Assembly: GCA_040771865.1 (NCBI GenBank)
Contig: JAXGZF010000003.1
Span: forward strand, 186,001 to 250,000
Length of the DNA: 64,000 bases
DNA from: Desulfobacterales bacterium
GTDB taxonomy: Bacteria; Desulfobacterota; Desulfobacteria; Desulfobacterales; UBA2245
Direction: 5' to 3'
Position numbers and translations under genes: made by a program. A model generated the notes under the pieces. That model made no database searches. It worked only from the letters and a program-made list of their open reading frames with translations, and was not told where the DNA came from. Shown piece after piece: positions 1 to 64,000 of this stretch. Position 1 is the stretch's first letter. Each line of letters starts with the position of its first letter.

Positions 1-113
1 GGTGATAGGGGGGACCCGAGCGTAGCGAGCGGTCCGCCCTATCAGCTAGTTTTTAGCATTCGTTTCACAAGCAATCATAAACCTGGAGTTTTTAACGCAC
101 CGGTGATATTGTA

Positions 114-2285
114 TTAGAAATTATAGATCAAGGTAGCGTAGAAATTGCGTCCGGGATAAGCATATGCGTCATCGGGGACCTTGCCCATATAGGAATAGGT
201 TTCGTTAAAAATATTGTTGATACTCACCTTCAGCTCCAAGTTACCCTTGTTCCCAAATTCTAACAACTGCTTGCGCAGACCCAGGTTGGCTACGGTAAAT
301 TTTCCGAAACCTACAAGAGGTCCATCGCTTACGTTTGCCCTGCCGCCGTATTGCTCGCCATAGTAGCTGAAATTAAGGTTTGCGGAAAATTTCCAGTCGA
401 AATGGGCAAAGCGGATACCGTAACTCATCGTGGTGTCCGGCATCCGGGTGATAGGCCACCATTTCCCCAGCAGACCTGGTCCGCCTTCAACGAGTACCTC
501 TTCTTTTTCAATCATGTGAGTAATGTTGAAATACGGGCGCAGTTCGAAGCCCTCATACCCTAGAAGGCCGGCCACATTTGCGTTGGTCTGAAACTCAAAA
601 CCTTTTTGGATGCGTTCGTCGGCGTTAAAAAGTATCCGCCCACTCGCACTTGTTCCATCAGCGGTAACAGCCGGATAAATATATACGTTGTTCTCTACAT
701 TGTAATAAAAATAAGTGCCGGAAAATCTCAAATGGTTACGGGCTATATCAAATCCGGCTTCATACGCATTCGTCAATTCAGGCTCAAGCCTGGGATCGCC
801 CGGAGCTCCATAGTCTTCATAAAAACTGCTGGCAAAAAGTTGACGCCCTGCAGGCGCTCGCCAGCCCTGGGTGTAATTGGCCCGCAATTTAAGCCAATCC
901 AGAGGCAGATAGGTTACACCAAAGGTCGGCGAGAGATGGTCAAAGTTTCGGTGGGTGGGCAATTGGTCGCGGGATGTTATTCCTCTGCTTTTGAAGTATG
1001 CGACCTTATTATAGTATTCATCACCCACCGACAAATCTTTGGCCGTGGCATGTTCATATCTCAAACCACCTGAAATATTGAGAGAGCCTTCCATAAGTTT
1101 GAGCGTGCCCACCATATAAGACCCCAGAATGGTGGTGGTGCTGGTGGGGTGCATAGGGTAGCCGATCCCGCTATATTCCGGATCAAGCCCACCTGGTTTT
1201 AAATACGTGCCTCTGGCAGTGGAAGAATTTTCAAGTTCGTATTTAATGTAGTCAACACCCCCGGTAATGTCGAACAAGCCTGCATTATACGTCAAGCTGC
1301 CCTGAGCCCGATTTGTTTCAGCCTCCTGTCCCTTGGGGTATTCAGAATCTGACTGGTAAGTTTCGTAAGTGTCTTTGCCGTGTCCTACATTGGCCTGCCA
1401 TGAAAAACGGTCATTTTCGGTGGCGCCTTCATAGTTCAGATAAAACAGCTGAGTTTCCCGATCCGTGTAATTATTTTCTCGAACCACGCCCTCTTCGTCA
1501 ACATAAGTTGGTCTGTGAGCCTTATCCACATTATAGTAATAGCCATCTATGCCGATGCGGTGTTTCTCGTTCAAAGTATAACCCACATTAAAATTCACAC
1601 CGTTGGTGCCATCAGTCTTGGTGTTTTGAACCTGATCGCCATTGCCGTCTTTATAATCATCACGCACGGTGCTGTATTCGTAGCCCAGATAGTAATCGAA
1701 ATTGTTCGCTAGACCATTTATGTCCCCGCCAGCTTTCCATGCATCATAGCTTCCGTATCCCGCTCTGGCGGATCCGGAGAACTGTTCCGGGCCGCCACGC
1801 TTGGTGATGACGTTGATCACCCCGCCGGGAGAACCCATGGAGTATTTAAACATTTCAGGGCCTCGCAAAATTTCAACTCGTTCCACATTATTCAGGGTAA
1901 TTTGTCGGGTACTGGCCACGCCGGAACGCCGGCCATCTATAAGTATAAGTAATTTACCATTGGCTTCCGTCATCAGGTGCTCGGTATGAAAGCCACGGAT
2001 CAGGGTTGTGTTTTCTCCGTGATCAGTAGGGGTGGCCTCAACCGCAATACCCTGTTCAATCAAAAGTTCACTCAAGTTTTCGGCACCGGAATTTTTGATT
2101 GTCTTCTCGTCAATAACAAAACCGCTTGTGGAGCTCTCTCTCTCATCCCCAATGAAATTATCGGAACTTACTATTATTTCAGATAAGACTGCGGTGTCGG
2201 CGGTTTGGTCTTGGGCCAGAGCAGCTGCGGGCAGAAAAATCATAGCCCCAAATAACGACAAAAATACCAACAAATAATAACGCAT
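114..2285 (-). CDS. TonB-dependent outer-membrane receptor (siderophore/cobalamin/metal-chelate type)
   Basis: Signal peptide, plug-domain motifs (LILIDGRR, VERVEILRGP, GGVINVITK), C-terminal PGRNFYATLIYNF with terminal Phe. Start moved to ATG 2285, 6 nt after a GGAGGA RBS. Confidence 0.92.
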   Translation of the reverse strand: MRYYLLVFLSLFGAMIFLPAAALAQDQTADTAVLSEIIVSSDNFIGDERESSTSGFVIDEKTIKNSGAENLSELLIEQGIAVEATPTDHGENTTLIRGFHTEHLMTEANGKLLILIDGRRSGVASTRQITLNNVERVEILRGPEMFKYSMGSPGGVINVITKRGGPEQFSGSARAGYGSYDAWKAGGDINGLANNFDYYLGYEYSTVRDDYKDGNGDQVQNTKTDGTNGVNFNVGYTLNEKHRIGIDGYYYNVDKAHRPTYVDEEGVVRENNYTDRETQLFYLNYEGATENDRFSWQANVGHGKDTYETYQSDSEYPKGQEAETNRAQGSLTYNAGLFDITGGVDYIKYELENSSTARGTYLKPGGLDPEYSGIGYPMHPTSTTTILGSYMVGTLKLMEGSLNISGGLRYEHATAKDLSVGDEYYNKVAYFKSRGITSRDQLPTHRNFDHLSPTFGVTYLPLDWLKLRANYTQGWRAPAGRQLFASSFYEDYGAPGDPRLEPELTNAYEAGFDIARNHLRFSGTYFYYNVENNVYIYPAVTADGTSASGRILFNADERIQKGFEFQTNANVAGLLGYEGFELRPYFNITHMIEKEEVLVEGGPGLLGKWWPITRMPDTTMSYGIRFAHFDWKFSANLNFSYYGEQYGGRANVSDGPLVGFGKFTVANLGLRKQLLEFGNKGNLELKVSINNIFNETYSYMGKVPDDAYAYPGRNFYATLIYNF

Positions 2286-2508
2286 TTTCATTCCTCCGAT
2301 TGTTATCCATTCGTCCTGTAACGTAACATCATAACGTATCATTTATTTCTTTCTTTCCCTTTTGGCCGCATGAGGAATGCGATCTTTGTTTCATCTTTGT
2401 GCTTTTTTGCTATCTTCATATAGTGCGAGCCGGACCAGCGCAGAGCCGCTGTCGGATTGCAGCATCACTGAGTCGTGTTCTTTTCCTGTTTGTTTACAAA
2501 TGTGGCCG

Positions 2509-3582
2509 TTATTCGGTGTTTCCTGACAGAATCCATTGGATATCCGTGTCAGACAATTCATACTCGAAAAAACGGCGGTAAAAATTGCGCACCTCCTCCT
2601 CCATACTGATGTGCCTGAATCTGTCGGGAAAAAATTTTGTCGCCGCCCATAAAACGGTCAAGGGCTGCTCGACAGTTCTTTGACCCCAAGAATGAACACC
2701 CATCGGCATGGAATATACCCTCTTGTTCTGAACTGCATTGACCATCGAAATTCTCTTTTCCCGGTATATCCTTGCTGTTTGTTCCGGTGCGGATACGATC
2801 ATGATATCCGGATTCCACAGCAATACATGCTCATAAGAATAGCTGATGGTTCCGGTCCTTACGAATTTGGCTGTAACGCTCTGTCCTCCCGCTTCCTGTA
2901 TCCACCAGTCTGCTATGAGCCGAGGTGTGGTCATTGAGTTTGAGTTGAAAAAGAGCACTTTGGGCTTGGATGCCTCTGAAATGCCTTTCAAACTGCTGCG
3001 AACGCCATCCATTGTGGCTTCAAAGTAACGCAAGTACTCTTCGCTTCTCGGTGTTCGATCCAGAGCGCGGCCAAGCACACTCATGTTTGACTTGATATCG
3101 GATGCATCACTCCACTCAATATAGAGCACCGGAAGTCCTGCATTTTCCAAAGCCGGTATCCTGACTTTGTCCATGGTAATAACAACATCCGGACGAAGTA
3201 ATAGAAGGGCTTCTATGTTGACATCGCGATTTGACCCTTGCAGCATCGTTTGCCCGGCCAAGTGCGGTGCAATAACGGTCTGCAGCCTCCACTTCTTCGT
3301 CCGTGCGAAATGCGGGAGGCCGTTAACAATTTTTCTCCCCTCACCAAGAGCAAAAATATAACTGTTGATGACAGGAACCGGGCCGATGGTTGCGATGCGA
3401 TCGATTCTGCGCGGTACAGTCACTTTTCGGCCCGCCATGTCTGTAACGGAAACCGTCTGCGAGGGGATGACAGCAATGTGACCTTGGAATTCGACTGCCG
3501 CGGCTGCGCCATAACACATGCTGCAAACGCATCCCGCCAGTACCCATTTCCAGAAAACGGTCTTTGAATCGTTTTTCGGCAT
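2509..3582 (-). CDS. ABC transporter periplasmic binding protein (Fe-siderophore/cobalamin class)
   Basis: TDMAGRKVTVP..IDRI, NIEALLLLRPDVVI, VNAVQNKRVY motifs; signal peptide; GGAGGT RBS. Confidence 0.88.
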   Translation of the reverse strand: MPKNDSKTVFWKWVLAGCVCSMCYGAAAAVEFQGHIAVIPSQTVSVTDMAGRKVTVPRRIDRIATIGPVPVINSYIFALGEGRKIVNGLPHFARTKKWRLQTVIAPHLAGQTMLQGSNRDVNIEALLLLRPDVVITMDKVRIPALENAGLPVLYIEWSDASDIKSNMSVLGRALDRTPRSEEYLRYFEATMDGVRSSLKGISEASKPKVLFFNSNSMTTPRLIADWWIQEAGGQSVTAKFVRTGTISYSYEHVLLWNPDIMIVSAPEQTARIYREKRISMVNAVQNKRVYSMPMGVHSWGQRTVEQPLTVLWAATKFFPDRFRHISMEEEVRNFYRRFFEYELSDTDIQWILSGNTE

Positions 3583-4050
3583 TTAAACCTCCCGGAGATA
3601 GTGACCGCCACACGACTCCTTCAGCAACTCGGCAGCACTCAACGCGCATGCCCGTTCCCTGAAGCAGTTTTAACTAGATTGCGCCAAATTCGTTCCTCTG
3701 ATCATAACCCGGAGACGGATGCCATCTTGGTTCCATCCCCACAGGACTGATGCCGACGTATTTCAAGGCGAATCGCATTCTTGCGATTATTCTTGCACTT
3801 TTAAGTTGAGAACAGCTCGAATGATTCTCCATCGGAATTCCGTCGTTCTTACTAAGCCGATTATAAGTGTATGGACGATATTTTCAAGCTTCGAGTACAT
3901 TTAAATACAATAATATCAAGTATTTAAAACAAACTACATGTCTATAAACTTATGATCTCCTTAGTATTTGTTTTGCGTCGGTTGGTAATCGCTTTTTTTC
4001 ATGCAGTCCATCCTTACAAAGAAATAGACGGGTTGCCCTTCAGTCCGTTT

Positions 4051-4899
4051 TTATTTTTTCTGATCAATGACTATACGTTCGGCTGATTTCCCGTAAAAGT
4101 GGTAGCCGGAACCGGCTTCGGACAGCGTATCGAGCAACCTGTCCGGATCGGTCACCGAGATACCGCCGATCGCCTTTATTCCGCGGCTGAAAAAAGCTTC
4201 CGGAAGCATACTGGCTGTCGGGCCAACCAAGATCGCTTCCGTACTGCCTTGCATCTGTCTAAGGATGTCTTCAAGTGTGTTGTTGATTAGTGTAGTGCCG
4301 GTAATGATCAGCAGGTCGGCGGATGCGATGCATTCTCGGGCCTTTTCCTGCGGGCAAAAATACGGCATCTCATCCGCTTTGAGCGTGCGGGGATCTTTTT
4401 CCAAGATATGGAATGGTTGTCCGCGCGTCTTGAGCAGACGGATATAGGGTACAAGGGCGCCGATAACGACCACCTTGGCATCGTCGGAGATAATCAAGTT
4501 TTCAACCGGATCAGCGCCTATTTTCAAATTGTAATCGGCGGGATGGTTGTTGCGCCAGCACGTAGAGGAAAGGGCGTTGAGTACCGCAATCCCCAGAGCC
4601 TTTTGTAATGGACCGCCATTCTGCAACCGATCGATATATTCCGCAACCGGTTGCCCAGCTAATTTCCCGGAGTTAGGCATCGCTCGCGCTGAACTCGGGC
4701 AACAGACCGCTTCGGGAATCTCTTTGACAGGCGTAAAACAGATGCCGCCTTCACCGTTGGACAGCTTTACGCCGGAGAAGAATATCCCGATTACGGCTCT
4801 TTGCACATTGATGGTCTCCATCTTCGGTCCGATGATGAACCGGAGACGGGCCGCCGTTTCCATTAATATTTCATCTTGAAAAACTCGCCCTGATTTCAA
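4051..4899 (-). CDS. DUF364 (Rossmann-like) domain protein
   Basis: KALGIAVLNALS, ADLLIITGTTLINNTLE, LVGPTASM motifs typical of DUF364. TTG start at 4899 follows GGAGG. Confidence 0.8.
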   Translation of the reverse strand: MKSGRVFQDEILMETAARLRFIIGPKMETINVQRAVIGIFFSGVKLSNGEGGICFTPVKEIPEAVCCPSSARAMPNSGKLAGQPVAEYIDRLQNGGPLQKALGIAVLNALSSTCWRNNHPADYNLKIGADPVENLIISDDAKVVVIGALVPYIRLLKTRGQPFHILEKDPRTLKADEMPYFCPQEKARECIASADLLIITGTTLINNTLEDILRQMQGSTEAILVGPTASMLPEAFFSRGIKAIGGISVTDPDRLLDTLSEAGSGYHFYGKSAERIVIDQKK

Positions 4900-4924
4900 T
4901 TGCGGCCTCCTTTTTGTTGGATAA

Positions 4925-5998
4925 TCAGCGGCAACAGCCAGAAGATGGAGATGAACATTCCGGCTGTTGCGATTCCTTGACAGCCAGGTGCAGACGCGAA
5001 GAGCCGAAATTGCATGGTAAAACAGATTTGGAGAGTATCTTGAATCCATTTTTATAAAAAAGCTTATCAAATTCTTCTACATGACAGAGAGGATGTCCGA
5101 AACTCCGCATCGCTTTTGACAATTCCTGGACGCCGCTGTTGATCAATTCACATCCCGGGGCACAGAACCAGTGGTTGGTGACCAGTAATCCTCCGGGATT
5201 GAGGGAGGAGCAGACCTTGCCGAAGACCTCTTCAAGGCATTTTCGAAACTGGTAAAACAGATGAGAAACAATGACGATATCAAACCCGGAGCCCGAGCCG
5301 TCGCTGCCGATATCACCAGTCTGAGCAGACAGACGGTCTTCCATTTGATTGTCCTTGATATAACGTATCGTGTTTTCGATAAGATGCGGTCTGTCAAGGA
5401 CAGTGCCATTAAGGTGAGGATGAGTCTGGCACAGGGCGATGGCATACAGCCCGTTTTCCCCACCAAGATCCAGCAGGCTTTTGGCGCTATAAAAGCCGTC
5501 CCAGTTCGAGACGGCTTCCGTTATGAATTGCAGCTCTCCCCGCAAGGCTCTGCGACCGCAGGCGTCCATGAAAGATGCGCTGCCGGCTTCATGGAATTTG
5601 TCTGCTGCCGGCTGTTCGCAACGCAGAGTCCCCGATAAATTGTTCCAGTGAGAATCCTCTCTGGCTTTTTGCACAAAGTTTCCCTGAAAAAACGGGCTGC
5701 GAGTGATGAGAAAATCAGTAGTTGCTTTGGTGTTTGCATATTGTTCCCCGTTTCTGGACAAAAAACCCATATCTACTAGAGTGCCGAAATAATCTCTGGA
5801 GAACATTCCGTTGATGCCTATCCCCTGAACAATTTTATTTCTGTCGCTGGGTCCTTCAGTATCTATGAATTCAAATAATCCCAGGTCCAATGCAGCCAGT
5901 AAGGCTTGATAGGTCTGATAGCCTTCGATGATGCGGTCTATTTTTTCTATGCCGTTCGGCAACCGCAAGTTCATTAATGAGATTCCTTTAATAGACAT
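4925..5998 (-). CDS. SAM-dependent O-methyltransferase-like protein with N-terminal dimerisation domain
   Basis: ALDLGLFE dimerisation motif, LLDLGGENG SAM motif, FDIVIVSH, LNPGGLLV; Cys-rich tail CSSPSSGCCR. Confidence 0.82.
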   Translation of the reverse strand: MSIKGISLMNLRLPNGIEKIDRIIEGYQTYQALLAALDLGLFEFIDTEGPSDRNKIVQGIGINGMFSRDYFGTLVDMGFLSRNGEQYANTKATTDFLITRSPFFQGNFVQKAREDSHWNNLSGTLRCEQPAADKFHEAGSASFMDACGRRALRGELQFITEAVSNWDGFYSAKSLLDLGGENGLYAIALCQTHPHLNGTVLDRPHLIENTIRYIKDNQMEDRLSAQTGDIGSDGSGSGFDIVIVSHLFYQFRKCLEEVFGKVCSSLNPGGLLVTNHWFCAPGCELINSGVQELSKAMRSFGHPLCHVEEFDKLFYKNGFKILSKSVLPCNFGSSRLHLAVKESQQPECSSPSSGCCR

Positions 5999-6024
5999 TG
6001 TTACCCCTCTTGAGTGCTTGATGC

Positions 6025-6680
6025 TTAGTTTAATGAGATTATGCTATGATAAACAAACTTACTCATAACAAGCCACAGGCCGATATCGTCGCCGTGTAAA
6101 ATGGAAAAGGAATCAATACCGGCCGTCTGCAGCGCCGTCTCGAACCGGCTGCGGGTTTCAGGACCCAGATTTCGGCGCACTTTGTTTCGGAATTGCTCGT
6201 TTCTCTGGTTGCGGGATGACATTTCACGTTCTATGGATTCTTTCAATTCCCGAGACCCAAAGTCTCCACCGATATAAGCCCACCCACGGGGGGCCAGCAC
6301 CCGGTGAATCTCCCGAAAGGCCTGGGTCAAATCTTCCCAGAGAAAAACTGATCCTCGGCTGACGGCCAGATTCACGGATTCGTCCGGAAGACCAATGCCC
6401 GTGGCATCCCCCTGTAGCGTGTCGGACCTTTCCTGCAGGTTGTTTTGCACAATTGCCCGTTTGGCTATGGCGAGCATTTCTTCCGACCGGTCGAAAAAGT
6501 GGATAAACAATTTGCTGAACCGGGCCAACGCTGCGCCCAGATAACCCTATCGCAGCCGACATCCATACAGATCCCTTGGGTGACGCCGGTATGTGTGATG
6601 ATCTGGTCTGCAATGAGCGGGTAAACGGGTGTAAAAACCGTACAGGCGATGTAATCAAATTTTTCAGCGTCGATTTCCAT
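6025..6680 (-). pseudogene. Class I SAM methyltransferase, frameshifted in the SAM-binding motif
   Basis: N-part MEIDAEKFD...CMDVGC (ATG 6680) continues in another frame as GYLGAALARFSK...LAPRGWAYIGG. One base appears missing at ~6546-6549 (gat ag_ ggt tat). Confidence 0.8.
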
Positions 6681-7024
6681 GTAAATTCCTTTCGATTTAT
6701 CAGCGCGCTTCCCTGTGGAATATCCCGGGATGTGACGGCAATGGCGGTCAAATTCCCTATGCGCTGCCAAGTAATGTAATTTATAAACATAATATGTCTG
6801 CTAAAACATACATAGTTTGGTGTCATAAATTACGATTTTTGAAAAGTCAACCTAAAATTTGGCTCAGGAGATAATGGTGAACCGGGACCGGCTGGACGGA
6901 TTTTTCGGCAAAATCTTCCCAGGATATTGCGCGGGTCTTTGAAAAGTTGAAAACTGAATTGATTCAGCTTGAAAAACAGACAATCAAATGATGTATCTTG
7001 GCCAAGCGAATCCCAAAAGCAAAA

Positions 7025-7207
7025 CTTTCCAGAAAGGGAATCAGCGGGGTTGGCGAAAAAGAGGTTGAGATGAAACAGGGGGATACGATGTTCGTCCCGC
7101 GCGGCGCGGTCCACTGGTTTTACAATCCGTTTCCGGAGCCGGTCGAGATGCTGTTCGTCTATACGAGGCCGTCGTTGAAATCGGCCGGGTATCGAATCGT
7201 CGAGTGA
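7025..7207 (+). pseudogene. C-terminal fragment of a cupin-domain protein
   Basis: LSRKGISGVGEKEVEMKQGDTMFVPRGAVHWFYN contains cupin motif 2 (GDxxxxPxGxxHxxxN); motif 1 and a credible start are absent. Confidence 0.6.
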
Positions 7208-7239
7208 AAAGCCCTCGCCGGGCGACGGAGGATCGAAAA

Positions 7240-7440
7240 ATGCAAGAAGAAACCGTCCGATGTCCGGAATGCGGCTCGAATGAAATCGTTTCAATTGTAT
7301 ACGGTTATCCGTCCAAGGAACAATTCGAGGCCGAGGATCGGGGCGAAATTGCCTTGGGCGGTTGCTCGGCGGATGTCTTGAGACCGGTCTGGCAGTGCAA
7401 AAACTGCCGGCACATGTTCGGGAGGATGATGTGGAAATGA
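7240..7440 (+). CDS. Small zinc-ribbon protein (66 aa)
   Basis: CPECGS...IVYGYP...LGGC...WQCKNC; GGAGG RBS at 7227. Confidence 0.75.
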   Translation: MQEETVRCPECGSNEIVSIVYGYPSKEQFEAEDRGEIALGGCSADVLRPVWQCKNCRHMFGRMMWK

Positions 7441-8121
7441 GAAACCATGTGCCTGGATCGTATAGAATAGCCTTCCACGGAAAATGTATCCCTTGATGTC
7501 GGAACAAGAAGGTTTATAGGAAATATTTTGCGCCACAAAAGCACCACAAATATTCATCAATTCATTTTGTTGGCCTGAAAATACATATTTCAAAATGTAT
7601 TGGCATGAACCAATACCAAGAACAACCAGAAACGGAAAATAGAGGGCTTGATATCTTTTTCAAATTTTTACAACGAAAAGCAGTGGCATCATAACTTTGA
7701 CAGGAAGGCCCCGGTTGTGGTTTACTTCGATTCAATATATAAAAAACAGACTTCGGCATGAACATGAATCCAGGGCAGTTTCACACTTATAAATTCCTGT
7801 TTCCTGTCTGAAGAGACCAGACCACCTCTCTGTGATGAACACCCGATCCTGCTTAAGGTGTGAAGAATTCCGCATTTTCCGGAGTAAAAAAATGGAGTAG
7901 AAAAAGGGAGCGTCTATTGTTCTTATTTTACAATGACTGAGATTGACCAGCGTTCCGCCGAACAGGTCATGACGATCAATTAAAAATCCCTTCTCATATT
8001 TCAATTCATTTGATAACTTTCATTTTTGTTTCTTTGCCTGACAAAATCCATTGGGAACCGGAGCGTCCATTCCGTTCTGTTGAAAAGGATCCGAGGCCGG
8101 TTCCGGCGTCAAGGAGTAAAG

Positions 8122-8910
8122 ATGGGGTTTTATGAAGAGATGATCCGGCGCATTGCCGCCGCAGCAGATACAAAGGCTTGCATCGAGGAGATCCGCATCT
8201 ATGCCAACTGGGTCCTGGTCAGGGCGGGGAGATGGTCGCTTTCAACCTTTTTCCGCGGCATGCCCGGCTTTATCGATCCCGTGGGCATGGGAACCTGGAT
8301 GGGGGACTGGATCGGCCGGCCCGCGCGCGCTGCCGCGCTTGAACTTCTGGGCAGCCGTGAAATCCTCAAGCGCAGCGTCGGAATGGCATGCCTCAAGTCT
8401 CTGCTGCCCGATCCCGCAGCGTCCATTGCCGGGAGCGCCATCGATCTGGTCGAGCCCGCCGCCGCTCGCGTGCCGACCTGTTTTATCGGCTATTTCAAGA
8501 CGGCGGCGTTGTGGCGGGAGCAGGGCTATCCGGTAACGATTGTGGAGTTGTTTCCGCGGCCGGGCGATGTCCACTGGGATGATGCCGGCGAAGTTTTGAG
8601 AAAGGCCGAGCTCGTGCTGATGACCGGGCTTACCGTTGTCAACGAAACCCTCGAGGCCGTGATCCGGCGCACCCCGTCGGCCAGGCTGCGGATTATCATG
8701 GGGCCCACCGTGCCGGCCAGCCCGGCGCTTTTCGATTACGGCATCGACGTGCTGGGCATCACCCAGATCGACGATGTGGAGCTCATGTCGGGCTATGCGC
8801 TGCTGGGCGGAGGCAGCATATCGAATGCCCCGGCCGGGGCTCTTAGAAGCCTCAATATGGTTGAAGACACTGGCGGCGTGCGGGAACGGCTTTCCGAAAT
8901 GGCCCGTTGA
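8122..8910 (+). CDS. DUF364 (Rossmann-like) domain protein, second paralogue
   Basis: KRSVGMACLKS, AELVLMTGLTVVNETLE, IIMGPTVP; AAGGAG RBS before ATG 8122. Confidence 0.78.
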   Translation: MGFYEEMIRRIAAAADTKACIEEIRIYANWVLVRAGRWSLSTFFRGMPGFIDPVGMGTWMGDWIGRPARAAALELLGSREILKRSVGMACLKSLLPDPAASIAGSAIDLVEPAAARVPTCFIGYFKTAALWREQGYPVTIVELFPRPGDVHWDDAGEVLRKAELVLMTGLTVVNETLEAVIRRTPSARLRIIMGPTVPASPALFDYGIDVLGITQIDDVELMSGYALLGGGSISNAPAGALRSLNMVEDTGGVRERLSEMAR

Positions 8911-8987
8911 TTTTCCAGTGCATGCGGGATGATGACGGCGGCGCGGACAGAGCATACGGGTATTGATATTAAACAGAGGAGGCGGCT

Positions 8988-9812
8988 ATGTGGCTTGAAC
9001 GTCTGGTTGAATGGCGGTCAAAGGGTATTCCCTGCGCGATCGTGACGATCATTGCCGCGCAGGGTTTCACCCCGCGCAAGACCGGCGCCAAGATGGCGGT
9101 GAACAGGAACGGCCAGAGCGCCGGATCGGTGGGGGGAGGCACGGCCGAGCAGCAGTGCATCGAACTGGCCCTCAAGGCGATTGCGGAGCGGACCTGCATC
9201 ACCCAGCGCTTTGTTTCCCTGGACGAAGGTCACGAGTGGGTTGCCGGGGATCGCCCGCTGGGGGCATGCGGCGGCGCGCTGACCGTCTTTATCGAACCGG
9301 TTGTGCCCGAACCCGAACTGGTCATCTTCGGCGCCGGCCATATCGGACAGTGCCTGGCGCGTCTGTGCGATGCCGTGGAAATGCCCTTCCAGGTCTATGA
9401 CGACCGGCCGGAGTTTCTGACGCCCGAACGCTTCCCCGGCGCCGCGGCCCGGATCTGCGCCCCCTTCGATGAAATTTCCGCGCACATCGAGCTTTCGGCT
9501 CTGAGCTACTGCGTGATCATGACCTATGGCCACGAGCATGACGAGGTCGTGCTGGAAGCGCTGCTGCCCGACAGGGATATTCCGTATATCGGCATGGTGG
9601 GAAGTCCGAACAAGGCCCGCGTGCTGATCGAGAACATCCGGAATCGCGGCGGAATTATCGATAATCGGCTCTATTGCCCGGTGGGACTGTCAATCGGCCG
9701 CAACCAGCCTCAGGAGATCGCTTTGTCGATACTGGCCGAAATCATCCTTGTCTGCCGAGGCGGCAGCCTGACCCACATGCGCCGCGACTGGACCAAAAAG
9801 ACCCGTTCCTGA
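8988..9812 (+). CDS. XdhC/CoxI family molybdenum-cofactor accessory protein
   Basis: TPRKTGAKM, GSVGGG, CGG, LVIFGAGHIG, DDRPEF, YIGMVGS, PVGLSIG...EIALSILAEI. Confidence 0.92.
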   Translation: MWLERLVEWRSKGIPCAIVTIIAAQGFTPRKTGAKMAVNRNGQSAGSVGGGTAEQQCIELALKAIAERTCITQRFVSLDEGHEWVAGDRPLGACGGALTVFIEPVVPEPELVIFGAGHIGQCLARLCDAVEMPFQVYDDRPEFLTPERFPGAAARICAPFDEISAHIELSALSYCVIMTYGHEHDEVVLEALLPDRDIPYIGMVGSPNKARVLIENIRNRGGIIDNRLYCPVGLSIGRNQPQEIALSILAEIILVCRGGSLTHMRRDWTKKTRS

Positions 9813-9929
9813 CGCCAGGATTGAAGACCGCCATTCTGTTTCAGTTTTTGCGGCAGGCAAACGCCATGTTTCCGAAACCGCCGGCGGCAGATCGTGCAAT
9901 CAGGAATATTTTAAAGTGGAAGGGTATCC

Positions 9930-11195
9930 GTGAAGACCGAGTTTAACGAGATTGATGAAGGAACCGGATATATCGGCTACGGGGAAGCTCTCGATATCAT
10001 TCGAGCCAGCGTCCGGCCGGCAGGCGAGGAAACGCTTTCGCTCGACCGGTGCGTATGCCGGGTTGCCGCCGCCGACCTGACGGCGCTGGTGAGCTATCCT
10101 TCCGTGGATGTGTCGCTCAAGGACGGCTTTGCCGTCAAATCCGCCGATGTGGTTTATGCCGACAGGCGAAAACCGGTGCGTCTGAAGGTGGCAGGCACCG
10201 CATTCGCCGGCGGCGGATACGAGGGGCATGTAGCAGACGGCTCTGCGGTCAAGGTTTGTTCGGGCTCGCCGATACCGGACGGAACGGATGCCGTGGTTTC
10301 CATCGAGTTCTGCGAGAACGCATCGCCGGAAGCGGTCTTCATTCAAGCGGATGCCGGGGTGGGGCGGAATATACTGCGCGCCGGCGTCGAAGTGGAAGCC
10401 GGAACGACCATTGTCAGGAAAGGAGAAAGGCTTTTGCCCGGTCGCCTGGGGCTGGCGGCGGCAGCGGGCATCGCCGGGATAAGGGTTTTCCGTCGGCCGC
10501 GGGTGGCGATTGTCAGCGTCGGCGACGAGGTGGTGGCGCCTGGTGAAAAACTGCAAACCGGCCAGCTTTATGCCAGCAACATGGTCACCATAAAAGCCTG
10601 GCTGGATTTTTTCGGCATTTCCTGCGTGACTTCCATCGTGGCGGATCATGAAGACGCCATCGCTCGGGATCTGCAAAGGCATTTGCCTGAGACGGACGTC
10701 ATACTGACCAGCGGAGGCGCCCTGGGGAGCGAACGCGACCTGGTCATCGGGGTGTTGAACGCACTGGGCTGGCAAAAGCGGTTCCACTGCCTTCGCATGG
10801 GCCCGGGCAAGGGCAGCGCCTTCGGAATATGGGAGAACGTGCCGGTATTCTGTCTGCCGGGCGGGCCTTCCAGCAATAAGATGGCCTTTCTCCAGCTGGC
10901 ATTGCCCGCGCTGTTTCGCATGGGCGGCGAAACCCGGTTCCCGCTTCAGATTGTGCCCGCCAGACTGACCGAAGATGTGAAAAGCCGTCACCCGGCATGG
11001 ACGGAATTTAAGGATGCCGTCATAACCCCCGACGGAGGCGGCCATTATACGGTTTCACTCTATCGGAACAGAAGCCGTCTGCAGGCGATTGCCGGCGCCA
11101 GCGGCCTTGTCTGCATTCCGGAAGGCCGGGATGCCTTGCGCACCGGCGATGTCGTGCCGGTCCAGCTGCTCACGCCGGGGCTGAATGATTTGTAA
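9930..11195 (+). CDS. moeA: Molybdopterin molybdotransferase MoeA (gephyrin-like), divergent
   Basis: SLKDGFAV, GSPIPDGTDAVV, RPRVAIVSVGDE, TSGG, MGPGKG, FCLPGGP. Confidence 0.88.
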   Translation: MKTEFNEIDEGTGYIGYGEALDIIRASVRPAGEETLSLDRCVCRVAAADLTALVSYPSVDVSLKDGFAVKSADVVYADRRKPVRLKVAGTAFAGGGYEGHVADGSAVKVCSGSPIPDGTDAVVSIEFCENASPEAVFIQADAGVGRNILRAGVEVEAGTTIVRKGERLLPGRLGLAAAAGIAGIRVFRRPRVAIVSVGDEVVAPGEKLQTGQLYASNMVTIKAWLDFFGISCVTSIVADHEDAIARDLQRHLPETDVILTSGGALGSERDLVIGVLNALGWQKRFHCLRMGPGKGSAFGIWENVPVFCLPGGPSSNKMAFLQLALPALFRMGGETRFPLQIVPARLTEDVKSRHPAWTEFKDAVITPDGGGHYTVSLYRNRSRLQAIAGASGLVCIPEGRDALRTGDVVPVQLLTPGLNDL

Positions 11196-11449
11196 CCGAG
11201 CCGTTACCGGCAAGGGTTAACAAGTACCGGCAGGATTTTCTGAAAGAAGAGATCGGGTCATTCAGAAAACACGAAAAAACCGGGCGGACTTTGGAATCGG
11301 GCTTTTTCATTGATAGAATTGAACATGGGCTGTATAGAGAATTCAAACGTAATAAACCGGGATTAAAGAAGAAAGACCGGTAAGGCGTCCGCGGAATTAA
11401 GCAGGCTGACGATTTGCGCAGAAACAGCAGCCAAGCGATGGAGAAGTGT

Positions 11450-12154
11450 ATGAAAAGAACCATATTGTCCAGGGTATTCTTGTTTTTACCCGCATTCACA
11501 GCTGCAATTATCCTCACCGGATGCGCTGCTTCCATGGTACGATTCGATTACAAGGTGCCCTCATTAAAAGAAGAAGATCCGCATGCCGTCATTATAGAGG
11601 AAAATGCAACAAAAGGCCTGGTTACCTCAAAAATCAAGGGCTTCTATGTAGGCCCGACAGCTTCTCCTGAAAATTATGTAGAGCCCTATATTGCTGATTC
11701 CGACTTGAAAGCTTTTGCCAAGACAATGTACAGTATTACTCCCCACGGGATGCTCGCTCATGCAATCCACTTCAATAAGGGTCGAATGATTTCTGTTCCA
11801 TCAGGCAGAATAGGTATAGTCATCAACCATCATTACTACAGAGAATTATCCCGAAAAGCAATCGGCAGTCACGTTCAGGGGAATACCGTCTACACCACAT
11901 ACATGATTACCTACGATGAAAATATTTGGGATAGTACCATGTGGGTAACGCTGAAGACAGAAAAAGAATACAGACTTGACCTCAGCGCTTCGAAACTCAT
12001 GGGCCCGGAGGGAATCGTGCAAATCGAACAAGCGATAGTCAAAGAGGAACACAGCCTGGAAAGACAGCCCCTTGTCAAAAACGTGACTCTGGATAAAAAG
12101 GGCAATATTATTCCAGAGGAAAATTTGAACGCAAGAGACGACAAGACTCCTTAA
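11450..12154 (+). CDS. Hypothetical lipoprotein
   Basis: Lipobox ILTG-C after a hydrophobic signal; 234-aa ORF with no recognised domain. Confidence 0.7.
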   Translation: MKRTILSRVFLFLPAFTAAIILTGCAASMVRFDYKVPSLKEEDPHAVIIEENATKGLVTSKIKGFYVGPTASPENYVEPYIADSDLKAFAKTMYSITPHGMLAHAIHFNKGRMISVPSGRIGIVINHHYYRELSRKAIGSHVQGNTVYTTYMITYDENIWDSTMWVTLKTEKEYRLDLSASKLMGPEGIVQIEQAIVKEEHSLERQPLVKNVTLDKKGNIIPEENLNARDDKTP

Positions 12155-12248
12155 TCCAATTCCGGCGTCAAAACCGGGGCTTCAATGATTTCGCGTTTTA
12201 CAATGACCGGGATGGAACGGGTCTCAAAGGATCAAGGAAACTCGGGAT

Positions 12249-12695
12249 ATGAAAAGAATCCCCATTTTACTCATCCTCATTCTGATTTCGATGCATCCGG
12301 CGGGTAAAGCGGCCGGCGATTCAGAATTCCCGGAATGGATTGACGAACTGCATTCAATTGCAGCAATAACGTTCCGGACGCAGGTCGGTGCGTCTGCGGT
12401 GAAATTGCCCGATCGTATAGAAGATGGAAGATCCTTCACGGTCTGCTTGAAGGGACAAGGCGGTCTTGAAGATATTCCGGATCCGTTTGCAGCGATGGAG
12501 AGAATGTTTTGCATGAATGGCTGGAGATATGTTCCAGTGTACCAGGCTGATGGTCACAGCAGCTCATCCTTTGCTTACGAAAAAGGGAATCACCTTTGCA
12601 ATATCCATGTGAATATCGATTCCAGTTGCGATGACGAAGAAACCGGCCACGTTCCGAGTGAATTCTGGTTCGAAATATACTGTAGAGAGAAATAG
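12249..12695 (+). CDS. Hypothetical secreted Cys-containing protein
   Basis: Signal peptide MKRIPILLILILISMHPAGKA; 148 aa. Confidence 0.65.
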   Translation: MKRIPILLILILISMHPAGKAAGDSEFPEWIDELHSIAAITFRTQVGASAVKLPDRIEDGRSFTVCLKGQGGLEDIPDPFAAMERMFCMNGWRYVPVYQADGHSSSSFAYEKGNHLCNIHVNIDSSCDDEETGHVPSEFWFEIYCREK

Positions 12696-12785
12696 CCCGG
12701 TTTCCCAGACGGGATCTCAATTCGCTCTGGAATTTTAGCGGCGCTCACGGTAATGTTTTTATGACCCGTTCTCAGCCCGGTACAT

Positions 12786-12821
12786 AAAAAGGGGGGCAGA
12801 TTTGTTCGTCTGCCCCCCTTT
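12786..12821. terminator. Bidirectional intrinsic terminator
   Basis: AAAAAGGGGGGCAGA-loop-TCTGCCCCCCTTT between convergent genes. Confidence 0.85.
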
Positions 12822-12850
12822 GCTGTCAAGGCCTCAACTCAAGAGACTGG

Positions 12851-15800
12851 TTATTTTTCTGATCCGGCCGTGGAAATGAAGCAGGGGCCGGAATCGTTGT
12901 CGTCATCGGCGTCACTGACCATCACGGTTACGGAATCCCAGGCATTCTGACGGTCTGCATAGCGAAGGTCTCCGACTATGTGCGCCCATATATCACGTTT
13001 GCCGCTCGTATTCGGCGTCCATATCGTCCAGATGTAGGCGTCGCCCGGGGGCAGGCCTCTGACGAGCTCGGAAGCAATCAGCGTTCCGCCCTGTTTCGGA
13101 TCGCCGTCATAAAAGAGAGCGATAAAATTATGCGGGTGAGTGGTTTCAGTGTCGATGTGGACCCGCAGCCGGTAATGTTCTCCGGTTTTCAAAAAGACCG
13201 TTCCAGTGGATTTCAATCCATCTTCCGTTTCGATCGCCAATGCCTCTTCCACCATGACCGGTTTCGGGATTTCCATGGCCATGGCCTGGGCGGTTGGCTG
13301 CGGACCGACAAAAATGGGGTTGCTCCACGGAAAATATCCGATGTTGTTGCCGCCTTCGGCCTCCACGCTGAGCGCGGCATCCTTCCATCCTTCATGGATC
13401 TCGTTAACCTCGTTTTTCTCATCGATATGAACGATGAACCGGTATCCGTAATTCGGATTTCCCGTATTATTCAGACCGGTCGTATCCCAGTTGACGCAAA
13501 CCTCTTTCATGGACTCGCCGTTGGGCGTGGTGACTCCGTTCAGATTCGATACCTCGGCCGTCATTCCCGTCTGAGATACCGGTTCTCCGACAATCATGCC
13601 GCTAATGGAATCCCACAAGACGTAATAAAACTTCACCTCGAAGGGGCCGGTGTCCACGAAGCTGTAATTGTAAACCCGCACGCAGAGCTGAACGATGTCG
13701 CCGTCCGAGGGATTCCCGGACAGGTACTCATGTTCTCCGGTGACGGGGTTGGCCTCTCCGTCTCTGAGAAAAAAGCCCCGGATATTGTACTTCGACTCGT
13801 TCGGATTGAGGATGTAGTAGTCCTCGAGCTCATCCCCCTGCATCTTGTGAAGCAGAAACCGGTTGGGAAGATTCAGGGCCGGGTCGGGTTTTCTCCCGTA
13901 CTGCTTTTTCCACCACAGTATGCCATTTTGCGATCCGAGCGGATCGACCGCATGGGCGACCTTGAACATCCCCCCGCCGGAACTCACATAGGCGGCCGAG
14001 GTGAACGCATATCCCTTGGTTCCGTCTCTCATGGCCGGGCTGACGATCTTCATTCCCTTGGTTCCGGATGTTTCCTGTTTCGCGGTCTCACTGCCTCCCC
14101 AGCTCTGTTTGCTGTTGAGATTGAATTTGGTGGCAATGTCGACCTCGGCATTCGCGATTCCCGGAATCTTGACTTCGCTTTTGCTGCTGATGGACAGGTC
14201 GAGGCTCTCGCTGAGCGTGTTCGAGTATGATTTTTCGCTCTCGCTCCCCGCTTTGGTGGTGAATTCCATGCTCTTGTCCGTTTTGGTTCCACCCAGAACA
14301 ATGCTTTCCTCTGAGTTCATGATGTCGGTAACCGGTTCTTCGCTGCCGGGGATGGTAAATGATCCCAGATCCGGCGGGGTCCAGATGCGGTTCACATCTG
14401 GATTATACGGCGGATAGGAGAGGATGTTGTGATTTTCATGAAGAGGATGGTATTCATTTATGCCCAGTCCTGCTCCTCCAAAGGGAAATTCGGCGCCGGG
14501 CACGACCACCTGGTAATAACCGTAAGGATTATCCGGATCATCGGTCATGTATCCCACGATCGGGTAGAGCCAGATGTCCAGATCCTGGTATTTCCCGGTA
14601 AGATAGTCGTCGAGTTCCGTGAATACATTTTTCGTCTCGGTAACCTCGTAGTAGCTTGAGTCGATCTGGGATTGCGAGCTTTCATACTGATAACCCGCCT
14701 TGACAGAGGCGGAAGAGGTGATGGTTTCTCTTGCGATTTTACAGAATCCCGCACTGACGGTGGCTTGATAATCCAGGCTTGCTGCGCCGCCGATATCGTA
14801 GCTGCTTTGGCTCTTCTTGGTGGTCGTGAGGGCATCCGAAGTGGTGACCCCCATCTCGACATAAAATTCCTTGCTGGTATTCACGTTGACCACATCCCAG
14901 ATCCAGTCCGATTCGGGGCTGTCGGGATTGGTCGGAAGATAGTCCAGATGCTTCGGCGGTTCCTGTATCACATTGTTCAGTTGCGCAAGTCCTTTGACCG
15001 ACATGTGAATCGGAGGACCGAGACGCCAGGAATCTCCGTCCGCGTCCGTGGCCACAACGGAATAGGTCTGATATCCGCTATAAGAGGCTTTCCCGCACTG
15101 GGAAGACACTGCGGTAAGCGTTTTGGCGTCCTGAGACACCGTCCATAATCTCCAGTAATGACTCGGGTACATACTTGGAGTCACTGTGCCGCAGGCCGCA
15201 ATCTGCATGGTGGGAGAAGTTGCCTCGCCGCTCTGTCCGTGTCCCACAAAATTTCCAACCGCCAGCGACAGATCGGCGTCATCCTTTGAAACTCCTATGT
15301 CAGTCGGCAAAAGATCTTCCTTCTCTCCCAGCCTATTAAGGTATTGCCCGTTATATTCGAGAATTCCGACCGTAATTTTTGAATAGCTATCACACGGCCA
15401 ATAGCTGCCATAGCAGTCATCCTGATTCCACTGCACGGCGTACGCAATCTGACTTCGATTGACGTCAAAGCCGTTTGCCGGATCATAGTGGAACAGACCG
15501 GGTTTGATCCGCACGCCGCCGTTCCTGTAATCGGCATAATAGCTGAGGACCAACAGGTAACTTGTTTTGTAAATTACATTCAGGGATGAGTCCGCTTCGA
15601 AGAGATACGTGCCGACTCCTTCAGCGAGAAGAAGCTGGGCTTTACCGTTTCCTGCGAAATCCCCGGCCGCCAGGTCGAGGGAGTTCCAGTCGTAATAACG
15701 GCTGAAAGTATGAGTGTAGGGATTCTGGAAATCAATGGAATAAGTTCCGGAAGCATCATGGTAGTTCAGCCTTCCCATTGCAACGGTGCATTTGGTGTAG

Positions 15801-16627
15801 GCTTCCTTTGTGGCGACGGCGATCTCAAGCTTCCTGTCGCCGTCAAAATCCCCCAGGGCGACCGCCACGCCGTCTCCCCTGCTGCTTCCGGGATCGGTAG
15901 CGGTGTGGTATGGAATGGATCCGACGGCAAGCGTGTTGAGGTTATAGTCGAGCACCGTCACCTGCAATACTGTTCCGCTGGAATAACTGGTCACGTGGGC
16001 AATGACGATTTCATCATGGTAGAAGCCGTTTTCATCAACGAAAAGGTCGAGATCGCCTACCGCGATATCCATAAACTCATCCCTTGCCCAGGGCATGTCC
16101 TCGGCAAGGGATGCGCTTCTTACGGGTGAATTAAATCCCTTTTTCGGATCCAGCAGCGCGATTTCAAGCTTTCCGCTGGAAAGGTGCATGACGCGTGCGA
16201 CCTGGTCATGTGCGGGCTCCGCAATCCGGCCGGTTTCGATGATGCCGAGTCCGCTGTAGGTTGAGCAGTTCAGCGACTGGACTTGTTTGGTTTGAGTCCA
16301 GGAAGACAGGTCGTCGGCGCCCGGCTTTTTAAGATATGTGTCCTGTTCGCAAAGGCTGCTTACGCTCTGAAAATGCCATTCCAGAAGTTCCTCGTCACGG
16401 AATAACATGTTGCTTTGGATGGGGTTTGTATCGCCCGGATTTGTCAGTTCCTCTTCGGCCAGGGCCGGTTGGCTCCATCCTGCAGTCATCGCGGACAAAC
16501 CCATTGTCAGAAAAAAGAAGAGAAATAAAAAATGACATGTCTTTGTCCGCTTGAGCCGCTTGATCATAGCCGATGAATCTGACCGCGTTTCTGAAAATCT
16601 TCTTGAAAGCCTGATCTTGATCATCAT
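12851..16627 (-). CDS. Large secreted protein: FG-GAP/VCBS-like repeats, Ser/Thr-rich beta segments, CARDB-like Ig domains, CFI-box C-terminal tail
   Basis: Signal peptide; ALGDFDGDRKLEIAV, AAGDFAGNGKAQL, AVGNFVG repeats; VRVYNYS..GPFEVKFY..IDEKNEVNEIHE; C-terminus DDDNDSGPCFISTAGSEK. AAGGAGGG RBS before ATG 16627. Confidence 0.8.
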   Translation of the reverse strand: MMIKIRLSRRFSETRSDSSAMIKRLKRTKTCHFLFLFFFLTMGLSAMTAGWSQPALAEEELTNPGDTNPIQSNMLFRDEELLEWHFQSVSSLCEQDTYLKKPGADDLSSWTQTKQVQSLNCSTYSGLGIIETGRIAEPAHDQVARVMHLSSGKLEIALLDPKKGFNSPVRSASLAEDMPWARDEFMDIAVGDLDLFVDENGFYHDEIVIAHVTSYSSGTVLQVTVLDYNLNTLAVGSIPYHTATDPGSSRGDGVAVALGDFDGDRKLEIAVATKEAYTKCTVAMGRLNYHDASGTYSIDFQNPYTHTFSRYYDWNSLDLAAGDFAGNGKAQLLLAEGVGTYLFEADSSLNVIYKTSYLLVLSYYADYRNGGVRIKPGLFHYDPANGFDVNRSQIAYAVQWNQDDCYGSYWPCDSYSKITVGILEYNGQYLNRLGEKEDLLPTDIGVSKDDADLSLAVGNFVGHGQSGEATSPTMQIAACGTVTPSMYPSHYWRLWTVSQDAKTLTAVSSQCGKASYSGYQTYSVVATDADGDSWRLGPPIHMSVKGLAQLNNVIQEPPKHLDYLPTNPDSPESDWIWDVVNVNTSKEFYVEMGVTTSDALTTTKKSQSSYDIGGAASLDYQATVSAGFCKIARETITSSASVKAGYQYESSQSQIDSSYYEVTETKNVFTELDDYLTGKYQDLDIWLYPIVGYMTDDPDNPYGYYQVVVPGAEFPFGGAGLGINEYHPLHENHNILSYPPYNPDVNRIWTPPDLGSFTIPGSEEPVTDIMNSEESIVLGGTKTDKSMEFTTKAGSESEKSYSNTLSESLDLSISSKSEVKIPGIANAEVDIATKFNLNSKQSWGGSETAKQETSGTKGMKIVSPAMRDGTKGYAFTSAAYVSSGGGMFKVAHAVDPLGSQNGILWWKKQYGRKPDPALNLPNRFLLHKMQGDELEDYYILNPNESKYNIRGFFLRDGEANPVTGEHEYLSGNPSDGDIVQLCVRVYNYSFVDTGPFEVKFYYVLWDSISGMIVGEPVSQTGMTAEVSNLNGVTTPNGESMKEVCVNWDTTGLNNTGNPNYGYRFIVHIDEKNEVNEIHEGWKDAALSVEAEGGNNIGYFPWSNPIFVGPQPTAQAMAMEIPKPVMVEEALAIETEDGLKSTGTVFLKTGEHYRLRVHIDTETTHPHNFIALFYDGDPKQGGTLIASELVRGLPPGDAYIWTIWTPNTSGKRDIWAHIVGDLRYADRQNAWDSVTVMVSDADDDNDSGPCFISTAGSEK

Positions 16628-16886
16628 GATGCCCTCCTTAGAAGAATATATGTTGGAAATGGTCAATATACGGAAGATGGATTGACTTTCTATAATACAA
16701 AAACAATCCCATTAAACAGCTTGCATGTCAAATCAAATGCAAGTAGTTATGTACTTTATACCAATGATGATCCATCCGGCCGGCGCGCATGCTCCGAAAG
16801 CACGGTTTGCTGAAATCAACGTTCCTGCCGGCAAAAATCGATGGATGCGGTTTCTTTCCGGCAAACTTCAAACAACGGACGGGTTT

Positions 16887-17591
16887 ATGGAACCCATGAT
16901 GCTTCTGGAAACCGTGGCCGACATGGACGAGGCGGGCTGCCGCATTCAGCATCCCCATACCGAACGGTGGATCCGGATTCCGGCTGCCGATCTTTCAGGC
17001 ATTCTGGATCTGGTGCCCGGTGAAATCATTGCCGCATATCGGGAAGGATCGAGCGGTTCCCGCCTGGCGTTTATCGAGGCGGTCCTGGCGGCGCGTCTGA
17101 ACCGTCGTCTGCAGTCCGTCTGGATTCAGAGCGGGGACGCCATCAGCCTTCCTGCGGAAAAGACGGATCCGCCGGAAGGGTATTACTATCCGGAAAAAGA
17201 AAAGGCCGCCTTTTTTGAAGGGCATGGACGGATACCCGTGGATCCGTATCTCATCGTTCCCGTTCCCCGGCCGCAGGGGATCTTTCTGGAAAGGCTCGAG
17301 GCGGCAATCCGGCAATACGGCAGCGACCCTTACACGGCGCTGGCCGTTATCGGCCACGGAGCCTTTACCTGTCTGGTTCAGGCCAAGCGGTTAAACGGCC
17401 GGAAGCATCTGTTCGGCAAGCTCCTTCACAACGGATCGCGGTTCCTCTCGATGAACCACTGGGCGCGTGTATCCGGCTGGGATGCGGTCACCCTCATTCA
17501 GCGATGCGGCATCGATATCAGGAAGCTCCAGACCGTTTCAGAGATTGAAAGGGACCGGCTGAACGAGGCCGGCGAAGACAGGATTCCCTGA
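16887..17591 (+). CDS. Hypothetical protein
   Basis: Open frame of up to 288 aa filling the intergenic space; start uncertain (16725-16887). Confidence 0.55.
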   Translation: MEPMMLLETVADMDEAGCRIQHPHTERWIRIPAADLSGILDLVPGEIIAAYREGSSGSRLAFIEAVLAARLNRRLQSVWIQSGDAISLPAEKTDPPEGYYYPEKEKAAFFEGHGRIPVDPYLIVPVPRPQGIFLERLEAAIRQYGSDPYTALAVIGHGAFTCLVQAKRLNGRKHLFGKLLHNGSRFLSMNHWARVSGWDAVTLIQRCGIDIRKLQTVSEIERDRLNEAGEDRIP

Positions 17592-17595
17592 GGCT

Positions 17596-17614
17596 TTAAC
17601 AGGCTGTTGAAAAA
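17596..17614 (+). repeat. Solo terminal inverted repeat of the MITE family at 50066-50208
   Basis: TTAA-CAGGCTGTTGAAAAA, the exact reverse complement of the right end of the 50-kb element; no partner end seen. Confidence 0.6.
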
Positions 17615-17711
17615 CCGGCATCGGTTTCGGCAATCGCTCGATTCGCCGGGCCCCAAAAGCCGGGCCTGCGATTCAATCACCGGGCGAGGAACGGGGTTGA
17701 AAGGAGACTGA

Positions 17712-18290
17712 ATGGAAACGATGATGGCCCTTTTTATCGGCATCGGCTTAAGCGCGACATGCGGGTTCAGAATCTTCGTTCCGCTGCTGGGAATGAGCAT
17801 TGCCCACCAGACCGGGCACCTGGCGCTGTCTCCCGGATTCGAGTGGATCGGTTCCTGGCCCGCTTTGACTGCGTTCGCCGTTGCCGCCGTCGTCGAGGTG
17901 GTCGGCTACTACATACCCTGGGTGGACAACCTTCTGGACACTGTCGCCACACCGGGGGCGGTGGTCGCGGGGACCATTGTCACCGCATCCGTGATCGGCG
18001 ATGTGTCGCCATTTTTCCGCTGGTCGCTTGCCCTGATCGCCGGAGGCGGCGTCGCCGGAGTGATTCAGGGCTCAAGCGTGCTGGTGCGAAGCGCCTCGGC
18101 AGCCTCGACCGGCGGCGCCGGCAACCCTGCCGTTTCGACACTGGAACTGATGGCTTCGATTGCCGGAACCCTCGTTTCCATCCTGCTGCCGGTTATCGCG
18201 ATTGCTCTGGTCGTCCTGATCGTGTTCCTCCTTATCAGGCGGATTCTTCGCATGCGGGCCAGGCCCGCCAACCAGAGAAACGTTCAGTAA
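17712..18290 (+). CDS. DUF4126 family membrane protein
   Basis: GIGLSATCGFRIFVPLL, YYIPWVDNLLD, TGGAGNPAVSTLE. Confidence 0.88.
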   Translation: METMMALFIGIGLSATCGFRIFVPLLGMSIAHQTGHLALSPGFEWIGSWPALTAFAVAAVVEVVGYYIPWVDNLLDTVATPGAVVAGTIVTASVIGDVSPFFRWSLALIAGGGVAGVIQGSSVLVRSASAASTGGAGNPAVSTLELMASIAGTLVSILLPVIAIALVVLIVFLLIRRILRMRARPANQRNVQ

Positions 18291-18559
18291 CCGGATCCTG
18301 AAAACCGCCGCCAGGGTCCGCCATTCGGCGTTTGATTCGTCTTGATTCCCTGAACCCCGGCACATGCGCGGGCTTCAATATTTTCCTGGCTCGCAGAAAA
18401 CTTTCAGGAGGAAATTAAATATTCCGCAGTCGCCGAGGCAGCGGATTCTGAAGTAGCCTTGAAGCGGATTTTTGGCAGGCGCAGAACCTGAAGGGCGGAG
18501 TATTGACCCAGAATAAGATTACAGCCCTTGCAGACCGCGGTAAGACCGCCAACTTCAGC

Positions 18560-18937
18560 CTATTCTTTCACCTCAAAGAGATTGCCGTCGTAATCGGAAA
18601 TAAAAGTAACCACGCCGGAACCCTTGGGAACCTGAACAACCTTCAGGCCCGCCTTCCGGCTTTTGCTGACAACATTCATGAAATCATCCACCTGAATGCA
18701 GGAATGCGCGATCGGCCGCTCGGGCGCTTTATACTCCCGGTACACCAGTATTTCATAATGAACCGTTCCACTCCGGTAATGCATGATTAAAAAATCATCA
18801 TGAATTCCGAAAATGGCCTGGGTCAGCTTTTTGTCCAGGATCGCCGGCGCTGATTTTTCCAGTCCAAGGATATCGATAAAAAAACGGTCCGCCTTTTCCT
18901 CGCTGCTGGCGGCGAGTCCGGTGTGGATCAGCTTCAT
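18560..18937 (-). CDS. VOC/glyoxalase family protein
   Basis: HTGL...FFIDILGL...HSCIQVDD...FISDYDGNLFEVKE. Confidence 0.85.
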   Translation of the reverse strand: MKLIHTGLAASSEEKADRFFIDILGLEKSAPAILDKKLTQAIFGIHDDFLIMHYRSGTVHYEILVYREYKAPERPIAHSCIQVDDFMNVVSKSRKAGLKVVQVPKGSGVVTFISDYDGNLFEVKE

Positions 18938-18949
18938 TCAACCCGCCTT

Positions 18950-19966
18950 TCATTTTTCCTGGGGTTTGATGATGACCTTGAGGGATTCGTCTCCGGCCAG
19001 GAGCAACCTGAATCCCTTGTCGGCGTCTTTCAACGGCAGCCGGTGAGTGATGAGGTCATCCACTTGAATGACCCTGTTCGCAATCAGGTCGAGGGCCTCT
19101 TCAATATCCTGTGGCCCGCAATAATAGGACGTGCATATGCGTATTTCCTTTCTCCAGAAATCATTGACCGGAACCACCACCTCCTTATCGGGCCCGGGCA
19201 CGGAGAACAAAACCACCACTCCGCCCATATCCACGGTTTCCCAGGCCTGCTTCAAGGCGGACAGGGCCGAGGCGGTAACGATAACGGCATCGGCTTTCCG
19301 GCCGTTGAACCGCAGCAGCTCTTCCGGAACATCAGCGGCCGCGTCGGCGACATGGTCCGCGCCAAAATTCCTGGCCAGTTCGAGCCTTTTTTTATTGGTA
19401 TCGGTTGCCATGACCCTGCATTGTTTATGCTTGGCAAGCTGAATATGCAGGAGCCCCGACATGCCGGCGCCGAGTATGAGGACCGTCTGGCCCGCCTCGA
19501 TGGACGCCAGTCTCTGCGCCCTGACAACGCAGGCCAGGGGTTCGATGAATGTCGCCTGTTCATAGCTGACATTGTCCGGCAGCCGATAGACGCCGTTTGC
19601 AACCAGTTCTTTCGGCACCAGGATGTATTCCGCAAAGCCTCCCGGCAACCGGTCCTGAATTGCATTGCATTGAGGGTAATGCCCCTTCAGGCAATAAATG
19701 CATTTATGGCAGGGCACCTTGGGCGCGATGAAGAGCCGATCCCCTTTTTTGTACTGGCTGACTCCGGCGCCCGTTTCCACAACCTCCACCCCCGCCTCAT
19801 GGCCCTGAACTAGGGGGGCGCGGGGCAGACGGTACCACTCGACCACGTCGCTGCCGCATAGCCCGCAGGCCATGACCTTTACCAGCATCTCGCCCGGTCC
19901 GGGCGAAGGGGTTGGCGCTTCTTCCAGCCGTATGTCTTTGTTGTTGTACCACATGCATACCTGCAT
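18950..19966 (-). CDS. Zinc-dependent (sorbitol/threonine-type) dehydrogenase
   Basis: CGLCGSD, GHE, CHKCIYC..C structural Zn motif, GAGMSG. Confidence 0.9.
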   Translation of the reverse strand: MQVCMWYNNKDIRLEEAPTPSPGPGEMLVKVMACGLCGSDVVEWYRLPRAPLVQGHEAGVEVVETGAGVSQYKKGDRLFIAPKVPCHKCIYCLKGHYPQCNAIQDRLPGGFAEYILVPKELVANGVYRLPDNVSYEQATFIEPLACVVRAQRLASIEAGQTVLILGAGMSGLLHIQLAKHKQCRVMATDTNKKRLELARNFGADHVADAAADVPEELLRFNGRKADAVIVTASALSALKQAWETVDMGGVVVLFSVPGPDKEVVVPVNDFWRKEIRICTSYYCGPQDIEEALDLIANRVIQVDDLITHRLPLKDADKGFRLLLAGDESLKVIIKPQEK

Positions 19967-20008
19967 ATTGTTCCCACGCCGCCTTGTTAAAAGCGCCGGC
20001 AGGGCGCT

Positions 20009-20884
20009 TTACTGTTTCAGAGCGTTATAAAGATCAAAAGCCTTTTCAGGACTTTCATTGTCATGGACCACCGCTCTGACCGCCTGAATCATCGCGACGG
20101 GCGAAGCGCTCTGGAAAATGTTCCTGCCCATGTCCACACCGGCGGCGCCTGCCTGTATAGCCTGTCTGGCCATTTTCAGCGCGTCCAGTTCGGGCATCTT
20201 TTTCCCGCCGGCTATTACAATCGGCACCGGACATGCCGCTGTGACCGTCTCAAAACCTTCGGGGACATAATAGGTTTTGATATACTGGGCGCCCAGTTCG
20301 GCGCAGATGCGGGTGGCCAGCCGGAAATATTTGGCGTCTCGCACCATGTTCTTGCCGACAGCGGTTACCGCCAGAGTCGGTATGCCGCAGCGCATGCCCA
20401 TGTCCACCATTTTTGTCATGTTAATGATGGTTTCCTTTTCATATTCGCCGCCGATAAACACCTGCACCGCCATGGCCGAGGCATTGAGGCGCACGGCGTC
20501 CTCGATATCCAATGCCAGGGCCTCGTTGGAAAGTTCTTTAAGTATGCTTGTCCCGCCGGAGACCCTGAGAACAATGGACTTTTGCGTATCCGGAGGAATG
20601 ATGCTCCGCAGGATGCCGCGGGTCAGCATCAGCGTATCGGCATAGGGCTCCAGGGGCAGAATGTTCAGGTCGATTCTTTCCAGCCCCGTGGTCGGACCTT
20701 GAAAATAACCGTGGTCAATGGCCAGCATGACTGTTTTGCCGCTGACCGGGTTAAATATCCTGCCCAGCCTGTTTTTCATGCCCCAGTCCAGGGAGTCCGA
20801 CCCTTTTAAAAAATACCTTTTCGCTGCCTGCGGCACATCCGCATAATACTGCTTGGCTTCGTTGATTCCATCAATGTCCGGCAT
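20009..20884 (-). CDS. lsrF: LsrF-like thiolase / class I aldolase family protein
   Basis: [72 protein letters not shown] before ATG 20884. Confidence 0.88.
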
Positions 20885-20918
20885 ATTCAATCTCCTTATG
20901 TTTATAGATTCTGGCGGC

Positions 20919-21032
20919 TGAAAACACAGGCGGTCCGGGTTCTTCGGACAGGAAACCGGGATTGATCAGGGGAAACCGCAGCCCGTTCCCGCTGTAGCGA
21001 ATCAAATAAACCATAGCCGGGGCCTTTCTGTC
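20919..21032. repeat. Diverged ~115-bp direct repeat, copy 1
   Basis: Shares ACAGGCGGTC, GGGGAAACCGCAGCCCGTTCC and TAGCGAA blocks with 27412-27526. Confidence 0.8.
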
Positions 21033-21383
21033 AAAGTTTAAGTGCCGCCGCCGCAAAAGAACGACTCAGCGCAGGCGGCTGCGTTTCGAAAGAAATTTTC
21101 TCTTGACGGCAAAACCAGATGAATTGTAGGAAATGCTTTGCACCATTCAAAGCACCACAAGATTTATCAAACCGTTCCATTGCAGCACAGTTTTTGATCC
21201 TGAAAACGCAGGGCCAGGTCTTTCGTATTTATGGTGCGTATTTGGCGATCCGGACAGGACTGATTTTAATAAACCATGCTGGCAAAGAGAATACAGGACG
21301 GAACGAACTTGCCTGCGTCGATTGGTCGATGCGGCAATTCATAACTTACTTAAATCATTGTTTATAATGAGCTATGACGCAGT

Positions 21384-21554
21384 TGTGTTATACAGAGCGC
21401 CGTATATCACATGGGCCGCAAGAAGAGTTCAACCAATTGAAATTAAAAACATATTTAAAAGAAATTAGTTATTTGATATCTTCTTGTTTTGTTGGGAAAT
21501 CAAATTAAAAAACCGGACGTGATATACGGCCGGCCACCTAATATACTGATAGGT
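21384..21554 (+). promoter_or_regulatory. Putative integron attI-like/leader region
   Basis: Inverted pair CCGTATATCAC (21400)/GTGATATACGG (21519) around an AT-rich spacer, then CCTAATATACT-GATAGGT (core-like) directly before the first attC. Confidence 0.4.
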
Positions 21555-21573
21555 CGGACCGTTGCGCGCTCCG

Positions 21574-21678
21574 ACCTATCGTCTGCCCAATGGAGCTGAC
21601 TGCGGTGGTTGGCCGCCGGCATGTCTTCGTCATGCCGCGACTCAACCATCCTTGCAGCTCATCCGGCAGACGTTGGGC
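21574..21678 (+). other. attC site 1 (atypical R'')
   Basis: ACCTATC-GTCTGCC..ATGGAGCTG ... CAGCTCAT..GGCAGAC-GTTGGGC; L box with an extrahelical G; R' GTTGGGC. Confidence 0.7.
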
Positions 21679-21711
21679 GTTTGATTCTGACTGCAATAAG
21701 GAGGAAACTCA

Positions 21712-21894
21712 TTGGAAGACATTAACGAAAAATACAAGCTCTTTCAACTGACTGATGATTTGCGACAGCATTTGCTTCGTCTATCGGATTCGAGATTCCC
21801 TCTACAAAAGCCATCCGCGCGGGTGCTTGTAGAAACGCTCATTATGCAGGATGGCGAAACGAAGGTTATGAATAAGGAGGAACAGGATGCCTAA
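21712..21894 (+). CDS. Small hypothetical protein (60 aa) coupled to the protease gene
   Basis: AAGGAGG RBS, TTG start; stop overlaps the next ATG by 8 nt. Confidence 0.55.
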   Translation: MEDINEKYKLFQLTDDLRQHLLRLSDSRFPLQKPSARVLVETLIMQDGETKVMNKEEQDA

Positions 21895-22864
21895 CTGGTC
21901 GCAGTTGGTTAAAGAAATAGGGCAACTCGGCAGTCCTTTTGACATTCTTCGCCGTAAATACATTAACGAACTGGCAGCATATACAGGACGAAATGTGATT
22001 TGTTACTACAGCGGGTGGTTGCAGAAACCGGAGCTAGGCACTGCCGTTGGAGTCAACGATACCGACAAGAACGGACTGATGACAACAATCAACGGCCTTG
22101 ACGTGGAAAAGGGTCTTGATCTTGTTCTGCATACCCCCGGTGGCGATACGGCAGCTACAGAATCAATCGTTGACTATCTGTGGAGCAAGTTCACCGGTGA
22201 CATACGATGTTTCGTTCCCCAAATGGCAATGTCCTCGGGAACTATGATAGCTTGCTCCTGCCGTGAAATATGGATGGGGAAGCAGTCCTCGCTCGGCCCT
22301 ATTGACCCACACTTCAAGGGTATCCCAGCGCATGGGGTCATTGAAGAGTTTCAAAGAGCATACAAGGAAATCGTAAATGATCCTCGTACGATCCCGGTGT
22401 GGCAGCCTGTCATTGCAAAGTATTCTCCAGCCTTCATAGGCGAGTGTGAAAAGGCTGTGAAATGGTCAAATAGCCTCGTCGATGGTTGGCTCAAAAGAAA
22501 CATGCTTTCAGACACGCCAAATGCGGCTACGGTCGTTGGCAATATTATACGAGAACTTGGTGACCACTCTGTGAGTCTTGCCCATAACCGACACCTATCG
22601 CTTGCCAAGTGCAAAGAGATCGGCCTTGTAATAAAGGAACTTGAGTCAGACCAAGAGCTTCAAGACCGGGTGCTCTCGGTTCATCATATCTACTTTCATA
22701 CCCTTGCCAGCACTGCGGCTTTCAAGATAATTGAGAATCAGAACGGCATGGCCTTCATACTTCAAGCACAGCAGGTATTAATGGCCGCTCCTCCGGTTCA
22801 GCAACAGCTTGGTGCCCGGCCGAACCAATCTCAACCACAGGGGACCGAAATCCCTGAAGGCTAA
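21887..22864 (+). CDS. ClpP-fold serine protease (SDH_sah/S49-like)
   Basis: GLDLVLHTPGGD..ATESI, VPQMAMSSGTMIACS, SSLGPIDP, HNRHL; stop codon lies inside R'' of attC2. Confidence 0.88.
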   Translation: MPNWSQLVKEIGQLGSPFDILRRKYINELAAYTGRNVICYYSGWLQKPELGTAVGVNDTDKNGLMTTINGLDVEKGLDLVLHTPGGDTAATESIVDYLWSKFTGDIRCFVPQMAMSSGTMIACSCREIWMGKQSSLGPIDPHFKGIPAHGVIEEFQRAYKEIVNDPRTIPVWQPVIAKYSPAFIGECEKAVKWSNSLVDGWLKRNMLSDTPNAATVVGNIIRELGDHSVSLAHNRHLSLAKCKEIGLVIKELESDQELQDRVLSVHHIYFHTLASTAAFKIIENQNGMAFILQAQQVLMAAPPVQQQLGARPNQSQPQGTEIPEG

Positions 22865-22924
22865 CGACCGCATGAACCCGATCGTGTCCCTGGCGGGCCA
22901 CTCCGGGTTATGCAGGCGTTAGCC
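22859..22924 (+). other. attC site 2
   Basis: R'' GGCTAAC, L'' GCATGAACCCG / L' CGGGTTATGC with one extrahelical G, R' GTTAGCC; 66 bp. Confidence 0.9.
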
Positions 22925-22941
22925 ATAAAATGGAGGTCAAA

Positions 22942-23511
22942 ATGTTACGACGAATTGTAATCGGTTGTTGTATTGTTTTCATGCTTGCATCTACTTTTGC
23001 CTATGGGCAGGAACAATCAAAAAAAGAACCGGCCACGAAGATGGAGCAGTTCTTGTCCAAAAAAGGGAAACTGATTATAAAGGATTCCCATGAAGCCGGG
23101 GTTCTAAAAGGCCAGTATGGTACAAAAATTACTGTTGATGCGTTGACTATTTATGAACCAGGTAAAGAAGCAGACAAAATCCGTGGGCTCAGAATTGAAG
23201 TCTATGAAGGAGGGCGGCTTGAACGAAGCGATATTTCGTTTTTGGATATGGATGAAGTGGAAAGTCTTTCTCAAGCAATTTCGTATATGATTACTTTATT
23301 GCAAAAGTGGCAAGGAACGAACCGGGATTACACAGAGGTCATATTTTCAACAAAGGGCGATTTCCAACTAGGCTTTTACCAAAAGGGCAGTGAAGTGAGC
23401 TCCTTTTCAAAAAGCGGCGTAATTGGTGCCGCAAGTTGTTATTTCCAAACGAACGACTTGTCGAATTTAAAATCAATAATCGATAAAGGGAACTCCCTTT
23501 TAGTACAATAG
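22942..23511 (+). CDS. Hypothetical secreted protein (gene cassette)
   Basis: GGAGGT RBS just after attC2; signal peptide MLRRIVIGCCIVFMLASTFAYG. Confidence 0.8.
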   Translation: MLRRIVIGCCIVFMLASTFAYGQEQSKKEPATKMEQFLSKKGKLIIKDSHEAGVLKGQYGTKITVDALTIYEPGKEADKIRGLRIEVYEGGRLERSDISFLDMDEVESLSQAISYMITLLQKWQGTNRDYTEVIFSTKGDFQLGFYQKGSEVSSFSKSGVIGAASCYFQTNDLSNLKSIIDKGNSLLVQ

Positions 23512-23519
23512 CTTTTTTC

Positions 23520-23581
23520 GGCTAACATCGGCATTGAGGGCGACGGCAAAAAGCCGCTGCGCCTCATGCCGGTCGTTGTTC
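23520..23581 (+). other. attC site 3
   Basis: R'' GGCTAAC (exact complement of this cassette's leading GTTAGCC), GGCATTGAGG/CCTCATGCC L box with a bulge, R' GTTGTTC. Confidence 0.85.
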
Positions 23582-23590
23582 AGGAAGAAC

Positions 23591-24100
23591 ATGACCCCCT
23601 CCTTGAGATTTGAAAAGCACGAAATTACCCGCATCGCTCGTCGATATCAATACCCGATCAGCGAAACGGAACTGATGGTACTGAAGGCAACCGTGAATCA
23701 ACGCGGCCACCTTACGAAGGACGAGTTGGCGGTCGTCGCTTACTGGAAAGCTCCCCGGAGTTCCGGACATGCACGAAAGAACTCCGGAGATTACGTGGCG
23801 GAGATAAGCGGTTTCGCCCTCAAGACCAACTGCGAAAGGGCGAGAATCGAGAGCTTGACGATCCTGGATGGCGTCTCGTGGCCTACGGCATCGGTCATCT
23901 TGCATTTGTTCCACCACGACCCATATCCGATTCTCGATTATCGGGCGCTCTGGTCCGTGACTCTTGAAGTCCCCGCCCAGTACAGCTTTGGCTTCTGGTG
24001 GCCGTATGTAGAGTTCTGCCGCGCCCTTGCAGCCAGTGCAGGCGTGGACATGAGGACACTGGATCGGGCACTCTGGCAGTATTCCAAGGAGAATCAATGA
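23591..24100 (+). CDS. Helix-hairpin-helix DNA-glycosylase-like protein (gene cassette)
   Basis: LTILDGVSWPTASVIL (HhH) followed by YPILDYRAL (conserved Asp); YWKAPR and RTLDRALW motifs. Confidence 0.7.
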   Translation: MTPSLRFEKHEITRIARRYQYPISETELMVLKATVNQRGHLTKDELAVVAYWKAPRSSGHARKNSGDYVAEISGFALKTNCERARIESLTILDGVSWPTASVILHLFHHDPYPILDYRALWSVTLEVPAQYSFGFWWPYVEFCRALAASAGVDMRTLDRALWQYSKENQ

Positions 24101-24103
24101 ATT

Positions 24104-24214
24104 GCACAATCAAGGGCTCAAGCGGACCCGTAACCACCCGCGGCACATTTTGTGGTGCAGCCCGGAAGCTCATTGGCCGCCTGGTCCCGGGCCGCTTAGC
24201 CCCATCGGTCCCCT
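24104..24214 (+). other. Degenerate attC site 4
   Basis: GGGCTCAAGCGG / CCGCTTAGCCC L-box pairing with an extrahelical base; R boxes eroded (AAT / GTC). Confidence 0.6.
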
Positions 24215-24237
24215 GAATAAAAGGAACTAAAGGCGCA

Positions 24238-24688
24238 ATGATTGGAAAACTAAATGAAATTGTCCCCGAGAAGCGGATCATAAGAGCCATAATGGTCGTT
24301 CGTGGTGAAAAGGTCATATTGGATTCCGATCTTGCCGCGCTTTATGGAGCCGAAACAAGGCGCCTCAACGAACAACTTCTTAGAAATATTGATAAATTTC
24401 CTGAAGATTTCATGTTCCAATTAACCAAAGAGGAGTTCGACAACTTGAAATCGCAAATTGCGACATCAAGTTTCGGCTGGGGCATTCGTTCGACTTCGCG
24501 AGATGATTCTGACAAACGAGAAACTTTCCCATAAACTCGATGACCTGGAAAAACGCGTCAGCGATCACGATGAAATTTTGATCGACTTGATTCGAGAGAT
24601 TCGAAAGCTTATTGATGCACCAAAACCAAAAGGCAAAAGGCGGTTAATGGGTTTTATCCTGCCTGAAAAAGAAGACGATAAGCTGTAA
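24238..24688 (+). pseudogene. ORF6N-domain DNA-binding protein with internal deletion and frameshift
   Basis: [36 protein letters not shown] jumps at ~24481 to another frame, AFVRLREMI...RRLMGF; the family's central YAFTEHG segment is missing. Confidence 0.82.
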
Positions 24689-24733
24689 TTCGGAGAACAA
24701 GGGCGTTTGGCTGTGCAGAGGGAGATGCGAAAT

Positions 24734-24859
24734 ATGCAGATTCGTCATTACGAGGACGCGGATAAGCATGCCGTAGTTGCCTTTTGGCGCGAGGTTCAAG
24801 TCGATAGCGCCCTTCGCAGCGATACGGATTTTTATCGTATTTCGGACCTGTAAATTGAG
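24734..24859 (+). pseudogene. Possible N-terminal remnant of a GNAT acetyltransferase
   Basis: GGGAG RBS; MQIRHYEDADKHAVVAFWREV resembles GNAT beta1-alpha1; frame stops after 41 aa. Confidence 0.45.
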
Positions 24860-24924
24860 AACCGGCTCGCATCAATTCGGCGCGCCCGAAACAAAATTCA
24901 ACTGGAGCGTGGTAAAACAAACCG

Positions 24925-27402
24925 ATGAACATACCGAATCCCGAACTCCGGCTGGCCGAGGAATTTGTCCGGCACACCAACTGCAATATTTTTCTTACAG
25001 GCAAGGCAGGCACCGGCAAGACCACCTTTCTGCATGACATCCAAAAAAAGACCCGCAAGCGGATGGTGGTGACGGCCCCGACCGGCGTTGCCGCTATCAA
25101 TGCCGGCGGCGTCACCCTGCATTCCTTTTTTCAGCTGCCGTTCGGTCCATTTGTCCCCGGCGGCGAAGCATTCATCGGCCAGCACAGAATCCGGAGGGAG
25201 AAACAGAACATCATCCGGAGCCTTGATCTTTTGGTCATCGATGAAATCAGCATGGTCCGGGCCGACCTGCTCGATGGCGTGGACAGCGTCCTGCGGCGCT
25301 ACCGCCGCAACGAGCTGCCTTTCGGAGGGGTGCAACTGTTGATGATCGGCGACCTGCAGCAACTCTCACCGGTGGCCAAGCGCGATGAATGGCGGATCCT
25401 GCAAGAATATTACGATTCACCATATTTTTTCAGCAGCGCCGCGCTCGGCCGGACCGAGCTGATTCCCATAGAACTCAAGCACATCTACCGCCAGTCGGAC
25501 CGTCACTTCATCGAACTCCTTGGCTGCGTCCGTGACAACCGGCTCGATCCCCCCACCCTTGAAAAGCTGAATTCCCGCCATATCCCGGATTTTTCCCCGG
25601 GGGACGGGGATGGATACATTACCCTGTGCACCCACAACAGGGGCGCCGACACCATCAACGAAGCTAGGCTCAACGCTCTGCCTGGTAAAAGGCGCTGTTT
25701 TGATGCCGAACTGGGGGGTGATTTTCCGGAGCACGCCTATCCGACCGCCGGCGCCCTGGAAATCAAGATTGGAGCGCAGGTCATGTTCGTCCGCAATGAC
25801 ATGTCGGCCGAGAAACGCTACTTCAACGGCAAAATCGGCAAAATCACAGGGCTGTCGAGTGATGCCATCGAGGTGCGCTGCCCGGGGGATTCGGACAAGA
25901 TCACGGTGGAGAAAACCACCTGGGAAAATATCGAATACGCCGTCGATCCGAAAACCGCCGAGATTTCGCAAAAGGTCATTGGCACGTTCAGCCAATACCC
26001 CCTGAAACTGGCCTGGGCCATCACGATCCACAAGAGCCAGGGACTCACCTTCGACCGGGCGATCATCGACGCCCAGGCCGCCTTCGCCCACGGCCAGGTG
26101 TATGTGGCCCTGAGCCGCTGCCGGAGCTTCGAGGGAATGGTGCTCAGCTCGCCGCTGAGCGCACAGGCCGTGAAAACCGACCACACCGTTCAGAGATTCG
26201 TGAGGAACCTGGCCGGTCAGGCGCCGTCGCCGGAAAAAGTCACGGCCGAGAAAACCCGCTACCAGCGGCAGCTGATGCTGGCGTGTTTCAGTTTCGAGGG
26301 ACTGAATCGGTTGCTCGGCCGCCTGACGGGGCTTTTCTGCGGCAATTCCGGCGTGATTCATGTCTCGGGTGTGGGCGATATCATGGAGATGCAAAAACGG
26401 GCGGCGGCGGAGATCTGTGCCATCGGCGAAAAATTCAAGGCTCAGCTTCAGGGAATGTTCACCGATGACGCTCAAACAGCCGATGATCCTGTAATCCTGG
26501 AGAGGCTCGCCAAGGCATCCCGCTATTTTCAGGAAAAGTTCGATACGATCCTCTTGCCTTATCTTGAGAACATCGCGGTGGAGACGGACAACAAGGAAAT
26601 TCGAAAGAAAATCAACGATGCCCTCAAGCATCTGAGAGAGGAAACCGCGGTGAAGCTGACCGCGGTACGATCCTGCCAGGACGGATTTTCACCGGAAAAG
26701 TATCTCCGGTCGATTTCGGCCGCGGTTATGGACGTCGGGAAGGCGAAGCCGAAAACCCGAACCGGCATCTATTTCGAGGAGGACGTGGGCCACCCCGAAC
26801 TATTCGAAAGCCTGCGGAAATGGCGCAAACGGAAGGCTGCCGAGGAAGGAATCGCTCATTACCGGGTCCTGCACCAAAAAACGCTGGTGCAGATCGCGGT
26901 CCGCCTGCCCGATTCCATTTCCGCCCTGAAAAAAATCAAGGGCATCGGCAAGCGCCTGGCCGAGAGATACGGCGAAGAGCTTGTGAATATGGTGGCCGAC
27001 TATCTTCGGAAGCACGGGATTGAAGGAACGGCCCCGCCCGAACCGGCGACTATCGAGCCCCCGGAAGGGCCGAAAGCGCGGCCAACAGGGAGCCGGGACA
27101 CCAGGAAGCTCAGCCTTGAATTATTCGATCGGGGGCTTTCCATTCTCCAGATCGCCGCTGAGCGGAAACTGACAGCCTCCACAGTCGAGGGGCACCTGGC
27201 ATTTTTCGTTTCAAAAGGCGAACTTGAAATCGGCCGGGTGCTTCAGGATGAAAAGCGGCGGATCATAGAGCAAAAAATCTCAGAAATGCCGGGAACGCCA
27301 TTGAAGGAGCTGAAAACGGCCCTCGGAGATGCGTATTCCTACGGTGAAATCAAATTGGTCCTCGCCCACCTCGAACAACAACAAGGGGCGTTTGGGCATT
27401 GA
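24925..27402 (+). CDS. PIF1/RecD-like SF1B helicase with HRDC and C-terminal HTH domains
   Basis: TGKAGTGKTT, DEISMV, GDLQQL, LAWAITIHKSQG, YVALSR; HRDC LFESLRKWR..KIKGIGKR; HTH IAAERKLTASTVEGHL. Confidence 0.93.
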   Translation: MNIPNPELRLAEEFVRHTNCNIFLTGKAGTGKTTFLHDIQKKTRKRMVVTAPTGVAAINAGGVTLHSFFQLPFGPFVPGGEAFIGQHRIRREKQNIIRSLDLLVIDEISMVRADLLDGVDSVLRRYRRNELPFGGVQLLMIGDLQQLSPVAKRDEWRILQEYYDSPYFFSSAALGRTELIPIELKHIYRQSDRHFIELLGCVRDNRLDPPTLEKLNSRHIPDFSPGDGDGYITLCTHNRGADTINEARLNALPGKRRCFDAELGGDFPEHAYPTAGALEIKIGAQVMFVRNDMSAEKRYFNGKIGKITGLSSDAIEVRCPGDSDKITVEKTTWENIEYAVDPKTAEISQKVIGTFSQYPLKLAWAITIHKSQGLTFDRAIIDAQAAFAHGQVYVALSRCRSFEGMVLSSPLSAQAVKTDHTVQRFVRNLAGQAPSPEKVTAEKTRYQRQLMLACFSFEGLNRLLGRLTGLFCGNSGVIHVSGVGDIMEMQKRAAAEICAIGEKFKAQLQGMFTDDAQTADDPVILERLAKASRYFQEKFDTILLPYLENIAVETDNKEIRKKINDALKHLREETAVKLTAVRSCQDGFSPEKYLRSISAAVMDVGKAKPKTRTGIYFEEDVGHPELFESLRKWRKRKAAEEGIAHYRVLHQKTLVQIAVRLPDSISALKKIKGIGKRLAERYGEELVNMVADYLRKHGIEGTAPPEPATIEPPEGPKARPTGSRDTRKLSLELFDRGLSILQIAAERKLTASTVEGHLAFFVSKGELEIGRVLQDEKRRIIEQKISEMPGTPLKELKTALGDAYSYGEIKLVLAHLEQQQGAFGH

Positions 27403-27411
27403 TATATTGAT

Positions 27412-27526
27412 TGAAAGACAGGCGGTCTGGTTTTTCCCGACTGGTAATCGGAATTTGCAAAGGGGGAAACCGCAGCCCGTTCCAGCCATAGCGAAGCAAA
27501 AAAACTACAGCTTGGCCTTCCGGGTC
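27412..27526. repeat. Diverged ~115-bp direct repeat, copy 2
   Basis: Colinear with 20919-21032. Confidence 0.8.
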
Positions 27527-27764
27527 CGGAAAAACCATGCCGGCCAAACGCCTGCCCCTGTCCTGCCGCCGTTGAGCTTTGAAGCCATCGAAACAACCCG
27601 CTTTCATTTTATTGAAAAACAGTATATGGAAAAAAATTTAAAAGGCTTCAACAGGCTTGTCCGTCAGCCTTGAATTCAGGATCGTTTCCGTTATTCGGCT
27701 TGAAATCAGATGCGTCGTTCAAGGCCGGGCAACCGGACCGATTCATGGAAAGGAAAATATTGTG

Positions 27765-29882
27765 ATGACATATCAGGGCCGAATGAATTGCGGGGAACTG
27801 CAGATTTCCGATGCCGGGCGGGAGGTCCGTCTCGCAGGGTGGGTGGACGCCCTGCGGGATCACGGCGAGGTGCTGTTTATTCACCTGCGCGATCGAAGCG
27901 GAATCGTGCAGGTGGTGATCAGCCCGGAATTCGCTTCCCAGGAAGTCTGTCTGGCGGCCGCCGGGCTGAAAAACGAATACTGCATTTCCGTGCTCGGCCG
28001 CGTGGTCCGGCGCGAACCGGGAACCGAAAACCCGTATATTGAAACCGGCGGCATTGAGGTGATGGCCCTGGATCTGAACATACTGAGCTCTTCGGCCCCC
28101 CTGCCGTTTTCCATCACCGAAAAGGCCATGGTCGCCGGAGGCGGGGCGAGAGCCGCGGACCCGGTGGCGGAAGACATCCGGCTTCAGTACCGATACCTGG
28201 ATCTGCGGAGGCCGACCATGCAGAACCATCTGATCAAGCGCCACCGGATCAACAAGGCCATCCGGGACATGCTCGACGAACGCGGGTTCATTGAGATCGA
28301 AACCCCGATGCTCACTCGAAGCACGCCGGAAGGGGCCCGCGATTACCTGGTTCCCAGCCGGGTCCATCCCGGCGCTTTTTATGCGCTGCCGCAGTCTCCC
28401 CAGCTGTTCAAGCAGCTGCTCATGGTCAGCGGGTTCGAACGGTATTACCAGATTGTCCGGTGCTTCCGGGATGAGGACCTTCGGCCCAACCGCCAGCCCG
28501 AGTTCACCCAGCTCGACTTGGAAGCCTCCTTCATCGACGAGGAGTTCATCTATGAAATGATCGAGGAACTGGTGTCGCGGCTGTTTGCGATCGGCGGCAT
28601 CGAATTCGCCCGGCCTTTTCCGCGCATGACCTATCAGGAAGCCATGGACAGCACGGGTTCGGATCGTCCGGATCTGAGATTCGGAATGTTTTTCGTCGAT
28701 GCCACGGACATTTTTTCCGATACCGGCTACAGCATCTTCAGGCAGATTCTCCGCAGAGGGGGCGCCATTCGCGGCATCAACGTCAAGGGCCAGTCTGAAC
28801 AGCTGAGCAAAAACGTGCTTCAGAACGAATACGCCAAGGAAATCGTGCCCGGATTCGGCGCCAAGGGAATGACCTGGATGCGGGTGATCGACGGGGGCCT
28901 GGAGTCCAATATCGTTCAGTTTTTTTCCGAAAAAGAGCGGCAGGCGATTCTCAGCCGTTTTCAAGCCGAAAACGGCGACGTTATTCTGATGATCGCCGAT
29001 TCCTCCCGCGAGGTGGTCCTCTCGGCCCTGGGACAGCTGCGGCTTCATCTGGCTCACCGGCTCAACCTCATTCAGCCGGACCGGTTCTGCCCGTTGTGGG
29101 TTACGAATTTTCCGCTTTTCAAGGCCTCCGAAGAGGGAATCGTCTCCGAACATCACCCCATGACCGCTCCGGATCGTACGGACTTCGACCCCGCGAATAC
29201 CGAGCAGCTTCTCGGGCTGACGTCCAGGGCATATGACCTGGTGGTCAACGGCGAGGAGCTTGGCGGGGGCAGCATCCGCATTCATGAAAAGGAAACCCAG
29301 CACAAGATTTTCAAGGCCCTTGGGTTGTCCGAGGAGGAGATTCAGGAGAAGTTCGGCTTCTTTCTGGAGGCATTTGAATACGGTGCGCCGCCCCACGGCG
29401 GCCTGGCCCTGGGCATGGACCGGGTGGTCTCCATGATTCTGGGAACCGCTTCCATTCGTGAGGTCATTGCCTTTCCCAAGAACCGGAGCGCCTTTTGCCC
29501 CCTGACCAAGGCCCCGGCCGGCGTGGCCCGGGAGCAGCTGGCCGAACTGGGCCTGCTGGATTCGGGGGGTGAAAAACAGCTCCCTGGCCAGAGTGCGCAA
29601 TCGGACCGGATCGATTCCCTGTCCTGGGTTTCCCGAATCGGGGTTTCAGAAAAGGAGCGGCCGGTGATCACTGAGGCCGTTGACGCGGCCGTTCGCATGG
29701 CCGAAATCGTATCCGGGCGGGCCGGAGCGGAGCCGCCCATGTTTTCCCCCGGCGCCGGAACCGGCCGGAACCGGATTGATTCAAAGCCCGCGGTCAGTCC
29801 CTTTGCCTCCCGGGGCGAGGTGCTCAAAAATGCGCCGGCGGTCAAGAGCGATTTTTTCAAGGTCGCCAATATTCTGGAATGA
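27765..29882 (+). CDS. aspS: Aspartate--tRNA(Asp/Asn) ligase fused to a C-terminal GatC-like domain
   Basis: RDHG, RLQYRYLDLRR, STPEGARDY, LPQSPQLFKQ, FRDEDLR, GGGSIR, HGGLALGMDR, IAFPKN; then ~95 extra aa ending VLKNAPAVKSDFFKVANILE. Confidence 0.93.
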   Translation: MTYQGRMNCGELQISDAGREVRLAGWVDALRDHGEVLFIHLRDRSGIVQVVISPEFASQEVCLAAAGLKNEYCISVLGRVVRREPGTENPYIETGGIEVMALDLNILSSSAPLPFSITEKAMVAGGGARAADPVAEDIRLQYRYLDLRRPTMQNHLIKRHRINKAIRDMLDERGFIEIETPMLTRSTPEGARDYLVPSRVHPGAFYALPQSPQLFKQLLMVSGFERYYQIVRCFRDEDLRPNRQPEFTQLDLEASFIDEEFIYEMIEELVSRLFAIGGIEFARPFPRMTYQEAMDSTGSDRPDLRFGMFFVDATDIFSDTGYSIFRQILRRGGAIRGINVKGQSEQLSKNVLQNEYAKEIVPGFGAKGMTWMRVIDGGLESNIVQFFSEKERQAILSRFQAENGDVILMIADSSREVVLSALGQLRLHLAHRLNLIQPDRFCPLWVTNFPLFKASEEGIVSEHHPMTAPDRTDFDPANTEQLLGLTSRAYDLVVNGEELGGGSIRIHEKETQHKIFKALGLSEEEIQEKFGFFLEAFEYGAPPHGGLALGMDRVVSMILGTASIREVIAFPKNRSAFCPLTKAPAGVAREQLAELGLLDSGGEKQLPGQSAQSDRIDSLSWVSRIGVSEKERPVITEAVDAAVRMAEIVSGRAGAEPPMFSPGAGTGRNRIDSKPAVSPFASRGEVLKNAPAVKSDFFKVANILE

Positions 29883-29970
29883 CGGGTGCAAACCGCTCGT
29901 CATTTTTTGCGGATTTTTGACAAATCAATTTCAAAAAATTGAATTCAAAAGGATTTTGAAAGGCCTATAT

Positions 29971-31164
29971 ATGGATGCCGAACTCTTTGCCCATCTGAAT
30001 CCATCGGCCGAGGCGGCCTCGGACGGGCCGCTTGCGGGAAAAACCCTGGTCGTCTGGCCCAGCATATCCGTCCGGGGATGGCCGGCCGAGGCGGGTTCGA
30101 CCGCGTTGAAAGGCTTTGCGGCCCTTGAGGACGCCACGATGGTCGAGCGCCTGAAAAAGGCCGGCGCCGTTCTGGCCGGAAGTTCGCGAATGAGCGAACT
30201 GGGTTTCGGCCTGGCCGGGGATACGGCGGCTTTGATTCTGGATCAGGGAGGCGCCGATGCGGCCCTGGTGGTGGACGCCATGGGCGAGGCGCGCGCGGCC
30301 GCGGCCCGTGTCCGCCGGTTCGGATTCAAGCCCACCCACGGAATGATTTCCAGATGCGGCCTCATCGGTCTGATCCCCTCCATGGAAAGCGCCGGAATTC
30401 TGGCGGACTCGCCGGCGGACATCTCTCGAATCCTGGCTTGCATGGCCGGGCTCGACGAACGCGATCCTTCCATGCTGGAACGGCCGGCGCCCGATTTTCC
30501 CCGGACATCGGAAGCGCGCGGAGTGGTCGGCGTGATTCAGGAAAGCGAAGAAAAGCTCTCCCCTGAGGCATCGGCCGGATTTCAACAGGCCCTTTCAAAG
30601 CTGGAAAGCCGCGGATTTCGAATCGTCCGGACCGGACTGGCCGATTTCGAACTGTTTTCGACCGTTCACAATGTCGTCGGGTCGGTCGAGGCCTCTTCGA
30701 GCTGCGGAAAATACGACGGGGTCCGTTACGGTTACCGGGCGGCCGGCGCCAAAAACTGGAATGAGATGTACATTCGAACCCGGGCTGAATCCTTCGGCCT
30801 TCTAGTAAAATCCTATCTTTTTCAGGGCGCCTACTTCCAGTTTGAAAACTACGGCGCCTTTGAGAACGCCTGCCGGATTCGCCGCCGTCTGGTCGAGGGG
30901 ATCGAGGGAATTTTCAAAACCGTGGACATGCTCGCCTTTCCGGCTCTGAACCGCGAATGCAGGGCGGATGAGGCCCGAAGCATCGAATCGGTTTACGATG
31001 CGTTTGCGCTGACCCTTCCGGCCAACGTGACCGGGCATCCGGCGCTTCAGGTTCCGGGTCTGGCCGTGGATTCAAAGCAGGATTTCGGGCTTCAACTGGT
31101 CGGACCCTACGGCTCGGATGCCGGGCTTCTCAACCTGGCTGACCGGATGCTTGCCGATCGCTGA
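29971..31164 (+). CDS. gatA: GatA-like amidase-signature protein lacking catalytic residues
   Basis: GPLAG, DATMVERL, GFKPTHG.ISR.GL, KYDGVRYGYR, TLPANVTGHPAL, GLQLVG retained; Lys/cis-Ser/Ser triad absent. Confidence 0.85.
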   Translation: MDAELFAHLNPSAEAASDGPLAGKTLVVWPSISVRGWPAEAGSTALKGFAALEDATMVERLKKAGAVLAGSSRMSELGFGLAGDTAALILDQGGADAALVVDAMGEARAAAARVRRFGFKPTHGMISRCGLIGLIPSMESAGILADSPADISRILACMAGLDERDPSMLERPAPDFPRTSEARGVVGVIQESEEKLSPEASAGFQQALSKLESRGFRIVRTGLADFELFSTVHNVVGSVEASSSCGKYDGVRYGYRAAGAKNWNEMYIRTRAESFGLLVKSYLFQGAYFQFENYGAFENACRIRRRLVEGIEGIFKTVDMLAFPALNRECRADEARSIESVYDAFALTLPANVTGHPALQVPGLAVDSKQDFGLQLVGPYGSDAGLLNLADRMLADR

Positions 31165-31226
31165 GAAGGGCATGCAACCTGGAATGAAAATGCCCGGGGT
31201 CGCTTTCATATAAAGGAATAACGGTT

Positions 31227-32660
31227 ATGAATTTTGAAGCGGTTATCGGTCTGGAGATACACGTTCAGCTGTCCTGCGCCACCAAGCTGTTCTGCGACTG
31301 CCCCAACAGTCCGGGCGACGCTCCCAACATAAACACCTGCCCCATCTGCCTGTGGCTCCCCGGCGCGATCCCCCGGCTGAGCGAAGAGGCCGTGGAAAAA
31401 GCGGCCATGGTCTGCCTGGCGCTGAACTGCCGAATTCAGAATGAAAGCGCATTTGACCAGAAGGTCTATTATTACCCGGACCTGCCCAAGGGATACCAGC
31501 TTTCCCAGCATCACAGGCCTCTGGGGAAAAACGGATGGCTGGAGGTGGCCGGAGCGGACGGAAATTCCAGGCGGCTGCGGATTCATCACATTCACATGGA
31601 AGAAGACGTGGCCAAGCTGGTGCATGAGATCGAGGGCCGAACGCCGATCAGCCTGGTGGATTTCAACCGGGCCGGAACCCCGCTGGTGGAAATCGTGACC
31701 GAGCCCGACATGCGAAGCTCCCAGGATGCGATGGGCTTTCTGCGGGCCCTGCGCGCGCAGATACGCTACACCGGCAGTGCGGAATGCAGCATGGAACAGG
31801 GCTCCATGCGGGTGGACGCCAACATATCGATCCGTGAAAAGGGAAGCGATCAGTTGAACACCAAGGTGGAGGTCAAGAACATGAACTCCATTCGAAACGT
31901 CTGCGATGCCATTGACTATGAAATCCACCGTCAGATCGCCTGCGTCCAGTCGGGGGAGCCGATCGTTCTGCATACGCGGCTCTGGGACCCGGACAAACAT
32001 GTCACCACGGCCATGCGCGGCAAGTTCGCGGGCCCCTGCATTCCGGACCCGTCGGTTCCGCACATCCTCATTACCGAAACCCGGCTTCAGCAGTTAAAGG
32101 AGAAACTTCCGGAGATGCCGGATCAGAAAGCCCGCCGTTTTGTTCAGGACTACGCCCTTCCTCAGGAAACCGCCGCCCTGATGAGCGCGGAAAGAGATCT
32201 TTCGGAGTATTTCGAGGCGGTGGTCAGGCTGGGGCCGTCTTCAAAGACAGCGGCCTACTGGATTTCCGCCCACCTGTTGCCCGCCATGAAGGACCATGGA
32301 CAGAATCCGGCCGACGCCCGGGTGACTCCCGAACGCCTGGCCGGGCTTCTCGTCATGCTTGAAAAAGACGAGATCAATGCCGGTTCGGCCAAAAGCGTTC
32401 TTTCGCAGATGTTTGAAAACGATCAGGCCCCTGAACGGATCGTCGAGCAATCCGGTTTCCGTCAGGTTTCCGATGCGGATGAACTTCAGGACATCGTTCT
32501 CTCGGTTATCGAGAAGAATCCTTCGGCCGTCGAAAACTATCGAAACGGAAAAACCCAGGCCGTGGGTTTCCTGATGGGACAGGTCATGCGGGCCACTCAG
32601 GGCAAGGCTAATCCCAAAAGGGTTCAGGAGATTCTTCAGAAAGCGCTGGCGGCCTTGTAG
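31227..32660 (+). CDS. gatB: Asp-tRNA(Asn)/Glu-tRNA(Gln) amidotransferase subunit B (divergent)
   Basis: VIGLEIHVQL, YYPDLPKGYQ, HMEED, DFNRAGTPLVEIVTEPD, KVEVKNMNS, YqeY tail GFLMGQVMRATQGKANP. Confidence 0.93.
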   Translation: MNFEAVIGLEIHVQLSCATKLFCDCPNSPGDAPNINTCPICLWLPGAIPRLSEEAVEKAAMVCLALNCRIQNESAFDQKVYYYPDLPKGYQLSQHHRPLGKNGWLEVAGADGNSRRLRIHHIHMEEDVAKLVHEIEGRTPISLVDFNRAGTPLVEIVTEPDMRSSQDAMGFLRALRAQIRYTGSAECSMEQGSMRVDANISIREKGSDQLNTKVEVKNMNSIRNVCDAIDYEIHRQIACVQSGEPIVLHTRLWDPDKHVTTAMRGKFAGPCIPDPSVPHILITETRLQQLKEKLPEMPDQKARRFVQDYALPQETAALMSAERDLSEYFEAVVRLGPSSKTAAYWISAHLLPAMKDHGQNPADARVTPERLAGLLVMLEKDEINAGSAKSVLSQMFENDQAPERIVEQSGFRQVSDADELQDIVLSVIEKNPSAVENYRNGKTQAVGFLMGQVMRATQGKANPKRVQEILQKALAAL

Positions 32661-32687
32661 CGGTTTGGATCATTTCGCCGTTCAAAG

Positions 32688-32730
32688 GAATCCCCCTGCC
32701 AAAACGAGACAGGGGGGATTCTGCGTTTTT
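32688..32730. terminator. Hairpin terminator between convergent gatB and nspC
   Basis: GAATCCCCCTG...CAGGGGGGATTC followed by T-rich tail. Confidence 0.7.
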
Positions 32731-32736
32731 CAGAAT

Positions 32737-33897
32737 TCAGGAAAGCCGGTTCCGGTAATCTTCGTATCCGAAGGTTCGAATGATCCGGACCTTCCCGGTC
32801 CGCGAGTTGAACACGCCGATCGAGGGCAGGCGAATGCCGTTGAAGGTATTGTTTTTCACCATGGTGTAGTGGGCCATGTCCAGAAAGATCAGTTTGTTTC
32901 CTGCCTCAAGCGGCCGGTCAAAGGAATAGTCCCCGATCACGTCTCCGGCCAGGCAGCTCGGTCCGGCCAGTCGGAAGGTGTGGGCCCGTTTTTGCGGCTC
33001 GCCGCCGCCGATGATTTCCGGACGGTAGGGCATTTCCAGAACATCGGGCATGTGGGTGGCTGCCGAGGCGTCCAGAATGGCGATCCGCATCCGGTTTTCC
33101 ACGACATCCAGAACCGAGGACACGAGAATTCCGGTGTTCAGGGCGACGGCCTCGCCGGGTTCCAGATAGACGTCCACGCCGTAGCGGGCCTTGAAATTCA
33201 CAATCATTCGGCAGAGCGCCTCGACGTCGTATCCGGGTTTGGTGATGTGATGGCCGCCTCCGAAATTCACCCATTTCAGGCCCTTGAAGAATCCGCCGAA
33301 TTTCTTTTCCACCGCGCCAAGCACCCGTTCCAGGACCCCGGCATCCTGTTCGCACAGGCAGTGAAAGTGCAGGCCGCAGATGCCCTCCAGGGCGTCCGGT
33401 TCAAAGTGGTCCAGCGTGACGCCGAGCCGCGAACACGGGTAGCACGGGTCGTAGATGGGTGTTGCGACCTCGGAGTATTCCGGGTTGATGCGGATGCCGC
33501 ATTCGATCGGGCGGGGGGCATTTTTCAGAAACGCCCGAAGCCTTCGGTACTGGGAAAAGGAGTTGAACACGATGTGATCGGCGTATTGAATGATTTCCTG
33601 AAAATGGGCATCGCTGTATCCGGGCGCGCAGACATGCACCTCTTTGCCGAACTCCTCAAAGGCCAGGCGGGCCTCGTCGAGCGAACTGGCGCTGGCCCCG
33701 GCCAGATACCGGCGGATCAGGGGGGCGAAGTGCCACATGGCAAAGCCCTTGAGGGCCAGAAGAATCCTGCATTCGGCGGTTTTCTGAACCGAATCTAGAA
33801 TTTTCAGATTGTCTTCCAGGGCGACCTCGTCCACCAGATAACAGGGGGTCGGCACGTCCTCGAGACGGATGTTGAAATGCGTCCGGGTCATCGTCAT
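32737..33897 (-). CDS. nspC: Carboxy(nor)spermidine decarboxylase
   Basis: LALKGF (PLP Lys), YDPC..SRLG, NFGGGHHIT, EPGEA, HMPDVLEMPY, CLAGD, HYTMVKNNTFNG. Confidence 0.95.
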   Translation of the reverse strand: MTMTRTHFNIRLEDVPTPCYLVDEVALEDNLKILDSVQKTAECRILLALKGFAMWHFAPLIRRYLAGASASSLDEARLAFEEFGKEVHVCAPGYSDAHFQEIIQYADHIVFNSFSQYRRLRAFLKNAPRPIECGIRINPEYSEVATPIYDPCYPCSRLGVTLDHFEPDALEGICGLHFHCLCEQDAGVLERVLGAVEKKFGGFFKGLKWVNFGGGHHITKPGYDVEALCRMIVNFKARYGVDVYLEPGEAVALNTGILVSSVLDVVENRMRIAILDASAATHMPDVLEMPYRPEIIGGGEPQKRAHTFRLAGPSCLAGDVIGDYSFDRPLEAGNKLIFLDMAHYTMVKNNTFNGIRLPSIGVFNSRTGKVRIIRTFGYEDYRNRLS

Positions 33898-33901
33898 TCC
33901 G

Positions 33902-35131
33902 CTAATTCAGGGGATTAAAGGCGTCTGCGATTCCGGCGAAATAGTCCTTTTCAGGATCCAGATCCTGTTCGTGCCAGGGCAGGCCGTGCTGGTTGAGCTT
34001 TTCCATGAAGGGATCCGGATCGAACTCCTCCACGTTGAAAACCCCGGTTCCGCGCCAGACGCCGGTGGCCGCCATCATGGCGCCGATCATGGCCGGAACG
34101 CCGGTGGTGTAGGAAATCGCCTGGGCGCCGATCTCCCGAAAGCACTCGGCGTGATCGCAGACGTTGTACACATAGTACTGCCGCTTTTTTCCGTCCCGAA
34201 TCCCGTTGATCAGGCATCCGATATTGGTCTTTCCGCTGTAAGTGACGCCCAGGGAACCGGGATCGGGCAGAACCGCCTTGAGAAACTTCAGCGGAACGAT
34301 CTCACGCCCCTCGTAGAGCACCGGATCGATCCGGGTCATACCCACGTTTTCGAGGACCCTCAGATGGGTCAGATATTCCTGGCCGAAGGTCATCCAGAAC
34401 CGGATGCGCCGGACGCCCCTGATGTTTTTGGACAGGGATTCGAGCTCCTCATGGTACAGAAGATAGCTTTCCCTGGGTCCGATCCGGGGGTAGTCAAAGG
34501 GCAGATGAACGGACATGGGGTCGATTTCGATCCATTTTCCGTTTTCAAAGTACTTGCCGCGCTGGGTGATTTCCCGAATATTGATTTCCGGATTGAAGTT
34601 GGTGGCAAAGGGATGCCCGTGGCTGCCGGCGTTGCAGTCCAGAATGTCGATGGTATGGATGGTGTCGAACTTGTGCTTCTGGGCGTGGGCGCAGAACACG
34701 TTGGTCACGCCGGGGTCGAAACCGCAGCCCAGAAGCGCCATGATGCCCTTTGCCCGGAACCGGTCCTGATAGTCCCACTGCCACTTGTAGCAGAACCGGG
34801 CCTCGTCGGGCGGTTCATAGTTGGCCGTATCCAGATAGTTGACCTTCGTTTCCAGACAGGCGTCCATGATGGCCAGATCCTGGTAGGGCAGGGCGACATT
34901 GATCACGATGTCCGGCCGGACGCTTCGAATCAGCTCGGCTGTCTGCCGGGGGTCATCCGCATCCACCTGGGCGATCTCGATGGGCCGGGAAATGCTTTTT
35001 TGAATTTTCTCGCATTTTTCCAGAGTCCGGCTGGCCAGACAGATTCGAGTGAAAACCTCTTTTGCCTGAGCGCATTTATGAGCCACCACGTTTCCGACGC
35101 CGCCGGCGCCGATGATCAAAACCGTGCTCAT
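33902..35131 (-). CDS. Carboxy(nor)spermidine dehydrogenase (saccharopine dehydrogenase family)
   Basis: IIGAGGVG, NVALPYQDL, YLDTANYEP, GFDPG, FATNFNPEINIRE, AISYTTGVPA; adjacent to nspC. Confidence 0.93.
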   Translation of the reverse strand: MSTVLIIGAGGVGNVVAHKCAQAKEVFTRICLASRTLEKCEKIQKSISRPIEIAQVDADDPRQTAELIRSVRPDIVINVALPYQDLAIMDACLETKVNYLDTANYEPPDEARFCYKWQWDYQDRFRAKGIMALLGCGFDPGVTNVFCAHAQKHKFDTIHTIDILDCNAGSHGHPFATNFNPEINIREITQRGKYFENGKWIEIDPMSVHLPFDYPRIGPRESYLLYHEELESLSKNIRGVRRIRFWMTFGQEYLTHLRVLENVGMTRIDPVLYEGREIVPLKFLKAVLPDPGSLGVTYSGKTNIGCLINGIRDGKKRQYYVYNVCDHAECFREIGAQAISYTTGVPAMIGAMMAATGVWRGTGVFNVEEFDPDPFMEKLNQHGLPWHEQDLDPEKDYFAGIADAFNPLN

Positions 35132-35358
35132 GTTTCCCTCCCGCACTGATGCCTAATCGGTTGTTTCAAAAAGATTTTATGATTTTTATTTTTCACAGGC
35201 GGCCGGATTTTGCAACGAAAACGTTTACTGATTCAAGACTGCTTTGCGAAGATTTAAAAATGGCGGCAGCTCTGATAAACCCGTTGACGAAGTGCTTTGA
35301 GCTGATTTAATGTGGAAAGTCAGTAATTTGATGCGTACAGGAGGGCGCTGCTGAATTC

Positions 35359-36234
35359 ATGAGATACGAAGGACCCATTTACCGTCCGCCCAGCGAGGCG
35401 GATTCACTTCTGATTCAGGCGACCGTCGGGTGCCCGCACAACCGGTGCGCCTTCTGCATGGTTTACAAGAACGGCCCTCGATTCCGGGTCAGAAAGACCT
35501 CGGATATCAAGGAGGATATGCTTGCGGCCCGAATGGCCTGCGGCAAGAGCCCCAGAACTTTGTTTTTTCCCGCCGGAAACACCATCGCGATGAAGACCGA
35601 TGCCCTGTGCGAGATCTGCGTATTTGCTCATGCCGTGTTCGAGGATCTGGAGCGTATCACGGTATACGGTTCATCGCAGTACATTCATCAAAAGGGACCC
35701 GAAGGGCTCAAGCGCTTGGCGCAAAGTGGGCTGACGCGCATTCATGCGGGCCTGGAGTCCGGGGATGACGTTGTGCTGAAGCGCATTGAAAAGGGGACGG
35801 ATTCCGCCGAACAGATCGAAGCCGGAAAATGGGCCATGGCCGCGGGCATCGAGCTGAGCGTCTATGTGATGCTGGGCATCGCCGGAAAGGACCGGAGCCG
35901 GATCCATGCGCTGGAAACCGCCCGCGTGCTCAATGCGATCAATCCGGATTTCATCCGGCTGCGGACCTTTGTTCCCAAGATCAACACCCCGCTTCTGGCC
36001 CAGGTGCAGGCGGGAAGCTTTCAGATGCTCGGACCCCATGAGGTTCTGGATGAGACCGAAACCCTGATTCAGAATCTGGAGGTCGATTCCCTGCTTTTGA
36101 GCGACCATTACACGAATTACATCGACGTGCGGGGCCGTCTTCCCGAGGAGCGGGACAGAATGCTTGAGACGGTCAAAACGGCCCGGCAATGGGACGAGAG
36201 TAAGTTTCGTCCGTTTTTTGTCGGGACTGAATAA
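35359..36234 (+). CDS. Radical SAM protein
   Basis: YRPPSEA, CPHNRCAFC, GLESG, SDHYTNY. Confidence 0.9.
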   Translation: MRYEGPIYRPPSEADSLLIQATVGCPHNRCAFCMVYKNGPRFRVRKTSDIKEDMLAARMACGKSPRTLFFPAGNTIAMKTDALCEICVFAHAVFEDLERITVYGSSQYIHQKGPEGLKRLAQSGLTRIHAGLESGDDVVLKRIEKGTDSAEQIEAGKWAMAAGIELSVYVMLGIAGKDRSRIHALETARVLNAINPDFIRLRTFVPKINTPLLAQVQAGSFQMLGPHEVLDETETLIQNLEVDSLLLSDHYTNYIDVRGRLPEERDRMLETVKTARQWDESKFRPFFVGTE

Positions 36235-36330
36235 TTCTTTTTCAGACGCGGATGCAAAACCGGTCCGCAGGTTATTTCAAGGTTTGAATTGCCTGTTCAT
36301 ATTTTTTAACTCTTCGGAAAGAATAAGCGG

Positions 36331-37644
36331 ATGATGGTGACATTTGAATCGCTAACAAAGGGCCAGGAACGAATCGCCGTGGTGGGGCTGGGCTATGTGG
36401 GCCTTCCCCTGGCGGTTCACCTTTCCAGGCATTTCAGCGTGACGGGTTTTGACATTTCGGACAGAAGAATTCAGGAGCTTGAAGCCGGGCGAGACCGGAC
36501 CCTGGAGGTGACCAGGGACGAGCTTCAGGCCGCGGCAGTGAAATTCACCAGCGATCCAAAACAGCTTTCCCTGTGCCGGCTGATCATCGTATCGGTTCCG
36601 ACGCCCATCGACGCCTCCCGCATGCCGGACCTGGGTCCGGTCGTCCGTTCCTCGGAAATCGTGGGCGATCACATGGTCAAAGGGTCGTGCATCGTGTATG
36701 AATCCACCGTGTATCCCGGAGTGACAGAGGATATCTGCGGCAAGATTCTCGCCCGAAGATCCGGCATGACCCTGGGAAAGGATTTTACGCTGGGCTATTC
36801 TCCGGAACGAATCAACCCCGGGGACAAGGTTCATACCCTGGAAACCATCGTCAAGGTGGTGTCCGGATCGGACGAAGCGACCCGGCGCCTGCTCGCCAGG
36901 GTTTACGGAACCGTGGTTCAAGCCGGCATTCACGAGGCCTCTTCCATCAAGGTGGCCGAATCGGCCAAGGTGATCGAAAACACCCAGCGGGACCTGAACA
37001 TTGCCTTGATGAACGAGCTGGCCATGATTTTTCACAAAATGAACATTGACACCGCCGAGGTTCTGGCCGCGGCCGCAACCAAATGGAATTTTCTTTCCTT
37101 CAAACCCGGACTGGTCGGCGGCCACTGCATCGGCGTGGACCCGTATTATCTGACCTTCAAGGCTCAGGAGCTGGGCTATCATCCGGAAATGATTCTGGCG
37201 GGTCGGCGGATCAACGACTCCATGGGAAAATACATCGCCGAACGGGCCGTTAAAATGATGATCGTTGCCGGAAAGCAGGTCCTGGGCGCCAGGGCGGCCG
37301 TGCTGGGACTGACCTTCAAGGAGGATGTTCCGGATCTGCGAAACACGAAGGTGGTGGACATCATTCGGGAGCTTCAAGACTACGGCGTCGAGGTGCTGGT
37401 GCATGATCCCCTGGCGGATGCCGAAGAAGCGCGGAAACACTACGGCATCGACCTGACCCCCCTGGAAAGCATGTCCGGCGTGGACGCCGTGATTCTGGCG
37501 GTGCCCCATGCCTTTTACCGGAACATGGGGATTGACGCCGTATCCCGGTTGTGCGTGGATTCCAGACCGATTGTGATTGACGTGAAGGGGGCTTTTACGC
37601 CCGAGGCGGCCAGGAAAATTCAGGCGCATTACTGGCGGCTGTAA
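36331..37644 (+). CDS. UDP-N-acetyl-hexosamine/nucleotide-sugar dehydrogenase (TviB/WbpO-like)
   Basis: GLGYVGLP, YESTVYPG, YSPERINPGD, AKVIENTQRD, GGHCIGVDP, DLRNTKV. Confidence 0.92.
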   Translation: MMVTFESLTKGQERIAVVGLGYVGLPLAVHLSRHFSVTGFDISDRRIQELEAGRDRTLEVTRDELQAAAVKFTSDPKQLSLCRLIIVSVPTPIDASRMPDLGPVVRSSEIVGDHMVKGSCIVYESTVYPGVTEDICGKILARRSGMTLGKDFTLGYSPERINPGDKVHTLETIVKVVSGSDEATRRLLARVYGTVVQAGIHEASSIKVAESAKVIENTQRDLNIALMNELAMIFHKMNIDTAEVLAAAATKWNFLSFKPGLVGGHCIGVDPYYLTFKAQELGYHPEMILAGRRINDSMGKYIAERAVKMMIVAGKQVLGARAAVLGLTFKEDVPDLRNTKVVDIIRELQDYGVEVLVHDPLADAEEARKHYGIDLTPLESMSGVDAVILAVPHAFYRNMGIDAVSRLCVDSRPIVIDVKGAFTPEAARKIQAHYWRL

Positions 37645-37658
37645 GCCGAAGACAGCGG

Positions 37659-37697
37659 AAAAGGGGCTGCGGCAATGAATCCGCGGCTCCTTTTTTT
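37659..37697. terminator. Intrinsic terminator
   Basis: AAAAGGGGCTGCGG..CCGCGGCTCC followed by T7. Confidence 0.8.
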
Positions 37698-37891
37698 ATG
37701 GGTTCGGCCCGCAGGAAAAAGGGCCTGATTCGGGAAAAGAAGCGGTTGAAAAAACTTCGGCTCGGCTAACCTTTGGAATCCAATTCATCCAGCCCTTATC
37801 GATACGGATCCATTCACGGATGGTGCGGTCAAATACCGGGAATGGATTTTTCCCGCAGAACATGGACTGATGAACCAGTCCGGCGGATGCT

Positions 37892-38746
37892 TCAGACCCG
37901 GCCCCCGCTCCACCGCAGCTTGGTCTTGAGCACGTCGAAATATTCCTGTCCGGGCATGGTGATCAGCTGAACCGGATGAGGTGATTTTTCGATGACGATG
38001 ATGTCGCGGCGGTCCATTTCCAAACTGGCCTGGCCGTCGAAATTTAACAGAATGTTGCAGGCGGGTTCGGAAAGCCGGATGGACACCGACGCGCTGTCCG
38101 GCACGATCAGGGGCCGGTTGGTCAGGGTGAAGGGGCAGATCGGCGTCATGATGATGCCGGGGACATCCGGATGGATCACCGGACCTCCAGCGGCCAGGGA
38201 ATAGGCGGTGGAACCCGTAGGGGTGGCAACGATCAGCCCGTCGGCCCGGTAGGTGGTCAGAAACTTGTCGTTGATATAGGTATGAATGCTGGCCAGCCGG
38301 GCCGGAGCGCCCTTGTTGATGACCGCGTCATTGAGCACGGTTTCGCAAACCCGCTCCCGGCCGTCACGGAAGACCCGGACGTCCAGCCGCATGCGCGGAT
38401 GCGTGGTGAACCGGTTGCTCAGAACCATTTCCACGACCTGGTACAGGTCCTCGGCAACGGTTTCCGCGAGAAATCCCACCTCGCCGAACTTGACGCCCAG
38501 CACCGGTATCGGTTGATCGCCGATCCAGTTCACCGCGCTGAGAAAGGTGCCGTCGCCGCCCAGCACGAAAATGCACAAAAGATCGGAAGGCGCCAGCATC
38601 CGATCGCTGCCGGTGAGTTTTCGGGTCAGAGACAGGCTTTCTTTTTTAACCACATCCACATGCCTGGCCTGAAGCCAGGCTTCCAGTTCGTCGGCTTTTT
38701 TCTTCGCTTCGGCGTCTGCCTTGACGACCAGTCCGATTCGCTTCAA
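37892..38746 (-). CDS. nadK: NAD(+) kinase
   Basis: [38 protein letters not shown]. Confidence 0.95.
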
Positions 38747-38940
38747 GTTTCACTCCGATTCGCATTTTTTATCGACTTTGTAAAACCAGATGTTTTCTAC
38801 CGGTATGCCGGCAATAAGACAAGAATTTTTTGAAGAGCTTGAAAATGGACGGCATTCCAATTTCAGGCCAAAGGATTTGTCGAAATTCCGGACGGCCCGC
38901 CAAAGCTTCATCGTTTTCTCCGCAAAGCGATCCGCGGTTT

Positions 38941-40275
38941 CTATTTGCCTTGAAGCGCTTTCAGGCGGGCGCTGATGCTGACCGGAAAGCGCACTTCCTT
39001 GTCCAGCGATTTGTAAGCATCGTCCAGCCGTTGGAAGTTAAGAGTAAAATGCCGTTGAATATCGGAAAGTTCCGGATGAGGGCGCAGGATTTTGCCGCCT
39101 TCCATAACCGTTTCCAGCAAAGTTTCGGCGGCCTCGATGCTTTCCTCCCGGGTGCCGATGATGTCTTCAAGGTAATGCCCGGCGCTGTCGGATTGCCGGA
39201 AAACCTGTTTTTTGCCGGCCAGGGTGATTTTGCCCGGACTGAGTTTCCGGACGTCTCTGTCGGCGAACCGCACGATCTTGTAGACGATGTCCAGATAGGG
39301 TGCATCCGCGGATACGCCCATCTTGGTGCCGACGCCAAATGCGTCGATTCGGGCCCCTTCCTTCAGGACTCTGGCGATTTTGAATTCATCAAATCCGCTG
39401 CTGGCAACAATCTTGACATCATGGAGCCCTTCCTGATCCAGAATTTTTCGAACCTCCTTGCTCAGCGCCGCCATGTCTCCGCTGTCCAGCCGCACGCCGA
39501 TCAGATTATTACCTTGCTGCTTCATGGATCTGGCCACGGCCGCCGCGTTTCTGGCGCCTTCGAGTGTGTCGTAGGTGTCGATCAGAAACACCGATTGATG
39601 CGGGAATGTTTTTGCGTAAGCGGAAAATGCGGCCTGTTCGCTCTCGAAGGCCTCGATATAGGAATGCGCCATGGTGCCTGACGGGGGGATGCCGTAGCGC
39701 ATGGCCGCATAGACGTTGCTCGTGGCCGCAAATCCCACGATACGGGTGCATCGGGCCACCAGGTTGCCGGCGTCCCATCCCTGGGTACGGCGCAGGGAAA
39801 AATCGATGAGCGAGCGTCCCTGGGCCGCATGAATGCATCGGGCTGCCTTGGTGGCGATCAGGGTCTGAAAACCCAGAACATTGAGAATGAAGGTTTCCGC
39901 CAGCTGGGCCTCGGGCATGGGAGCGGTAACTTCCAGAACGGGTTCGTCATGAAAAAAAATGGCGCCTTCGGGCATGGCGGCAACGCTTCCGGTGAATCGA
40001 AATTGCTTGAGATAGGCCAGAAACGCGTCAGTGAAAAGTCCGGTGCTTTTCAGATAGGCGATTTCATCGGAATCGAAATGCAGATTTTCAAGCGCATCGA
40101 GCACGCCTTCCAGGCCGGCCGCCACGTAATAGTTCCTGCGGCTGCCGTCGTGCGGAGCGCGGATGAACGTCGAGAACACGGCCGGATCAAAGATGCCGTG
40201 CTCAAAATAGCTGGCCGCCATGGTCAGTTCGTACAGATCGGTAAAAAGGGGGCTGATGCGGTTGGTGTGCGTCAT
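38941..40275 (-). CDS. pncB: Nicotinate phosphoribosyltransferase
   Basis: LFTDLYELTM, DFSLRR, TSNV, GTMAHS, LIDTYD, VRLDSGD, FGVGT. Confidence 0.95.
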   Translation of the reverse strand: MTHTNRISPLFTDLYELTMAASYFEHGIFDPAVFSTFIRAPHDGSRRNYYVAAGLEGVLDALENLHFDSDEIAYLKSTGLFTDAFLAYLKQFRFTGSVAAMPEGAIFFHDEPVLEVTAPMPEAQLAETFILNVLGFQTLIATKAARCIHAAQGRSLIDFSLRRTQGWDAGNLVARCTRIVGFAATSNVYAAMRYGIPPSGTMAHSYIEAFESEQAAFSAYAKTFPHQSVFLIDTYDTLEGARNAAAVARSMKQQGNNLIGVRLDSGDMAALSKEVRKILDQEGLHDVKIVASSGFDEFKIARVLKEGARIDAFGVGTKMGVSADAPYLDIVYKIVRFADRDVRKLSPGKITLAGKKQVFRQSDSAGHYLEDIIGTREESIEAAETLLETVMEGGKILRPHPELSDIQRHFTLNFQRLDDAYKSLDKEVRFPVSISARLKALQGK

Positions 40276-40796
40276 GGCAGAATACGGGCTCCATATATTT
40301 TTTTCATTCGTTTGAGGGCAAATTCATGGGCTTCGGGATCAAAATCCGCCACTCCCCGCACCGGAACAATGGGGGCGTAATCCCGGTCGACCAGCCCGCC
40401 GACCGTGTCCATGACGCAGATCGAGGTGCATACGCCGACCACTTCCACCTCAACCGCGCCGGCTTCTTTCAGCACTTTTTCCAGCGAGGTGCCGTAAAAT
40501 CCGCTGAATCGGGTTTTGGGAAGCACGAACTCACCGGCTTGCGGGGCCAGTTCATCGATGATTTCAGCGCCCCAGGTGCCGCGCACGCCGTGGGGGGGAA
40601 ACAGGTCAAATTCCTTGTCGTCCGCGGTATGGGAATCCTGAAGATAGATCACCAGGTCTCCTGCTTTCCGGTAGGCTTCCAGCCGTTTTTGAATAAAACC
40701 AATGATGTTGTGGACCGACTTCCCGCAGTAAAGCGCGCCGGATTCGTCGACAAAATCGTTGAGCATGTCAATAATGATCAAGGCTTTTTGAGTCAT
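40272..40796 (-). CDS. pncA: Nicotinamidase / isochorismatase-family cysteine hydrolase
   Basis: IIDMLNDF, DSH, PPH, KTRFSGF, GVCTSICV; overlaps pncB start. Confidence 0.85.
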   Translation of the reverse strand: MTQKALIIIDMLNDFVDESGALYCGKSVHNIIGFIQKRLEAYRKAGDLVIYLQDSHTADDKEFDLFPPHGVRGTWGAEIIDELAPQAGEFVLPKTRFSGFYGTSLEKVLKEAGAVEVEVVGVCTSICVMDTVGGLVDRDYAPIVPVRGVADFDPEAHEFALKRMKKIYGARILP

Positions 40797-40997
40797 AGAT
40801 CTTTCTTTCGATTTGATGACAGAATCAATTGCGGGCATAAACCGTTTTTCTCAGGGAAAAGGTTGATCGAATCATTTTCTTAACAACCTTGATTATTTAT
40901 GATATAAATCCTTACTTGATTTCAAGAAGATTTTTTCTGGTCGCTTAATCCGTGCTTGTACGAATTCCTCCAACCAGGCTGATTCGGAAAAATTTCC

Positions 40998-41909
40998 ATG
41001 AAGACGAAAATGATGATCTTATTGATGTGTGCGGCAATGTGTGCGGCACAGCATTCACCATGCCAGGCGGATCCGCTTCCGGTGATTGCCAGCATTTTCC
41101 CCGTGGCGGATATGGTTCAACAGGTCGGCGGAGAGCATGTGTCGGTTGTCACGGTGATTCCTGCCGGCGCAAGCCCCCATGCCTTTGAGCCCAGCCCCGG
41201 GCTGGTCAAAAAAATCACCTCGGCGCGCATTTTTTTCAAGATAGGCGCCGGCCTTGAGTTCTGGTGGGAAAAAATCGTTCAGAATGCCGAAATCCGGCCG
41301 GTGGAGGTTGTGCTGTCCGACGGAGTGAATTTGATTGAGGCGTCGCATTCCCACCATGAGCATTCGAAGGGGGCCGATGCGCCAGGAGAATCCCATGAGG
41401 GCAATCCCCATGTCTGGCTGGATCCGGTGATCGCCGCCGACATGGTCTCAAAGATCGCAGATTCTCTGATTCTGGCGGATCCGGCTCATGCAGATTTTTA
41501 TCGGAACCGCTGGCGGCAATTTTTGGCGGAGCTTGAGGCCCTGGATCGTGATATTCGGGCCGCCGTTAGCCGGTTTACCAGTCGCTGGTATATCTCCGCG
41601 CATTCCGCCTGGGATTATTTCGCCAGACGATACGGGCTGGAAAGTGCAGGCGCCATCGAAGCCAGCCCCGGACGCCAGCCCGCGCCCAGAGAGATCTCCG
41701 CTCTGGTCGCGCGAATCAAGGAGCATCAGATCCGTTCGGTTTTTGCGGAACCCCAGCTCAATTCACAGCTGGCCGCTGTGGTGGCCAGGGAGGCCGGAAT
41801 CCCAGTGGTTTTTCTGGATCCGGTGGGTGATCCGCAAAGCGTGGATCGAAATACCTATATCCGCCTGATGCGGACCAATCTCAGGACCCTTCAGGAGGTC
41901 ATGCAGTGA
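40998..41909 (+). CDS. Zn/Mn ABC transporter substrate-binding protein
   Basis: SPHAFEP, His-rich loop, NPHVWLDP, HSAWDYF. Confidence 0.92.
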   Translation: MKTKMMILLMCAAMCAAQHSPCQADPLPVIASIFPVADMVQQVGGEHVSVVTVIPAGASPHAFEPSPGLVKKITSARIFFKIGAGLEFWWEKIVQNAEIRPVEVVLSDGVNLIEASHSHHEHSKGADAPGESHEGNPHVWLDPVIAADMVSKIADSLILADPAHADFYRNRWRQFLAELEALDRDIRAAVSRFTSRWYISAHSAWDYFARRYGLESAGAIEASPGRQPAPREISALVARIKEHQIRSVFAEPQLNSQLAAVVAREAGIPVVFLDPVGDPQSVDRNTYIRLMRTNLRTLQEVMQ

Positions 41910-42706
41910 AACCCGAATCCCAGGTGAAGGAAACGCATTATGTGGATCTGGAAGACATTTGGGTGGCTTACGACCATAAATGGGTGCTTCAATCCGTTTA
42001 CTTCAGCTGCGGTCCGGGCGAGATTGTCGGTATTGTCGGACCCAACGGCGGCGGAAAGTCCACCCTGCTCAAGGTCATTCTCGGACTGGTGCGGCCTGAT
42101 CGTGGAACCGTGCGACTGTTCGGACAAAGGCCCGGAAAACGGGCGCTTCGGGAAGTCGGCTACCTTCCACAGATTTCCCGGGCCGAGCGTTTTTTCCCGG
42201 TATCGGCCCTCGATGTGGTTCTGATGGGACTTTACACTCACATTGGATTGTTCCGAAGACCGGATCAAAAAGACCGTGAAACCGCGATGGATGTTCTGAA
42301 TCGCGTCGGCATGGCCGATCATGCCGGCCGTCCTTTCGGAGCGCTTTCCGGCGGGCAGCAGCAGCGGGTTCATATCGCGCGGGCTCTGGCGCCTCATCCC
42401 CGGCTGCTGGTTCTGGACGAGCCCGCCACCGGAGTGGACAGCGTCGCTCAGGAGGATTTTTATCGCCTGCTGGCGGAGCTTCGGGACGCGGAAGGCTTGT
42501 CGGTGCTCATGGTGTCGCACGATATCGGAGTGATCACCGCCCATGCGGATCGAATCGCCTGTCTGAACGTTGAAATTCATTACCACGGTGAGGCCCAGGC
42601 CTGTATGATTCCCGAAAACATCGCCAGGGTGTTCGGCAGGGACCTGAAGGTGATGGTGCACGATTCACGCTGCGCCACCTGTTTTCGGAGACATTCGCAT
42701 GAGTGA
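41906..42706 (+). CDS. Zn/Mn ABC transporter ATP-binding protein
   Basis: GPNGGGKST, LSGGQQQR, LDEP, SHD. Confidence 0.93.
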   Translation: MKPESQVKETHYVDLEDIWVAYDHKWVLQSVYFSCGPGEIVGIVGPNGGGKSTLLKVILGLVRPDRGTVRLFGQRPGKRALREVGYLPQISRAERFFPVSALDVVLMGLYTHIGLFRRPDQKDRETAMDVLNRVGMADHAGRPFGALSGGQQQRVHIARALAPHPRLLVLDEPATGVDSVAQEDFYRLLAELRDAEGLSVLMVSHDIGVITAHADRIACLNVEIHYHGEAQACMIPENIARVFGRDLKVMVHDSRCATCFRRHSHE

Positions 42707-43511
42707 GCTTCTGGCCCTGGAGTTTATGAGAAACGCGTTTCTGGCCGGCATGCTTCTCAGCATCGTGCTGGCGGTGGTTTCGTTTTTCGTGGTGCTGCGC
42801 CGGTTTTCATTTATCGGCGTCGGCGTGGCGCATTCGGCGTTCGGCGGAGTGGCCCTCGGCGTTCTTCTGGGGGTTTCCCCGGTGCTTTCCGCCCTTGGAT
42901 TTTCGGTGGCTGTCGCCAACGCCATCGGATGGGTTTCCAGAAGAAAGGACATCAGCACGGATACGGCCATCGGAATATTTTTTGCCCTGGCCATGGCCCT
43001 CGGGGTGATTTTTATCGGAATGTCGGGCCGCTACAACGTGGATCTTTTCGGGTATCTTTTCGGCAACATACTGGCCATCACGAGGCAGGAGCTGGTGATC
43101 GTCTGCGTGCTGGGAATTCTGGTTCTGGCCGGCATCGTTCTGTTTTTCAAGGAATTTCTGTTTATCGCCTTTGATCAGGAGGTTGCCAGGGTAAACGGCG
43201 TGCCGGTGACCCTGCTGGATCATTTTTTTCTGACGCTTCTGGCGGTGGCGGTCGTTATCAGCATCAAGATGGTGGGCATCGTGCTGGTTTCCGCCCTGCT
43301 GGTCATTCCCGGCGCCGCGGCCAGTCAGGTCGCCCGGCGCTACGGGGCGATGATCGGCGTTTCCGTCGCCGTTGCCGTGATTTCCACCACCGGCGGACTG
43401 GTTCTTTCCTATTATGCGGATCTGGCATCCGGGGCTGTCATCGTGACCCTCGCCGCCCTGCTTTTCTTTATCGCCTTTGGCCTGGGGCGTCTAAAAAAAA
43501 CGTTTCGTTGA
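42699..43511 (+). CDS. Zn/Mn ABC transporter permease
   Basis: AHSAFGGVA, YLFGNIL, FDQEVAR, VGIVLVSALLVIP. Confidence 0.93.
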   Translation: MSELLALEFMRNAFLAGMLLSIVLAVVSFFVVLRRFSFIGVGVAHSAFGGVALGVLLGVSPVLSALGFSVAVANAIGWVSRRKDISTDTAIGIFFALAMALGVIFIGMSGRYNVDLFGYLFGNILAITRQELVIVCVLGILVLAGIVLFFKEFLFIAFDQEVARVNGVPVTLLDHFFLTLLAVAVVISIKMVGIVLVSALLVIPGAAASQVARRYGAMIGVSVAVAVISTTGGLVLSYYADLASGAVIVTLAALLFFIAFGLGRLKKTFR

Positions 43512-43619
43512 AATGCGGTTTGTGTATGAATGCGGAACCGGACGGATGGAGAGTCTATCAATCAAGGACTTGAAATGGCTTGTCAGACCTTCTGCTTCCT
43601 GTTTTTTTCCAATTCAGAA

Positions 43620-43650
43620 TAAAAAGGCATCTTTTTGAGATGCCTTTTTT
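43620..43650. terminator. Bidirectional terminator downstream of tRNA-Phe
   Basis: AAAAAGGCATCT-TTTTG-AGATGCCTTTTTT. Confidence 0.85.
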
Positions 43651-43663
43651 CTGAAGCAAAAAG

Positions 43664-43736
43664 TGCCGAGGGACAGAATCGAACTGCCGACACGGGGATT
43701 TTCAGTCCCCTGCTCTACCGACTGAGCTACCTCGGC
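43664..43736 (-). tRNA. tRNA-Phe (GAA), CCA not encoded
   Basis: GCCGAGGTAGCTCAGTCGGTAGAGCAGGGGACTGAAAATCCCCGTGTCGGCAGTTCGATTCTGTCCCTCGGCA folds as a cloverleaf. Confidence 0.97.
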
Positions 43737-43785
43737 ACAAGACGGGCTATTCATATGGGAGTCGGCCTTTTTTGTCAAGCGGAAT

Positions 43786-44523
43786 TTAGCCGAGATCGCC
43801 AAAAAGATGCTGAAGGATGCTGCTGGCCGCCAGGGTCGCTGTCTCGGCTCTGAGAATTCTGGGACCGAGTGAAACGGAAAGACAGCCCGATGTTTTTGCT
43901 TTCCGGATTTCATCCTCCGTAAATCCGCCTTCAGGTCCGAGCATGGCAAATACGCTGCGGATCGCTTTACCGCAGTTCAGCTTTTCCGGATAAAGCTTTT
44001 CGGATGCATTTTCCCAGAAAACGATGCGAAGATCGCATGATTTTCCCAGTTCCAGAGCCTGATCAAAGGAGACAACCGGGTCGATTTGCAGAATCCGGCC
44101 CCTGCGGCATTGCTTGACGGCTTCCCGGGCGATTTTTTCCCAGCGGGCTGCGCGTTCTGTTCGTTTGGCTTCCGGTCGGGGAACCGACCGGTGGGCGACA
44201 AAAGGAATCCACCGGTGTATTCCCAGCTCGGAAAGCGGTCGAATCAGATCTTCCATTTTGCGGTCTTTCAACAGGGCCTGTGCAATCGATATGCGAACAG
44301 GAGATTCGGATTCGGCCAGATACTTTTCGAGGATCTTGAGCGCAACGCCTTCAGCGGTTATTTGAAGAATTTGAGCCTTGTAATGGAAACCGGCGCCGTC
44401 GGCAAGCGCGATGATATCTCCCGATTTCAGGCGCAGAACAAGCCGCATGTGCGCGGCCTCTTCGCCGGCGATCATCGGGCAGGAAGCGGCAAGCTGTTCC
44501 GGGTTTATGTAAAAATATCTCAT
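43786..44523 (-). CDS. rsmE: 16S rRNA m3U1498 methyltransferase
   Basis: HMRLVLRL, ELGI, EAVKQCRR, GPEGGF, LGPRILRAETA. Confidence 0.95.
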   Translation of the reverse strand: MRYFYINPEQLAASCPMIAGEEAAHMRLVLRLKSGDIIALADGAGFHYKAQILQITAEGVALKILEKYLAESESPVRISIAQALLKDRKMEDLIRPLSELGIHRWIPFVAHRSVPRPEAKRTERAARWEKIAREAVKQCRRGRILQIDPVVSFDQALELGKSCDLRIVFWENASEKLYPEKLNCGKAIRSVFAMLGPEGGFTEDEIRKAKTSGCLSVSLGPRILRAETATLAASSILQHLFGDLG

Positions 44524-44746
44524 GATATTGATGCCTTCAGGAAATAGAATTTGAATCCGTGCAAACAGCGCTACTTTTTTGACTTTTGCATTGTCTAATA
44601 TGTCTTTTGGAAGAAGGAAAGCGATTTTTAACAAAATCAAATAGCTTGACACGTATTGGGCCCTATGATAATTTTTAATGCAGTTTAATATTTTATATTT
44701 AAATATCAAGCAGTTGCACGAGATCGTCAGAAAAAGGCAATGCATA

Positions 44747-45187
44747 ATGATGGATAACTCGGATTCCCAGTCTTCCTCAAATGCCGATTTTAATCAGTGC
44801 GAAATCAGCACTACGAATAAATCAGATGTTTCCGGCAGGGGGCAAGCAGAGGAAATTCTTGATCTGACCGATATTCTAATGGAGATTTCCGAGGTAAAAT
44901 CGGAAGAACCGGGCGGTTCCGCTGCATATTCTCGGAAGATCGATGACCCGTCAATGGCGATTGCCAACAGGCCCGAAGCCGTGGCTGAGTTTATGGTTGA
45001 AACTCAGCTGGAGTCCGCAATAACGCCCGAGATGCTTGAAAATGCCCTGGAGCGCGTTATTCAGAGGATGTTTTTGGAAAAAATCGAGCCGCTTCTGGTT
45101 GAGGCGGTGGAAAGAGGCGTTCAAAAAGAGATCGAACGCATGCGTGCTTTTTTACTGGAGGATGTTCCGGACGCCCGGAAGCTCTAG
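44747..45187 (+). CDS. Acidic hypothetical protein, PopZ/DUF2497-like architecture
   Basis: EEILDLTD motif, acidic disordered linker, C-terminal helices LVEAVERGVQKEIERM; upstream of valS. Confidence 0.6.
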   Translation: MMDNSDSQSSSNADFNQCEISTTNKSDVSGRGQAEEILDLTDILMEISEVKSEEPGGSAAYSRKIDDPSMAIANRPEAVAEFMVETQLESAITPEMLENALERVIQRMFLEKIEPLLVEAVERGVQKEIERMRAFLLEDVPDARKL

Positions 45188-45233
45188 GATGTGGACCATC
45201 CTATCGGGCGGGCAAAACAAGCATGACGGTTAT

Positions 45234-45266
45234 GCGGGGATTAGAGATTTAATCCCCCTTTTTTTA
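45234..45266 (+). terminator. Intrinsic terminator upstream of valS
   Basis: GGGGATTA-GAGATT-TAATCCCC followed by a T run. Confidence 0.7.
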
Positions 45267-45489
45267 TGTTCGAATGTGAAGGATCGACCGGTATGCCTCA
45301 TTCTGAATGATCTAGAATATACCGCGTCAGGTGCAAGATGGCGTCTTGAGTGGATGATGTATTGCGAAGGCTGAAACAAATGAAGAAAGGCCGGGCCGAA
45401 ATGAGAAACCAGAAATGATCGGTCCCGGCTGAAATGGATGCGGCGGATTTATCCGGAGACTCAGTTACTGAAACGAGGAGTGCGATTTT

Positions 45490-48153
45490 ATGAATTCCGG
45501 TACGATCGATAAAGGCTACGAACCCCGCAGCGTTGAAGCCCGGTGGTATGCGTTCTGGGAAAAGCAGGGGCTGTTTGCGGCGCAGGAGAAAAGCGATAAA
45601 CCAGGGTATTCCATTGTGATTCCCCCGCCGAATGTAACGGGGGTGCTGCATATGGGGCATGCCCTGAACGTGACGTTGCAGGATATTTTATGCCGGTACC
45701 GAAGACTGCAGGGGGACAGCGTGCTGTGGATGCCGGGCACGGATCATGCCGGCATTGCCACCCAGAACGTGGTGGAAAGGAAACTGGCCGAGCAGGGACT
45801 CAGCCGCCATTCGATCGGACGTGAAAAGTTTATCGAAGCCGTCTGGAAATGGCGGGAAGAATACGGCAGCGCGATCATCAATCAGCTCAAGCGCCTGGGC
45901 GCCTCCTGCGATTGGGACAGGGAACGTTTCACCATGGATGAGGGGCTGAGCCGGGCGGTGCGCAAGGTTTTTGTTCAGCTTTACGAGGAAGGCCTGATCT
46001 ACCGGGGCCGGTACATCATCAACTGGTGTCCGCGATGCCGTACGGCACTGGCCGATCTTGAGGTGGAACACGAAGATCTGGACGGCTGTCTGTATCATGT
46101 TCTGTATCCCTTTGCCGAAGGAACCGGCGGCATTGTGGTGGCGACCACCCGCCCGGAAACCATGCTGGGGGATACGGCCGTGGCGATCCATCCGGAAGAT
46201 CCCCGATATGCGAACCTGGTCTGCACCGAGGTCATCCTGCCCCTGGTGGATAAAAAAATTCCCGTCATCAAGGATCCTTACGTGGATATGACTTTTGGGA
46301 CCGGCGGTCTCAAGGTTACTCCGGCTCATGATCCCAATGACTTTGAGATCGCCGCTCGTCATCACCTTCCGATTGTGAAGGTCATCGGGGATGACGGAAC
46401 CATGACATCCGACGCTGGGCGCTTTGAAGGCATGGATCGGTTTGAGTGTCGAAAGGCGGTGCTTGAAGCGCTCAAGGAACAGGAATTGCTGATTCAGATC
46501 GAGCCTTACCGCCACGGCGTGGGCCATTGCTACCGCTGCAAAACCGTCGTGGAGCCGAATCTGTCCAATCAGTGGTTTGTGAAAGTCAAACCGCTTGCCG
46601 AAAAAGCGATCCAGGCGGTTGAGGACGGCCGGACCCGGATTATTCCAGATACCTGGGCCAATACCTATTTTGACTGGATGCGCAATATTCGGGACTGGTG
46701 TATTTCCCGTCAGATCTGGTGGGGGCATCAGATTCCGGTCTGGACCTGTCTGGATTGCGATGAGTTGATCGCTTCGGTGGAGGCGCCGGAAGCCTGCCCG
46801 ACCTGCCAGAGCGTCAACCTCGAGCAGGAAACCGACGTTCTGGATACCTGGTTCAGCTCGGCTCTGTGGCCCTTTTCCACCATGGGATGGCCGGATCAAA
46901 CTCCGCTTCTGGAAAAATTTTATCCTACCTCTGTTCTGGTGACCGCATTCGACATCCTGTTTTTCTGGGTGGCCCGAATGATGATGATGGGGCTTCATTT
47001 CATGGATGACGTGCCCTTCCGGGACGTGTACATTCATGCCCTGGTCCGGGATGAAGAGGGCAAGAAGATGAGCAAGTCCAAGGGCAACGTCATTGATCCG
47101 CTGACCATCATCGATGCCTATGGAACGGATGCGTTCCGGTTCACGCTGGCCGCCTTTGCCGCTCAGGGACGGGATATCAAGATGTCCGAAAAACGGGTGG
47201 ACGGATACCGGCACTTTATCAACAAACTCTGGAATGCGGCCCGTTTTTCGCTGATGCATCTCGACAGGGGTCGCTCGGTGATTCCAAGTGAAAATCTTTC
47301 CCTGGCCGATCAGTGGATTCTCGTCCGGCTTCAGGGCGTCAAACAGGCCGTGGCCGAGGCTCTGGATGCCTACCGTTTCAATGATGCGGCGGGTGCTTTA
47401 TACCAGTTTGTATGGCATGAGTTCTGCGACTGGTACCTGGAAGCCATCAAGCCGGCGCTTTATGGAAAACTCGGCGATCCAAATAAGGAGGCATCCCTGA
47501 GCGTGCTCTGGTTTGTGCTCAGAGATACGCTGATTCTGCTGCATCCTTTTGTTCCCTTTGTGACTGAGGAGATATGGCACAAGCTTCCGGGCGCCGAAGG
47601 CTCGATCATGAAACAGTCCTGGCCTGAAATGAATCTTCCCTTTGACGACCAAACCGCCCGCGATGCCGAATCTACGATGAACCTGGTTTTCGAAGTGATT
47701 ACCGCCATTCGAAATGTTCGGGGCGAAATGAATATTTCACCTTCCGTGGCCCTGTCCGTTGTGGTTCAGTCCGAAGAGGGCAGGGTTCTGGAAAAGCTTC
47801 TGGATAATCAGACGGAGATTGTCGACCTGGCCAGGCTTTCCGCCTTTTCGGCCCAGAAGCCGGTTTTGCGGCCCAAGGCTGCGGCGACGGCCATTGTTCA
47901 AGACGCCACGGTTTTCGTTCTTCTGGAGGGCATCATTGATTTTGCCAAGGAGGCCGGTCGGCTGGAAAAGGAAATCGACAAACTGGCTGCTGAACTTTCT
48001 GGCGTTTCAAAGAAGCTGCACAATGAGGATTTTCTGAACAAGGCGCCGGCTGATGTGGTGGAAAAGGTGGCCGTAAAACATAAGGAATTGATTGAAAAAC
48101 AGGGAAAACTGCAGGCGCATCTGGATAGAATCCGTTCCATGATCGAGCCCTGA
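45490..48153 (+). CDS. valS: Valine--tRNA ligase
   Basis: PPPNVTGVLHMGH, DWCISRQ, DTWFSS, KMSKS, coiled-coil tail. Confidence 0.98.
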   Translation: MNSGTIDKGYEPRSVEARWYAFWEKQGLFAAQEKSDKPGYSIVIPPPNVTGVLHMGHALNVTLQDILCRYRRLQGDSVLWMPGTDHAGIATQNVVERKLAEQGLSRHSIGREKFIEAVWKWREEYGSAIINQLKRLGASCDWDRERFTMDEGLSRAVRKVFVQLYEEGLIYRGRYIINWCPRCRTALADLEVEHEDLDGCLYHVLYPFAEGTGGIVVATTRPETMLGDTAVAIHPEDPRYANLVCTEVILPLVDKKIPVIKDPYVDMTFGTGGLKVTPAHDPNDFEIAARHHLPIVKVIGDDGTMTSDAGRFEGMDRFECRKAVLEALKEQELLIQIEPYRHGVGHCYRCKTVVEPNLSNQWFVKVKPLAEKAIQAVEDGRTRIIPDTWANTYFDWMRNIRDWCISRQIWWGHQIPVWTCLDCDELIASVEAPEACPTCQSVNLEQETDVLDTWFSSALWPFSTMGWPDQTPLLEKFYPTSVLVTAFDILFFWVARMMMMGLHFMDDVPFRDVYIHALVRDEEGKKMSKSKGNVIDPLTIIDAYGTDAFRFTLAAFAAQGRDIKMSEKRVDGYRHFINKLWNAARFSLMHLDRGRSVIPSENLSLADQWILVRLQGVKQAVAEALDAYRFNDAAGALYQFVWHEFCDWYLEAIKPALYGKLGDPNKEASLSVLWFVLRDTLILLHPFVPFVTEEIWHKLPGAEGSIMKQSWPEMNLPFDDQTARDAESTMNLVFEVITAIRNVRGEMNISPSVALSVVVQSEEGRVLEKLLDNQTEIVDLARLSAFSAQKPVLRPKAAATAIVQDATVFVLLEGIIDFAKEAGRLEKEIDKLAAELSGVSKKLHNEDFLNKAPADVVEKVAVKHKELIEKQGKLQAHLDRIRSMIEP

Positions 48154-48211
48154 AGGCCGGCGGGCAATGGCGGGATTGCACATGAAAGATCAACCAAAAC
48201 GTGAAACTTCT

Positions 48212-49057
48212 ATGCCTTTATTCATGCACGGCATCGATCCGCTGATTCATCTGGCGTTGAGCGAGGACATCGGCGCCGGAGATATTACGACAGGCCCTCT
48301 GGTTTCACCGACGCTTCGGGGAAAGGCGGTCATCATTGCCAAGGAGTCACTGGTGGTTGCAGGCCTGGATGTGTCCTGCCGCGTATTTCAAACGCTGGAT
48401 CCGGAAACGGATTTCAGACCCTGTTGCTGCGACGGGGACCGGGTGTCTCCTGCCGATGTGGTTGTGGAACTCAATGGCCGAATGACCACCCTGCTGACCG
48501 GGGAGCGCACGGCCTTGAATTTTCTTCAGCGAATGTCCGGAGTCGCCACCCATGTATGTTCCTATGCGGATGCGCTGAAAGGAAGCCGGGTCCGTCTGGT
48601 CGACACCCGGAAAACCACGCCGGGATGGCGGGCTCTTGAAAAATACGCAGTCCGCATCGGAGGGGGGTACAATCACCGGGGCGGCCTTTTTGACGGAGTG
48701 CTGATCAAGGATAATCATATTGCCGCCTGCGGGGGCATTGAGGCGGCGGTTTCCAGAATTCGCAATCATTTGTCGCACCTGGTCAAGATTGAGGTCGAGA
48801 CGTCCACCCTGGAGGAGGTAAGGCAGGCGCTTGCTTCCGGAGTCGATGTGATCATGCTCGACAACATGAACATCGATCAGATCCGCCAGGCGGTGGCGAT
48901 CATCGCCGGCAAAGCGGTGGTAGAGGTTTCCGGAGGAATCACCAGAGAAAACCTGGATGCCATGGCTCGAACCGGAGTGGATGTCATTTCCGTCGGTGCC
49001 CTGACCCATTCGGCGCGCGCGGTGGATCTGAGCATGAAAATCTATCCTCCCGAATAA
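48212..49057 (+). CDS. nadC: Quinolinate phosphoribosyltransferase
   Basis: EDIGAGDIT, ERTALN, DTRKTTPG, NHR, LIKDNH, IMLDNM, SGGI, GALTHS; start uncertain. Confidence 0.96.
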   Translation: MPLFMHGIDPLIHLALSEDIGAGDITTGPLVSPTLRGKAVIIAKESLVVAGLDVSCRVFQTLDPETDFRPCCCDGDRVSPADVVVELNGRMTTLLTGERTALNFLQRMSGVATHVCSYADALKGSRVRLVDTRKTTPGWRALEKYAVRIGGGYNHRGGLFDGVLIKDNHIAACGGIEAAVSRIRNHLSHLVKIEVETSTLEEVRQALASGVDVIMLDNMNIDQIRQAVAIIAGKAVVEVSGGITRENLDAMARTGVDVISVGALTHSARAVDLSMKIYPPE

Positions 49058-49069
49058 GCGCATTCGCTC

Positions 49070-50065
49070 ATGATTCCGATTCGGGATACGACGCCTTCCA
49101 GAAGTTATCCGGTGGTCAACATCATGATCATCGGCGTAAACGTGAGCGTTTTTATAGTGCAATTGGCTCAGGGGCCGGGGCTGGATTATTTTCTGTACAC
49201 CTACGGCCTGGTTCCGGCCCGATACAGCCAGCCGCAGATTTCCTTTCACTTCTCTTGGCTTCAGCAGGTTTTCGCGCTGATCAGCTTCATGTTCCTTCAC
49301 GGCGGATTCTGGCATCTGCTGGGCAATATGTGGTCTCTGTTCATCTTCGGCGACAACGTGGAAGACCGGCTTGGGCCGCTTCGGTACCTTGTCTTTTATA
49401 TGCTCTGCGGATTGACTTCCGGCCTCACTCATCTGGTTTTGAATCTGCATTCCAATCTGCCCACCATCGGCGCCAGCGGAGCGATTGCGGGGGTTATGGG
49501 CGCGTATTTTGTTCTTTATCCAAGAGCCCGCATATTGACCCTGATACCGATTTTTTTCATTCCCTATTTTATAGAGATACCGGCCTTTTTCTTTTTGGGA
49601 CTCTGGTTTCTTCTCCAGTTCTTCAATGCGGCGGCGACCTCAGCGGACATGAGCGGAATCGCCTGGTGGGCCCATATCGGCGGGTTTGTCTTTGGAATTC
49701 TCTTTCTCAAGCTCTTCATGGCGTTTCCGGCCGAACCCGGCCGGTTGCAAAGGATGACGGAAAAGAAAGGCACCAGGCGGTTGCAGGTGATTCGGCCTGT
49801 CGGGCCGGGACCGGATCCGAATTTATATGCGGTCATTTCGGTATCCCCCCATGAGGCCGCCGCCGGCGTCCGCAAGCTGGTCGATATTCCCTGGGGCTTT
49901 CACAGCCGAATGTTTCATGTGCATATTCCGCCGGGTATCCGGCAGGGAAATATACTCCGGCTGAAGGGCATGGGCAAGGCGCTTTCCGACGGCCAAAGGG
50001 GCGATCTGTTGCTCAAGGTCACGATCGCCGGAACGGATGGTCAGGGAAATGCAGGCGGGAATTAA
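49070..50065 (+). CDS. Rhomboid intramembrane serine protease with C-terminal DnaJ-CTD-like domain
   Basis: FLHGGFWHLLGNM, GASG, AHIGG; tail IPPGIRQGNILRLKGMG...GDLLLKV. Confidence 0.9.
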   Translation: MIPIRDTTPSRSYPVVNIMIIGVNVSVFIVQLAQGPGLDYFLYTYGLVPARYSQPQISFHFSWLQQVFALISFMFLHGGFWHLLGNMWSLFIFGDNVEDRLGPLRYLVFYMLCGLTSGLTHLVLNLHSNLPTIGASGAIAGVMGAYFVLYPRARILTLIPIFFIPYFIEIPAFFFLGLWFLLQFFNAAATSADMSGIAWWAHIGGFVFGILFLKLFMAFPAEPGRLQRMTEKKGTRRLQVIRPVGPGPDPNLYAVISVSPHEAAAGVRKLVDIPWGFHSRMFHVHIPPGIRQGNILRLKGMGKALSDGQRGDLLLKVTIAGTDGQGNAGGN

Positions 50066-50208
50066 CAGGGTGTTGAAAAACAAGAATCAGGCCGTCAGGC
50101 AAGGCGCGCGGCGATGCGCTAAGCGAAGCACATTCAAGCATGTGTGAGCATTGGCGAGAGCCGCGCAACGCTGAATGGCGGCCTCAGGCGCAGTTTTTCA
50201 ACAGCCTG
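50066..50208. mobile_element. MITE with 15-bp terminal inverted repeats and TTAA flanks
   Basis: TTAA|CAGGGTGTTGAAAAA ... TTTTTCAACAGCCTG|TTAA; 143 bp, non-coding. Confidence 0.8.
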
Positions 50209-51126
50209 TTAAGAAATTTTGGACCAAGGCGGCAGAACGGTTACCCGATTCCGGCCCCCCTGCTTGGACATATACATGGCCCGGTCCGCGCGCTGGATAA
50301 AATCGGTGAGATTTTCCTGGGGCACATACTCGGTAACGCCTCCGCTGACGGTAATCGAGGCGGTTTTTCCGGAATCGGTGAAAAACCGTTGTTCCGACAT
50401 GGCGTGTTGAATGCGGACGGCGACGGATTCAGCAGCTGATACGTCGGTTTCGGGCAGAATCAGGGTAAATTCCTCGCCGCCGTAACGATAGCCCGAGTCG
50501 GCGGATCGAAGATGCCCTTTGATGATTTTTCCAAAACGGATCAGCACCCGGTTTCCCTCCTCGTGGCCGTAGGTGTCGTTATATATTTTAAAGTGATCCA
50601 GATCGAACATGACCAGAGCCAGATCCCGTTCATATCGAACGGCGCGGTCCGCTTCCGCAGCCAGCTGGCCGAAAAAATGCCGTGAATTGTAAAGCCCGGT
50701 CAGGTCATCCGTAATGGCCAGCTGACGAAGTCTGTCGACCATCAAACGGCACTCGCGGGCCATATCGCGCTCCCGAAGCACGCGCTTGAGCCGCAAAGCC
50801 AGTTCTTCAAGACGAACCGGTTTGAAGATGAAATCGCTGGCGCCCATATGGACCGCCTGAGTATAGGAATAGGTCTGTGAATATCCGGTCATCACGATGA
50901 CCTCGGCATCATGGTCGGCCTTGATCAGCGAGGTTAATTCCAATCCGCTGATACCCGGAAGCACGATGTCGGTGATGACGGCGTCCACGGGTTCGGTTTT
51001 GAGAAGTTCGGCCGCTCTTTCCCCGCTGTCTGCGGTGAAACATGTATAGCCGGCCATTTCAAGATAGGTTTGAATCGGTTCGCGGATACTTTTTTCGTCA
51101 TCGACAATGAGAACGCGCTGCGCCAT
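50209..51126 (-). CDS. Response-regulator diguanylate cyclase (REC-GGDEF)
   Basis: LIVDDE, TDIVLPG, FIFKP; DLTGLYN, DLDHFK, RYGGEEF. Confidence 0.95.
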   Translation of the reverse strand: MAQRVLIVDDEKSIREPIQTYLEMAGYTCFTADSGERAAELLKTEPVDAVITDIVLPGISGLELTSLIKADHDAEVIVMTGYSQTYSYTQAVHMGASDFIFKPVRLEELALRLKRVLRERDMARECRLMVDRLRQLAITDDLTGLYNSRHFFGQLAAEADRAVRYERDLALVMFDLDHFKIYNDTYGHEEGNRVLIRFGKIIKGHLRSADSGYRYGGEEFTLILPETDVSAAESVAVRIQHAMSEQRFFTDSGKTASITVSGGVTEYVPQENLTDFIQRADRAMYMSKQGGRNRVTVLPPWSKIS

Positions 51127-51345
51127 TTTTGATTGTCCGGCGACCGTTTTTTGATTATAGTTTCATTCTCGGGAATGAACCCGTTTCGAAAGTGATTTCG
51201 AACAGCAGTTCAAACCGATATCGCTTACTGTTTAACCGCTGGCAGCAAGGCTGTCAACGAAGTTTTCAGAGGCACTTAACTGTCCGGAATGATCCATGAC
51301 GGGATGATTCAGGACTTCTATCAGATACAATCAGAATGCAGCGCA

Positions 51346-53142
51346 ATGGAAAATATTCGAAACTTCAGCATTATCGCGCATATTGATCACGGAAAATCAA
51401 CCCTGTCGGACCGTCTGATTCAGAAAGCGGGTATTATCTCCGACCGCGATTTCAAAGACCAGATTCTCGATACCATGGAAATAGAACGGGAGCGCGGAAT
51501 CACCATCAAAAGCCAGACCGTGTGCATTCCCTATACGGCCCTCGATGGACAGACCTATCATCTGAACCTGATCGATACGCCGGGGCATGTGGATTTTACC
51601 TACGAGGTCTCCCGCGCCCTTGCCTCCTGCGAGGGCGCCCTTCTGCTGATAGACGCCAGCCAGGGCGTGGAAGCACAGACTCTGGCCAATCTGTACCTGG
51701 CCATGGAGCACAACCTGGAAATCATTCCGGTGATCAACAAGATCGACCTGCCTTCAGCGGACATCGACCGGGTGAAGGCGCAAATCGAGGAGGACCTGGG
51801 GCTTGACCCGGAATCTGCGATTCTGGCTTCGGCCAAGGCCGGTCTGGGCATTGATGATGTTCTGGAGGCGATCGTTCAGAAACTCCCGCCGCCTGCCGGG
51901 GACCCAAAGGCGCCGTTGAAAGCTCTGATTTTTGATTCTCATTACGATGCGTTCCGGGGAACCATCGTGCATTTTCGCATCTTCGAGGGAACCATCAAGC
52001 CCGGAGACATCATCTCCTTCATGTCCAACCAAGCGGCCTACAAGGTCGAGGAGGTGGGCGTATTTCAGATTCAGCGGATTCCTCGAAAGCAGCTGACCGC
52101 CGGCGAGGTCGGGTACATGATTGCCGGAATCAAGACGGTCAGCGACACCCGGTGCGGCGATACGGTCACGCACAAATCCCGGCCCTGCGTTGCTGCCCTG
52201 CCGGGATTCCGTGAGGCCAAACCCGTTGTTTTCTCATCGATTTATCCGGTGGCCTCGGATGGATACGAGGAACTGGCCGTTGCCATCGAAAAGCTCAAAC
52301 TCAACGATTCGGCCCTGGTTTATGAGAAGGACTCCTCCGTGGCCCTGGGATTCGGATTTCGATGCGGCTTTCTGGGTCTGCTGCATCTCGAGGTGGTTCA
52401 GGAACGCCTGGAGCGCGAATACGATCTCTCTCTGATTCTGACCGCGCCTTCGGTCCGGTATCAGCTCGTCATGAACGACGGATCCAGAATGGTGATCGAC
52501 AATCCGGCTCTGTATCCGGATCCAACGACCATCGATCATGCGCTCGAACCCTTTATCAAGGCCACCATCATTGTGCCCGACCGGTATATGGGAGTGGTGA
52601 TGAAACTGTGCCTGGACCGGCGCGGAATCAACCGCAATTACCAGTATCTGACCAGCAACCGCCTGGAAATGGTTTTTGAACTTCCTCTGGCCGAGGTGAT
52701 CTACGATTTTTACGACAAGCTCAAATCCGTGACCCAGGGCTACGGCTCTTTTGACTACGAACTCATCGACTACCGGGAAACCGATCTGGTCAAACTCGAT
52801 ATTCTGATCAACGGAGAGCGGGTGGATGCGCTCTCACAGCTGATTCACAAGGATCGGGCCGTGGAACGGGGCCGGTCGGCCTGCGAGAAGCTCAAGGACG
52901 AGATTCCCAGGCAGATGTTTAAAATCGCCATTCAGGGCGCCATCGGCGCCAAGATCATTTCGCGTTCCACGATCTCGCCTTTCAGGAAGGACGTGACTGC
53001 CAAATGCTACGGCGGCGATATCACTCGAAAACGTAAGCTTCTGGAAAAGCAGAAGCAAGGCAAGAAGCGGATGAAAATGGTCGGTCAGGTCATGATTCCG
53101 CAGTCAGCCTTTCTTTCGGTGCTGAGAACCGATCAGGATTAA
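51346..53142 (+). CDS. lepA: Elongation factor 4 (LepA)
   Basis: [50 protein letters not shown]. Confidence 0.98.
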
Positions 53143-53196
53143 TGAAAAAGGTTTTGCGCCTCGGCGTAGAATCCGCAGAGGGGACAGAGGTATTGC

Positions 53197-54489
53197 ATGG
53201 GAAGAACCATTGCCGAAAAAATTTTTGATTTTCACCGCGTCGATGCGCCGTCTGATGAAATTCAGGTCATTCGGCTCGATGCGGTCTTCTGCCATGAAAT
53301 CACGACCCCGACGGCCATTCTGGATCTGGTGAGCCGGGAAAAGGACCGGGTGTTTGATTCATCCAGAATCAAGGCGGTCATCGATCACGTCACCCCGGCC
53401 AAAGATTCAAAAACCGCCTTGCAGGGGAAGATCCTGCGAGACTGGGCGAGAAGGCACGACATCAAGGACTTCTTTGATATCGGCCGAAACGGCGTGTGCC
53501 ATGCAATTTTTCCGGAAAAGGGATTTGTCCGCCCCGGTTATACGATCATCATGGGAGACTCGCACACCTGCACGCACGGAGCTTTTGGGGCTTTTGCCGC
53601 CGGCGTGGGCACCACCGATCTGGAGGTGGGCATTTTAAAGGGCGTCTGCGCCTTTCACACACCCAGAACGATCCGGATCAACATCGTCGGCCGACTGCCG
53701 TCCGGGGTCTATTCCAAGGACGTTATTCTTTCCATCATTCAGCGCCTGGGGGTCAACGGCGCCACCAACCGGGTGATCGAGTTCGACGGTCCGGCGGTGC
53801 AGGCCATGAGCATGGAAGGTCGAATGACCCTGTGCAACATGGCTGTTGAGGCCGGCGCAACCTGCGGCATCTGCCGGCCGGATGAAACCACGGTGGCGTA
53901 TCTCTGGGAATTCATCAAAAATGAGTTCGAAAGCCCCCAGGCGGCGCTTGAGGCATTCAGGGCGTTCTGCCCGGATGCGGATGCCCTTTACGAGACTGTG
54001 ATCACGCATGACGTGTCCGAACTGGAGCCCCTGACCACCTTCGGATACAAGCCGGATCAGGTCAAAACGGTCCGGGAAATGCAGGGCGTGCCGATCGATC
54101 AGGCGTATATCGGCTCCTGCACCAACGGCCGCCTGGAGGATCTGCGAGCTGCGGCCGACGTGCTGCGGGGCAGAAAAATCAGCGACCGGGTTCGCGGCAT
54201 CGTCTCTCCGGCCACTCCGGACATCTTTCGGAAGGCCATGAATGAGGGCATTCTGGAGGTGTTTATGCAGGCCGGATTCTGCGTGACCAATCCCACCTGC
54301 GGTGCCTGTCTGGGAATGAGCAACGGGGTTCTGGCCGAAGGAGAGGTCTGCGCCTCGACCACCAACCGGAATTTTAACGGACGAATGGGCAGGGGCGGCA
54401 TGGTTCACCTGATGAGTCCGGCTACCGCGGCGGCCTCCGCTGTTGCCGGCTTTATTGCGAATTCACCATTATACAAATCTCGAGCTTGA
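53197..54489 (+). CDS. leuC: 3-isopropylmalate dehydratase large subunit (LeuC/HacA type)
   Basis: HE, DH, GDSHTCTHGA, IGSCTNGR, CGACLG, TNRNF. Confidence 0.92.
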   Translation: MGRTIAEKIFDFHRVDAPSDEIQVIRLDAVFCHEITTPTAILDLVSREKDRVFDSSRIKAVIDHVTPAKDSKTALQGKILRDWARRHDIKDFFDIGRNGVCHAIFPEKGFVRPGYTIIMGDSHTCTHGAFGAFAAGVGTTDLEVGILKGVCAFHTPRTIRINIVGRLPSGVYSKDVILSIIQRLGVNGATNRVIEFDGPAVQAMSMEGRMTLCNMAVEAGATCGICRPDETTVAYLWEFIKNEFESPQAALEAFRAFCPDADALYETVITHDVSELEPLTTFGYKPDQVKTVREMQGVPIDQAYIGSCTNGRLEDLRAAADVLRGRKISDRVRGIVSPATPDIFRKAMNEGILEVFMQAGFCVTNPTCGACLGMSNGVLAEGEVCASTTNRNFNGRMGRGGMVHLMSPATAAASAVAGFIANSPLYKSRA

Positions 54490-54508
54490 GATATTTGAAG
54501 GGGCGATC

Positions 54509-55033
54509 ATGAAAGCGTTCGGCGGCAAAATTCTGTTTCTGAACCGGTCCGATATCAACACCGACGAGATCATTCCGGCAAAATACCTGACCGATATCTC
54601 CAAAGAGATATTGAAGCCCTATCTTTTTGAGGATTTGAAGATCGAGGAGTTCAACCCCAAAACCGATCTTCAGAACGTCGGCGTCATTGTGACCCGCGCC
54701 AATTTCGGCTGTGGCTCTTCCCGGGAACATGCTCCCTGGGCGCTGGAAGTCAACGGAATTCATCTGGTGATCGCTCAGAGCTTTGCGCGGATCTTCCGGC
54801 AGAACATGTTCAACTGCGGCATGATGGCCGTCGAGCTGCCCGCGCCTACGATCGACCACCTGTTCGATGCTTATTCAGCATCCGGCGCCAGTCTGCAGAC
54901 CGACTGGGGAAACCGTCGTTTTCTGATTCAAGGCAAGGCCGGCATTGAAAAGATCGCCTTTACGGTCTCGAAGTTCGACCAGTCTCTGGTCGAAGCCGGA
55001 GGATGGGTGGAATATGCGGATGCGAATTACTGA
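54509..55033 (+). CDS. leuD: 3-isopropylmalate dehydratase small subunit
   Basis: DINTDEIIPAKYL, NFGCGSSREHA, SFARIF. Confidence 0.93.
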   Translation: MKAFGGKILFLNRSDINTDEIIPAKYLTDISKEILKPYLFEDLKIEEFNPKTDLQNVGVIVTRANFGCGSSREHAPWALEVNGIHLVIAQSFARIFRQNMFNCGMMAVELPAPTIDHLFDAYSASGASLQTDWGNRRFLIQGKAGIEKIAFTVSKFDQSLVEAGGWVEYADANY

Positions 55034-55184
55034 CGGCTTCGTAAAAAGTCCAATTTCTGCGTTGCGCTGCATCCCCCGTCATTGAGACGTACGCTGAGTG
55101 CGCCTCGTTCCTCGGGATTTGCGACGCCTTGAACTTGGACTTTTTACTTTACCATCAAAATTTTGACTTTTTATGAGACCTTCA
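55031..55184. repeat. MITE-like palindromic intergenic repeat
   Basis: TGACGGCTTCGTAAAAAGTC ... GACTTTTTACTTTACCATCA (55138-55157) and GACTTTTTATGAGACCTTCA (55165-55184). Confidence 0.78.
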
Positions 55185-55185
55185 A

Positions 55186-55962
55186 CTACTGACCGGAAGC
55201 AGGATCGTTTTTAACCGCCTTCAGTCCGTCCTGATAGCATTTGCCGGCGTACCAGTTCATTTGCCGGCATATGCCCCGGATGATTCTGACCTCCCTGGCC
55301 CGTAACGGAAGCCGGTTGAAAAATTTTCTCATAAGGTTCATCCAGTAGTCCGGATTTTCCCGGTTGATGAAGTCGATTCTCACCAGAATATCCTTCAACT
55401 GTTCATACATCCCTTCCAGCTCATGGCGGCTGGCAAGGCGGGGAACGAAGGAGGTTTCGGCTTGCGGAAGGCTGGCGCAAAAAACCTCGTAACAGATGAC
55501 CATGACGGCCTGAGCCAGATTCAGCGAGGAAAATTGCGCGGTGGGAATGTTGACCAGCAGGTGGCACAGCCTCAGATCCTCGTTGGAAAGCCCCCGGTCT
55601 TCGGGTCCGAAGACAAGTGCAACCGGATTGCTTTGGGAGACGGAAACGAGTTTCCGGGCCATCTGGAAAGGAGAGGCCAGGGCCTGCCGGTTTTCGCCCA
55701 GCCGGGCCGAGGTTCCCACGATATACCCGAACGGGGCCAGAGCCTCTTTCAGATCGGAATACACCCGGATCTTCTCAACGACAGGCAAAGCCGCATGGGT
55801 CGCCATTTTTTCGACCTTTGAAAGATCGAAGTTTTCCGGACTGACCACGAGCAGATCCTTCATGCCCATATTCCGGACAACCCGGGCTGAAGCCCCGATA
55901 TTTTCTGAATATCGGGGCTTTTGCAGTACGACGGAGATGTTGTCAAGCCGGACGGCGTTCAT
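55186..55962 (-). CDS. TrmJ/LasT family SPOUT RNA methyltransferase
   Basis: [32 protein letters not shown]. Confidence 0.92.
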
Positions 55963-56375
55963 CCGACCATTTCAAAGCTGTTGAAGAAATAACCGATTTC
56001 AAAGGCCGCGGTATCCGGGCCGTCGGATCCGTGCACCACGTTTTTCTCGATGTCCGTGGCAAACTCCTTTCGAATGGTCCCTTCCTCCGCCTTCTTGTAG
56101 TCGGTTGCGCCCATCAGCTTCCGGTACCGGGCGATGACGTCCTCGCCTTCCAGCACCATGACCACCACCGGGCCGGAGGTCATGAAATCAATCAGGCTTT
56201 CGAAAAAAGGGCGCTCCTTGTGAACGGCGTAGAAGCCTTGGGCCTGGCGTCGCGTCATGTGAATCATCTTCATGGCGATGATTTTCAGGCCGTTTTTCTC
56301 CAGCCGCCGGACCACCTCTCCGATCAGTCCCCGGCCGACGCCGTCGGGTTTGATGATAGAAAGCGTTCGTTGCAT
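55959..56375 (-). CDS. ndk: Nucleoside diphosphate kinase
   Basis: [33 protein letters not shown]. Confidence 0.97.
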
Positions 56376-56685
56376 TTTACTTTTCCTTTCAAATGGTTTT
56401 ATTTTCAGGGAGCAATACCAGAAGCGCCCTTGCAAGTCAATCCGTGTGCAGGGCAATCGCATATTTTTATTAGGAGTTTTGGGCTTTTCACCGGTCTTGA
56501 CTGGCCCGGGGCCATGCCGTTTTTCCCGGCCTCTGACCTGTGGATCGCGATCTTTATCCGAACAGGGCAGCAGTTCAATGCGAAATTATTGACAAAGCAA
56601 GGCGTGATTGGTAGACACAAAAAACGGTGAAGGCGCGTAACTGTAATTTTGGACAGGTAAATTTCCGGAAAGGACTGAAACTGTT

Positions 56686-57348
56686 TTGACCAAGACGCTT
56701 GAAAAACAATTCGTCATCGATGCCCTTACCACCCGGGAGCCTTGGCGTATTTTTAAAATCATGGGTGAATTCGTTGAGGGTGTCGACGCACTTCATGAGC
56801 TGGGGCCGGCCGTGAGTATTTTTGGATCCGCCCGGGTTTTGCCCACAGAACCCTATTATAAAAAGGCGGAAAAAATCGCTGAACTTTTTGTGAAAAGCGG
56901 TTTTGCCGTTATCACAGGCGGGGGCGGCGGCATCATGGAAGCGGCCAACAAAGGTGCGGCCAAGGCGAACGGCGTCTCCGTCGGCCTGAATATCATCCTG
57001 CCGCACGAACAAAAACCCAACAAATATGCCAATACGCGAATCGAGTTCAAATATTTCTTTATCCGCAAGGTCATGTTCCTCAAATACGCTCATGCCTACA
57101 TCGTCCTGCCGGGCGGATTCGGCACCCTGGACGAACTTTTTGAAGCAGTCACACTGATTCAAACTCACCGCATGAAACCGTTTCCCGTAATCCTGGTGGG
57201 CTCGGAATACTGGGCCGGAATGATTGAGTGGATTCGTTCCAGTCTGTTGTTGGAAGAAAAGATTTCCCCGAAAGATATGGATATTGTTCAGGTCATGGAT
57301 GATCCTGAGGAAATTGTCAAAACGATTCAAAAAACGGTGATTGTCTGA
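56686..57348 (+). CDS. LOG family (TIGR00730-like) Rossmann-fold protein
   Basis: SIFGSAR, TGGGGGIMEAAN, RKVMF, PGGFGTLDE. Confidence 0.93.
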   Translation: MTKTLEKQFVIDALTTREPWRIFKIMGEFVEGVDALHELGPAVSIFGSARVLPTEPYYKKAEKIAELFVKSGFAVITGGGGGIMEAANKGAAKANGVSVGLNIILPHEQKPNKYANTRIEFKYFFIRKVMFLKYAHAYIVLPGGFGTLDELFEAVTLIQTHRMKPFPVILVGSEYWAGMIEWIRSSLLLEEKISPKDMDIVQVMDDPEEIVKTIQKTVIV

Positions 57349-57439
57349 AAAAGGCGGTCTGAAAATCGGCCCCAAACCGACCGCGCCCTGAATTCCGAAT
57401 ATTTTTTGTCTAAAAATTTCGGGCCGATAGGGATATTCT

Positions 57440-58315
57440 ATGAAGCTTATTGAGTTGGCCAAAAGCAGCGGTCTGATTTTCGACGGCGGCATGGGAACGA
57501 TGCTGATCATGGAGGGTCTGGCCGGCGGCAGAGCGTCGGAATGCTGGAATATTGAAAATCCCTCGGTAATTGAAAAAATCCACCGGGCTTACATTGACGC
57601 CGGCGCGGACGTGATTACCACGAACACCTTCGGCGCCAGCTCCCTGAAACTCAAAAAGGCGGGACTCGAGGATCAGGCGGAGTTGATCAACCGGACGGCG
57701 GTTGAACTGGCCCGAAAGGCTGCCAAAGACCGGTTTGTAGCCGGAGACATCGGTCCGACCGGAGATCTGATGGCCCCATTCGGTCCGGTTTCACGGGAAC
57801 AGGCCTTTGACAACTTTGCCCGGCAGGCCTCCTGTCTGGCCCGGTCCGGAGTGGATCTTTTTCTCATAGAAACCATGTTTGACCTTCAGGAATGCCTAGC
57901 CGCCGTCAAGGGCGTCCGTTCCGTATCCGATCTGCCCATTTTCGCAACTCTGACCTTCCGGAAAACCGCCAGGGGCTTTGCCACCATGATGGGAAACAAG
58001 GTTGCCGAAAGCCTTGAAGCGCTTCAGGAAGCCGGCGCTGCCGCAGTCGGCGCCAACTGCACGCTGGGAAGCGATGAGATGGTGGGACTTGCGGAAGAAA
58101 TTCGTGCCGCTACCGAAGGGCTGACCATCGTACAGCCTAACGCCGGCAGCCCGCAGCCCCGCGGTTCCGAGATTTTTTACCCTGAAGACAGCGATTATTT
58201 TTCGGACCGTATTTTACAAATCAAAGTCCTAGGCATTGAAATCGTCGGCGGATGCTGCGGAACCACGCCGGAATATATTCGAAAAATTCGCCAAAAAATT
58301 CAGTCCGCAACCTGA
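57440..58315 (+). CDS. Homocysteine S-methyltransferase family protein (stand-alone MetH N-domain)
   Basis: DGGMGT, TNTFGA, IETM, GANC, PNAG, GGCCGTTP. Confidence 0.92.
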   Translation: MKLIELAKSSGLIFDGGMGTMLIMEGLAGGRASECWNIENPSVIEKIHRAYIDAGADVITTNTFGASSLKLKKAGLEDQAELINRTAVELARKAAKDRFVAGDIGPTGDLMAPFGPVSREQAFDNFARQASCLARSGVDLFLIETMFDLQECLAAVKGVRSVSDLPIFATLTFRKTARGFATMMGNKVAESLEALQEAGAAAVGANCTLGSDEMVGLAEEIRAATEGLTIVQPNAGSPQPRGSEIFYPEDSDYFSDRILQIKVLGIEIVGGCCGTTPEYIRKIRQKIQSAT

Positions 58316-58328
58316 AAGGGATGATCCG

Positions 58329-59069
58329 ATGCCGCTGGAAGCCATTACCGATCTTGAAAATGAAGACGCTGTCCGGCTGCTGCTGGATTTTTTCCACCGC
58401 GCCGTGATTCATCACGCCCTGTGGTTTACCGAGGTCCGCCATCAGATGGGAATGGAAAAGTCTCTGAAAACTCTGGGCATTGTCCTGGAAAAGAGCCTGC
58501 CCGTTCAGATGGACCGGCTGTCCAGAGCTTTTGGATTTTCCTTGAAAAACGGGCTTCCCGAACCCCTGCTCTCATTTTCCCGGCAGGATCTGGCCGGTCT
58601 GCTTCAGGCGACGGCGGTCAACTGGCTGGCCAATGACGGGATCTGGTTTCAGGCCATCGAGCAATCCCGTGGCATGAACGACGCCAAACGCTGCAATGAT
58701 TCCTGCTGGGCCCGGTTTTCACCTTTCGAGGCCTGGAGCATCAGGCGCTTCCTCAATCTTTCCGACGCTCCGGGTCTGGACGGACTCAAAAAAGCGCTGA
58801 ACTTCAGGCTGTATGCATGCATCAATACCCAGAGCCTTATCGATGAGACGCCGGAATCTGTCGTTTTCCATATGAATGACTGCAGGGTCCAATCGGCGCG
58901 CAAACGCCGGGGGCTGCCCGACTATCCCTGCAAGACCGGAGGGATGGTGGAATATGACTATTTCGCCCGCGCCATCGATTCCCGCATAGAAACCGAATGC
59001 ATCGGATGCCCGCCGGACCCGCATCCCGACCAGTGGTATTGCGCGTGGCGGTTCCGTATTCGGCCATAA
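58329..59069 (+). CDS. DUF6125-like protein
   Basis: WLANDGIWFQ, CRVQSARKRRGL..YPCK, CIGCPPD, CAWRF. Confidence 0.75.
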   Translation: MPLEAITDLENEDAVRLLLDFFHRAVIHHALWFTEVRHQMGMEKSLKTLGIVLEKSLPVQMDRLSRAFGFSLKNGLPEPLLSFSRQDLAGLLQATAVNWLANDGIWFQAIEQSRGMNDAKRCNDSCWARFSPFEAWSIRRFLNLSDAPGLDGLKKALNFRLYACINTQSLIDETPESVVFHMNDCRVQSARKRRGLPDYPCKTGGMVEYDYFARAIDSRIETECIGCPPDPHPDQWYCAWRFRIRP

Positions 59070-59096
59070 ACTCAGTAATTATTCGGAGGCTTGACC

Positions 59097-60128
59097 ATGA
59101 AGGCAATGATTCTGAATCGAATCGGCAGCATGACCCAGAACCCGAATCCCCTTGAACTTGCGGACATGCCGGTTCCGGTTCCAAATGAAAAGGAGATTCG
59201 CATCTGCATTTCGGCCTGCGGAGTCTGCCACACCGAACTGGACGAGATCGAAGGTCGAACGCCGCCGCCAGTGCTCCCCGTTATTCCGGGCCATCAGATC
59301 GTCGGCCGGGTGGATGCGAACGGGCCGGGGGCCGGAAGATTTTCCATCGGCGACCGGGTTGGCGTTGCCTGGATTTATCACGCCTGCGGAAAGTGCGCGT
59401 TCTGCCGGCGCGGAGATGAAAATCTCTGCCCTGATTTCCAGGCCACCGGCCGGGATGCCCACGGCGGGTATGCCCAATACACAACGATTCAAGAGGATTT
59501 TGCCTTTCCGATTCCCAATGTATTTTCCGATTCCGAGGCGGCGCCGCTGCTCTGCGCCGGCGCGATCGGATATCGTTCCCTGAATCTGACCGGGCTGAAA
59601 GACGGCGAAAATCTGGGACTGACGGGATTCGGAGGATCGGCCCATCTGGTGTTGATGCTGGCCCACCATATTTATCCGAAATCACAGGTTTTTGTGTTTG
59701 CCAGAAGCCCTCGGGAAAGGGATTTTGCCAGGGAACTGGGGGCGGTGTGGTCTGGCCCGACCGAAACCTTGGCGCCCGAACTCCTGCACGGCATCATCGA
59801 CACGACTCCTGCCTGGAAACCGATTGTCTGGGCGCTGAAAAATCTTCAAAGCGGAGGAAGGCTGGTGATCAACGCCATTCGAAAGGAAAGCGCGGATCAG
59901 GCCGAGCTTCTGAATCTGAGCTATCCGGAACACCTCTGGATGGAAAAGGAAATCAAGAGCGTGGCTAATGTCGCCCGCAGCGATGTTGAATCTTTTTTGC
60001 AAATCGCCGCAAGAATTCCCATTCGGCCGGAATTCTCCGAGTTTGATTTATCCGATGCCAATTTGGCCCTTCAGGAACTGAAACAACAAAAAATTCGCGG
60101 CGCCAAGGTACTGAAAATCGGCGATTGA
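59097..60128 (+). CDS. Zinc-dependent alcohol dehydrogenase (AdhP-like)
   Basis: CGVCHTE, PGHQ, CGKCAFC..ENLC, PLLCAG, GFGGSA. Confidence 0.93.
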   Translation: MKAMILNRIGSMTQNPNPLELADMPVPVPNEKEIRICISACGVCHTELDEIEGRTPPPVLPVIPGHQIVGRVDANGPGAGRFSIGDRVGVAWIYHACGKCAFCRRGDENLCPDFQATGRDAHGGYAQYTTIQEDFAFPIPNVFSDSEAAPLLCAGAIGYRSLNLTGLKDGENLGLTGFGGSAHLVLMLAHHIYPKSQVFVFARSPRERDFARELGAVWSGPTETLAPELLHGIIDTTPAWKPIVWALKNLQSGGRLVINAIRKESADQAELLNLSYPEHLWMEKEIKSVANVARSDVESFLQIAARIPIRPEFSEFDLSDANLALQELKQQKIRGAKVLKIGD

Positions 60129-60486
60129 GCAGACTTTTCTGCAGCGAATCACAGCAATCTTGTTCGGTTGTTTTGAAATAACAAATGCGATACGTTTTTT
60201 AAGATGCGTGTTCCGTATTCAGTGCCGAAGCTTTTCGAAAGCATCGCATCAGGTGACCGAGAGCCTTGGAATCATGTCGCTAAACCTTATTCTTCAAAGC
60301 AAAACGGATAGTGCGTTCTGTTAAAAAAGGATACCGGTTCTTTTGGCGACGATAATTTGGCGGCACTGTTTTCTGGCACGGAAGAACAGGAACAATTGCG
60401 GGGAAAACGACGCGAAAGTGCAAGAAGGGTAGGATCGTCAACCTCTGAAAAAACCAAGATGATTGACTTCGGCTTTACGCGACCGG

Positions 60487-60687
60487 CTATCCGCCCAGTT
60501 GATTGGCCAGCGTCTTGATTTCATCGGCGATCTGGTTGAGCAATACTGAAACTCCCATGCTTTCCGACGGCGTCAGCGCCCTTTCCATGCCTCTGTCCTC
60601 TCGGTAAAGATCTGCCAGACCCTTGAGACGGGCGATTGGCGTGTACATGCTTAAAAAAACGGTTCTCGGATTTCTGATTTCCATCAT
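60487..60687 (-). CDS. Small hypothetical protein (66 aa)
   Basis: AAGGA RBS, helical sequence, preceded by a very AT-rich region. Confidence 0.45.
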   Translation of the reverse strand: MMEIRNPRTVFLSMYTPIARLKGLADLYREDRGMERALTPSESMGVSVLLNQIADEIKTLANQLGG

Positions 60688-61267
60688 AATTAATTTTTCC
60701 TTAATTCAAATGATAAATTATATTCAATTAATTTTTTATACTTATAAACTAATATTTTCAATTTTGTCTATAGGAAATTTAGCCTATTTTCATGGGGAAA
60801 CTTCCTGAATCTCCCAACCCAATCTCTACAAGATGCCTTGACAGCAGCTGAATTTCTGTATTAGCCAGCAATAAAGCAAATATTGTGCCGGATATTTATA
60901 TCGGTAGTTTATAATATGTTTTCAAGTAGTTGAAGCATATTCGCGGAATTTTTTTACACCCGGCGTGTATCCAAATTATGCGCTTCTTGTCAATTTTTCC
61001 TGCATTTTTTATAGCCCCCCATTCCGCAAAACAAAAAATTTTGGCCATAAATTTTTTGTTGAATCTTCTTTGAATGCATCCAAGCCGAAAATGCGCTGCC
61101 GTTTGATACTGGTTTTTTGGTATGCCGGCCAAGAACTGCCAACGGAAACCATCTCAAGTCTTTTGAATCAGGCATGTATTTTTATTGACATTCGTTTTGC
61201 ATACGAATACAAATACCCCACTTTTTAAATTCGTTTTTCAATCTTGCCGGAAAGGAGGTTTGGGCAT

Positions 61268-61813
61268 ATGTATGTTCCAAGATATCTTTTTTTTACCAAA
61301 GGCGTCGGCGTCCATCGTGAAAAGCTGGCTTCCTTTGAAAACGCTTTGCGAAACGCACGCATCGCGCATCTGAATCTGGTGATGGTTTCTTCTATTTTTC
61401 CGCCGCACTGCAAAATTTTTGATATCGAAGCAGGTTTGTCCCGGCTGGAACCCGGGGAAATCACCCATTGCGTCATGGCGCGCGAGCAGATCAACGAAGC
61501 CGGCCGAAGAGTTGTGGCCAGTGTCGGCCTTGCCATTCCCGCTGAGCCCGGCCGGTACGGATATCTTTCGGAACATCACGGCTTCGGGCAGACAGAGCTT
61601 GAGGCCGGGGAATATGCCGAAGATTTGGCCGCCTCCATGCTTGCCAACACGCTGGGCATTGAATTCGATCCGGACAAAGACTACGACGAACGCCGGGAGG
61701 TTTACAGCCTGAGCGGTAAGATCGTCGAGTCCCAGCACATCAGCCAGGCCGCCCTGGGCGCGGAAGGCCATCTGTGGACCACCGTGCTTGCCTCAGCGGT
61801 TTTTGTAAAATAA
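61268..61813 (+). CDS. Pyruvoyl-dependent arginine decarboxylase
   Basis: [26 protein letters not shown] (Ser-Ser autocleavage), [14 protein letters not shown]. Confidence 0.92.
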
Positions 61814-61816
61814 TCC

Positions 61817-62722
61817 ATGACGATAAAACCGTTCACCCACTTCGGCGACGACGAAGTGCCGGACGCGGGATTTGATAAGGCGCGGATCATTGTTCTGCCT
61901 CTGTGCTACGAACATGCGTCCTCCTATGGAACCGGCAGCGGCACCGGGCCTTCTCACATTCTCGACGCTTCCGTCCAACTCGAACGCGTGGATGAGGAAA
62001 CCCTGATCGACTGGGGGGAGTTTCGGATTCACACCCTGTCTCCGCTGAGGCCCTCTGGATCACCCGAAGAGGCGGTCGCGGAAATGAAAACTGCCGCCGA
62101 AAAGATCATGGCAAAGGGGAAATTTCTTCTGTCGCTGGGCGGCGATCACGCCATTGCAATCGGACCGGCGATCGCCGCCTCCCTGATCTATCCAAACCTG
62201 GGCATTTTACAGGTAGATGCGCATCTGGATCTTCGCGATCGGTGGAACGGCAGTCCATACAACCATGCCTGTGTGATGCGCCGCATCGATGAAGAGGCGC
62301 GGATCCCCATGGTTCAGGTGGGAATACGTGCATTTTGCGCTGAAGAGCTTGAATATGTCCGGTGCCGGAATCTTCGGCCTGTGTATGCGCACACCATCGA
62401 TCCGGCGGACAATTCCTGGATTCAGGAGGTGGTTGACAGACTGCCCGAAAACGTCTACCTGAGCGTCGATCTGGACGGTCTGGACCCATCGGTGCTGCCG
62501 GCAACCGGAACCCCCGAGCCCGGCGGCCTGAGTTTCCGACAGCTTGTTTCGCTGATCAAGGCGGTCGGACGCAGCCGGCGGGTGGTAGCCGCAGACATTA
62601 ATGAACTTGCCAAAATAGAAGGTTCCCTATTTTCGGAATACACGGCCGCCAAGATCGCCACCAAGATTTTCATCCACTGCGCTTATCGGGAAGCGGTTTT
62701 TCAGAAAGGTCGGAATCCGTGA
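61817..62722 (+). CDS. speB: Agmatinase
   Basis: LGGDH, DAHLD, HAC, DLDGLDPS, TGTPEPGG. Confidence 0.93.
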   Translation: MTIKPFTHFGDDEVPDAGFDKARIIVLPLCYEHASSYGTGSGTGPSHILDASVQLERVDEETLIDWGEFRIHTLSPLRPSGSPEEAVAEMKTAAEKIMAKGKFLLSLGGDHAIAIGPAIAASLIYPNLGILQVDAHLDLRDRWNGSPYNHACVMRRIDEEARIPMVQVGIRAFCAEELEYVRCRNLRPVYAHTIDPADNSWIQEVVDRLPENVYLSVDLDGLDPSVLPATGTPEPGGLSFRQLVSLIKAVGRSRRVVAADINELAKIEGSLFSEYTAAKIATKIFIHCAYREAVFQKGRNP

Positions 62723-63234
62723 CGGCGGCTGTCGATTCGCTGCCCGAGCGCATGCGGCAGTTCGCCCAACAGATCACGCCGTCCTCATGGAACGTCGTGC
62801 TCCATCCTGGACAAAATCGCTGGATCGCGAGTACGCTGAACCTGCTGCTATCGGTCAAATCCGGTCCGTTTGAAGTGTTCACCGATTCCGAGGGTCGCCT
62901 GTGCGGCCCGGAAACTCCGGGCGCCGTTCCCTGTCCGGCACTGCTTCGGGGAAATCTTCTGTACACCCCGCTTGACGAAATGCAAATCAATCGGCCCGGA
63001 ACGGCGGCTCATGCGGTCATTCAAATATGGCCTTGCGCCGGCGACTGGAAGGAACTGATCATCGAAGCCATGGCCCAGACGGCCGTGTGCCGGTATCTGG
63101 CCTTTGAGGCACGAATTCATCGAACTGAATTCACCACGGCATTTCGCAGGCCGGATATTGCGCCCGGCGACCCGCTGTATCGAAAAGCAAAACAGTTGTT
63201 TCAAAAACGGGCCGTTCGATTTTCAGGCGAATGA
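62719..63234 (+). CDS. Hypothetical protein
   Basis: GTG start overlaps speB stop (GTGA); 171 aa. Confidence 0.55.
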   Translation: MTAAVDSLPERMRQFAQQITPSSWNVVLHPGQNRWIASTLNLLLSVKSGPFEVFTDSEGRLCGPETPGAVPCPALLRGNLLYTPLDEMQINRPGTAAHAVIQIWPCAGDWKELIIEAMAQTAVCRYLAFEARIHRTEFTTAFRRPDIAPGDPLYRKAKQLFQKRAVRFSGE

Positions 63235-63424
63235 TCCGCCGCTGCATGAATGCACTCGAAATCAATATAAAATTCAAAGCCATTTTTTCGGTTGATCAAT
63301 CCTCGAATCTTCTTTAGGATGCCGGCTTACTCGTCACTGAAATTTTGTCGGCTGTTTCGATGAACCAGCGGCAGCATCGTCATCCTGGTGAAGCGATTCG
63401 AAACTTAGAGGGAAATGCCTGAAA

Positions 63425-64000
63425 ATGGAAAAGCACGAAAGCCGGCGCTACCCTTCGGTCAAAGCGGCATCAAACGCAGATCGCATCAATATGGTAAAGG
63501 ACATCTTTGCCACGATCACGGGAAAATACGATTTTTTAAACCACCTGCTCAGCCTGCGCCGGGATGTGGCCTGGCGGCGCCGGACGGTTGGCGCCATGCG
63601 TTTTTTCAGAACCCACCGTTTGCTGGACATGGCTACGGGCACCGGGGATCTGGCCATCGAAGCGGCCCTGGTTCATCCGGACATTCAGGTGATCGGCATG
63701 GATTTTGTGAATGAAATGATGGACGTGGCTTGGGAAAAAATCATCCGCAAAAAGCTTTCCGGCCGCATCAGTCTGGTCCAGGCCGACGCCCTTCGAATTC
63801 CGGCTGCGGAAAACAGCTTTGACGCAGCAGCCATCGCTTTTGGCATTCGAAACATTCCGGAACGTCTGGCGGCTTTAAAGGAAATGGCCCGGGTGGTGGT
63901 TCCCGGCGGCAGGGTCCTAGTGCTGGAAATGACCTTTCCCCGCAGTGTTTTTTTTCAGAAAATCTACGATATCTATCTGAATCGTCTGCTGCCTCGCCTT
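63425..64000 (+). CDS. ubiE: Ubiquinone/menaquinone C-methyltransferase (partial, runs off window)
   Basis: Manual translation: IFATITGKYDFLNHLLSL..DVAWRR..LLDMATGTGDLA..AFGIRNI..EMARVVVPGG; missed by the ORF track because no stop lies in the window. Confidence 0.9.
   Translation, partial: MEKHESRRYPSVKAASNADRINMVKDIFATITGKYDFLNHLLSLRRDVAWRRRTVGAMRFFRTHRLLDMATGTGDLAIEAALVHPDIQVIGMDFVNEMMDVAWEKIIRKKLSGRISLVQADALRIPAAENSFDAAAIAFGIRNIPERLAALKEMARVVVPGGRVLVLEMTFPRSVFFQKIYDIYLNRLLPRL

Follow-up and report, generated by a model that had tools for sequence, protein, structure and literature searches.

A candidate covalently tethered, glutamine-independent asparagine transamidosome in a Desulfobacterales bacterium

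The tRNA-dependent amidotransferases are textbook two-site enzymes, in which ammonia released by a glutaminase travels along a tunnel until it meets a substrate bound to tRNA. In the asparagine transamidosome, represented by the complexes of Pseudomonas aeruginosa (4wj3) and Thermus thermophilus (3kfu), an aspartyl-tRNA synthetase of the non-discriminating type (ND-AspRS) and the amidotransferase GatCAB assemble non-covalently with tRNA(Asn), and the ammonia comes from an active GatA. Once their glutaminase is bypassed, tRNA-dependent amidotransferases accept NH4Cl, among them the yeast enzyme GatFAB, in which this activity was raised upon loosening of the glutaminase site (PMC4027206). Here, we describe an operon with the same protein families and domain set as the asparagine transamidosome, but with GatC fused to the synthetase and with a GatA-derived subunit, GatA', devoid of the catalytic and glutamine-binding residues. 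We propose that its product is a self-contained asparagine transamidosome, tethered covalently and no longer reliant on glutamine, a reading whose chances of being right or wrong we judge to be evenly balanced.

The window, i.e. the whole stretch of 64,000 nucleotides that was analysed (Desulfobacterales bacterium, GCA_040771865.1, JAXGZF010000003.1:186001-250000), carries three co-oriented ORFs on the plus strand between positions 27762 and 32660, as determined by ORF calling. A sequence-only reading had already placed three co-oriented genes here, and their positions were borne out, except that its ATG start at 27765 was replaced by a GTG at 27762. The features are:

27762..29882 (stop included), plus strand: aspS~gatC fusion gene, 706 aa, start GTG at 27762
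29562..29879, plus strand: GatC-like C-terminal tail (fusion residues 601-706), connected with the AspRS core through a short linker
29883..29970, plus strand: spacer between the fusion gene and gatA', 88 nt
29971..31164, plus strand: gatA' (pseudo-GatA), 397 aa, amidase-signature fold
31165..31226, plus strand: spacer between gatA' and gatB', 62 nt
31227..32660, plus strand: gatB' (diverged GatB paralogue), 477 aa, catalytic residues kept

RNA contigs from four runs of one anaerobic-digester study are 95-100% identical to parts of all three genes, and one of them (record 12, run X6), which may be DNA carry-over, spans the gatA'/gatB' spacer (31099-31268) with 0 differences. These contigs, covering parts of the operon, weakly indicate its transcription; the stretches of the operon and its flanks that no contig of the four runs covers speak neither for nor against it. 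A leader RNA or riboswitch was rejected (0 Rfam matches at E <= 1 in 27200-32900), as was a sigma-54 promoter as a sign of nitrogen control, for which at least 9 of 11 positions agreed in 3/61 upstream regions versus 1/61 on the reverse strand; neither scan yielded a nitrogen-linked regulatory signal, and no sigma-70-like promoter was found in 27200-33000. The neighbouring genes do not name a pathway either, the commonest flanking family, a sensor-kinase-like protein, being present in just 8/80 loci.

The fusion protein contains the Pfam domains tRNA_anti-codon, tRNA-synt_2 and GAD, and scores well over the cut-off of TIGR00459, the bacterial-type aspartate--tRNA ligase profile (700.9 bits, cut-off 373.85). 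Its synthetase part, AspRS', retains 158 of the 196 canonical-invariant AspRS columns, finds its best solved match in 4wj3, the transamidosome's Asp/Asn ligase from P. aeruginosa, and shows shorter end branches in the tree than the housekeeping AspRS, i.e. it is the more conserved of the two. It features an RDHG motif and the aligned Gly; in P. aeruginosa numbering, the markers of non-discriminating AspRS are reportedly His31 and Gly82/83. The GatC profile PF02686 matches fusion residues 629-701 weakly when the whole protein is searched with hmmscan (20.7 bits, under the cut-off of 23), and the tail with 25.3 bits, over the cut-off, in a six-frame genome scan. Against NF009460 ('bifunctional AspRS/GatC'), the fusion scores 1216.2 bits, below a cut-off of 1379 that was reached by no genome in a 201-genome sample, and the alignment runs from end to end, pairing fusion residues 2-706 with positions 18-723 of a profile of 723 positions. 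Furthermore, the tail is colinear with stand-alone GatC and with the fused tails of related operons (type 1, see below), with E32, P59, R71 and P92 invariant. The GatC-like tail that the sequence-only reading had ascribed to AspS is confirmed by this colinearity and the end-to-end alignment. Since NF009460 names an AspRS/GatC fusion, the fusion is not new to databases; in the literature searched, we found no description of it or of a pseudo-GatA.

Type-1 operons, which are found in the same phylum, place an AspRS-GatC fusion next to a catalytically intact GatA and GatB. With the window's operon, referred to as type 2 in the following, they have in common the fused AspRS clade (support 100), an ISEKAMV insertion of 12 residues, RDHG and, as to the succession of the genes, aspS~gatC, gatA, gatB. 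Every fused AspRS has RDHG, while the stand-alone AspRS reads RDLG in 3/3 type-1 genomes examined. The differences lie elsewhere: type-1 GatA retains the Lys, GGSSGGS and GGSIR (4/4), whereas type-2 GatA is dead by the same residues; type-1 GatB retains DYRYFPDPDL, which is lost in the diverged type-2 GatB'; and the end of the GatC tail is altered in type 2, reading KVASILE in place of the VPKV found otherwise. Moreover, GatA and GatB of the type-1 operon are the only copies in the genome (4/4 type-1 genomes), whereas type-2 genomes have a canonical set elsewhere. Because the type-1 fusion serves the genome's only GatA and GatB, the covalent tether is, judging from these gene sets, a working natural design.

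For type 2, a structural model of the complex gives an ipSAE of 0.93 for the tail with GatA' and GatB', compared with 0.61 for the best control, a complex without GatA'; since solved GatCAB complexes exist, a resemblance to them may account for this score. Agreement between the three runs extends to at least 91% of the contacts, with a partner pLDDT of at least 81. In the model, the tail is contacted by GatA' residues 240-304, and GatB' contributes segment 267-281 to the predicted interface with the tail. The model thereby supports a tail that binds the GatA'-GatB' pair around their interface and, together with the type-1 operon and its intact GatA and GatB, makes the earlier proposal of a synthetase tethered to its amidotransferase plausible.

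GatA' matches the Pfam Amidase family with 165.9 bits and TIGR00132 with 225 bits, under the cut-off of 481.1 and over profile positions 148-459 alone. Its predicted structure (pLDDT 76.6, pTM 0.83) has GatA chains or a GatA-GatC model as its nine best fold matches (TM 0.76-0.82), and the columns that it has in common with GatA concentrate at residues 240-304, which in the complex model are those in contact with the tail, in support of a role as adaptor. It is without the N-terminal helices and, compared with the genome's own GatA, has Trp in place of the triad Lys, GEAR in place of GGSIR, and a 22-residue deletion that takes out GGSSGGS. Among its relatives, 94% of the rows have Gln in place of the triad Lys (the Trp being that of the window protein), a deletion removes the cis-Ser loop in 100%, the nucleophile Ser has become Glu in 99%, and Glu106 is newly fixed, again in 99%; 49 of 176 canonical-invariant columns are retained. 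Lost as well are the putative Gln-binding Asp and Arg columns, which were assigned by alignment; the S. aureus counterpart of this Asp is D425, and D418 and R334 are the Gln-binding residues of yeast GatA (PMC4027206). With these columns and the triad gone, and with either Ser motif present in 0/94 ORF rows of the relatives, the glutaminase site is lost, as the sequence-only reading had maintained, which argues against glutamine hydrolysis by GatA'. As for the passage of ammonia, we take T175 of S. aureus GatA to line the tunnel; since the aligned column is kept in 63% of the GatA' rows and is Ala in the window protein, a preserved tunnel from GatA' to GatB' is doubtful. In a Rosetta-stone check at E <= 1e-40, which covered proteins 696-2000 aa in length, GatA' was not found as part of any longer fusion protein, which is weak evidence.

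Relatives of the module were matched in 207 species. The order aspS~gatC, gatA', gatB' recurs in 80/80 related loci, which is far beyond chance, and dN/dS lies between 0.05 and 0.37 in 12/12 informative close pairs and for all parts, with 0.12-0.25 for GatA'. Apart from internal splits in aspS or gatB' in 5/80 loci, the frames are intact in most. Based on gene order and dN/dS, we conclude that the module is not decaying, and the survey of relatives thus upholds the earlier argument for selection. Decay of a duplicated transamidosome operon could otherwise be suspected from these splits, from the mere 28% of canonical-invariant columns left in GatA', and from a database protein, P0001, that is locally out of register over the former nucleophile motif. 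However, the gene order and dN/dS values well under 1 largely refute such decay; given also the uniform length of GatA' (~400 aa across relatives) and its newly fixed motifs, such as Glu106, we regard it as very improbable.

The genome that harbors the module also encodes canonical aspS, gatC-gatA, gatB, asnS and glnS, together with one tRNA-Asn and one tRNA-Asp; special or odd tRNAs were not found in it. Neither asnA nor asnB was detected over cut-off in this genome, so that transamidation is its only recognisable route to asparagine; its short class-II ORF is EpmA. Among 36 other carrier genomes, canonical GatA is present in 32 and a second AspRS in 34, and canonical GatB was found in 10/10 carrier genomes tested. 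As had been suggested from the sequence, the module therefore represents a paralogous system beside canonical genes, here and in most carriers, and with a complete canonical pathway in its own genome, it appears dispensable for viability on present evidence. A tie to a missing asparagine synthetase or AsnRS was rejected for want of a clear link, an asnB-family gene over cut-off being present in 22/36 carriers and AsnRS in 10/36.

The frequent company of canonical GatA (32/36) also admits a reading in which GatA' is a placeholder or regulator and a glutaminase still supplies the ammonia, either because canonical GatA exchanges into the complex or because another amidotransferase subunit docks to it. 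There is a precedent in Tse8 of P. aeruginosa, a GatA-like protein that is reported to be able to take the place of GatA in the complex (bioRxiv 10.1101/733030). Yet, the tail and GatB' seem to be co-adapted to GatA', not to canonical GatA, because the tail end (KVASILE, not VPKV) and GatB' residues 264-277 carry type-2-specific changes. Given further that GatA' is under purifying selection and that the three genes always occur together, we find an exchangeable placeholder unlikely.

GatB' scores over the cut-off of TIGR00133 (520.5 bits, cut-off 314.8), contains the Pfam domains GatB_N (339.7 bits) and GatB_Yqey (159.5 bits), and shares 42% identity with the canonical GatB of the same genome. 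Across 29 rows, no change is seen at E10, H12, K79, Y81, K88, HMEED, E155, N199 and S201; by motif position, E10, H12, E125/E126, E155, N199 and S201 correspond to ATP/Mg ligands given in PMC4027206. At the same time, 53 of 141 canonical-invariant columns have changed (88 are kept), and the stem branch leading to the clade is very long, at 1.16 + 0.58 substitutions per site. Both parts of the sequence-only description, a GatB that keeps its kinase and amidation motifs and yet is remodelled, are therefore fair. The motifs ARKNYFYPD and DYRYFPDPDL, invariant in the sampled canonical and type-1 GatB, are not found in GatB', where the changes A77D, R78Q, N80V, F82Y, D268-Y269 deleted, R270P, Y271C, D276S and L277V are each fixed or nearly so in 76 type-2 rows; His249 and Cys271 are newly fixed.

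Fixed changes on this scale could be a sign of a different chemistry. GatB' might hand the activated aspartyl group to some nucleophile that is not ammonia, or the aminoacyl-tRNA might be diverted to a non-ribosomal use, such that the product would not be Asn-tRNA(Asn). The long stem branch, the fixed His249 and Cys271 and the loss of DYRYFPDPDL, none of which is seen in type-1 GatB, point in this direction, as does the coverage of Asn-tRNA by the canonical pathway. By contrast, GatB' segment 267-281 is situated at the predicted tail interface, so that co-adaptation of the subunits is a simpler account than a new product. Likewise, GatB' keeps its ATP/Mg residues and the tRNA-binding YqeY domain, no conserved extra enzyme or transferase adjoins the operon (best flanking family 8/80), and the genome has its single tRNA-Asn and tRNA-Asp and no odd tRNA to offer. 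On balance, another product seems rather improbable to us. We hold it to be a long shot that GatB', paired with a GatA' turned into a new entry or binding module, delivers activated aspartyl-tRNA to a non-ammonia nucleophile or a non-ribosomal pathway; if true, this would amount to a tRNA-dependent amino-acid transformation of a new kind, wired to its own synthetase.

A lost ammonia source could also mean that the final step is gone altogether, leaving a non-catalytic or kinase-only complex that sequesters either tRNA(Asn) or Asp-tRNA(Asn) or passes it on, e.g. in fidelity control, without amidating it. This would be in line with a shielding of mischarged tRNA by transamidosomes, as reported in two studies (PMC2811023, PMC9499178). 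Nevertheless, the GatB catalytic residues are kept across 200+ species, which is hard to explain without catalysis, and AspRS' is more conserved than the housekeeping AspRS; we therefore rate the loss of amidation as improbable.

We thus return to the tethered, glutamine-independent transamidosome. With the glutaminase site of GatA' lost and GatB' diverged but intact, we infer that Asn-tRNA is probably made from free ammonia, not from glutamine. The AspRS part would charge tRNA(Asn) with aspartate, while the GatC-like tail, in agreement with the model, would clamp one GatA'-GatB' pair per synthetase protomer. GatA', judged from its sequence to be unable to hydrolyse glutamine, would persist as a structural adaptor for GatC and GatB, and GatB' would phosphorylate Asp-tRNA(Asn) with ATP and amidate it from dissolved ammonia to yield Asn-tRNA(Asn). 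Running alongside the glutamine-dependent ND-AspRS and GatCAB, the module would uncouple the formation of Asn-tRNA and asparagine from the glutamine pool and thereby save the ATP spent on glutamine synthesis, which might suit energy-limited anaerobes in ammonium-rich habitats. The use of free ammonium (or of another amine), which the sequence-only reading had likewise put forward, is an inference, as are the product and the tRNA that serves as substrate.

If this holds true, the module would, in the literature searched, be the first of its class to do without glutamine, with a dead tunnel partner as a scaffold and free ammonia as the source; with its intact sister operon, it would also be an example from nature of a transamidosome with a covalent tether. 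Directly testable questions are then by which route ammonia reaches GatB, which roles GatA and GatC have beyond catalysis, and whether glutamine is economised in energy-limited anaerobes, such as syntrophs and the sulfate reducers of sediments and digesters. It further draws attention to a family of proteins from more than 200 species that are now annotated as "GatA", "amidase" or "hypothetical".

Among the closest described systems is the asparagine transamidosome, whose chains are the best solved matches of both AspRS' and GatA'. A similar logic is found in ammonia-dependent forms of glutamine amidotransferases, such as carbamoyl-phosphate synthetase I, where an inactive glutaminase-like domain is kept as structure and free ammonia feeds the synthetase half; they belong to unrelated protein families, and the likeness is one of analogy only. 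AtzE, in turn, is an active amidase that acts on a new substrate without a GatB or synthetase partner, whereas GatA' is an inactive amidase that has retained its tRNA machinery. The AtzE-AtzG complex (6c62), which is among the fold matches of GatA' (TM 0.73), is described as a vestigial GatA/GatC-derived complex, and it is likewise a case of a GatA-GatC pair outliving its original role. Lastly, yeast mitochondrial GatFAB also relies on a non-standard GatC-type subunit to scaffold GatA (PMC4027206), but its GatF is free of the synthetase and its GatA active, unlike the fused tail and the dead GatA' of the operon described here.

Three open reading frames on the same strand fill positions 27762-32660 (+) of the window:

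27762-29882 (+): AspRS' (AspRS~GatC fusion), 706 aa; bacterial-type aspartyl-tRNA synthetase
29971-31164 (+): GatA' (pseudo-GatA), 397 aa; amidase family, nearest to GatA (TIGR00132, 225 bits; cut-off 481)
31227-32660 (+): GatB' (diverged GatB paralogue), 477 aa (TIGR00133, 520.5 bits; cut-off 314.8)

AspRS' matches the AspRS profile TIGR00459 with 700.9 bits (cut-off 373.85), contains the Pfam domains tRNA_anti-codon, tRNA-synt_2 and GAD, and is extended at its C-terminus by ~105 residues. Residues 629-701 of this tail match Pfam GatC weakly (20.7 bits; cut-off 23), while a six-frame scan of the genome yielded 25.3 bits for the tail, flagged as over the cut-off. The tail is colinear with GatC in the alignment, where E32, P59, R71 and P92 are invariant across 33 rows. 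It ends in KVASILE in the window's form of the operon (type 2: fusion, pseudo-GatA and diverged GatB'), and in VPK(V/I) in GatC and in a sister form (type 1: fusion, intact GatA and GatB). Because the NCBIfam model NF009460 ('bifunctional AspRS/GatC') spans AspRS' from end to end (1216 bits, under its cut-off of 1379), the fusion is of a kind already known to annotation.

GatA' is 29% identical to the genome's own GatA in a pairwise alignment, relative to which its N-terminus is short by ~40 residues, the triad lysine is replaced by tryptophan, the GGSSGGS motif that bears the cis-serine is removed by a 22-residue deletion, and the nucleophile motif GGSIR has become GEAR; solved GatA chains, aligned to GatA' with HMMER, give the same picture. 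When 81 relatives were compared with 20 canonical or type-1 GatAs, 49 of 176 canonical-invariant columns proved to be retained. The triad lysine is a glutamine in 94% of the GatA' rows, the serine-rich loop is deleted in 100% and the nucleophile serine is a glutamate in 99%; the putative glutamine-binding Asp and Arg columns, assigned by alignment with residue roles from PMC4027206 and PMC2811023, are likewise lost. Neither serine motif occurs in any of 94 GatA' ORF rows, 89 of which carry GE[AVPS]R, with some genomes counted twice. Judged by these residues, GatA' appears to be catalytically dead, with neither a glutaminase site nor a glutamine site. Just 63% of the rows conserve the column aligned with a GatA residue that we take to line the ammonia tunnel. 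The predicted structure (pLDDT 76.6, pTM 0.83) keeps the GatA fold, and the nine top hits of a Foldseek search with it were GatA chains (TM 0.76-0.82). In P0001, a database protein 94% identical to GatA', 17 residues spanning the old nucleophile motif are out of register, as if by two compensating frameshifts; the DNA of the close relative L029 shows no such shift.

GatB', which shares 42% identity with the canonical GatB of this genome, combines a conserved center with extensive remodelling. Its putative ATP and Mg ligands, matched by motif position (E10, H12, E125/E126, E155, N199 and S201), are invariant in 29 rows, as are K79, Y81 and K88. By sequence, both the synthetase core and the catalytic core of GatB' are intact in the window's operon. 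Of the 141 columns invariant in 22 canonical and type-1 GatBs, 53 are altered in 76 type-2 rows, and many of these changes are fixed: G43W, ARKNYF to DQKVYY, HMEEDAG to HMEEDVA, QE to LH at 248-249, and the shortening of DYRYFPDPDL to PC(V/I)PDPSV. In a tree of 20 type-2 (every fourth row and the window), 4 type-1 and 18 canonical GatBs, the type-2 proteins form a clade with a support of 100; its stem measures 1.16 + 0.58 substitutions per site, and its inner branches are short.

A model of GatA' with residues 1-300 of GatB' and the GatC-like tail scored 0.93 (median run), against 0.61 for the best control; 116 of 157 solved complexes attained the mark applied, as did 2 of 215 mismatched pairs. 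Individual runs share at least 91% of their contacts, with partner pLDDT of at least 81. The model thus supports a tail that clamps GatA' and GatB', and the hard-wiring of synthetase to amidotransferase suggested by the sequence-only reading gains weight from it, with the provisos that the pass may reflect likeness to solved GatCAB complexes and that leaving out GatA' still gave a control score of 0.61. Since the modelled contacts include GatA' residues 242-306, home of most surviving GatA-like columns, and GatB' residues 267-281, the remodelled motif, much of the remodelling looks as though the three subunits had adapted to one another.

Of 8000 candidate proteins scored with GatA' as the query, 993 matched at E <= 1e-10; the best 120 of these are 51-94% identical to it, 379-417 aa long except for one partial of 241 aa, and labelled Syntrophales, Desulfobacterales and similar. 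GatA' relatives are encoded by 207 stretches of species-representative genomes, 80 of which were retained as loci for a survey in which a part was counted if a single hit covered at least 90% of it.

Coverage of the module's parts in 80 loci
GatA': 80/80; no exceptions
GatB' downstream: 76/80; 2 lost to contig ends, 2 internal (L066 split, L095 partial)
GatC-like tail upstream: 75/80; 5 partial (L055 and L081 at the contig start, L056 34 nt away, L044 and L082 internal)
AspRS core: 64/80; 9 cut by contig ends, 4 absent where the contig begins within the tail or shortly before it, 3 internal (L039, L068, L082)

Five of the 80 loci may represent either assembly errors or broken copies. The flanking genes are not conserved, the most widespread family occurring in 8 of 80 loci. 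In 12 pairs with unsaturated dS (a thirteenth was saturated), dN/dS is 0.06-0.21 for the AspRS core, 0.05-0.25 for GatB', 0.12-0.25 for GatA' and 0.07-0.37 for the tail. The coding sequences thus point to selection on all parts of a conserved module, in agreement with the earlier suggestion of selection rather than decay.

Several individual loci deserve mention. Two whole copies of the module (L077, L097) lie on two scaffolds of the cultured Syntrophorhabdus aromaticivorans UI, with a dS of 0.08-0.34 and a dN/dS of 0.07-0.20 between them; this strain is a candidate experimental organism. In L081, ~1.7 kb (189-1887) separate the tail from gatA', a gap that ranges from ~10 to ~420 nt in other loci and is mostly <100 nt. 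Seven loci (L043, L044, L050, L067, L074, L085, L100) lie on contigs whose labels are Brocadiaceae, Nitrospirota/Nitrospiraceae, Nitrospinaceae, NC10 or Sumerlaeota and not Thermodesulfobacteriota, which could stem from horizontal transfer or mis-binning.

The window's genome (2.98 Mb, 98.3% complete) also encodes a stand-alone AspRS (802 bits), a gatC-gatA pair (84 and 647 bits), a separate gatB (599 bits), AsnRS and GlnRS, so the operon is indeed a paralogous system beside canonical genes, as had been surmised. Outside the window (contig C4, 192120-194008), the canonical aspS is followed directly, and on its own strand, by the sole tRNA-Asn of the genome. As neither asnA nor an asnB over the cut-off (best 81 bits) was found in this genome, transamidation is its sole recognisable route to asparagine; a short class-II ORF considered in this search turned out to be EpmA. 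A canonical GatA is present in 32 of 36 other carriers, whose genomes are of unknown completeness, at least two AspRSs in 34 and AsnRS in 10; all 10 carriers tested for GatB have both kinds. The type-2 module thus appears always to be an extra. It does not track the loss of asparagine synthetase, given that 22 of the 36 have an asnB-family gene over the cut-off. Judging by record titles, carriers are anaerobes of sediments and digesters.

Mechanistically, AspRS' would charge tRNA(Asn) with aspartate, and GatB' would phosphorylate the aspartyl side chain and then amidate it with ammonia from solution, while GatA' would serve as an adaptor needed by GatC and GatB. We consider the chances of such a tethered transamidosome running on free ammonia to be evenly balanced. 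The use of ammonia is chemically plausible because, according to PMC4027206, tRNA-dependent amidotransferases use NH4Cl if their glutaminase is circumvented, and in yeast GatFAB this activity rose in truncated forms with a loosened glutaminase site. If true, the cell would probably no longer depend on its glutamine pool for this step and would spend one ATP less on each asparagine.

Transcription of the operon is weakly supported by 12 contigs (13 pieces) from a single anaerobic-digester study (four RNA runs), which match parts of all three genes at 95-100% identity, one of them (170 nt, 0 differences) spanning the gatA'-gatB' spacer; DNA carry-over is possible in these runs. Directly upstream, 24925-27402 (+) encodes a PIF1-like helicase of 825 aa ending in HRDC and HTH_40 domains, which is not conserved among the flanking families of the 80 loci. 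Downstream, beyond a GC-rich hairpin (32692-32716), two convergent genes (32737-35146, -) encode a PLP decarboxylase (Orn_DAP_Arg_deC) and a saccharopine-dehydrogenase-family protein, a pair that presumably resembles carboxy(nor)spermidine decarboxylase and dehydrogenase from the polyamine pathway. Window positions 1-8000 and 60001-62000 have a G+C of 0.47-0.49, compared with mostly 0.52-0.60 elsewhere in the window.

The AspRS~GatC fusion is already named in NCBIfam. In the literature covered, we found no paper on the fusion, the type-1 operon or pseudo-GatA, and neither fusion nor pseudo-GatA appears in the examined portions of PMC8762117, PMC9499178, PMC9437257 and PMC2330236. Of 201 genomes sampled evenly across the same phylum, six encode a full-length fusion, namely two of type 2 (the window's genome and G151) and four of type 1 (G030, G098, G067, G189; loci L115-L118 in this order). 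In the latter, the fusion is followed by GatA (616-638 bits) and GatB (556-573 bits), the only copies in all four genomes. In a tree of 22 type-2 rows (every third and the window), the type-1 proteins and 16 stand-alone AspRSs, all fused enzymes fall into a single clade that excludes the stand-alone ones (support 100), type 2 being supported at 99, and they share a 12-residue ISEKAMV insertion and an RDHG motif. The stand-alone enzyme has RDLG in three of the four type-1 genomes (the three checked), whereas the other 13 stand-alone AspRSs, including that of the window's genome, have RDHG. We take the histidine of this motif to mark non-discriminating AspRSs; if this holds, labour in type-1 genomes is shared by a discriminating AspRS and a fused one that serves tRNA(Asn). 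By its motifs, type-1 GatA is catalytically intact, with the lysine, GGSSGGS and GGSIR retained in all four, whereas the window's GatA' lacks them. The type-1 operon is a natural, covalently tethered transamidosome and the sole amidotransferase of its genome, and this sister form shows that the covalent tether works.

Follow-up and report, generated by a model that had tools for sequence, protein, structure and literature searches.

An aspartyl-tRNA synthetase-GatC fusion in a conserved second operon with a GatA paralogue that lacks the amidase-signature triad

Introduction

In the usual description, a transamidosome forms transiently or depends on tRNA for its assembly, and it keeps mischarged Asp-tRNA(Asn) from the ribosome. 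In the 64,000-nucleotide stretch of Desulfobacterales DNA analysed here (the window), the frame of an aspartyl-tRNA synthetase (AspRS) gene runs on past the usual end of the enzyme, and genes resembling gatA and gatB follow it. A first-pass annotation had read the extension as a GatC-like domain. The locus raises the question of whether a synthetase has here been joined permanently to an amidotransferase subunit, and what such a complex could do in the cell. Our analysis makes it highly probable that the fusion is real, that its tail is homologous to GatC, that the accompanying GatA paralogue is catalytically dead, and that the operon is a conserved second set.

Results and Discussion

The fused gene and its integrity

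The features of the locus are as follows.

27762..29882, + strand: fused gene aspS'::gatC', 706 aa, consisting of a bacterial AspRS, a linker and a full-length GatC homologue
27762..29555, + strand: AspRS' part, with OB anticodon-binding domain, class II core and GAD insertion
29556..29606, + strand: linker of about 17 residues (LDSGGEKQLPGQSAQSD) that joins the AspRS C-terminus to the GatC' domain
29607..29882, + strand: GatC' domain and stop codon, placed by PF02686, TIGR00135, the tail profile against PDB chains and the predicted interface
29883..29970, + strand: AT-rich spacer of 88 nt between the fused gene and gatA'
29971..31164, + strand: gatA', a 397-aa GatA paralogue without the amidase-signature triad (pseudo-glutaminase scaffold)
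31227..32660, + strand: gatB', an intact GatB paralogue with cradle/kinase domain and YqeY-like tail

In the window, an uninterrupted open frame begins at 27657 and is closed by a TGA at 29880-29882. The ATG at 27762 is the likely start, because the family model NF009460 aligns from residue 2 and the relatives are 703-706 aa long. The frame runs on for 108 codons past the AspRS end (..IAFPKN..QLAELGL, with its last residue at nt 29555), and the linker columns are poorly conserved in an alignment of 21 tails.

Such a frame could be caused by a missed stop or a frameshift near 29570-29600 that merges two separate genes; the missed stop is a concern already raised in the first-pass annotation. 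However, 78 of 80 related loci, taken from independent assemblies, have the fused frame of about 705 aa, and of the 77 loci extending into aspS, 74 have the AspRS and tail matches in one frame. The tail was matched by 108 protein clusters, nearly all of 703-706 aa. A contig of the public run X1, possibly the source sample, crosses 29478-30071 with zero differences and zero gaps, and no indels are listed for four runs. Run X3 has no cover at 29570-29742 and the RNA-library contigs end at 29569; both are coverage gaps. The latter contigs overlap parts of aspS' and gatA', which does not in itself prove transcription. Recurring as it does in related loci, the fused frame did not arise through faulty assembly. 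We found no support for an artefact and consider it exceedingly improbable.

The tail is a GatC homologue

We compared the tail with the available models of GatC. PF02686 matched the tail alone with 24.8 bits (E 2.6e-5, cut-off 23) and scored 20.7 bits within the whole protein; tail residues 38-110 were aligned to positions 2-66 of the 66-position profile, which corresponds to full-length GatC homology. TIGR00135 covered 29604-29879 but stayed at 19.6 bits, short of its cut-off (47.1). The tail profile, built from 21 orthologous tails, found 2df4_C as its best solved GatC chain (E 4.8e-5, residues 5-95 of 100) and further matched 3al0_C, 3h0l_C and 4wj3_C. In this alignment, LSWVSRIG is paired with IANLARLQ, EEPxFSV with EPTYHV, and NAPAVKGxYFKVAxIL with NAKETEDGQFKVPTIM, so that the three GatC motifs proposed in the first-pass annotation fall where it had put them. 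The extent it had given, 29601-29882, agrees well with the TIGR00135 match and with the predicted interface, which begins at 29607. Thus, the PF02686, NF009460 and tail-profile matches bear out its central claim: the 706-aa synthetase ends in 91 residues that are homologous to GatC and continue the AspRS frame.

GatC' has diverged far from the GatC of the same genome, with 25 against 84 Pfam bits and 21% identity, the latter from a poor pairwise MAFFT alignment; the GatC homology rests on the HMM alignments. The dN/dS of the tail was 0.35 for a single pair, the window's member and its nearest relative. Because the fused GatC domain of this type (type II) reaches only about 25 bits, the Pfam GatC model is unable to count type-II fusions across genomes, and genomes with two Pfam GatC matches consequently give no estimate of their prevalence.

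The architecture is not new, since NCBIfam already lists the fusion as a family of its own, NF009460 (PRK12820), 'bifunctional aspartyl-tRNA synthetase/aspartyl/glutamyl-tRNA amidotransferase subunit C', which shares this architecture along its full length. This was the best-scoring family for the window protein (1216.2 bits, residues 2-706 on positions 18-723 of 723). It also matched the type-II orthologues of two cultured strains, Syntrophorhabdus aromaticivorans (1250 bits) and Desulforhabdus sp. TSK (1298 bits), and all three proteins fall short of the 1379 bits set as its curated equivalog cut-off. Neither an inactive GatA partner nor a co-existing canonical set is mentioned in the family name, and among the papers listed in our literature search none dealt with a natural AspRS-GatC fusion, with NF009460/PRK12820 or with an inactive GatA. 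The fusion is known as an annotation; the less ordinary part is a GatA' without glutaminase active site in a conserved second operon.

GatA' is a conserved paralogue without the triad

The downstream gene had been taken for gatA. It is indeed gatA-like, but it no longer encodes the Lys and the nucleophile Ser of the active site, nor the GGSSGGS block with the cis-Ser. TIGR00132 gave GatA' 225 bits, under the cut-off of 481.1, whereas the canonical GatA of the same genome scored 646.9. Relative to that protein, GatA' has Trp for the Lys, a deletion of GGSSGGS and Glu for the nucleophile Ser, and its N-terminal 40 residues are missing.

We aligned 13 GatA' sequences: besides the window's member, 11 measure 391-412 aa and one measures 449 aa. 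The Ser-cisSer-Lys triad was absent in all of them, and the Lys position held W, Q, E or P. A deletion of 22 residues takes out GGSSGGS in all 13, the 449-aa member included. The nucleophile (Ser178 of GatA in the available text of PMC2330236) is replaced by Glu in 12 and by Gln in the 449-aa member. The top 25 or so representatives ranged from E 1e-122 to 1e-44, the full-length ones having 391-412 aa, and canonical GatA proteins (460-495 aa) ranked below them, past a clear score step. Among 185,579 species genomes, a relative was encoded at 292 of 333 pattern matches. The AF2 model of GatA' is confident (pLDDT 87.3, pTM 0.89), and its top Foldseek matches were 3kfu_E, 3h0l_A, 4wj3_A and 2df4_A, with TMq of 0.90-0.93. 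GatA' is a conserved family with the GatA fold, from which every triad residue has gone. Residues conserved specifically in this family are found in the pocket region (GExR, NWNEMY and LFQGAYFQF), and family-specific motifs at residues 259-269 and 280-289 lie within the predicted GatC' interface.

The gap between the fused gene and gatA' is much shorter in most related loci than in the window. We found no promoter-like sites in 27300-32900 and no terminator-like sites between the genes there; within 27300-30050, no Rfam family was matched.

The missing catalytic residues and the truncated N-terminus may be explained if the operon were a redundant copy near loss and gatA' a pseudogene-like remnant. 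The patchy distribution in the phylum (2 of 201 genomes) would fit this, as would dN/dS values of 0.25 for GatA' and 0.35 for the tail, which exceed those of AspRS' (0.089) and GatB' (0.11) in the same single-pair comparison with the nearest relative. However, 12 of the 13 aligned GatA', drawn from several orders, share the deletions and a length of 391-412 aa, and the 449-aa member shares the deletions. The frame is open in all 80 loci, dN/dS is well below 1, the fold is predicted with confidence, and AspRS' and GatB' are highly conserved. Decay of a duplicate is thus very improbable and already close to refuted.

AspRS', GatB' and the predicted complex

AspRS' is of the bacterial type: TIGR00459, whose cut-off is 373.85, gave 700.9 bits, and the three Pfam domains are present (tRNA-synt_2, 401.5 bits; GAD, 67.7; tRNA_anti-codon, 49.5). 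In 172 conserved alignment columns it is identical to canonical AspRS. Class-specific changes comprise AD to PN at 242-243, within the motif-2 loop, and insertions at 123-126 and 353-355. At the level of sequence, these changes are the only leads on a possible non-discriminating charging of tRNA(Asn) by AspRS', and the literature passages available to us gave no sequence signature of a non-discriminating AspRS. The mean pairwise identity of AspRS' was 0.73, compared with 0.57 for the housekeeping AspRS of the same genomes.

GatB' scored 520.5 bits with TIGR00133, above the cut-off of 314.8, and matched Pfam GatB_N (339.7 bits) and GatB_Yqey (159.5 bits). Compared with the GatB of A. aeolicus (3h0l_B, E 4.7e-128), the motifs GLEIHVQ, EED and EIVTEPD are identical, and they are invariant in 16 GatB' orthologues. 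Both AspRS' and GatB' retain their catalytic motifs.

We then predicted the complex of the tail with GatA' and residues 1-300 of GatB'. The score was 0.93 against 0.45 for the best control, and because GatCAB structures have already been solved, it shows likeness and not binding. Of 157 solved complexes, 116 attain the mark for this score, as do 2 of 215 mismatched pairs. Three runs agreed in at least 84% of contacts, with a partner pLDDT of at least 76. In the model, tail residues 25-115 contact both GatA' and GatB' and residues 1-24 lie outside the interface; GatC' is thus predicted to wrap the GatA'-GatB' interface. The score may, however, stem from the model's memory of solved GatCAB.

Operon conservation and genomic context

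The GatC' tail is encoded upstream and gatB' downstream of gatA' in all 80 related loci, and no fourth conserved gene was found in their flanks. In the related loci examined, the three genes always occur together and are under purifying selection.

The same genome encodes a canonical gatC-gatA pair (C4:269464-271146) and a canonical gatB (C6:310742-312163), and the locus is therefore a second, paralogous set. This qualifies two points of the first-pass annotation. Its remark that no separate gatC precedes gatA is correct for this locus, but a canonical gatC-gatA pair exists elsewhere; likewise, the fusion does occupy the slot before gatA-like and gatB genes, but the operon is not the gatCAB of the organism. 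Canonical aspS, asnS and glnS are also present. In this genome, which is 98.3% complete, we found no AsnA and no AsnB over the cut-off (best 81.3 against 267.1 bits). Taken together, the canonical genes and the lack of an asparagine synthetase over the cut-off mark the operon as a second, covalently tethered, transamidosome-like set. The tRNA(Asn) of this genome has U1-A72, and its tRNA(Asp) has G1-C72 with a longer D-loop; according to the part of PMC2330236 available to us, GatB reads the U1-A72 pair of the tRNA.

We also investigated 20 other carriers of the operon. An AsnB-family gene over the cut-off was found in 14 and AsnRS in 8, so there is no simple pattern in which the operon fills a gap. 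The operon stands beside canonical GatA in 19 of the 20 and beside canonical AspRS in 19. Among 201 evenly drawn genomes of the phylum, two carry it (that of the window included), as do none of five genomes of the same order, which indicates that it is dispensable for most relatives. Judging from record titles, digesters and sediments are the source of many carriers, which are syntrophs and sulfate reducers. Cultured carriers are Desulforhabdus sp. TSK, which appears to belong to the phylum of the window, and Syntrophorhabdus aromaticivorans UI.

Comparison with known systems

The bacterial Asn transamidosome, composed of non-discriminating AspRS, GatCAB and tRNA(Asn), has been solved for Thermus thermophilus (3KFU) and Pseudomonas aeruginosa (4WJ3), and has four protein modules in common with the present set. 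The GatA chains in 3kfu and 4wj3 can be overlaid with the GatA' model at TM 0.90-0.93, the GatC' profile matches 4wj3_C, and the tRNA(Asn) of the window's genome has the U1-A72 pair. In those complexes, however, the synthetase is non-covalent and GatA is an active glutaminase, whereas in the present set the synthetase carries GatC covalently and GatA' lacks the triad. A covalent joining of synthetase and GatC is also found in the engineered GatC-linker-GluRS (so named in the molecule record) of the Thermotoga maritima glutamine transamidosome crystal, 3AL0; the tail profile hits its chain 3al0_C (E 1.4e-3). That fusion is man-made, places GatC before the synthetase and contains GluRS instead of AspRS.

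Two genomes of the same phylum (G107 and G260) have what we call type-I AspRS::GatC operons, with the fused gene followed by gatA and gatB as in the window. Their AspRS parts cluster with AspRS' apart from all canonical AspRS (SH-aLRT 100) and have the class-specific AspRS' substitutions in common with it. Their GatC reaches 86-88 Pfam bits, against about 25 for GatC', and their GatA, 479-481 aa long with GGSSGGS/GSDTGGSIR intact, is the only GatA of the genome. We rejected a third candidate, G170, whose GatC lies in a 743-aa open frame with the AspRS on another contig.

These type-I fusions, working with an intact GatA, would suggest that GatC' and GatB' could likewise use the canonical active GatA, present in 19 of the 20 carriers. 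The inactive GatA' would then switch off or tune the complex, and glutamine would stay the donor. However, gatA' is co-operonic with the fusion in all 80 loci, GatC' differs strongly from the genome's own GatC in both identity and Pfam score, and the GatA' family motifs within the predicted GatC' interface suggest a dedicated pair and not sharing. We regard such mixing of subunits as quite improbable.

Extra copies are also known from Clostridium acetobutylicum, with two gatCAB and three aspS (Table S2 of PMC4206432). The portion of that paper available to us ties them to a physiological switch in its discussion, and reports neither a fusion nor an inactive GatA. In the same table of this 2014 survey of the Asn pathway, as far as it was available, no Desulfo- or Syntroph- genome is among those with two AspRS.

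A possible ammonia-using tethered transamidosome

Our preferred reading is that the operon specifies a second tethered Asn-transamidosome-like complex beside the canonical AspRS and GatCAB, working with ammonia. We put it forward tentatively, as plausible but somewhat short of probable, for the source of the amide, the choice of tRNA by AspRS' and the association of the subunits are all inferred. The three genes aspS'::gatC', gatA' and gatB' would encode a self-contained, covalently tethered complex in which the GatC' belt links AspRS' to a GatA'-GatB' heterodimer. AspRS' would load Asp on tRNA(Asn), which bears the pair that GatB reads, and GatB' would phosphorylate and amidate this Asp without release. 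Because GatA' is unable to hydrolyse glutamine, the amide nitrogen would probably come from free ammonia or ammonium, which would enter through the gutted GatA' pocket. The complex might then be the glutamine-independent counterpart of the glutamine-dependent canonical GatCAB, by analogy with AsnA and AsnB. In the part of PMC4027206 available to us, 20 mM NH4Cl sustains transamidation once the glutaminase is bypassed.

Since neither AsnA nor an AsnB over the cut-off was found, the genome would need tRNA-dependent synthesis of Asn. However, its canonical route is complete (AspRS, GatCAB, AsnRS and GlnRS), and a second route to Asn-tRNA is therefore not obviously needed. Furthermore, the Glu conserved where the nucleophile Ser would stand and the GatA'-specific motifs mean that a new ligand or chemistry would fit too. 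The product would then not be Asn-tRNA: tRNA-bound Asp activated by GatB' could be combined with another nucleophile or ligand from a remodelled GatA' pocket to give a different product, or Asp-tRNA could be used in a non-translational or regulatory way. In keeping with this, the pocket region has lost the triad and kept conserved residues of its own, 19 of 20 carriers have a canonical GatA beside the operon and 19 of 20 a canonical AspRS, and conservation is higher in AspRS' than in its housekeeping counterpart from the same genomes. Among the fold matches, 6c6g and 6c62, as far as can be told from their entry titles, offer a precedent of a repurposed GatA/GatC module. On the other hand, the 80 loci hold no extra conserved gene to supply or use another substrate, GatB' keeps its canonical motifs and tRNA-binding tail, and the predicted GatC' interface would account for part of the GatA'-specific conservation. 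We therefore judge new chemistry to be rather unlikely. More doubtful still is a more specific form of it, in which the GatA' pocket with its conserved Glu delivers a moiety other than glutamine-derived ammonia and the outcome is either an aspartate derivative on the tRNA or an output in signalling or regulation; if true, it would represent a new tRNA-dependent pathway under stronger constraint than the housekeeping AspRS.

Implications

GatA' genes should not be annotated as active GatA, and the operon should not enter the 'gatCAB' count of a genome without comment. Here evolution has made the tether of synthetase and amidotransferase covalent, and this subfamily has also dropped the glutaminase yet kept its shell. 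With cultured carriers and three clonable genes, the question of function is open to direct testing. Syntrophs and sulfate reducers of this kind live near the energetic limit. If amidation with free ammonia is true, the operon would provide a glutamine-independent path to Asn-tRNA(Asn) that spares the ATP of glutamine synthesis, and if the complex does something else, it would be part of a new tRNA-dependent pathway.

A GatC Domain Fused to Aspartyl-tRNA Synthetase

We analyzed a three-gene operon of the window:

27762–29882, + strand: aspS'::gatC', a synthetase part (AspRS') with a C-terminal GatC-homologous tail (GatC'), given from its likely start
29971–31164, + strand: gatA', a 397-aa GatA relative
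31227–32660, + strand: gatB', a normal-looking GatB (TIGR00133, 520.5 bits; both Pfam domains)

A single open frame extends on the + strand from 27657 up to the stop at 29880–29882. The ATG at 27762 is the likely start of the fused gene, giving 706 aa, because the profile NF009460 aligned from residue 2 and almost every relative retrieved with the tail is 703–706 aa long. Pfam showed a complete bacterial AspRS, with the anticodon OB domain, the class II core (401.5 bits) and the GAD insertion. GatC was found at residues 629–701, covering profile positions 2–66 of 66 (20.7 bits in the whole-protein scan). The first-pass annotation had advised comparing the last ~100 aa with Pfam GatC; the last 115 residues alone scored above the cut-off of 23 (24.8 bits, E = 2.6 × 10−5). 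A profile of 21 orthologous tails matched four solved GatC chains, with S. aureus 2df4_C as the top match (E = 4.8 × 10−5, residues 5–95 of 100), and each of the three GatC motifs proposed earlier was paired with its GatC counterpart in this alignment. Thus, the earlier observation of a GatC-like domain joined in frame to the AspRS C-terminus at 29601–29882 was correct in its coordinates and motifs. The domain itself spans about 29607–29879 and is preceded by a poorly conserved linker of ~17 residues.

The fusion might be an artefact of a missed stop, which the annotation had advised checking in reads. However, of 80 related loci in independent assemblies, 78 keep the fused frame of ~705 aa, and contigs from public sequencing runs over 28800–30600 had no insertion or deletion. 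We therefore give an artefact practically no chance. The AspRS and tail matches lay in one frame in 74 of the 77 loci reaching into aspS (exceptions L048, L089 and L094). One contig of run X1, which may be the source sample, crossed 29478–30071 with zero differences; run X3, from a second study, covered 29422–29569 and 29743–29897, not the part between. Contigs from two metatranscriptome libraries covered parts of aspS' and gatA', which indicates presence in an RNA library and is not proof of transcription.

The usual name of the fused proteins in public records is plain 'aspartate--tRNA ligase'. NF009460 (PRK12820) is called 'bifunctional aspartyl-tRNA synthetase/aspartyl/glutamyl-tRNA amidotransferase subunit C', and residues 2–706 aligned to its positions 18–723 of 723 with 1216 bits. 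This is below the strict equivalog cut-off of 1379, as are the orthologues of Syntrophorhabdus aromaticivorans UI (1250) and Desulforhabdus sp. TSK (1298). No paper describing a natural AspRS-GatC fusion was found in the literature searched, and supplementary Table S2 of a 2014 genomic survey of Asn pathways has no Desulfo- or Syntroph- genome among the two-AspRS genomes (PMC4206432). Given the profile match and the lack of a paper, the architecture is known to databases and, so far as searchable, uncharacterised.

Loss of the Catalytic Triad in GatA'

GatA' scored 225 bits against TIGR00132, well short of the cut-off of 481.1, and is 29% identical to the genome's own 492-aa GatA. In the alignment of the two, GatA' lacks the first ~41 residues and the GGSSGGS block, which bears the cis-Ser. 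The catalytic Lys is replaced by Trp (LVVWPSI versus LAVKDLI) and the nucleophile Ser by Glu (GEAR versus GGSIR); in S. aureus GatA, the nucleophile is given as Ser178 (PMC2330236).

An exhaustive profile-free search placed the GatA' relatives in a separate group of ~25 representatives (E from 1e-122 to 1e-44; 391–412 aa at full length). Below this group, after a step in score, came ordinary GatA of 460–495 aa with 30–35% identity. The same deletions occur in all 13 aligned members, the window's included (12 of 391–412 aa, one of 449 aa). Ser is changed to Glu in 12 of them and to Gln in the 449-aa member. The motifs NWNEMY and LFQGAYFQF are conserved and peculiar to these members. The AlphaFold2 model of GatA', a confident one (pLDDT 87.3, pTM 0.89), was nearest to GatA chains of GatCAB and transamidosome crystals (TM 0.90–0.93). 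Judged from its separate scoring group and shared deletions, GatA' is a conserved family and no one-off wreck. That the operon is a redundant, decaying duplicate on its way to loss seems to us highly improbable.

Outside the group, the N-terminal helices, catalytic Lys and GGSSGGS block are likewise missing from two short GatA-like proteins, P0161 (396 aa) and P0191 (405 aa). The glutaminase may have been lost more than once in GatA relatives.

Conservation of the Operon

A pattern-and-tblastn scan with the GatA' alignment over 185,579 species, one genome per species, gave 333 pattern matches and, from these, 292 relatives, of which the best 80 loci were retained. By record title, these 80 were mostly Syntrophales, Syntrophobacteraceae, Syntrophorhabdus, Desulfobacterales and unclassified 'Deltaproteobacteria' MAGs, with a few MAGs labelled otherwise. 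In all 80, the GatC' tail is directly upstream of gatA' and gatB' directly downstream, and clustering of all flank ORFs yielded no fourth conserved gene. GatB' matched A. aeolicus GatB with E = 4.7e-128, keeping GLEIHVQ, EED and EIVTEPD, the residues of which are invariant across 16 orthologues.

Identity to the window in the 79 loci other than the closest one, and dN/dS of the operon genes against the nearest relative, L032 (one pair)
AspRS': 68–84% (best segment; 68–77% for matches over most of the core); dN/dS 0.089
GatC' tail: 40–58%; dN/dS 0.35
GatA': 47–58%; dN/dS 0.25
GatB': 60–75% (best segment; 60–68% where the match is full length); dN/dS 0.11
Canonical AspRS: dN/dS 0.075 (one pair)

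Synonymous divergence to the nearest relative was 0.14–0.19 for the operon genes (window 27762–32660 versus L032) and 0.39 for canonical aspS (L008 versus L114). The lower value may reflect either a recent move or recombination between the two lineages, or more constrained codons. The 88-nt, AT-rich spacer that separates gatA' from the fused gene (29883–29970) is similar in L032 and far shorter in most other loci; calling of promoters, terminators and Rfam families in it gave nothing.

The isolate Syntrophorhabdus aromaticivorans UI has two operon copies on two scaffolds (L071 and L089). The L089 copy is at a scaffold end with its AspRS and tail matches in different frames, and may be frameshifted or broken.

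The upstream neighbour (24925–27402, +) encodes an 825-aa PIF1-like helicase with HRDC and HTH_40 domains, which was not kept beside the operon in the flanks of the 80 loci. Downstream (32737–35146, −), two genes convergent with the operon encode a 386-aa PLP-dependent decarboxylase (Orn_DAP_Arg_deC C-terminal domain) and a 414-aa saccharopine-dehydrogenase-family protein, a pair that resembles the carboxynorspermidine pathway for polyamines.

A Second Set Beside the Canonical Enzymes

The window's genome (98.3% complete) carries a canonical gatC (84.2 Pfam bits) adjoining gatA (646.9 bits) on contig 4 and a canonical gatB (599.4 bits) on contig 6. Canonical AspRS (802.2 bits), AsnRS (600.7 bits) and GlnRS (780.5 bits) are also encoded. 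In this genome, no AsnB exceeded the cut-off (best 81.3 bits versus 267.1) and no AsnA was found. The first-pass annotation had read the fusion as filling the gatC slot of a gatCAB operon. The order of fused GatC', gatA' and gatB' bears this out; however, the cell's gatCAB is encoded elsewhere, which makes this operon a second set, and its GatA' is without the triad.

The single tRNA(Asn) of the genome has the U1-A72 pair, which bacterial GatB recognises (PMC2330236); the single tRNA(Asp) has G1-C72 and a longer D-loop. The tRNA-Asn(GTT) gene (contig 4, 192120–192195) lies ~60 nt downstream of canonical aspS (192254–194008) on the same strand, which hints that the two are co-expressed.

Another 20 carriers were searched; we picked them among the 80 loci to obtain long contigs and a variety of labels.

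Enzymes found in the 20 other carriers (mostly MAGs of unknown completeness, so absences are weak evidence)
Canonical GatA over cut-off: 19/20
Both canonical and fused AspRS: 19/20
GlnRS: 19/20
AsnRS: 8/20
AsnB-family gene over cut-off: 14/20

No simple pattern of the operon replacing a missing enzyme was seen among these carriers. With the GatA' profile (E ≤ 1e-70), the operon was present in two of 201 evenly drawn genomes of the phylum, including the window's own, and in none of five same-order genomes. Its distribution in the phylum is patchy.

Type-I Relatives and the AspRS Tree

Two genomes of the phylum sample, G107 (C3:101000–109500, locus L029) and G260 (C31:19500–28500, locus L031), carry AspRS::GatC fusions whose GatC part scored 86–88 Pfam bits. 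Here the fusion is followed by a full-length GatA (479–481 aa) with intact GGSSGGS/GSDTGGSIR and then GatB (type I), whereas the window's kind has the triad-less GatA' (type II). This GatA is the only one in each genome, a separate canonical AspRS is also there, and the type-I operon appears to be their only amidotransferase.

A further candidate fusion, at G170:C1:373573–373788, was rejected: a canonical GatC lies there in a 743-aa open frame, but the AspRS of G170 is on another contig. This genome is G+C-rich, and open-frame length by itself can mislead.

We built a quick maximum likelihood tree (LG+G4, SH-aLRT only, unrooted, midpoint drawing) of 42 AspRS sequences: 20 canonical, 20 type-II fused cores and two type-I, with G170 and 60 other loci excluded. 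A branch of length 0.56 (support 100) sets every fused AspRS apart from every canonical one. Type II formed one group (support 99) beside type I, and its inner groupings largely parallel the canonical AspRS of the same genomes. AspRS' is the better conserved of the two enzymes across the same 20 genomes, with a mean pairwise identity of 0.73 versus 0.57 for housekeeping AspRS. Fused and canonical AspRS are fixed differently at 23 alignment columns; these include the motif-2 loop (AD to PN at 242–243), a hinge insertion (123–126) and a GAD-domain insertion (353–355), all common to type I. We read AspRS' as a dedicated second AspRS whose fusion to GatC, among the fusions sampled, happened a single time. 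Since the tree is unrooted, we only infer that the glutaminase was lost later than the fusion, in lineages that also have a separate gatCAB.

Predicted Complex and Proposed Mechanism

The complex of GatA', GatB' residues 1–300 and, as the partner to be scored, the 115-residue tail was predicted with a score of 0.93 in three runs (best control 0.45). Among solved complexes, 116 of 157 attained this mark; among mismatched pairs, 2 of 215 did. Contact agreement among runs was at least 84% and partner pLDDT at least 76. Because GatCAB structures have been solved, the score reflects likeness, not binding; what the model shows is that the tail has kept the look of a GatC belt. Tail residues 25–115 are predicted to contact both subunits, and residues 1–24 (AspRS end and linker) neither. 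The GatA'-specific motifs at 259–269 and 280–289 lie in the predicted interface, which would fit a GatC' and GatA' dedicated to each other and separate from the canonical pair that the cell also has. Mixing with the cell's canonical GatA is quite improbable in our estimate.

GatB' and AspRS' are intact and GatA' is unable to hydrolyse glutamine, so the simplest model would have four steps. AspRS' would charge tRNA(Asn), tethered GatB' would phosphorylate the bound Asp and then amidate it, and free ammonia would supply the nitrogen. According to PMC4027206, bypassing the glutaminase leaves amidotransferases able to use NH4Cl. We hold the architecture alone with high confidence; the whole model, ammonia step included, is tentative and falls somewhat short of an even chance. 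New chemistry instead of Asp-tRNA(Asn) amidation seems rather unlikely.

What is new here is that the operon forms a second, conserved, transamidosome-like set with a GatA that has lost its catalytic triad, of which we found no description. With three genes available from cultured carriers, it is directly testable.
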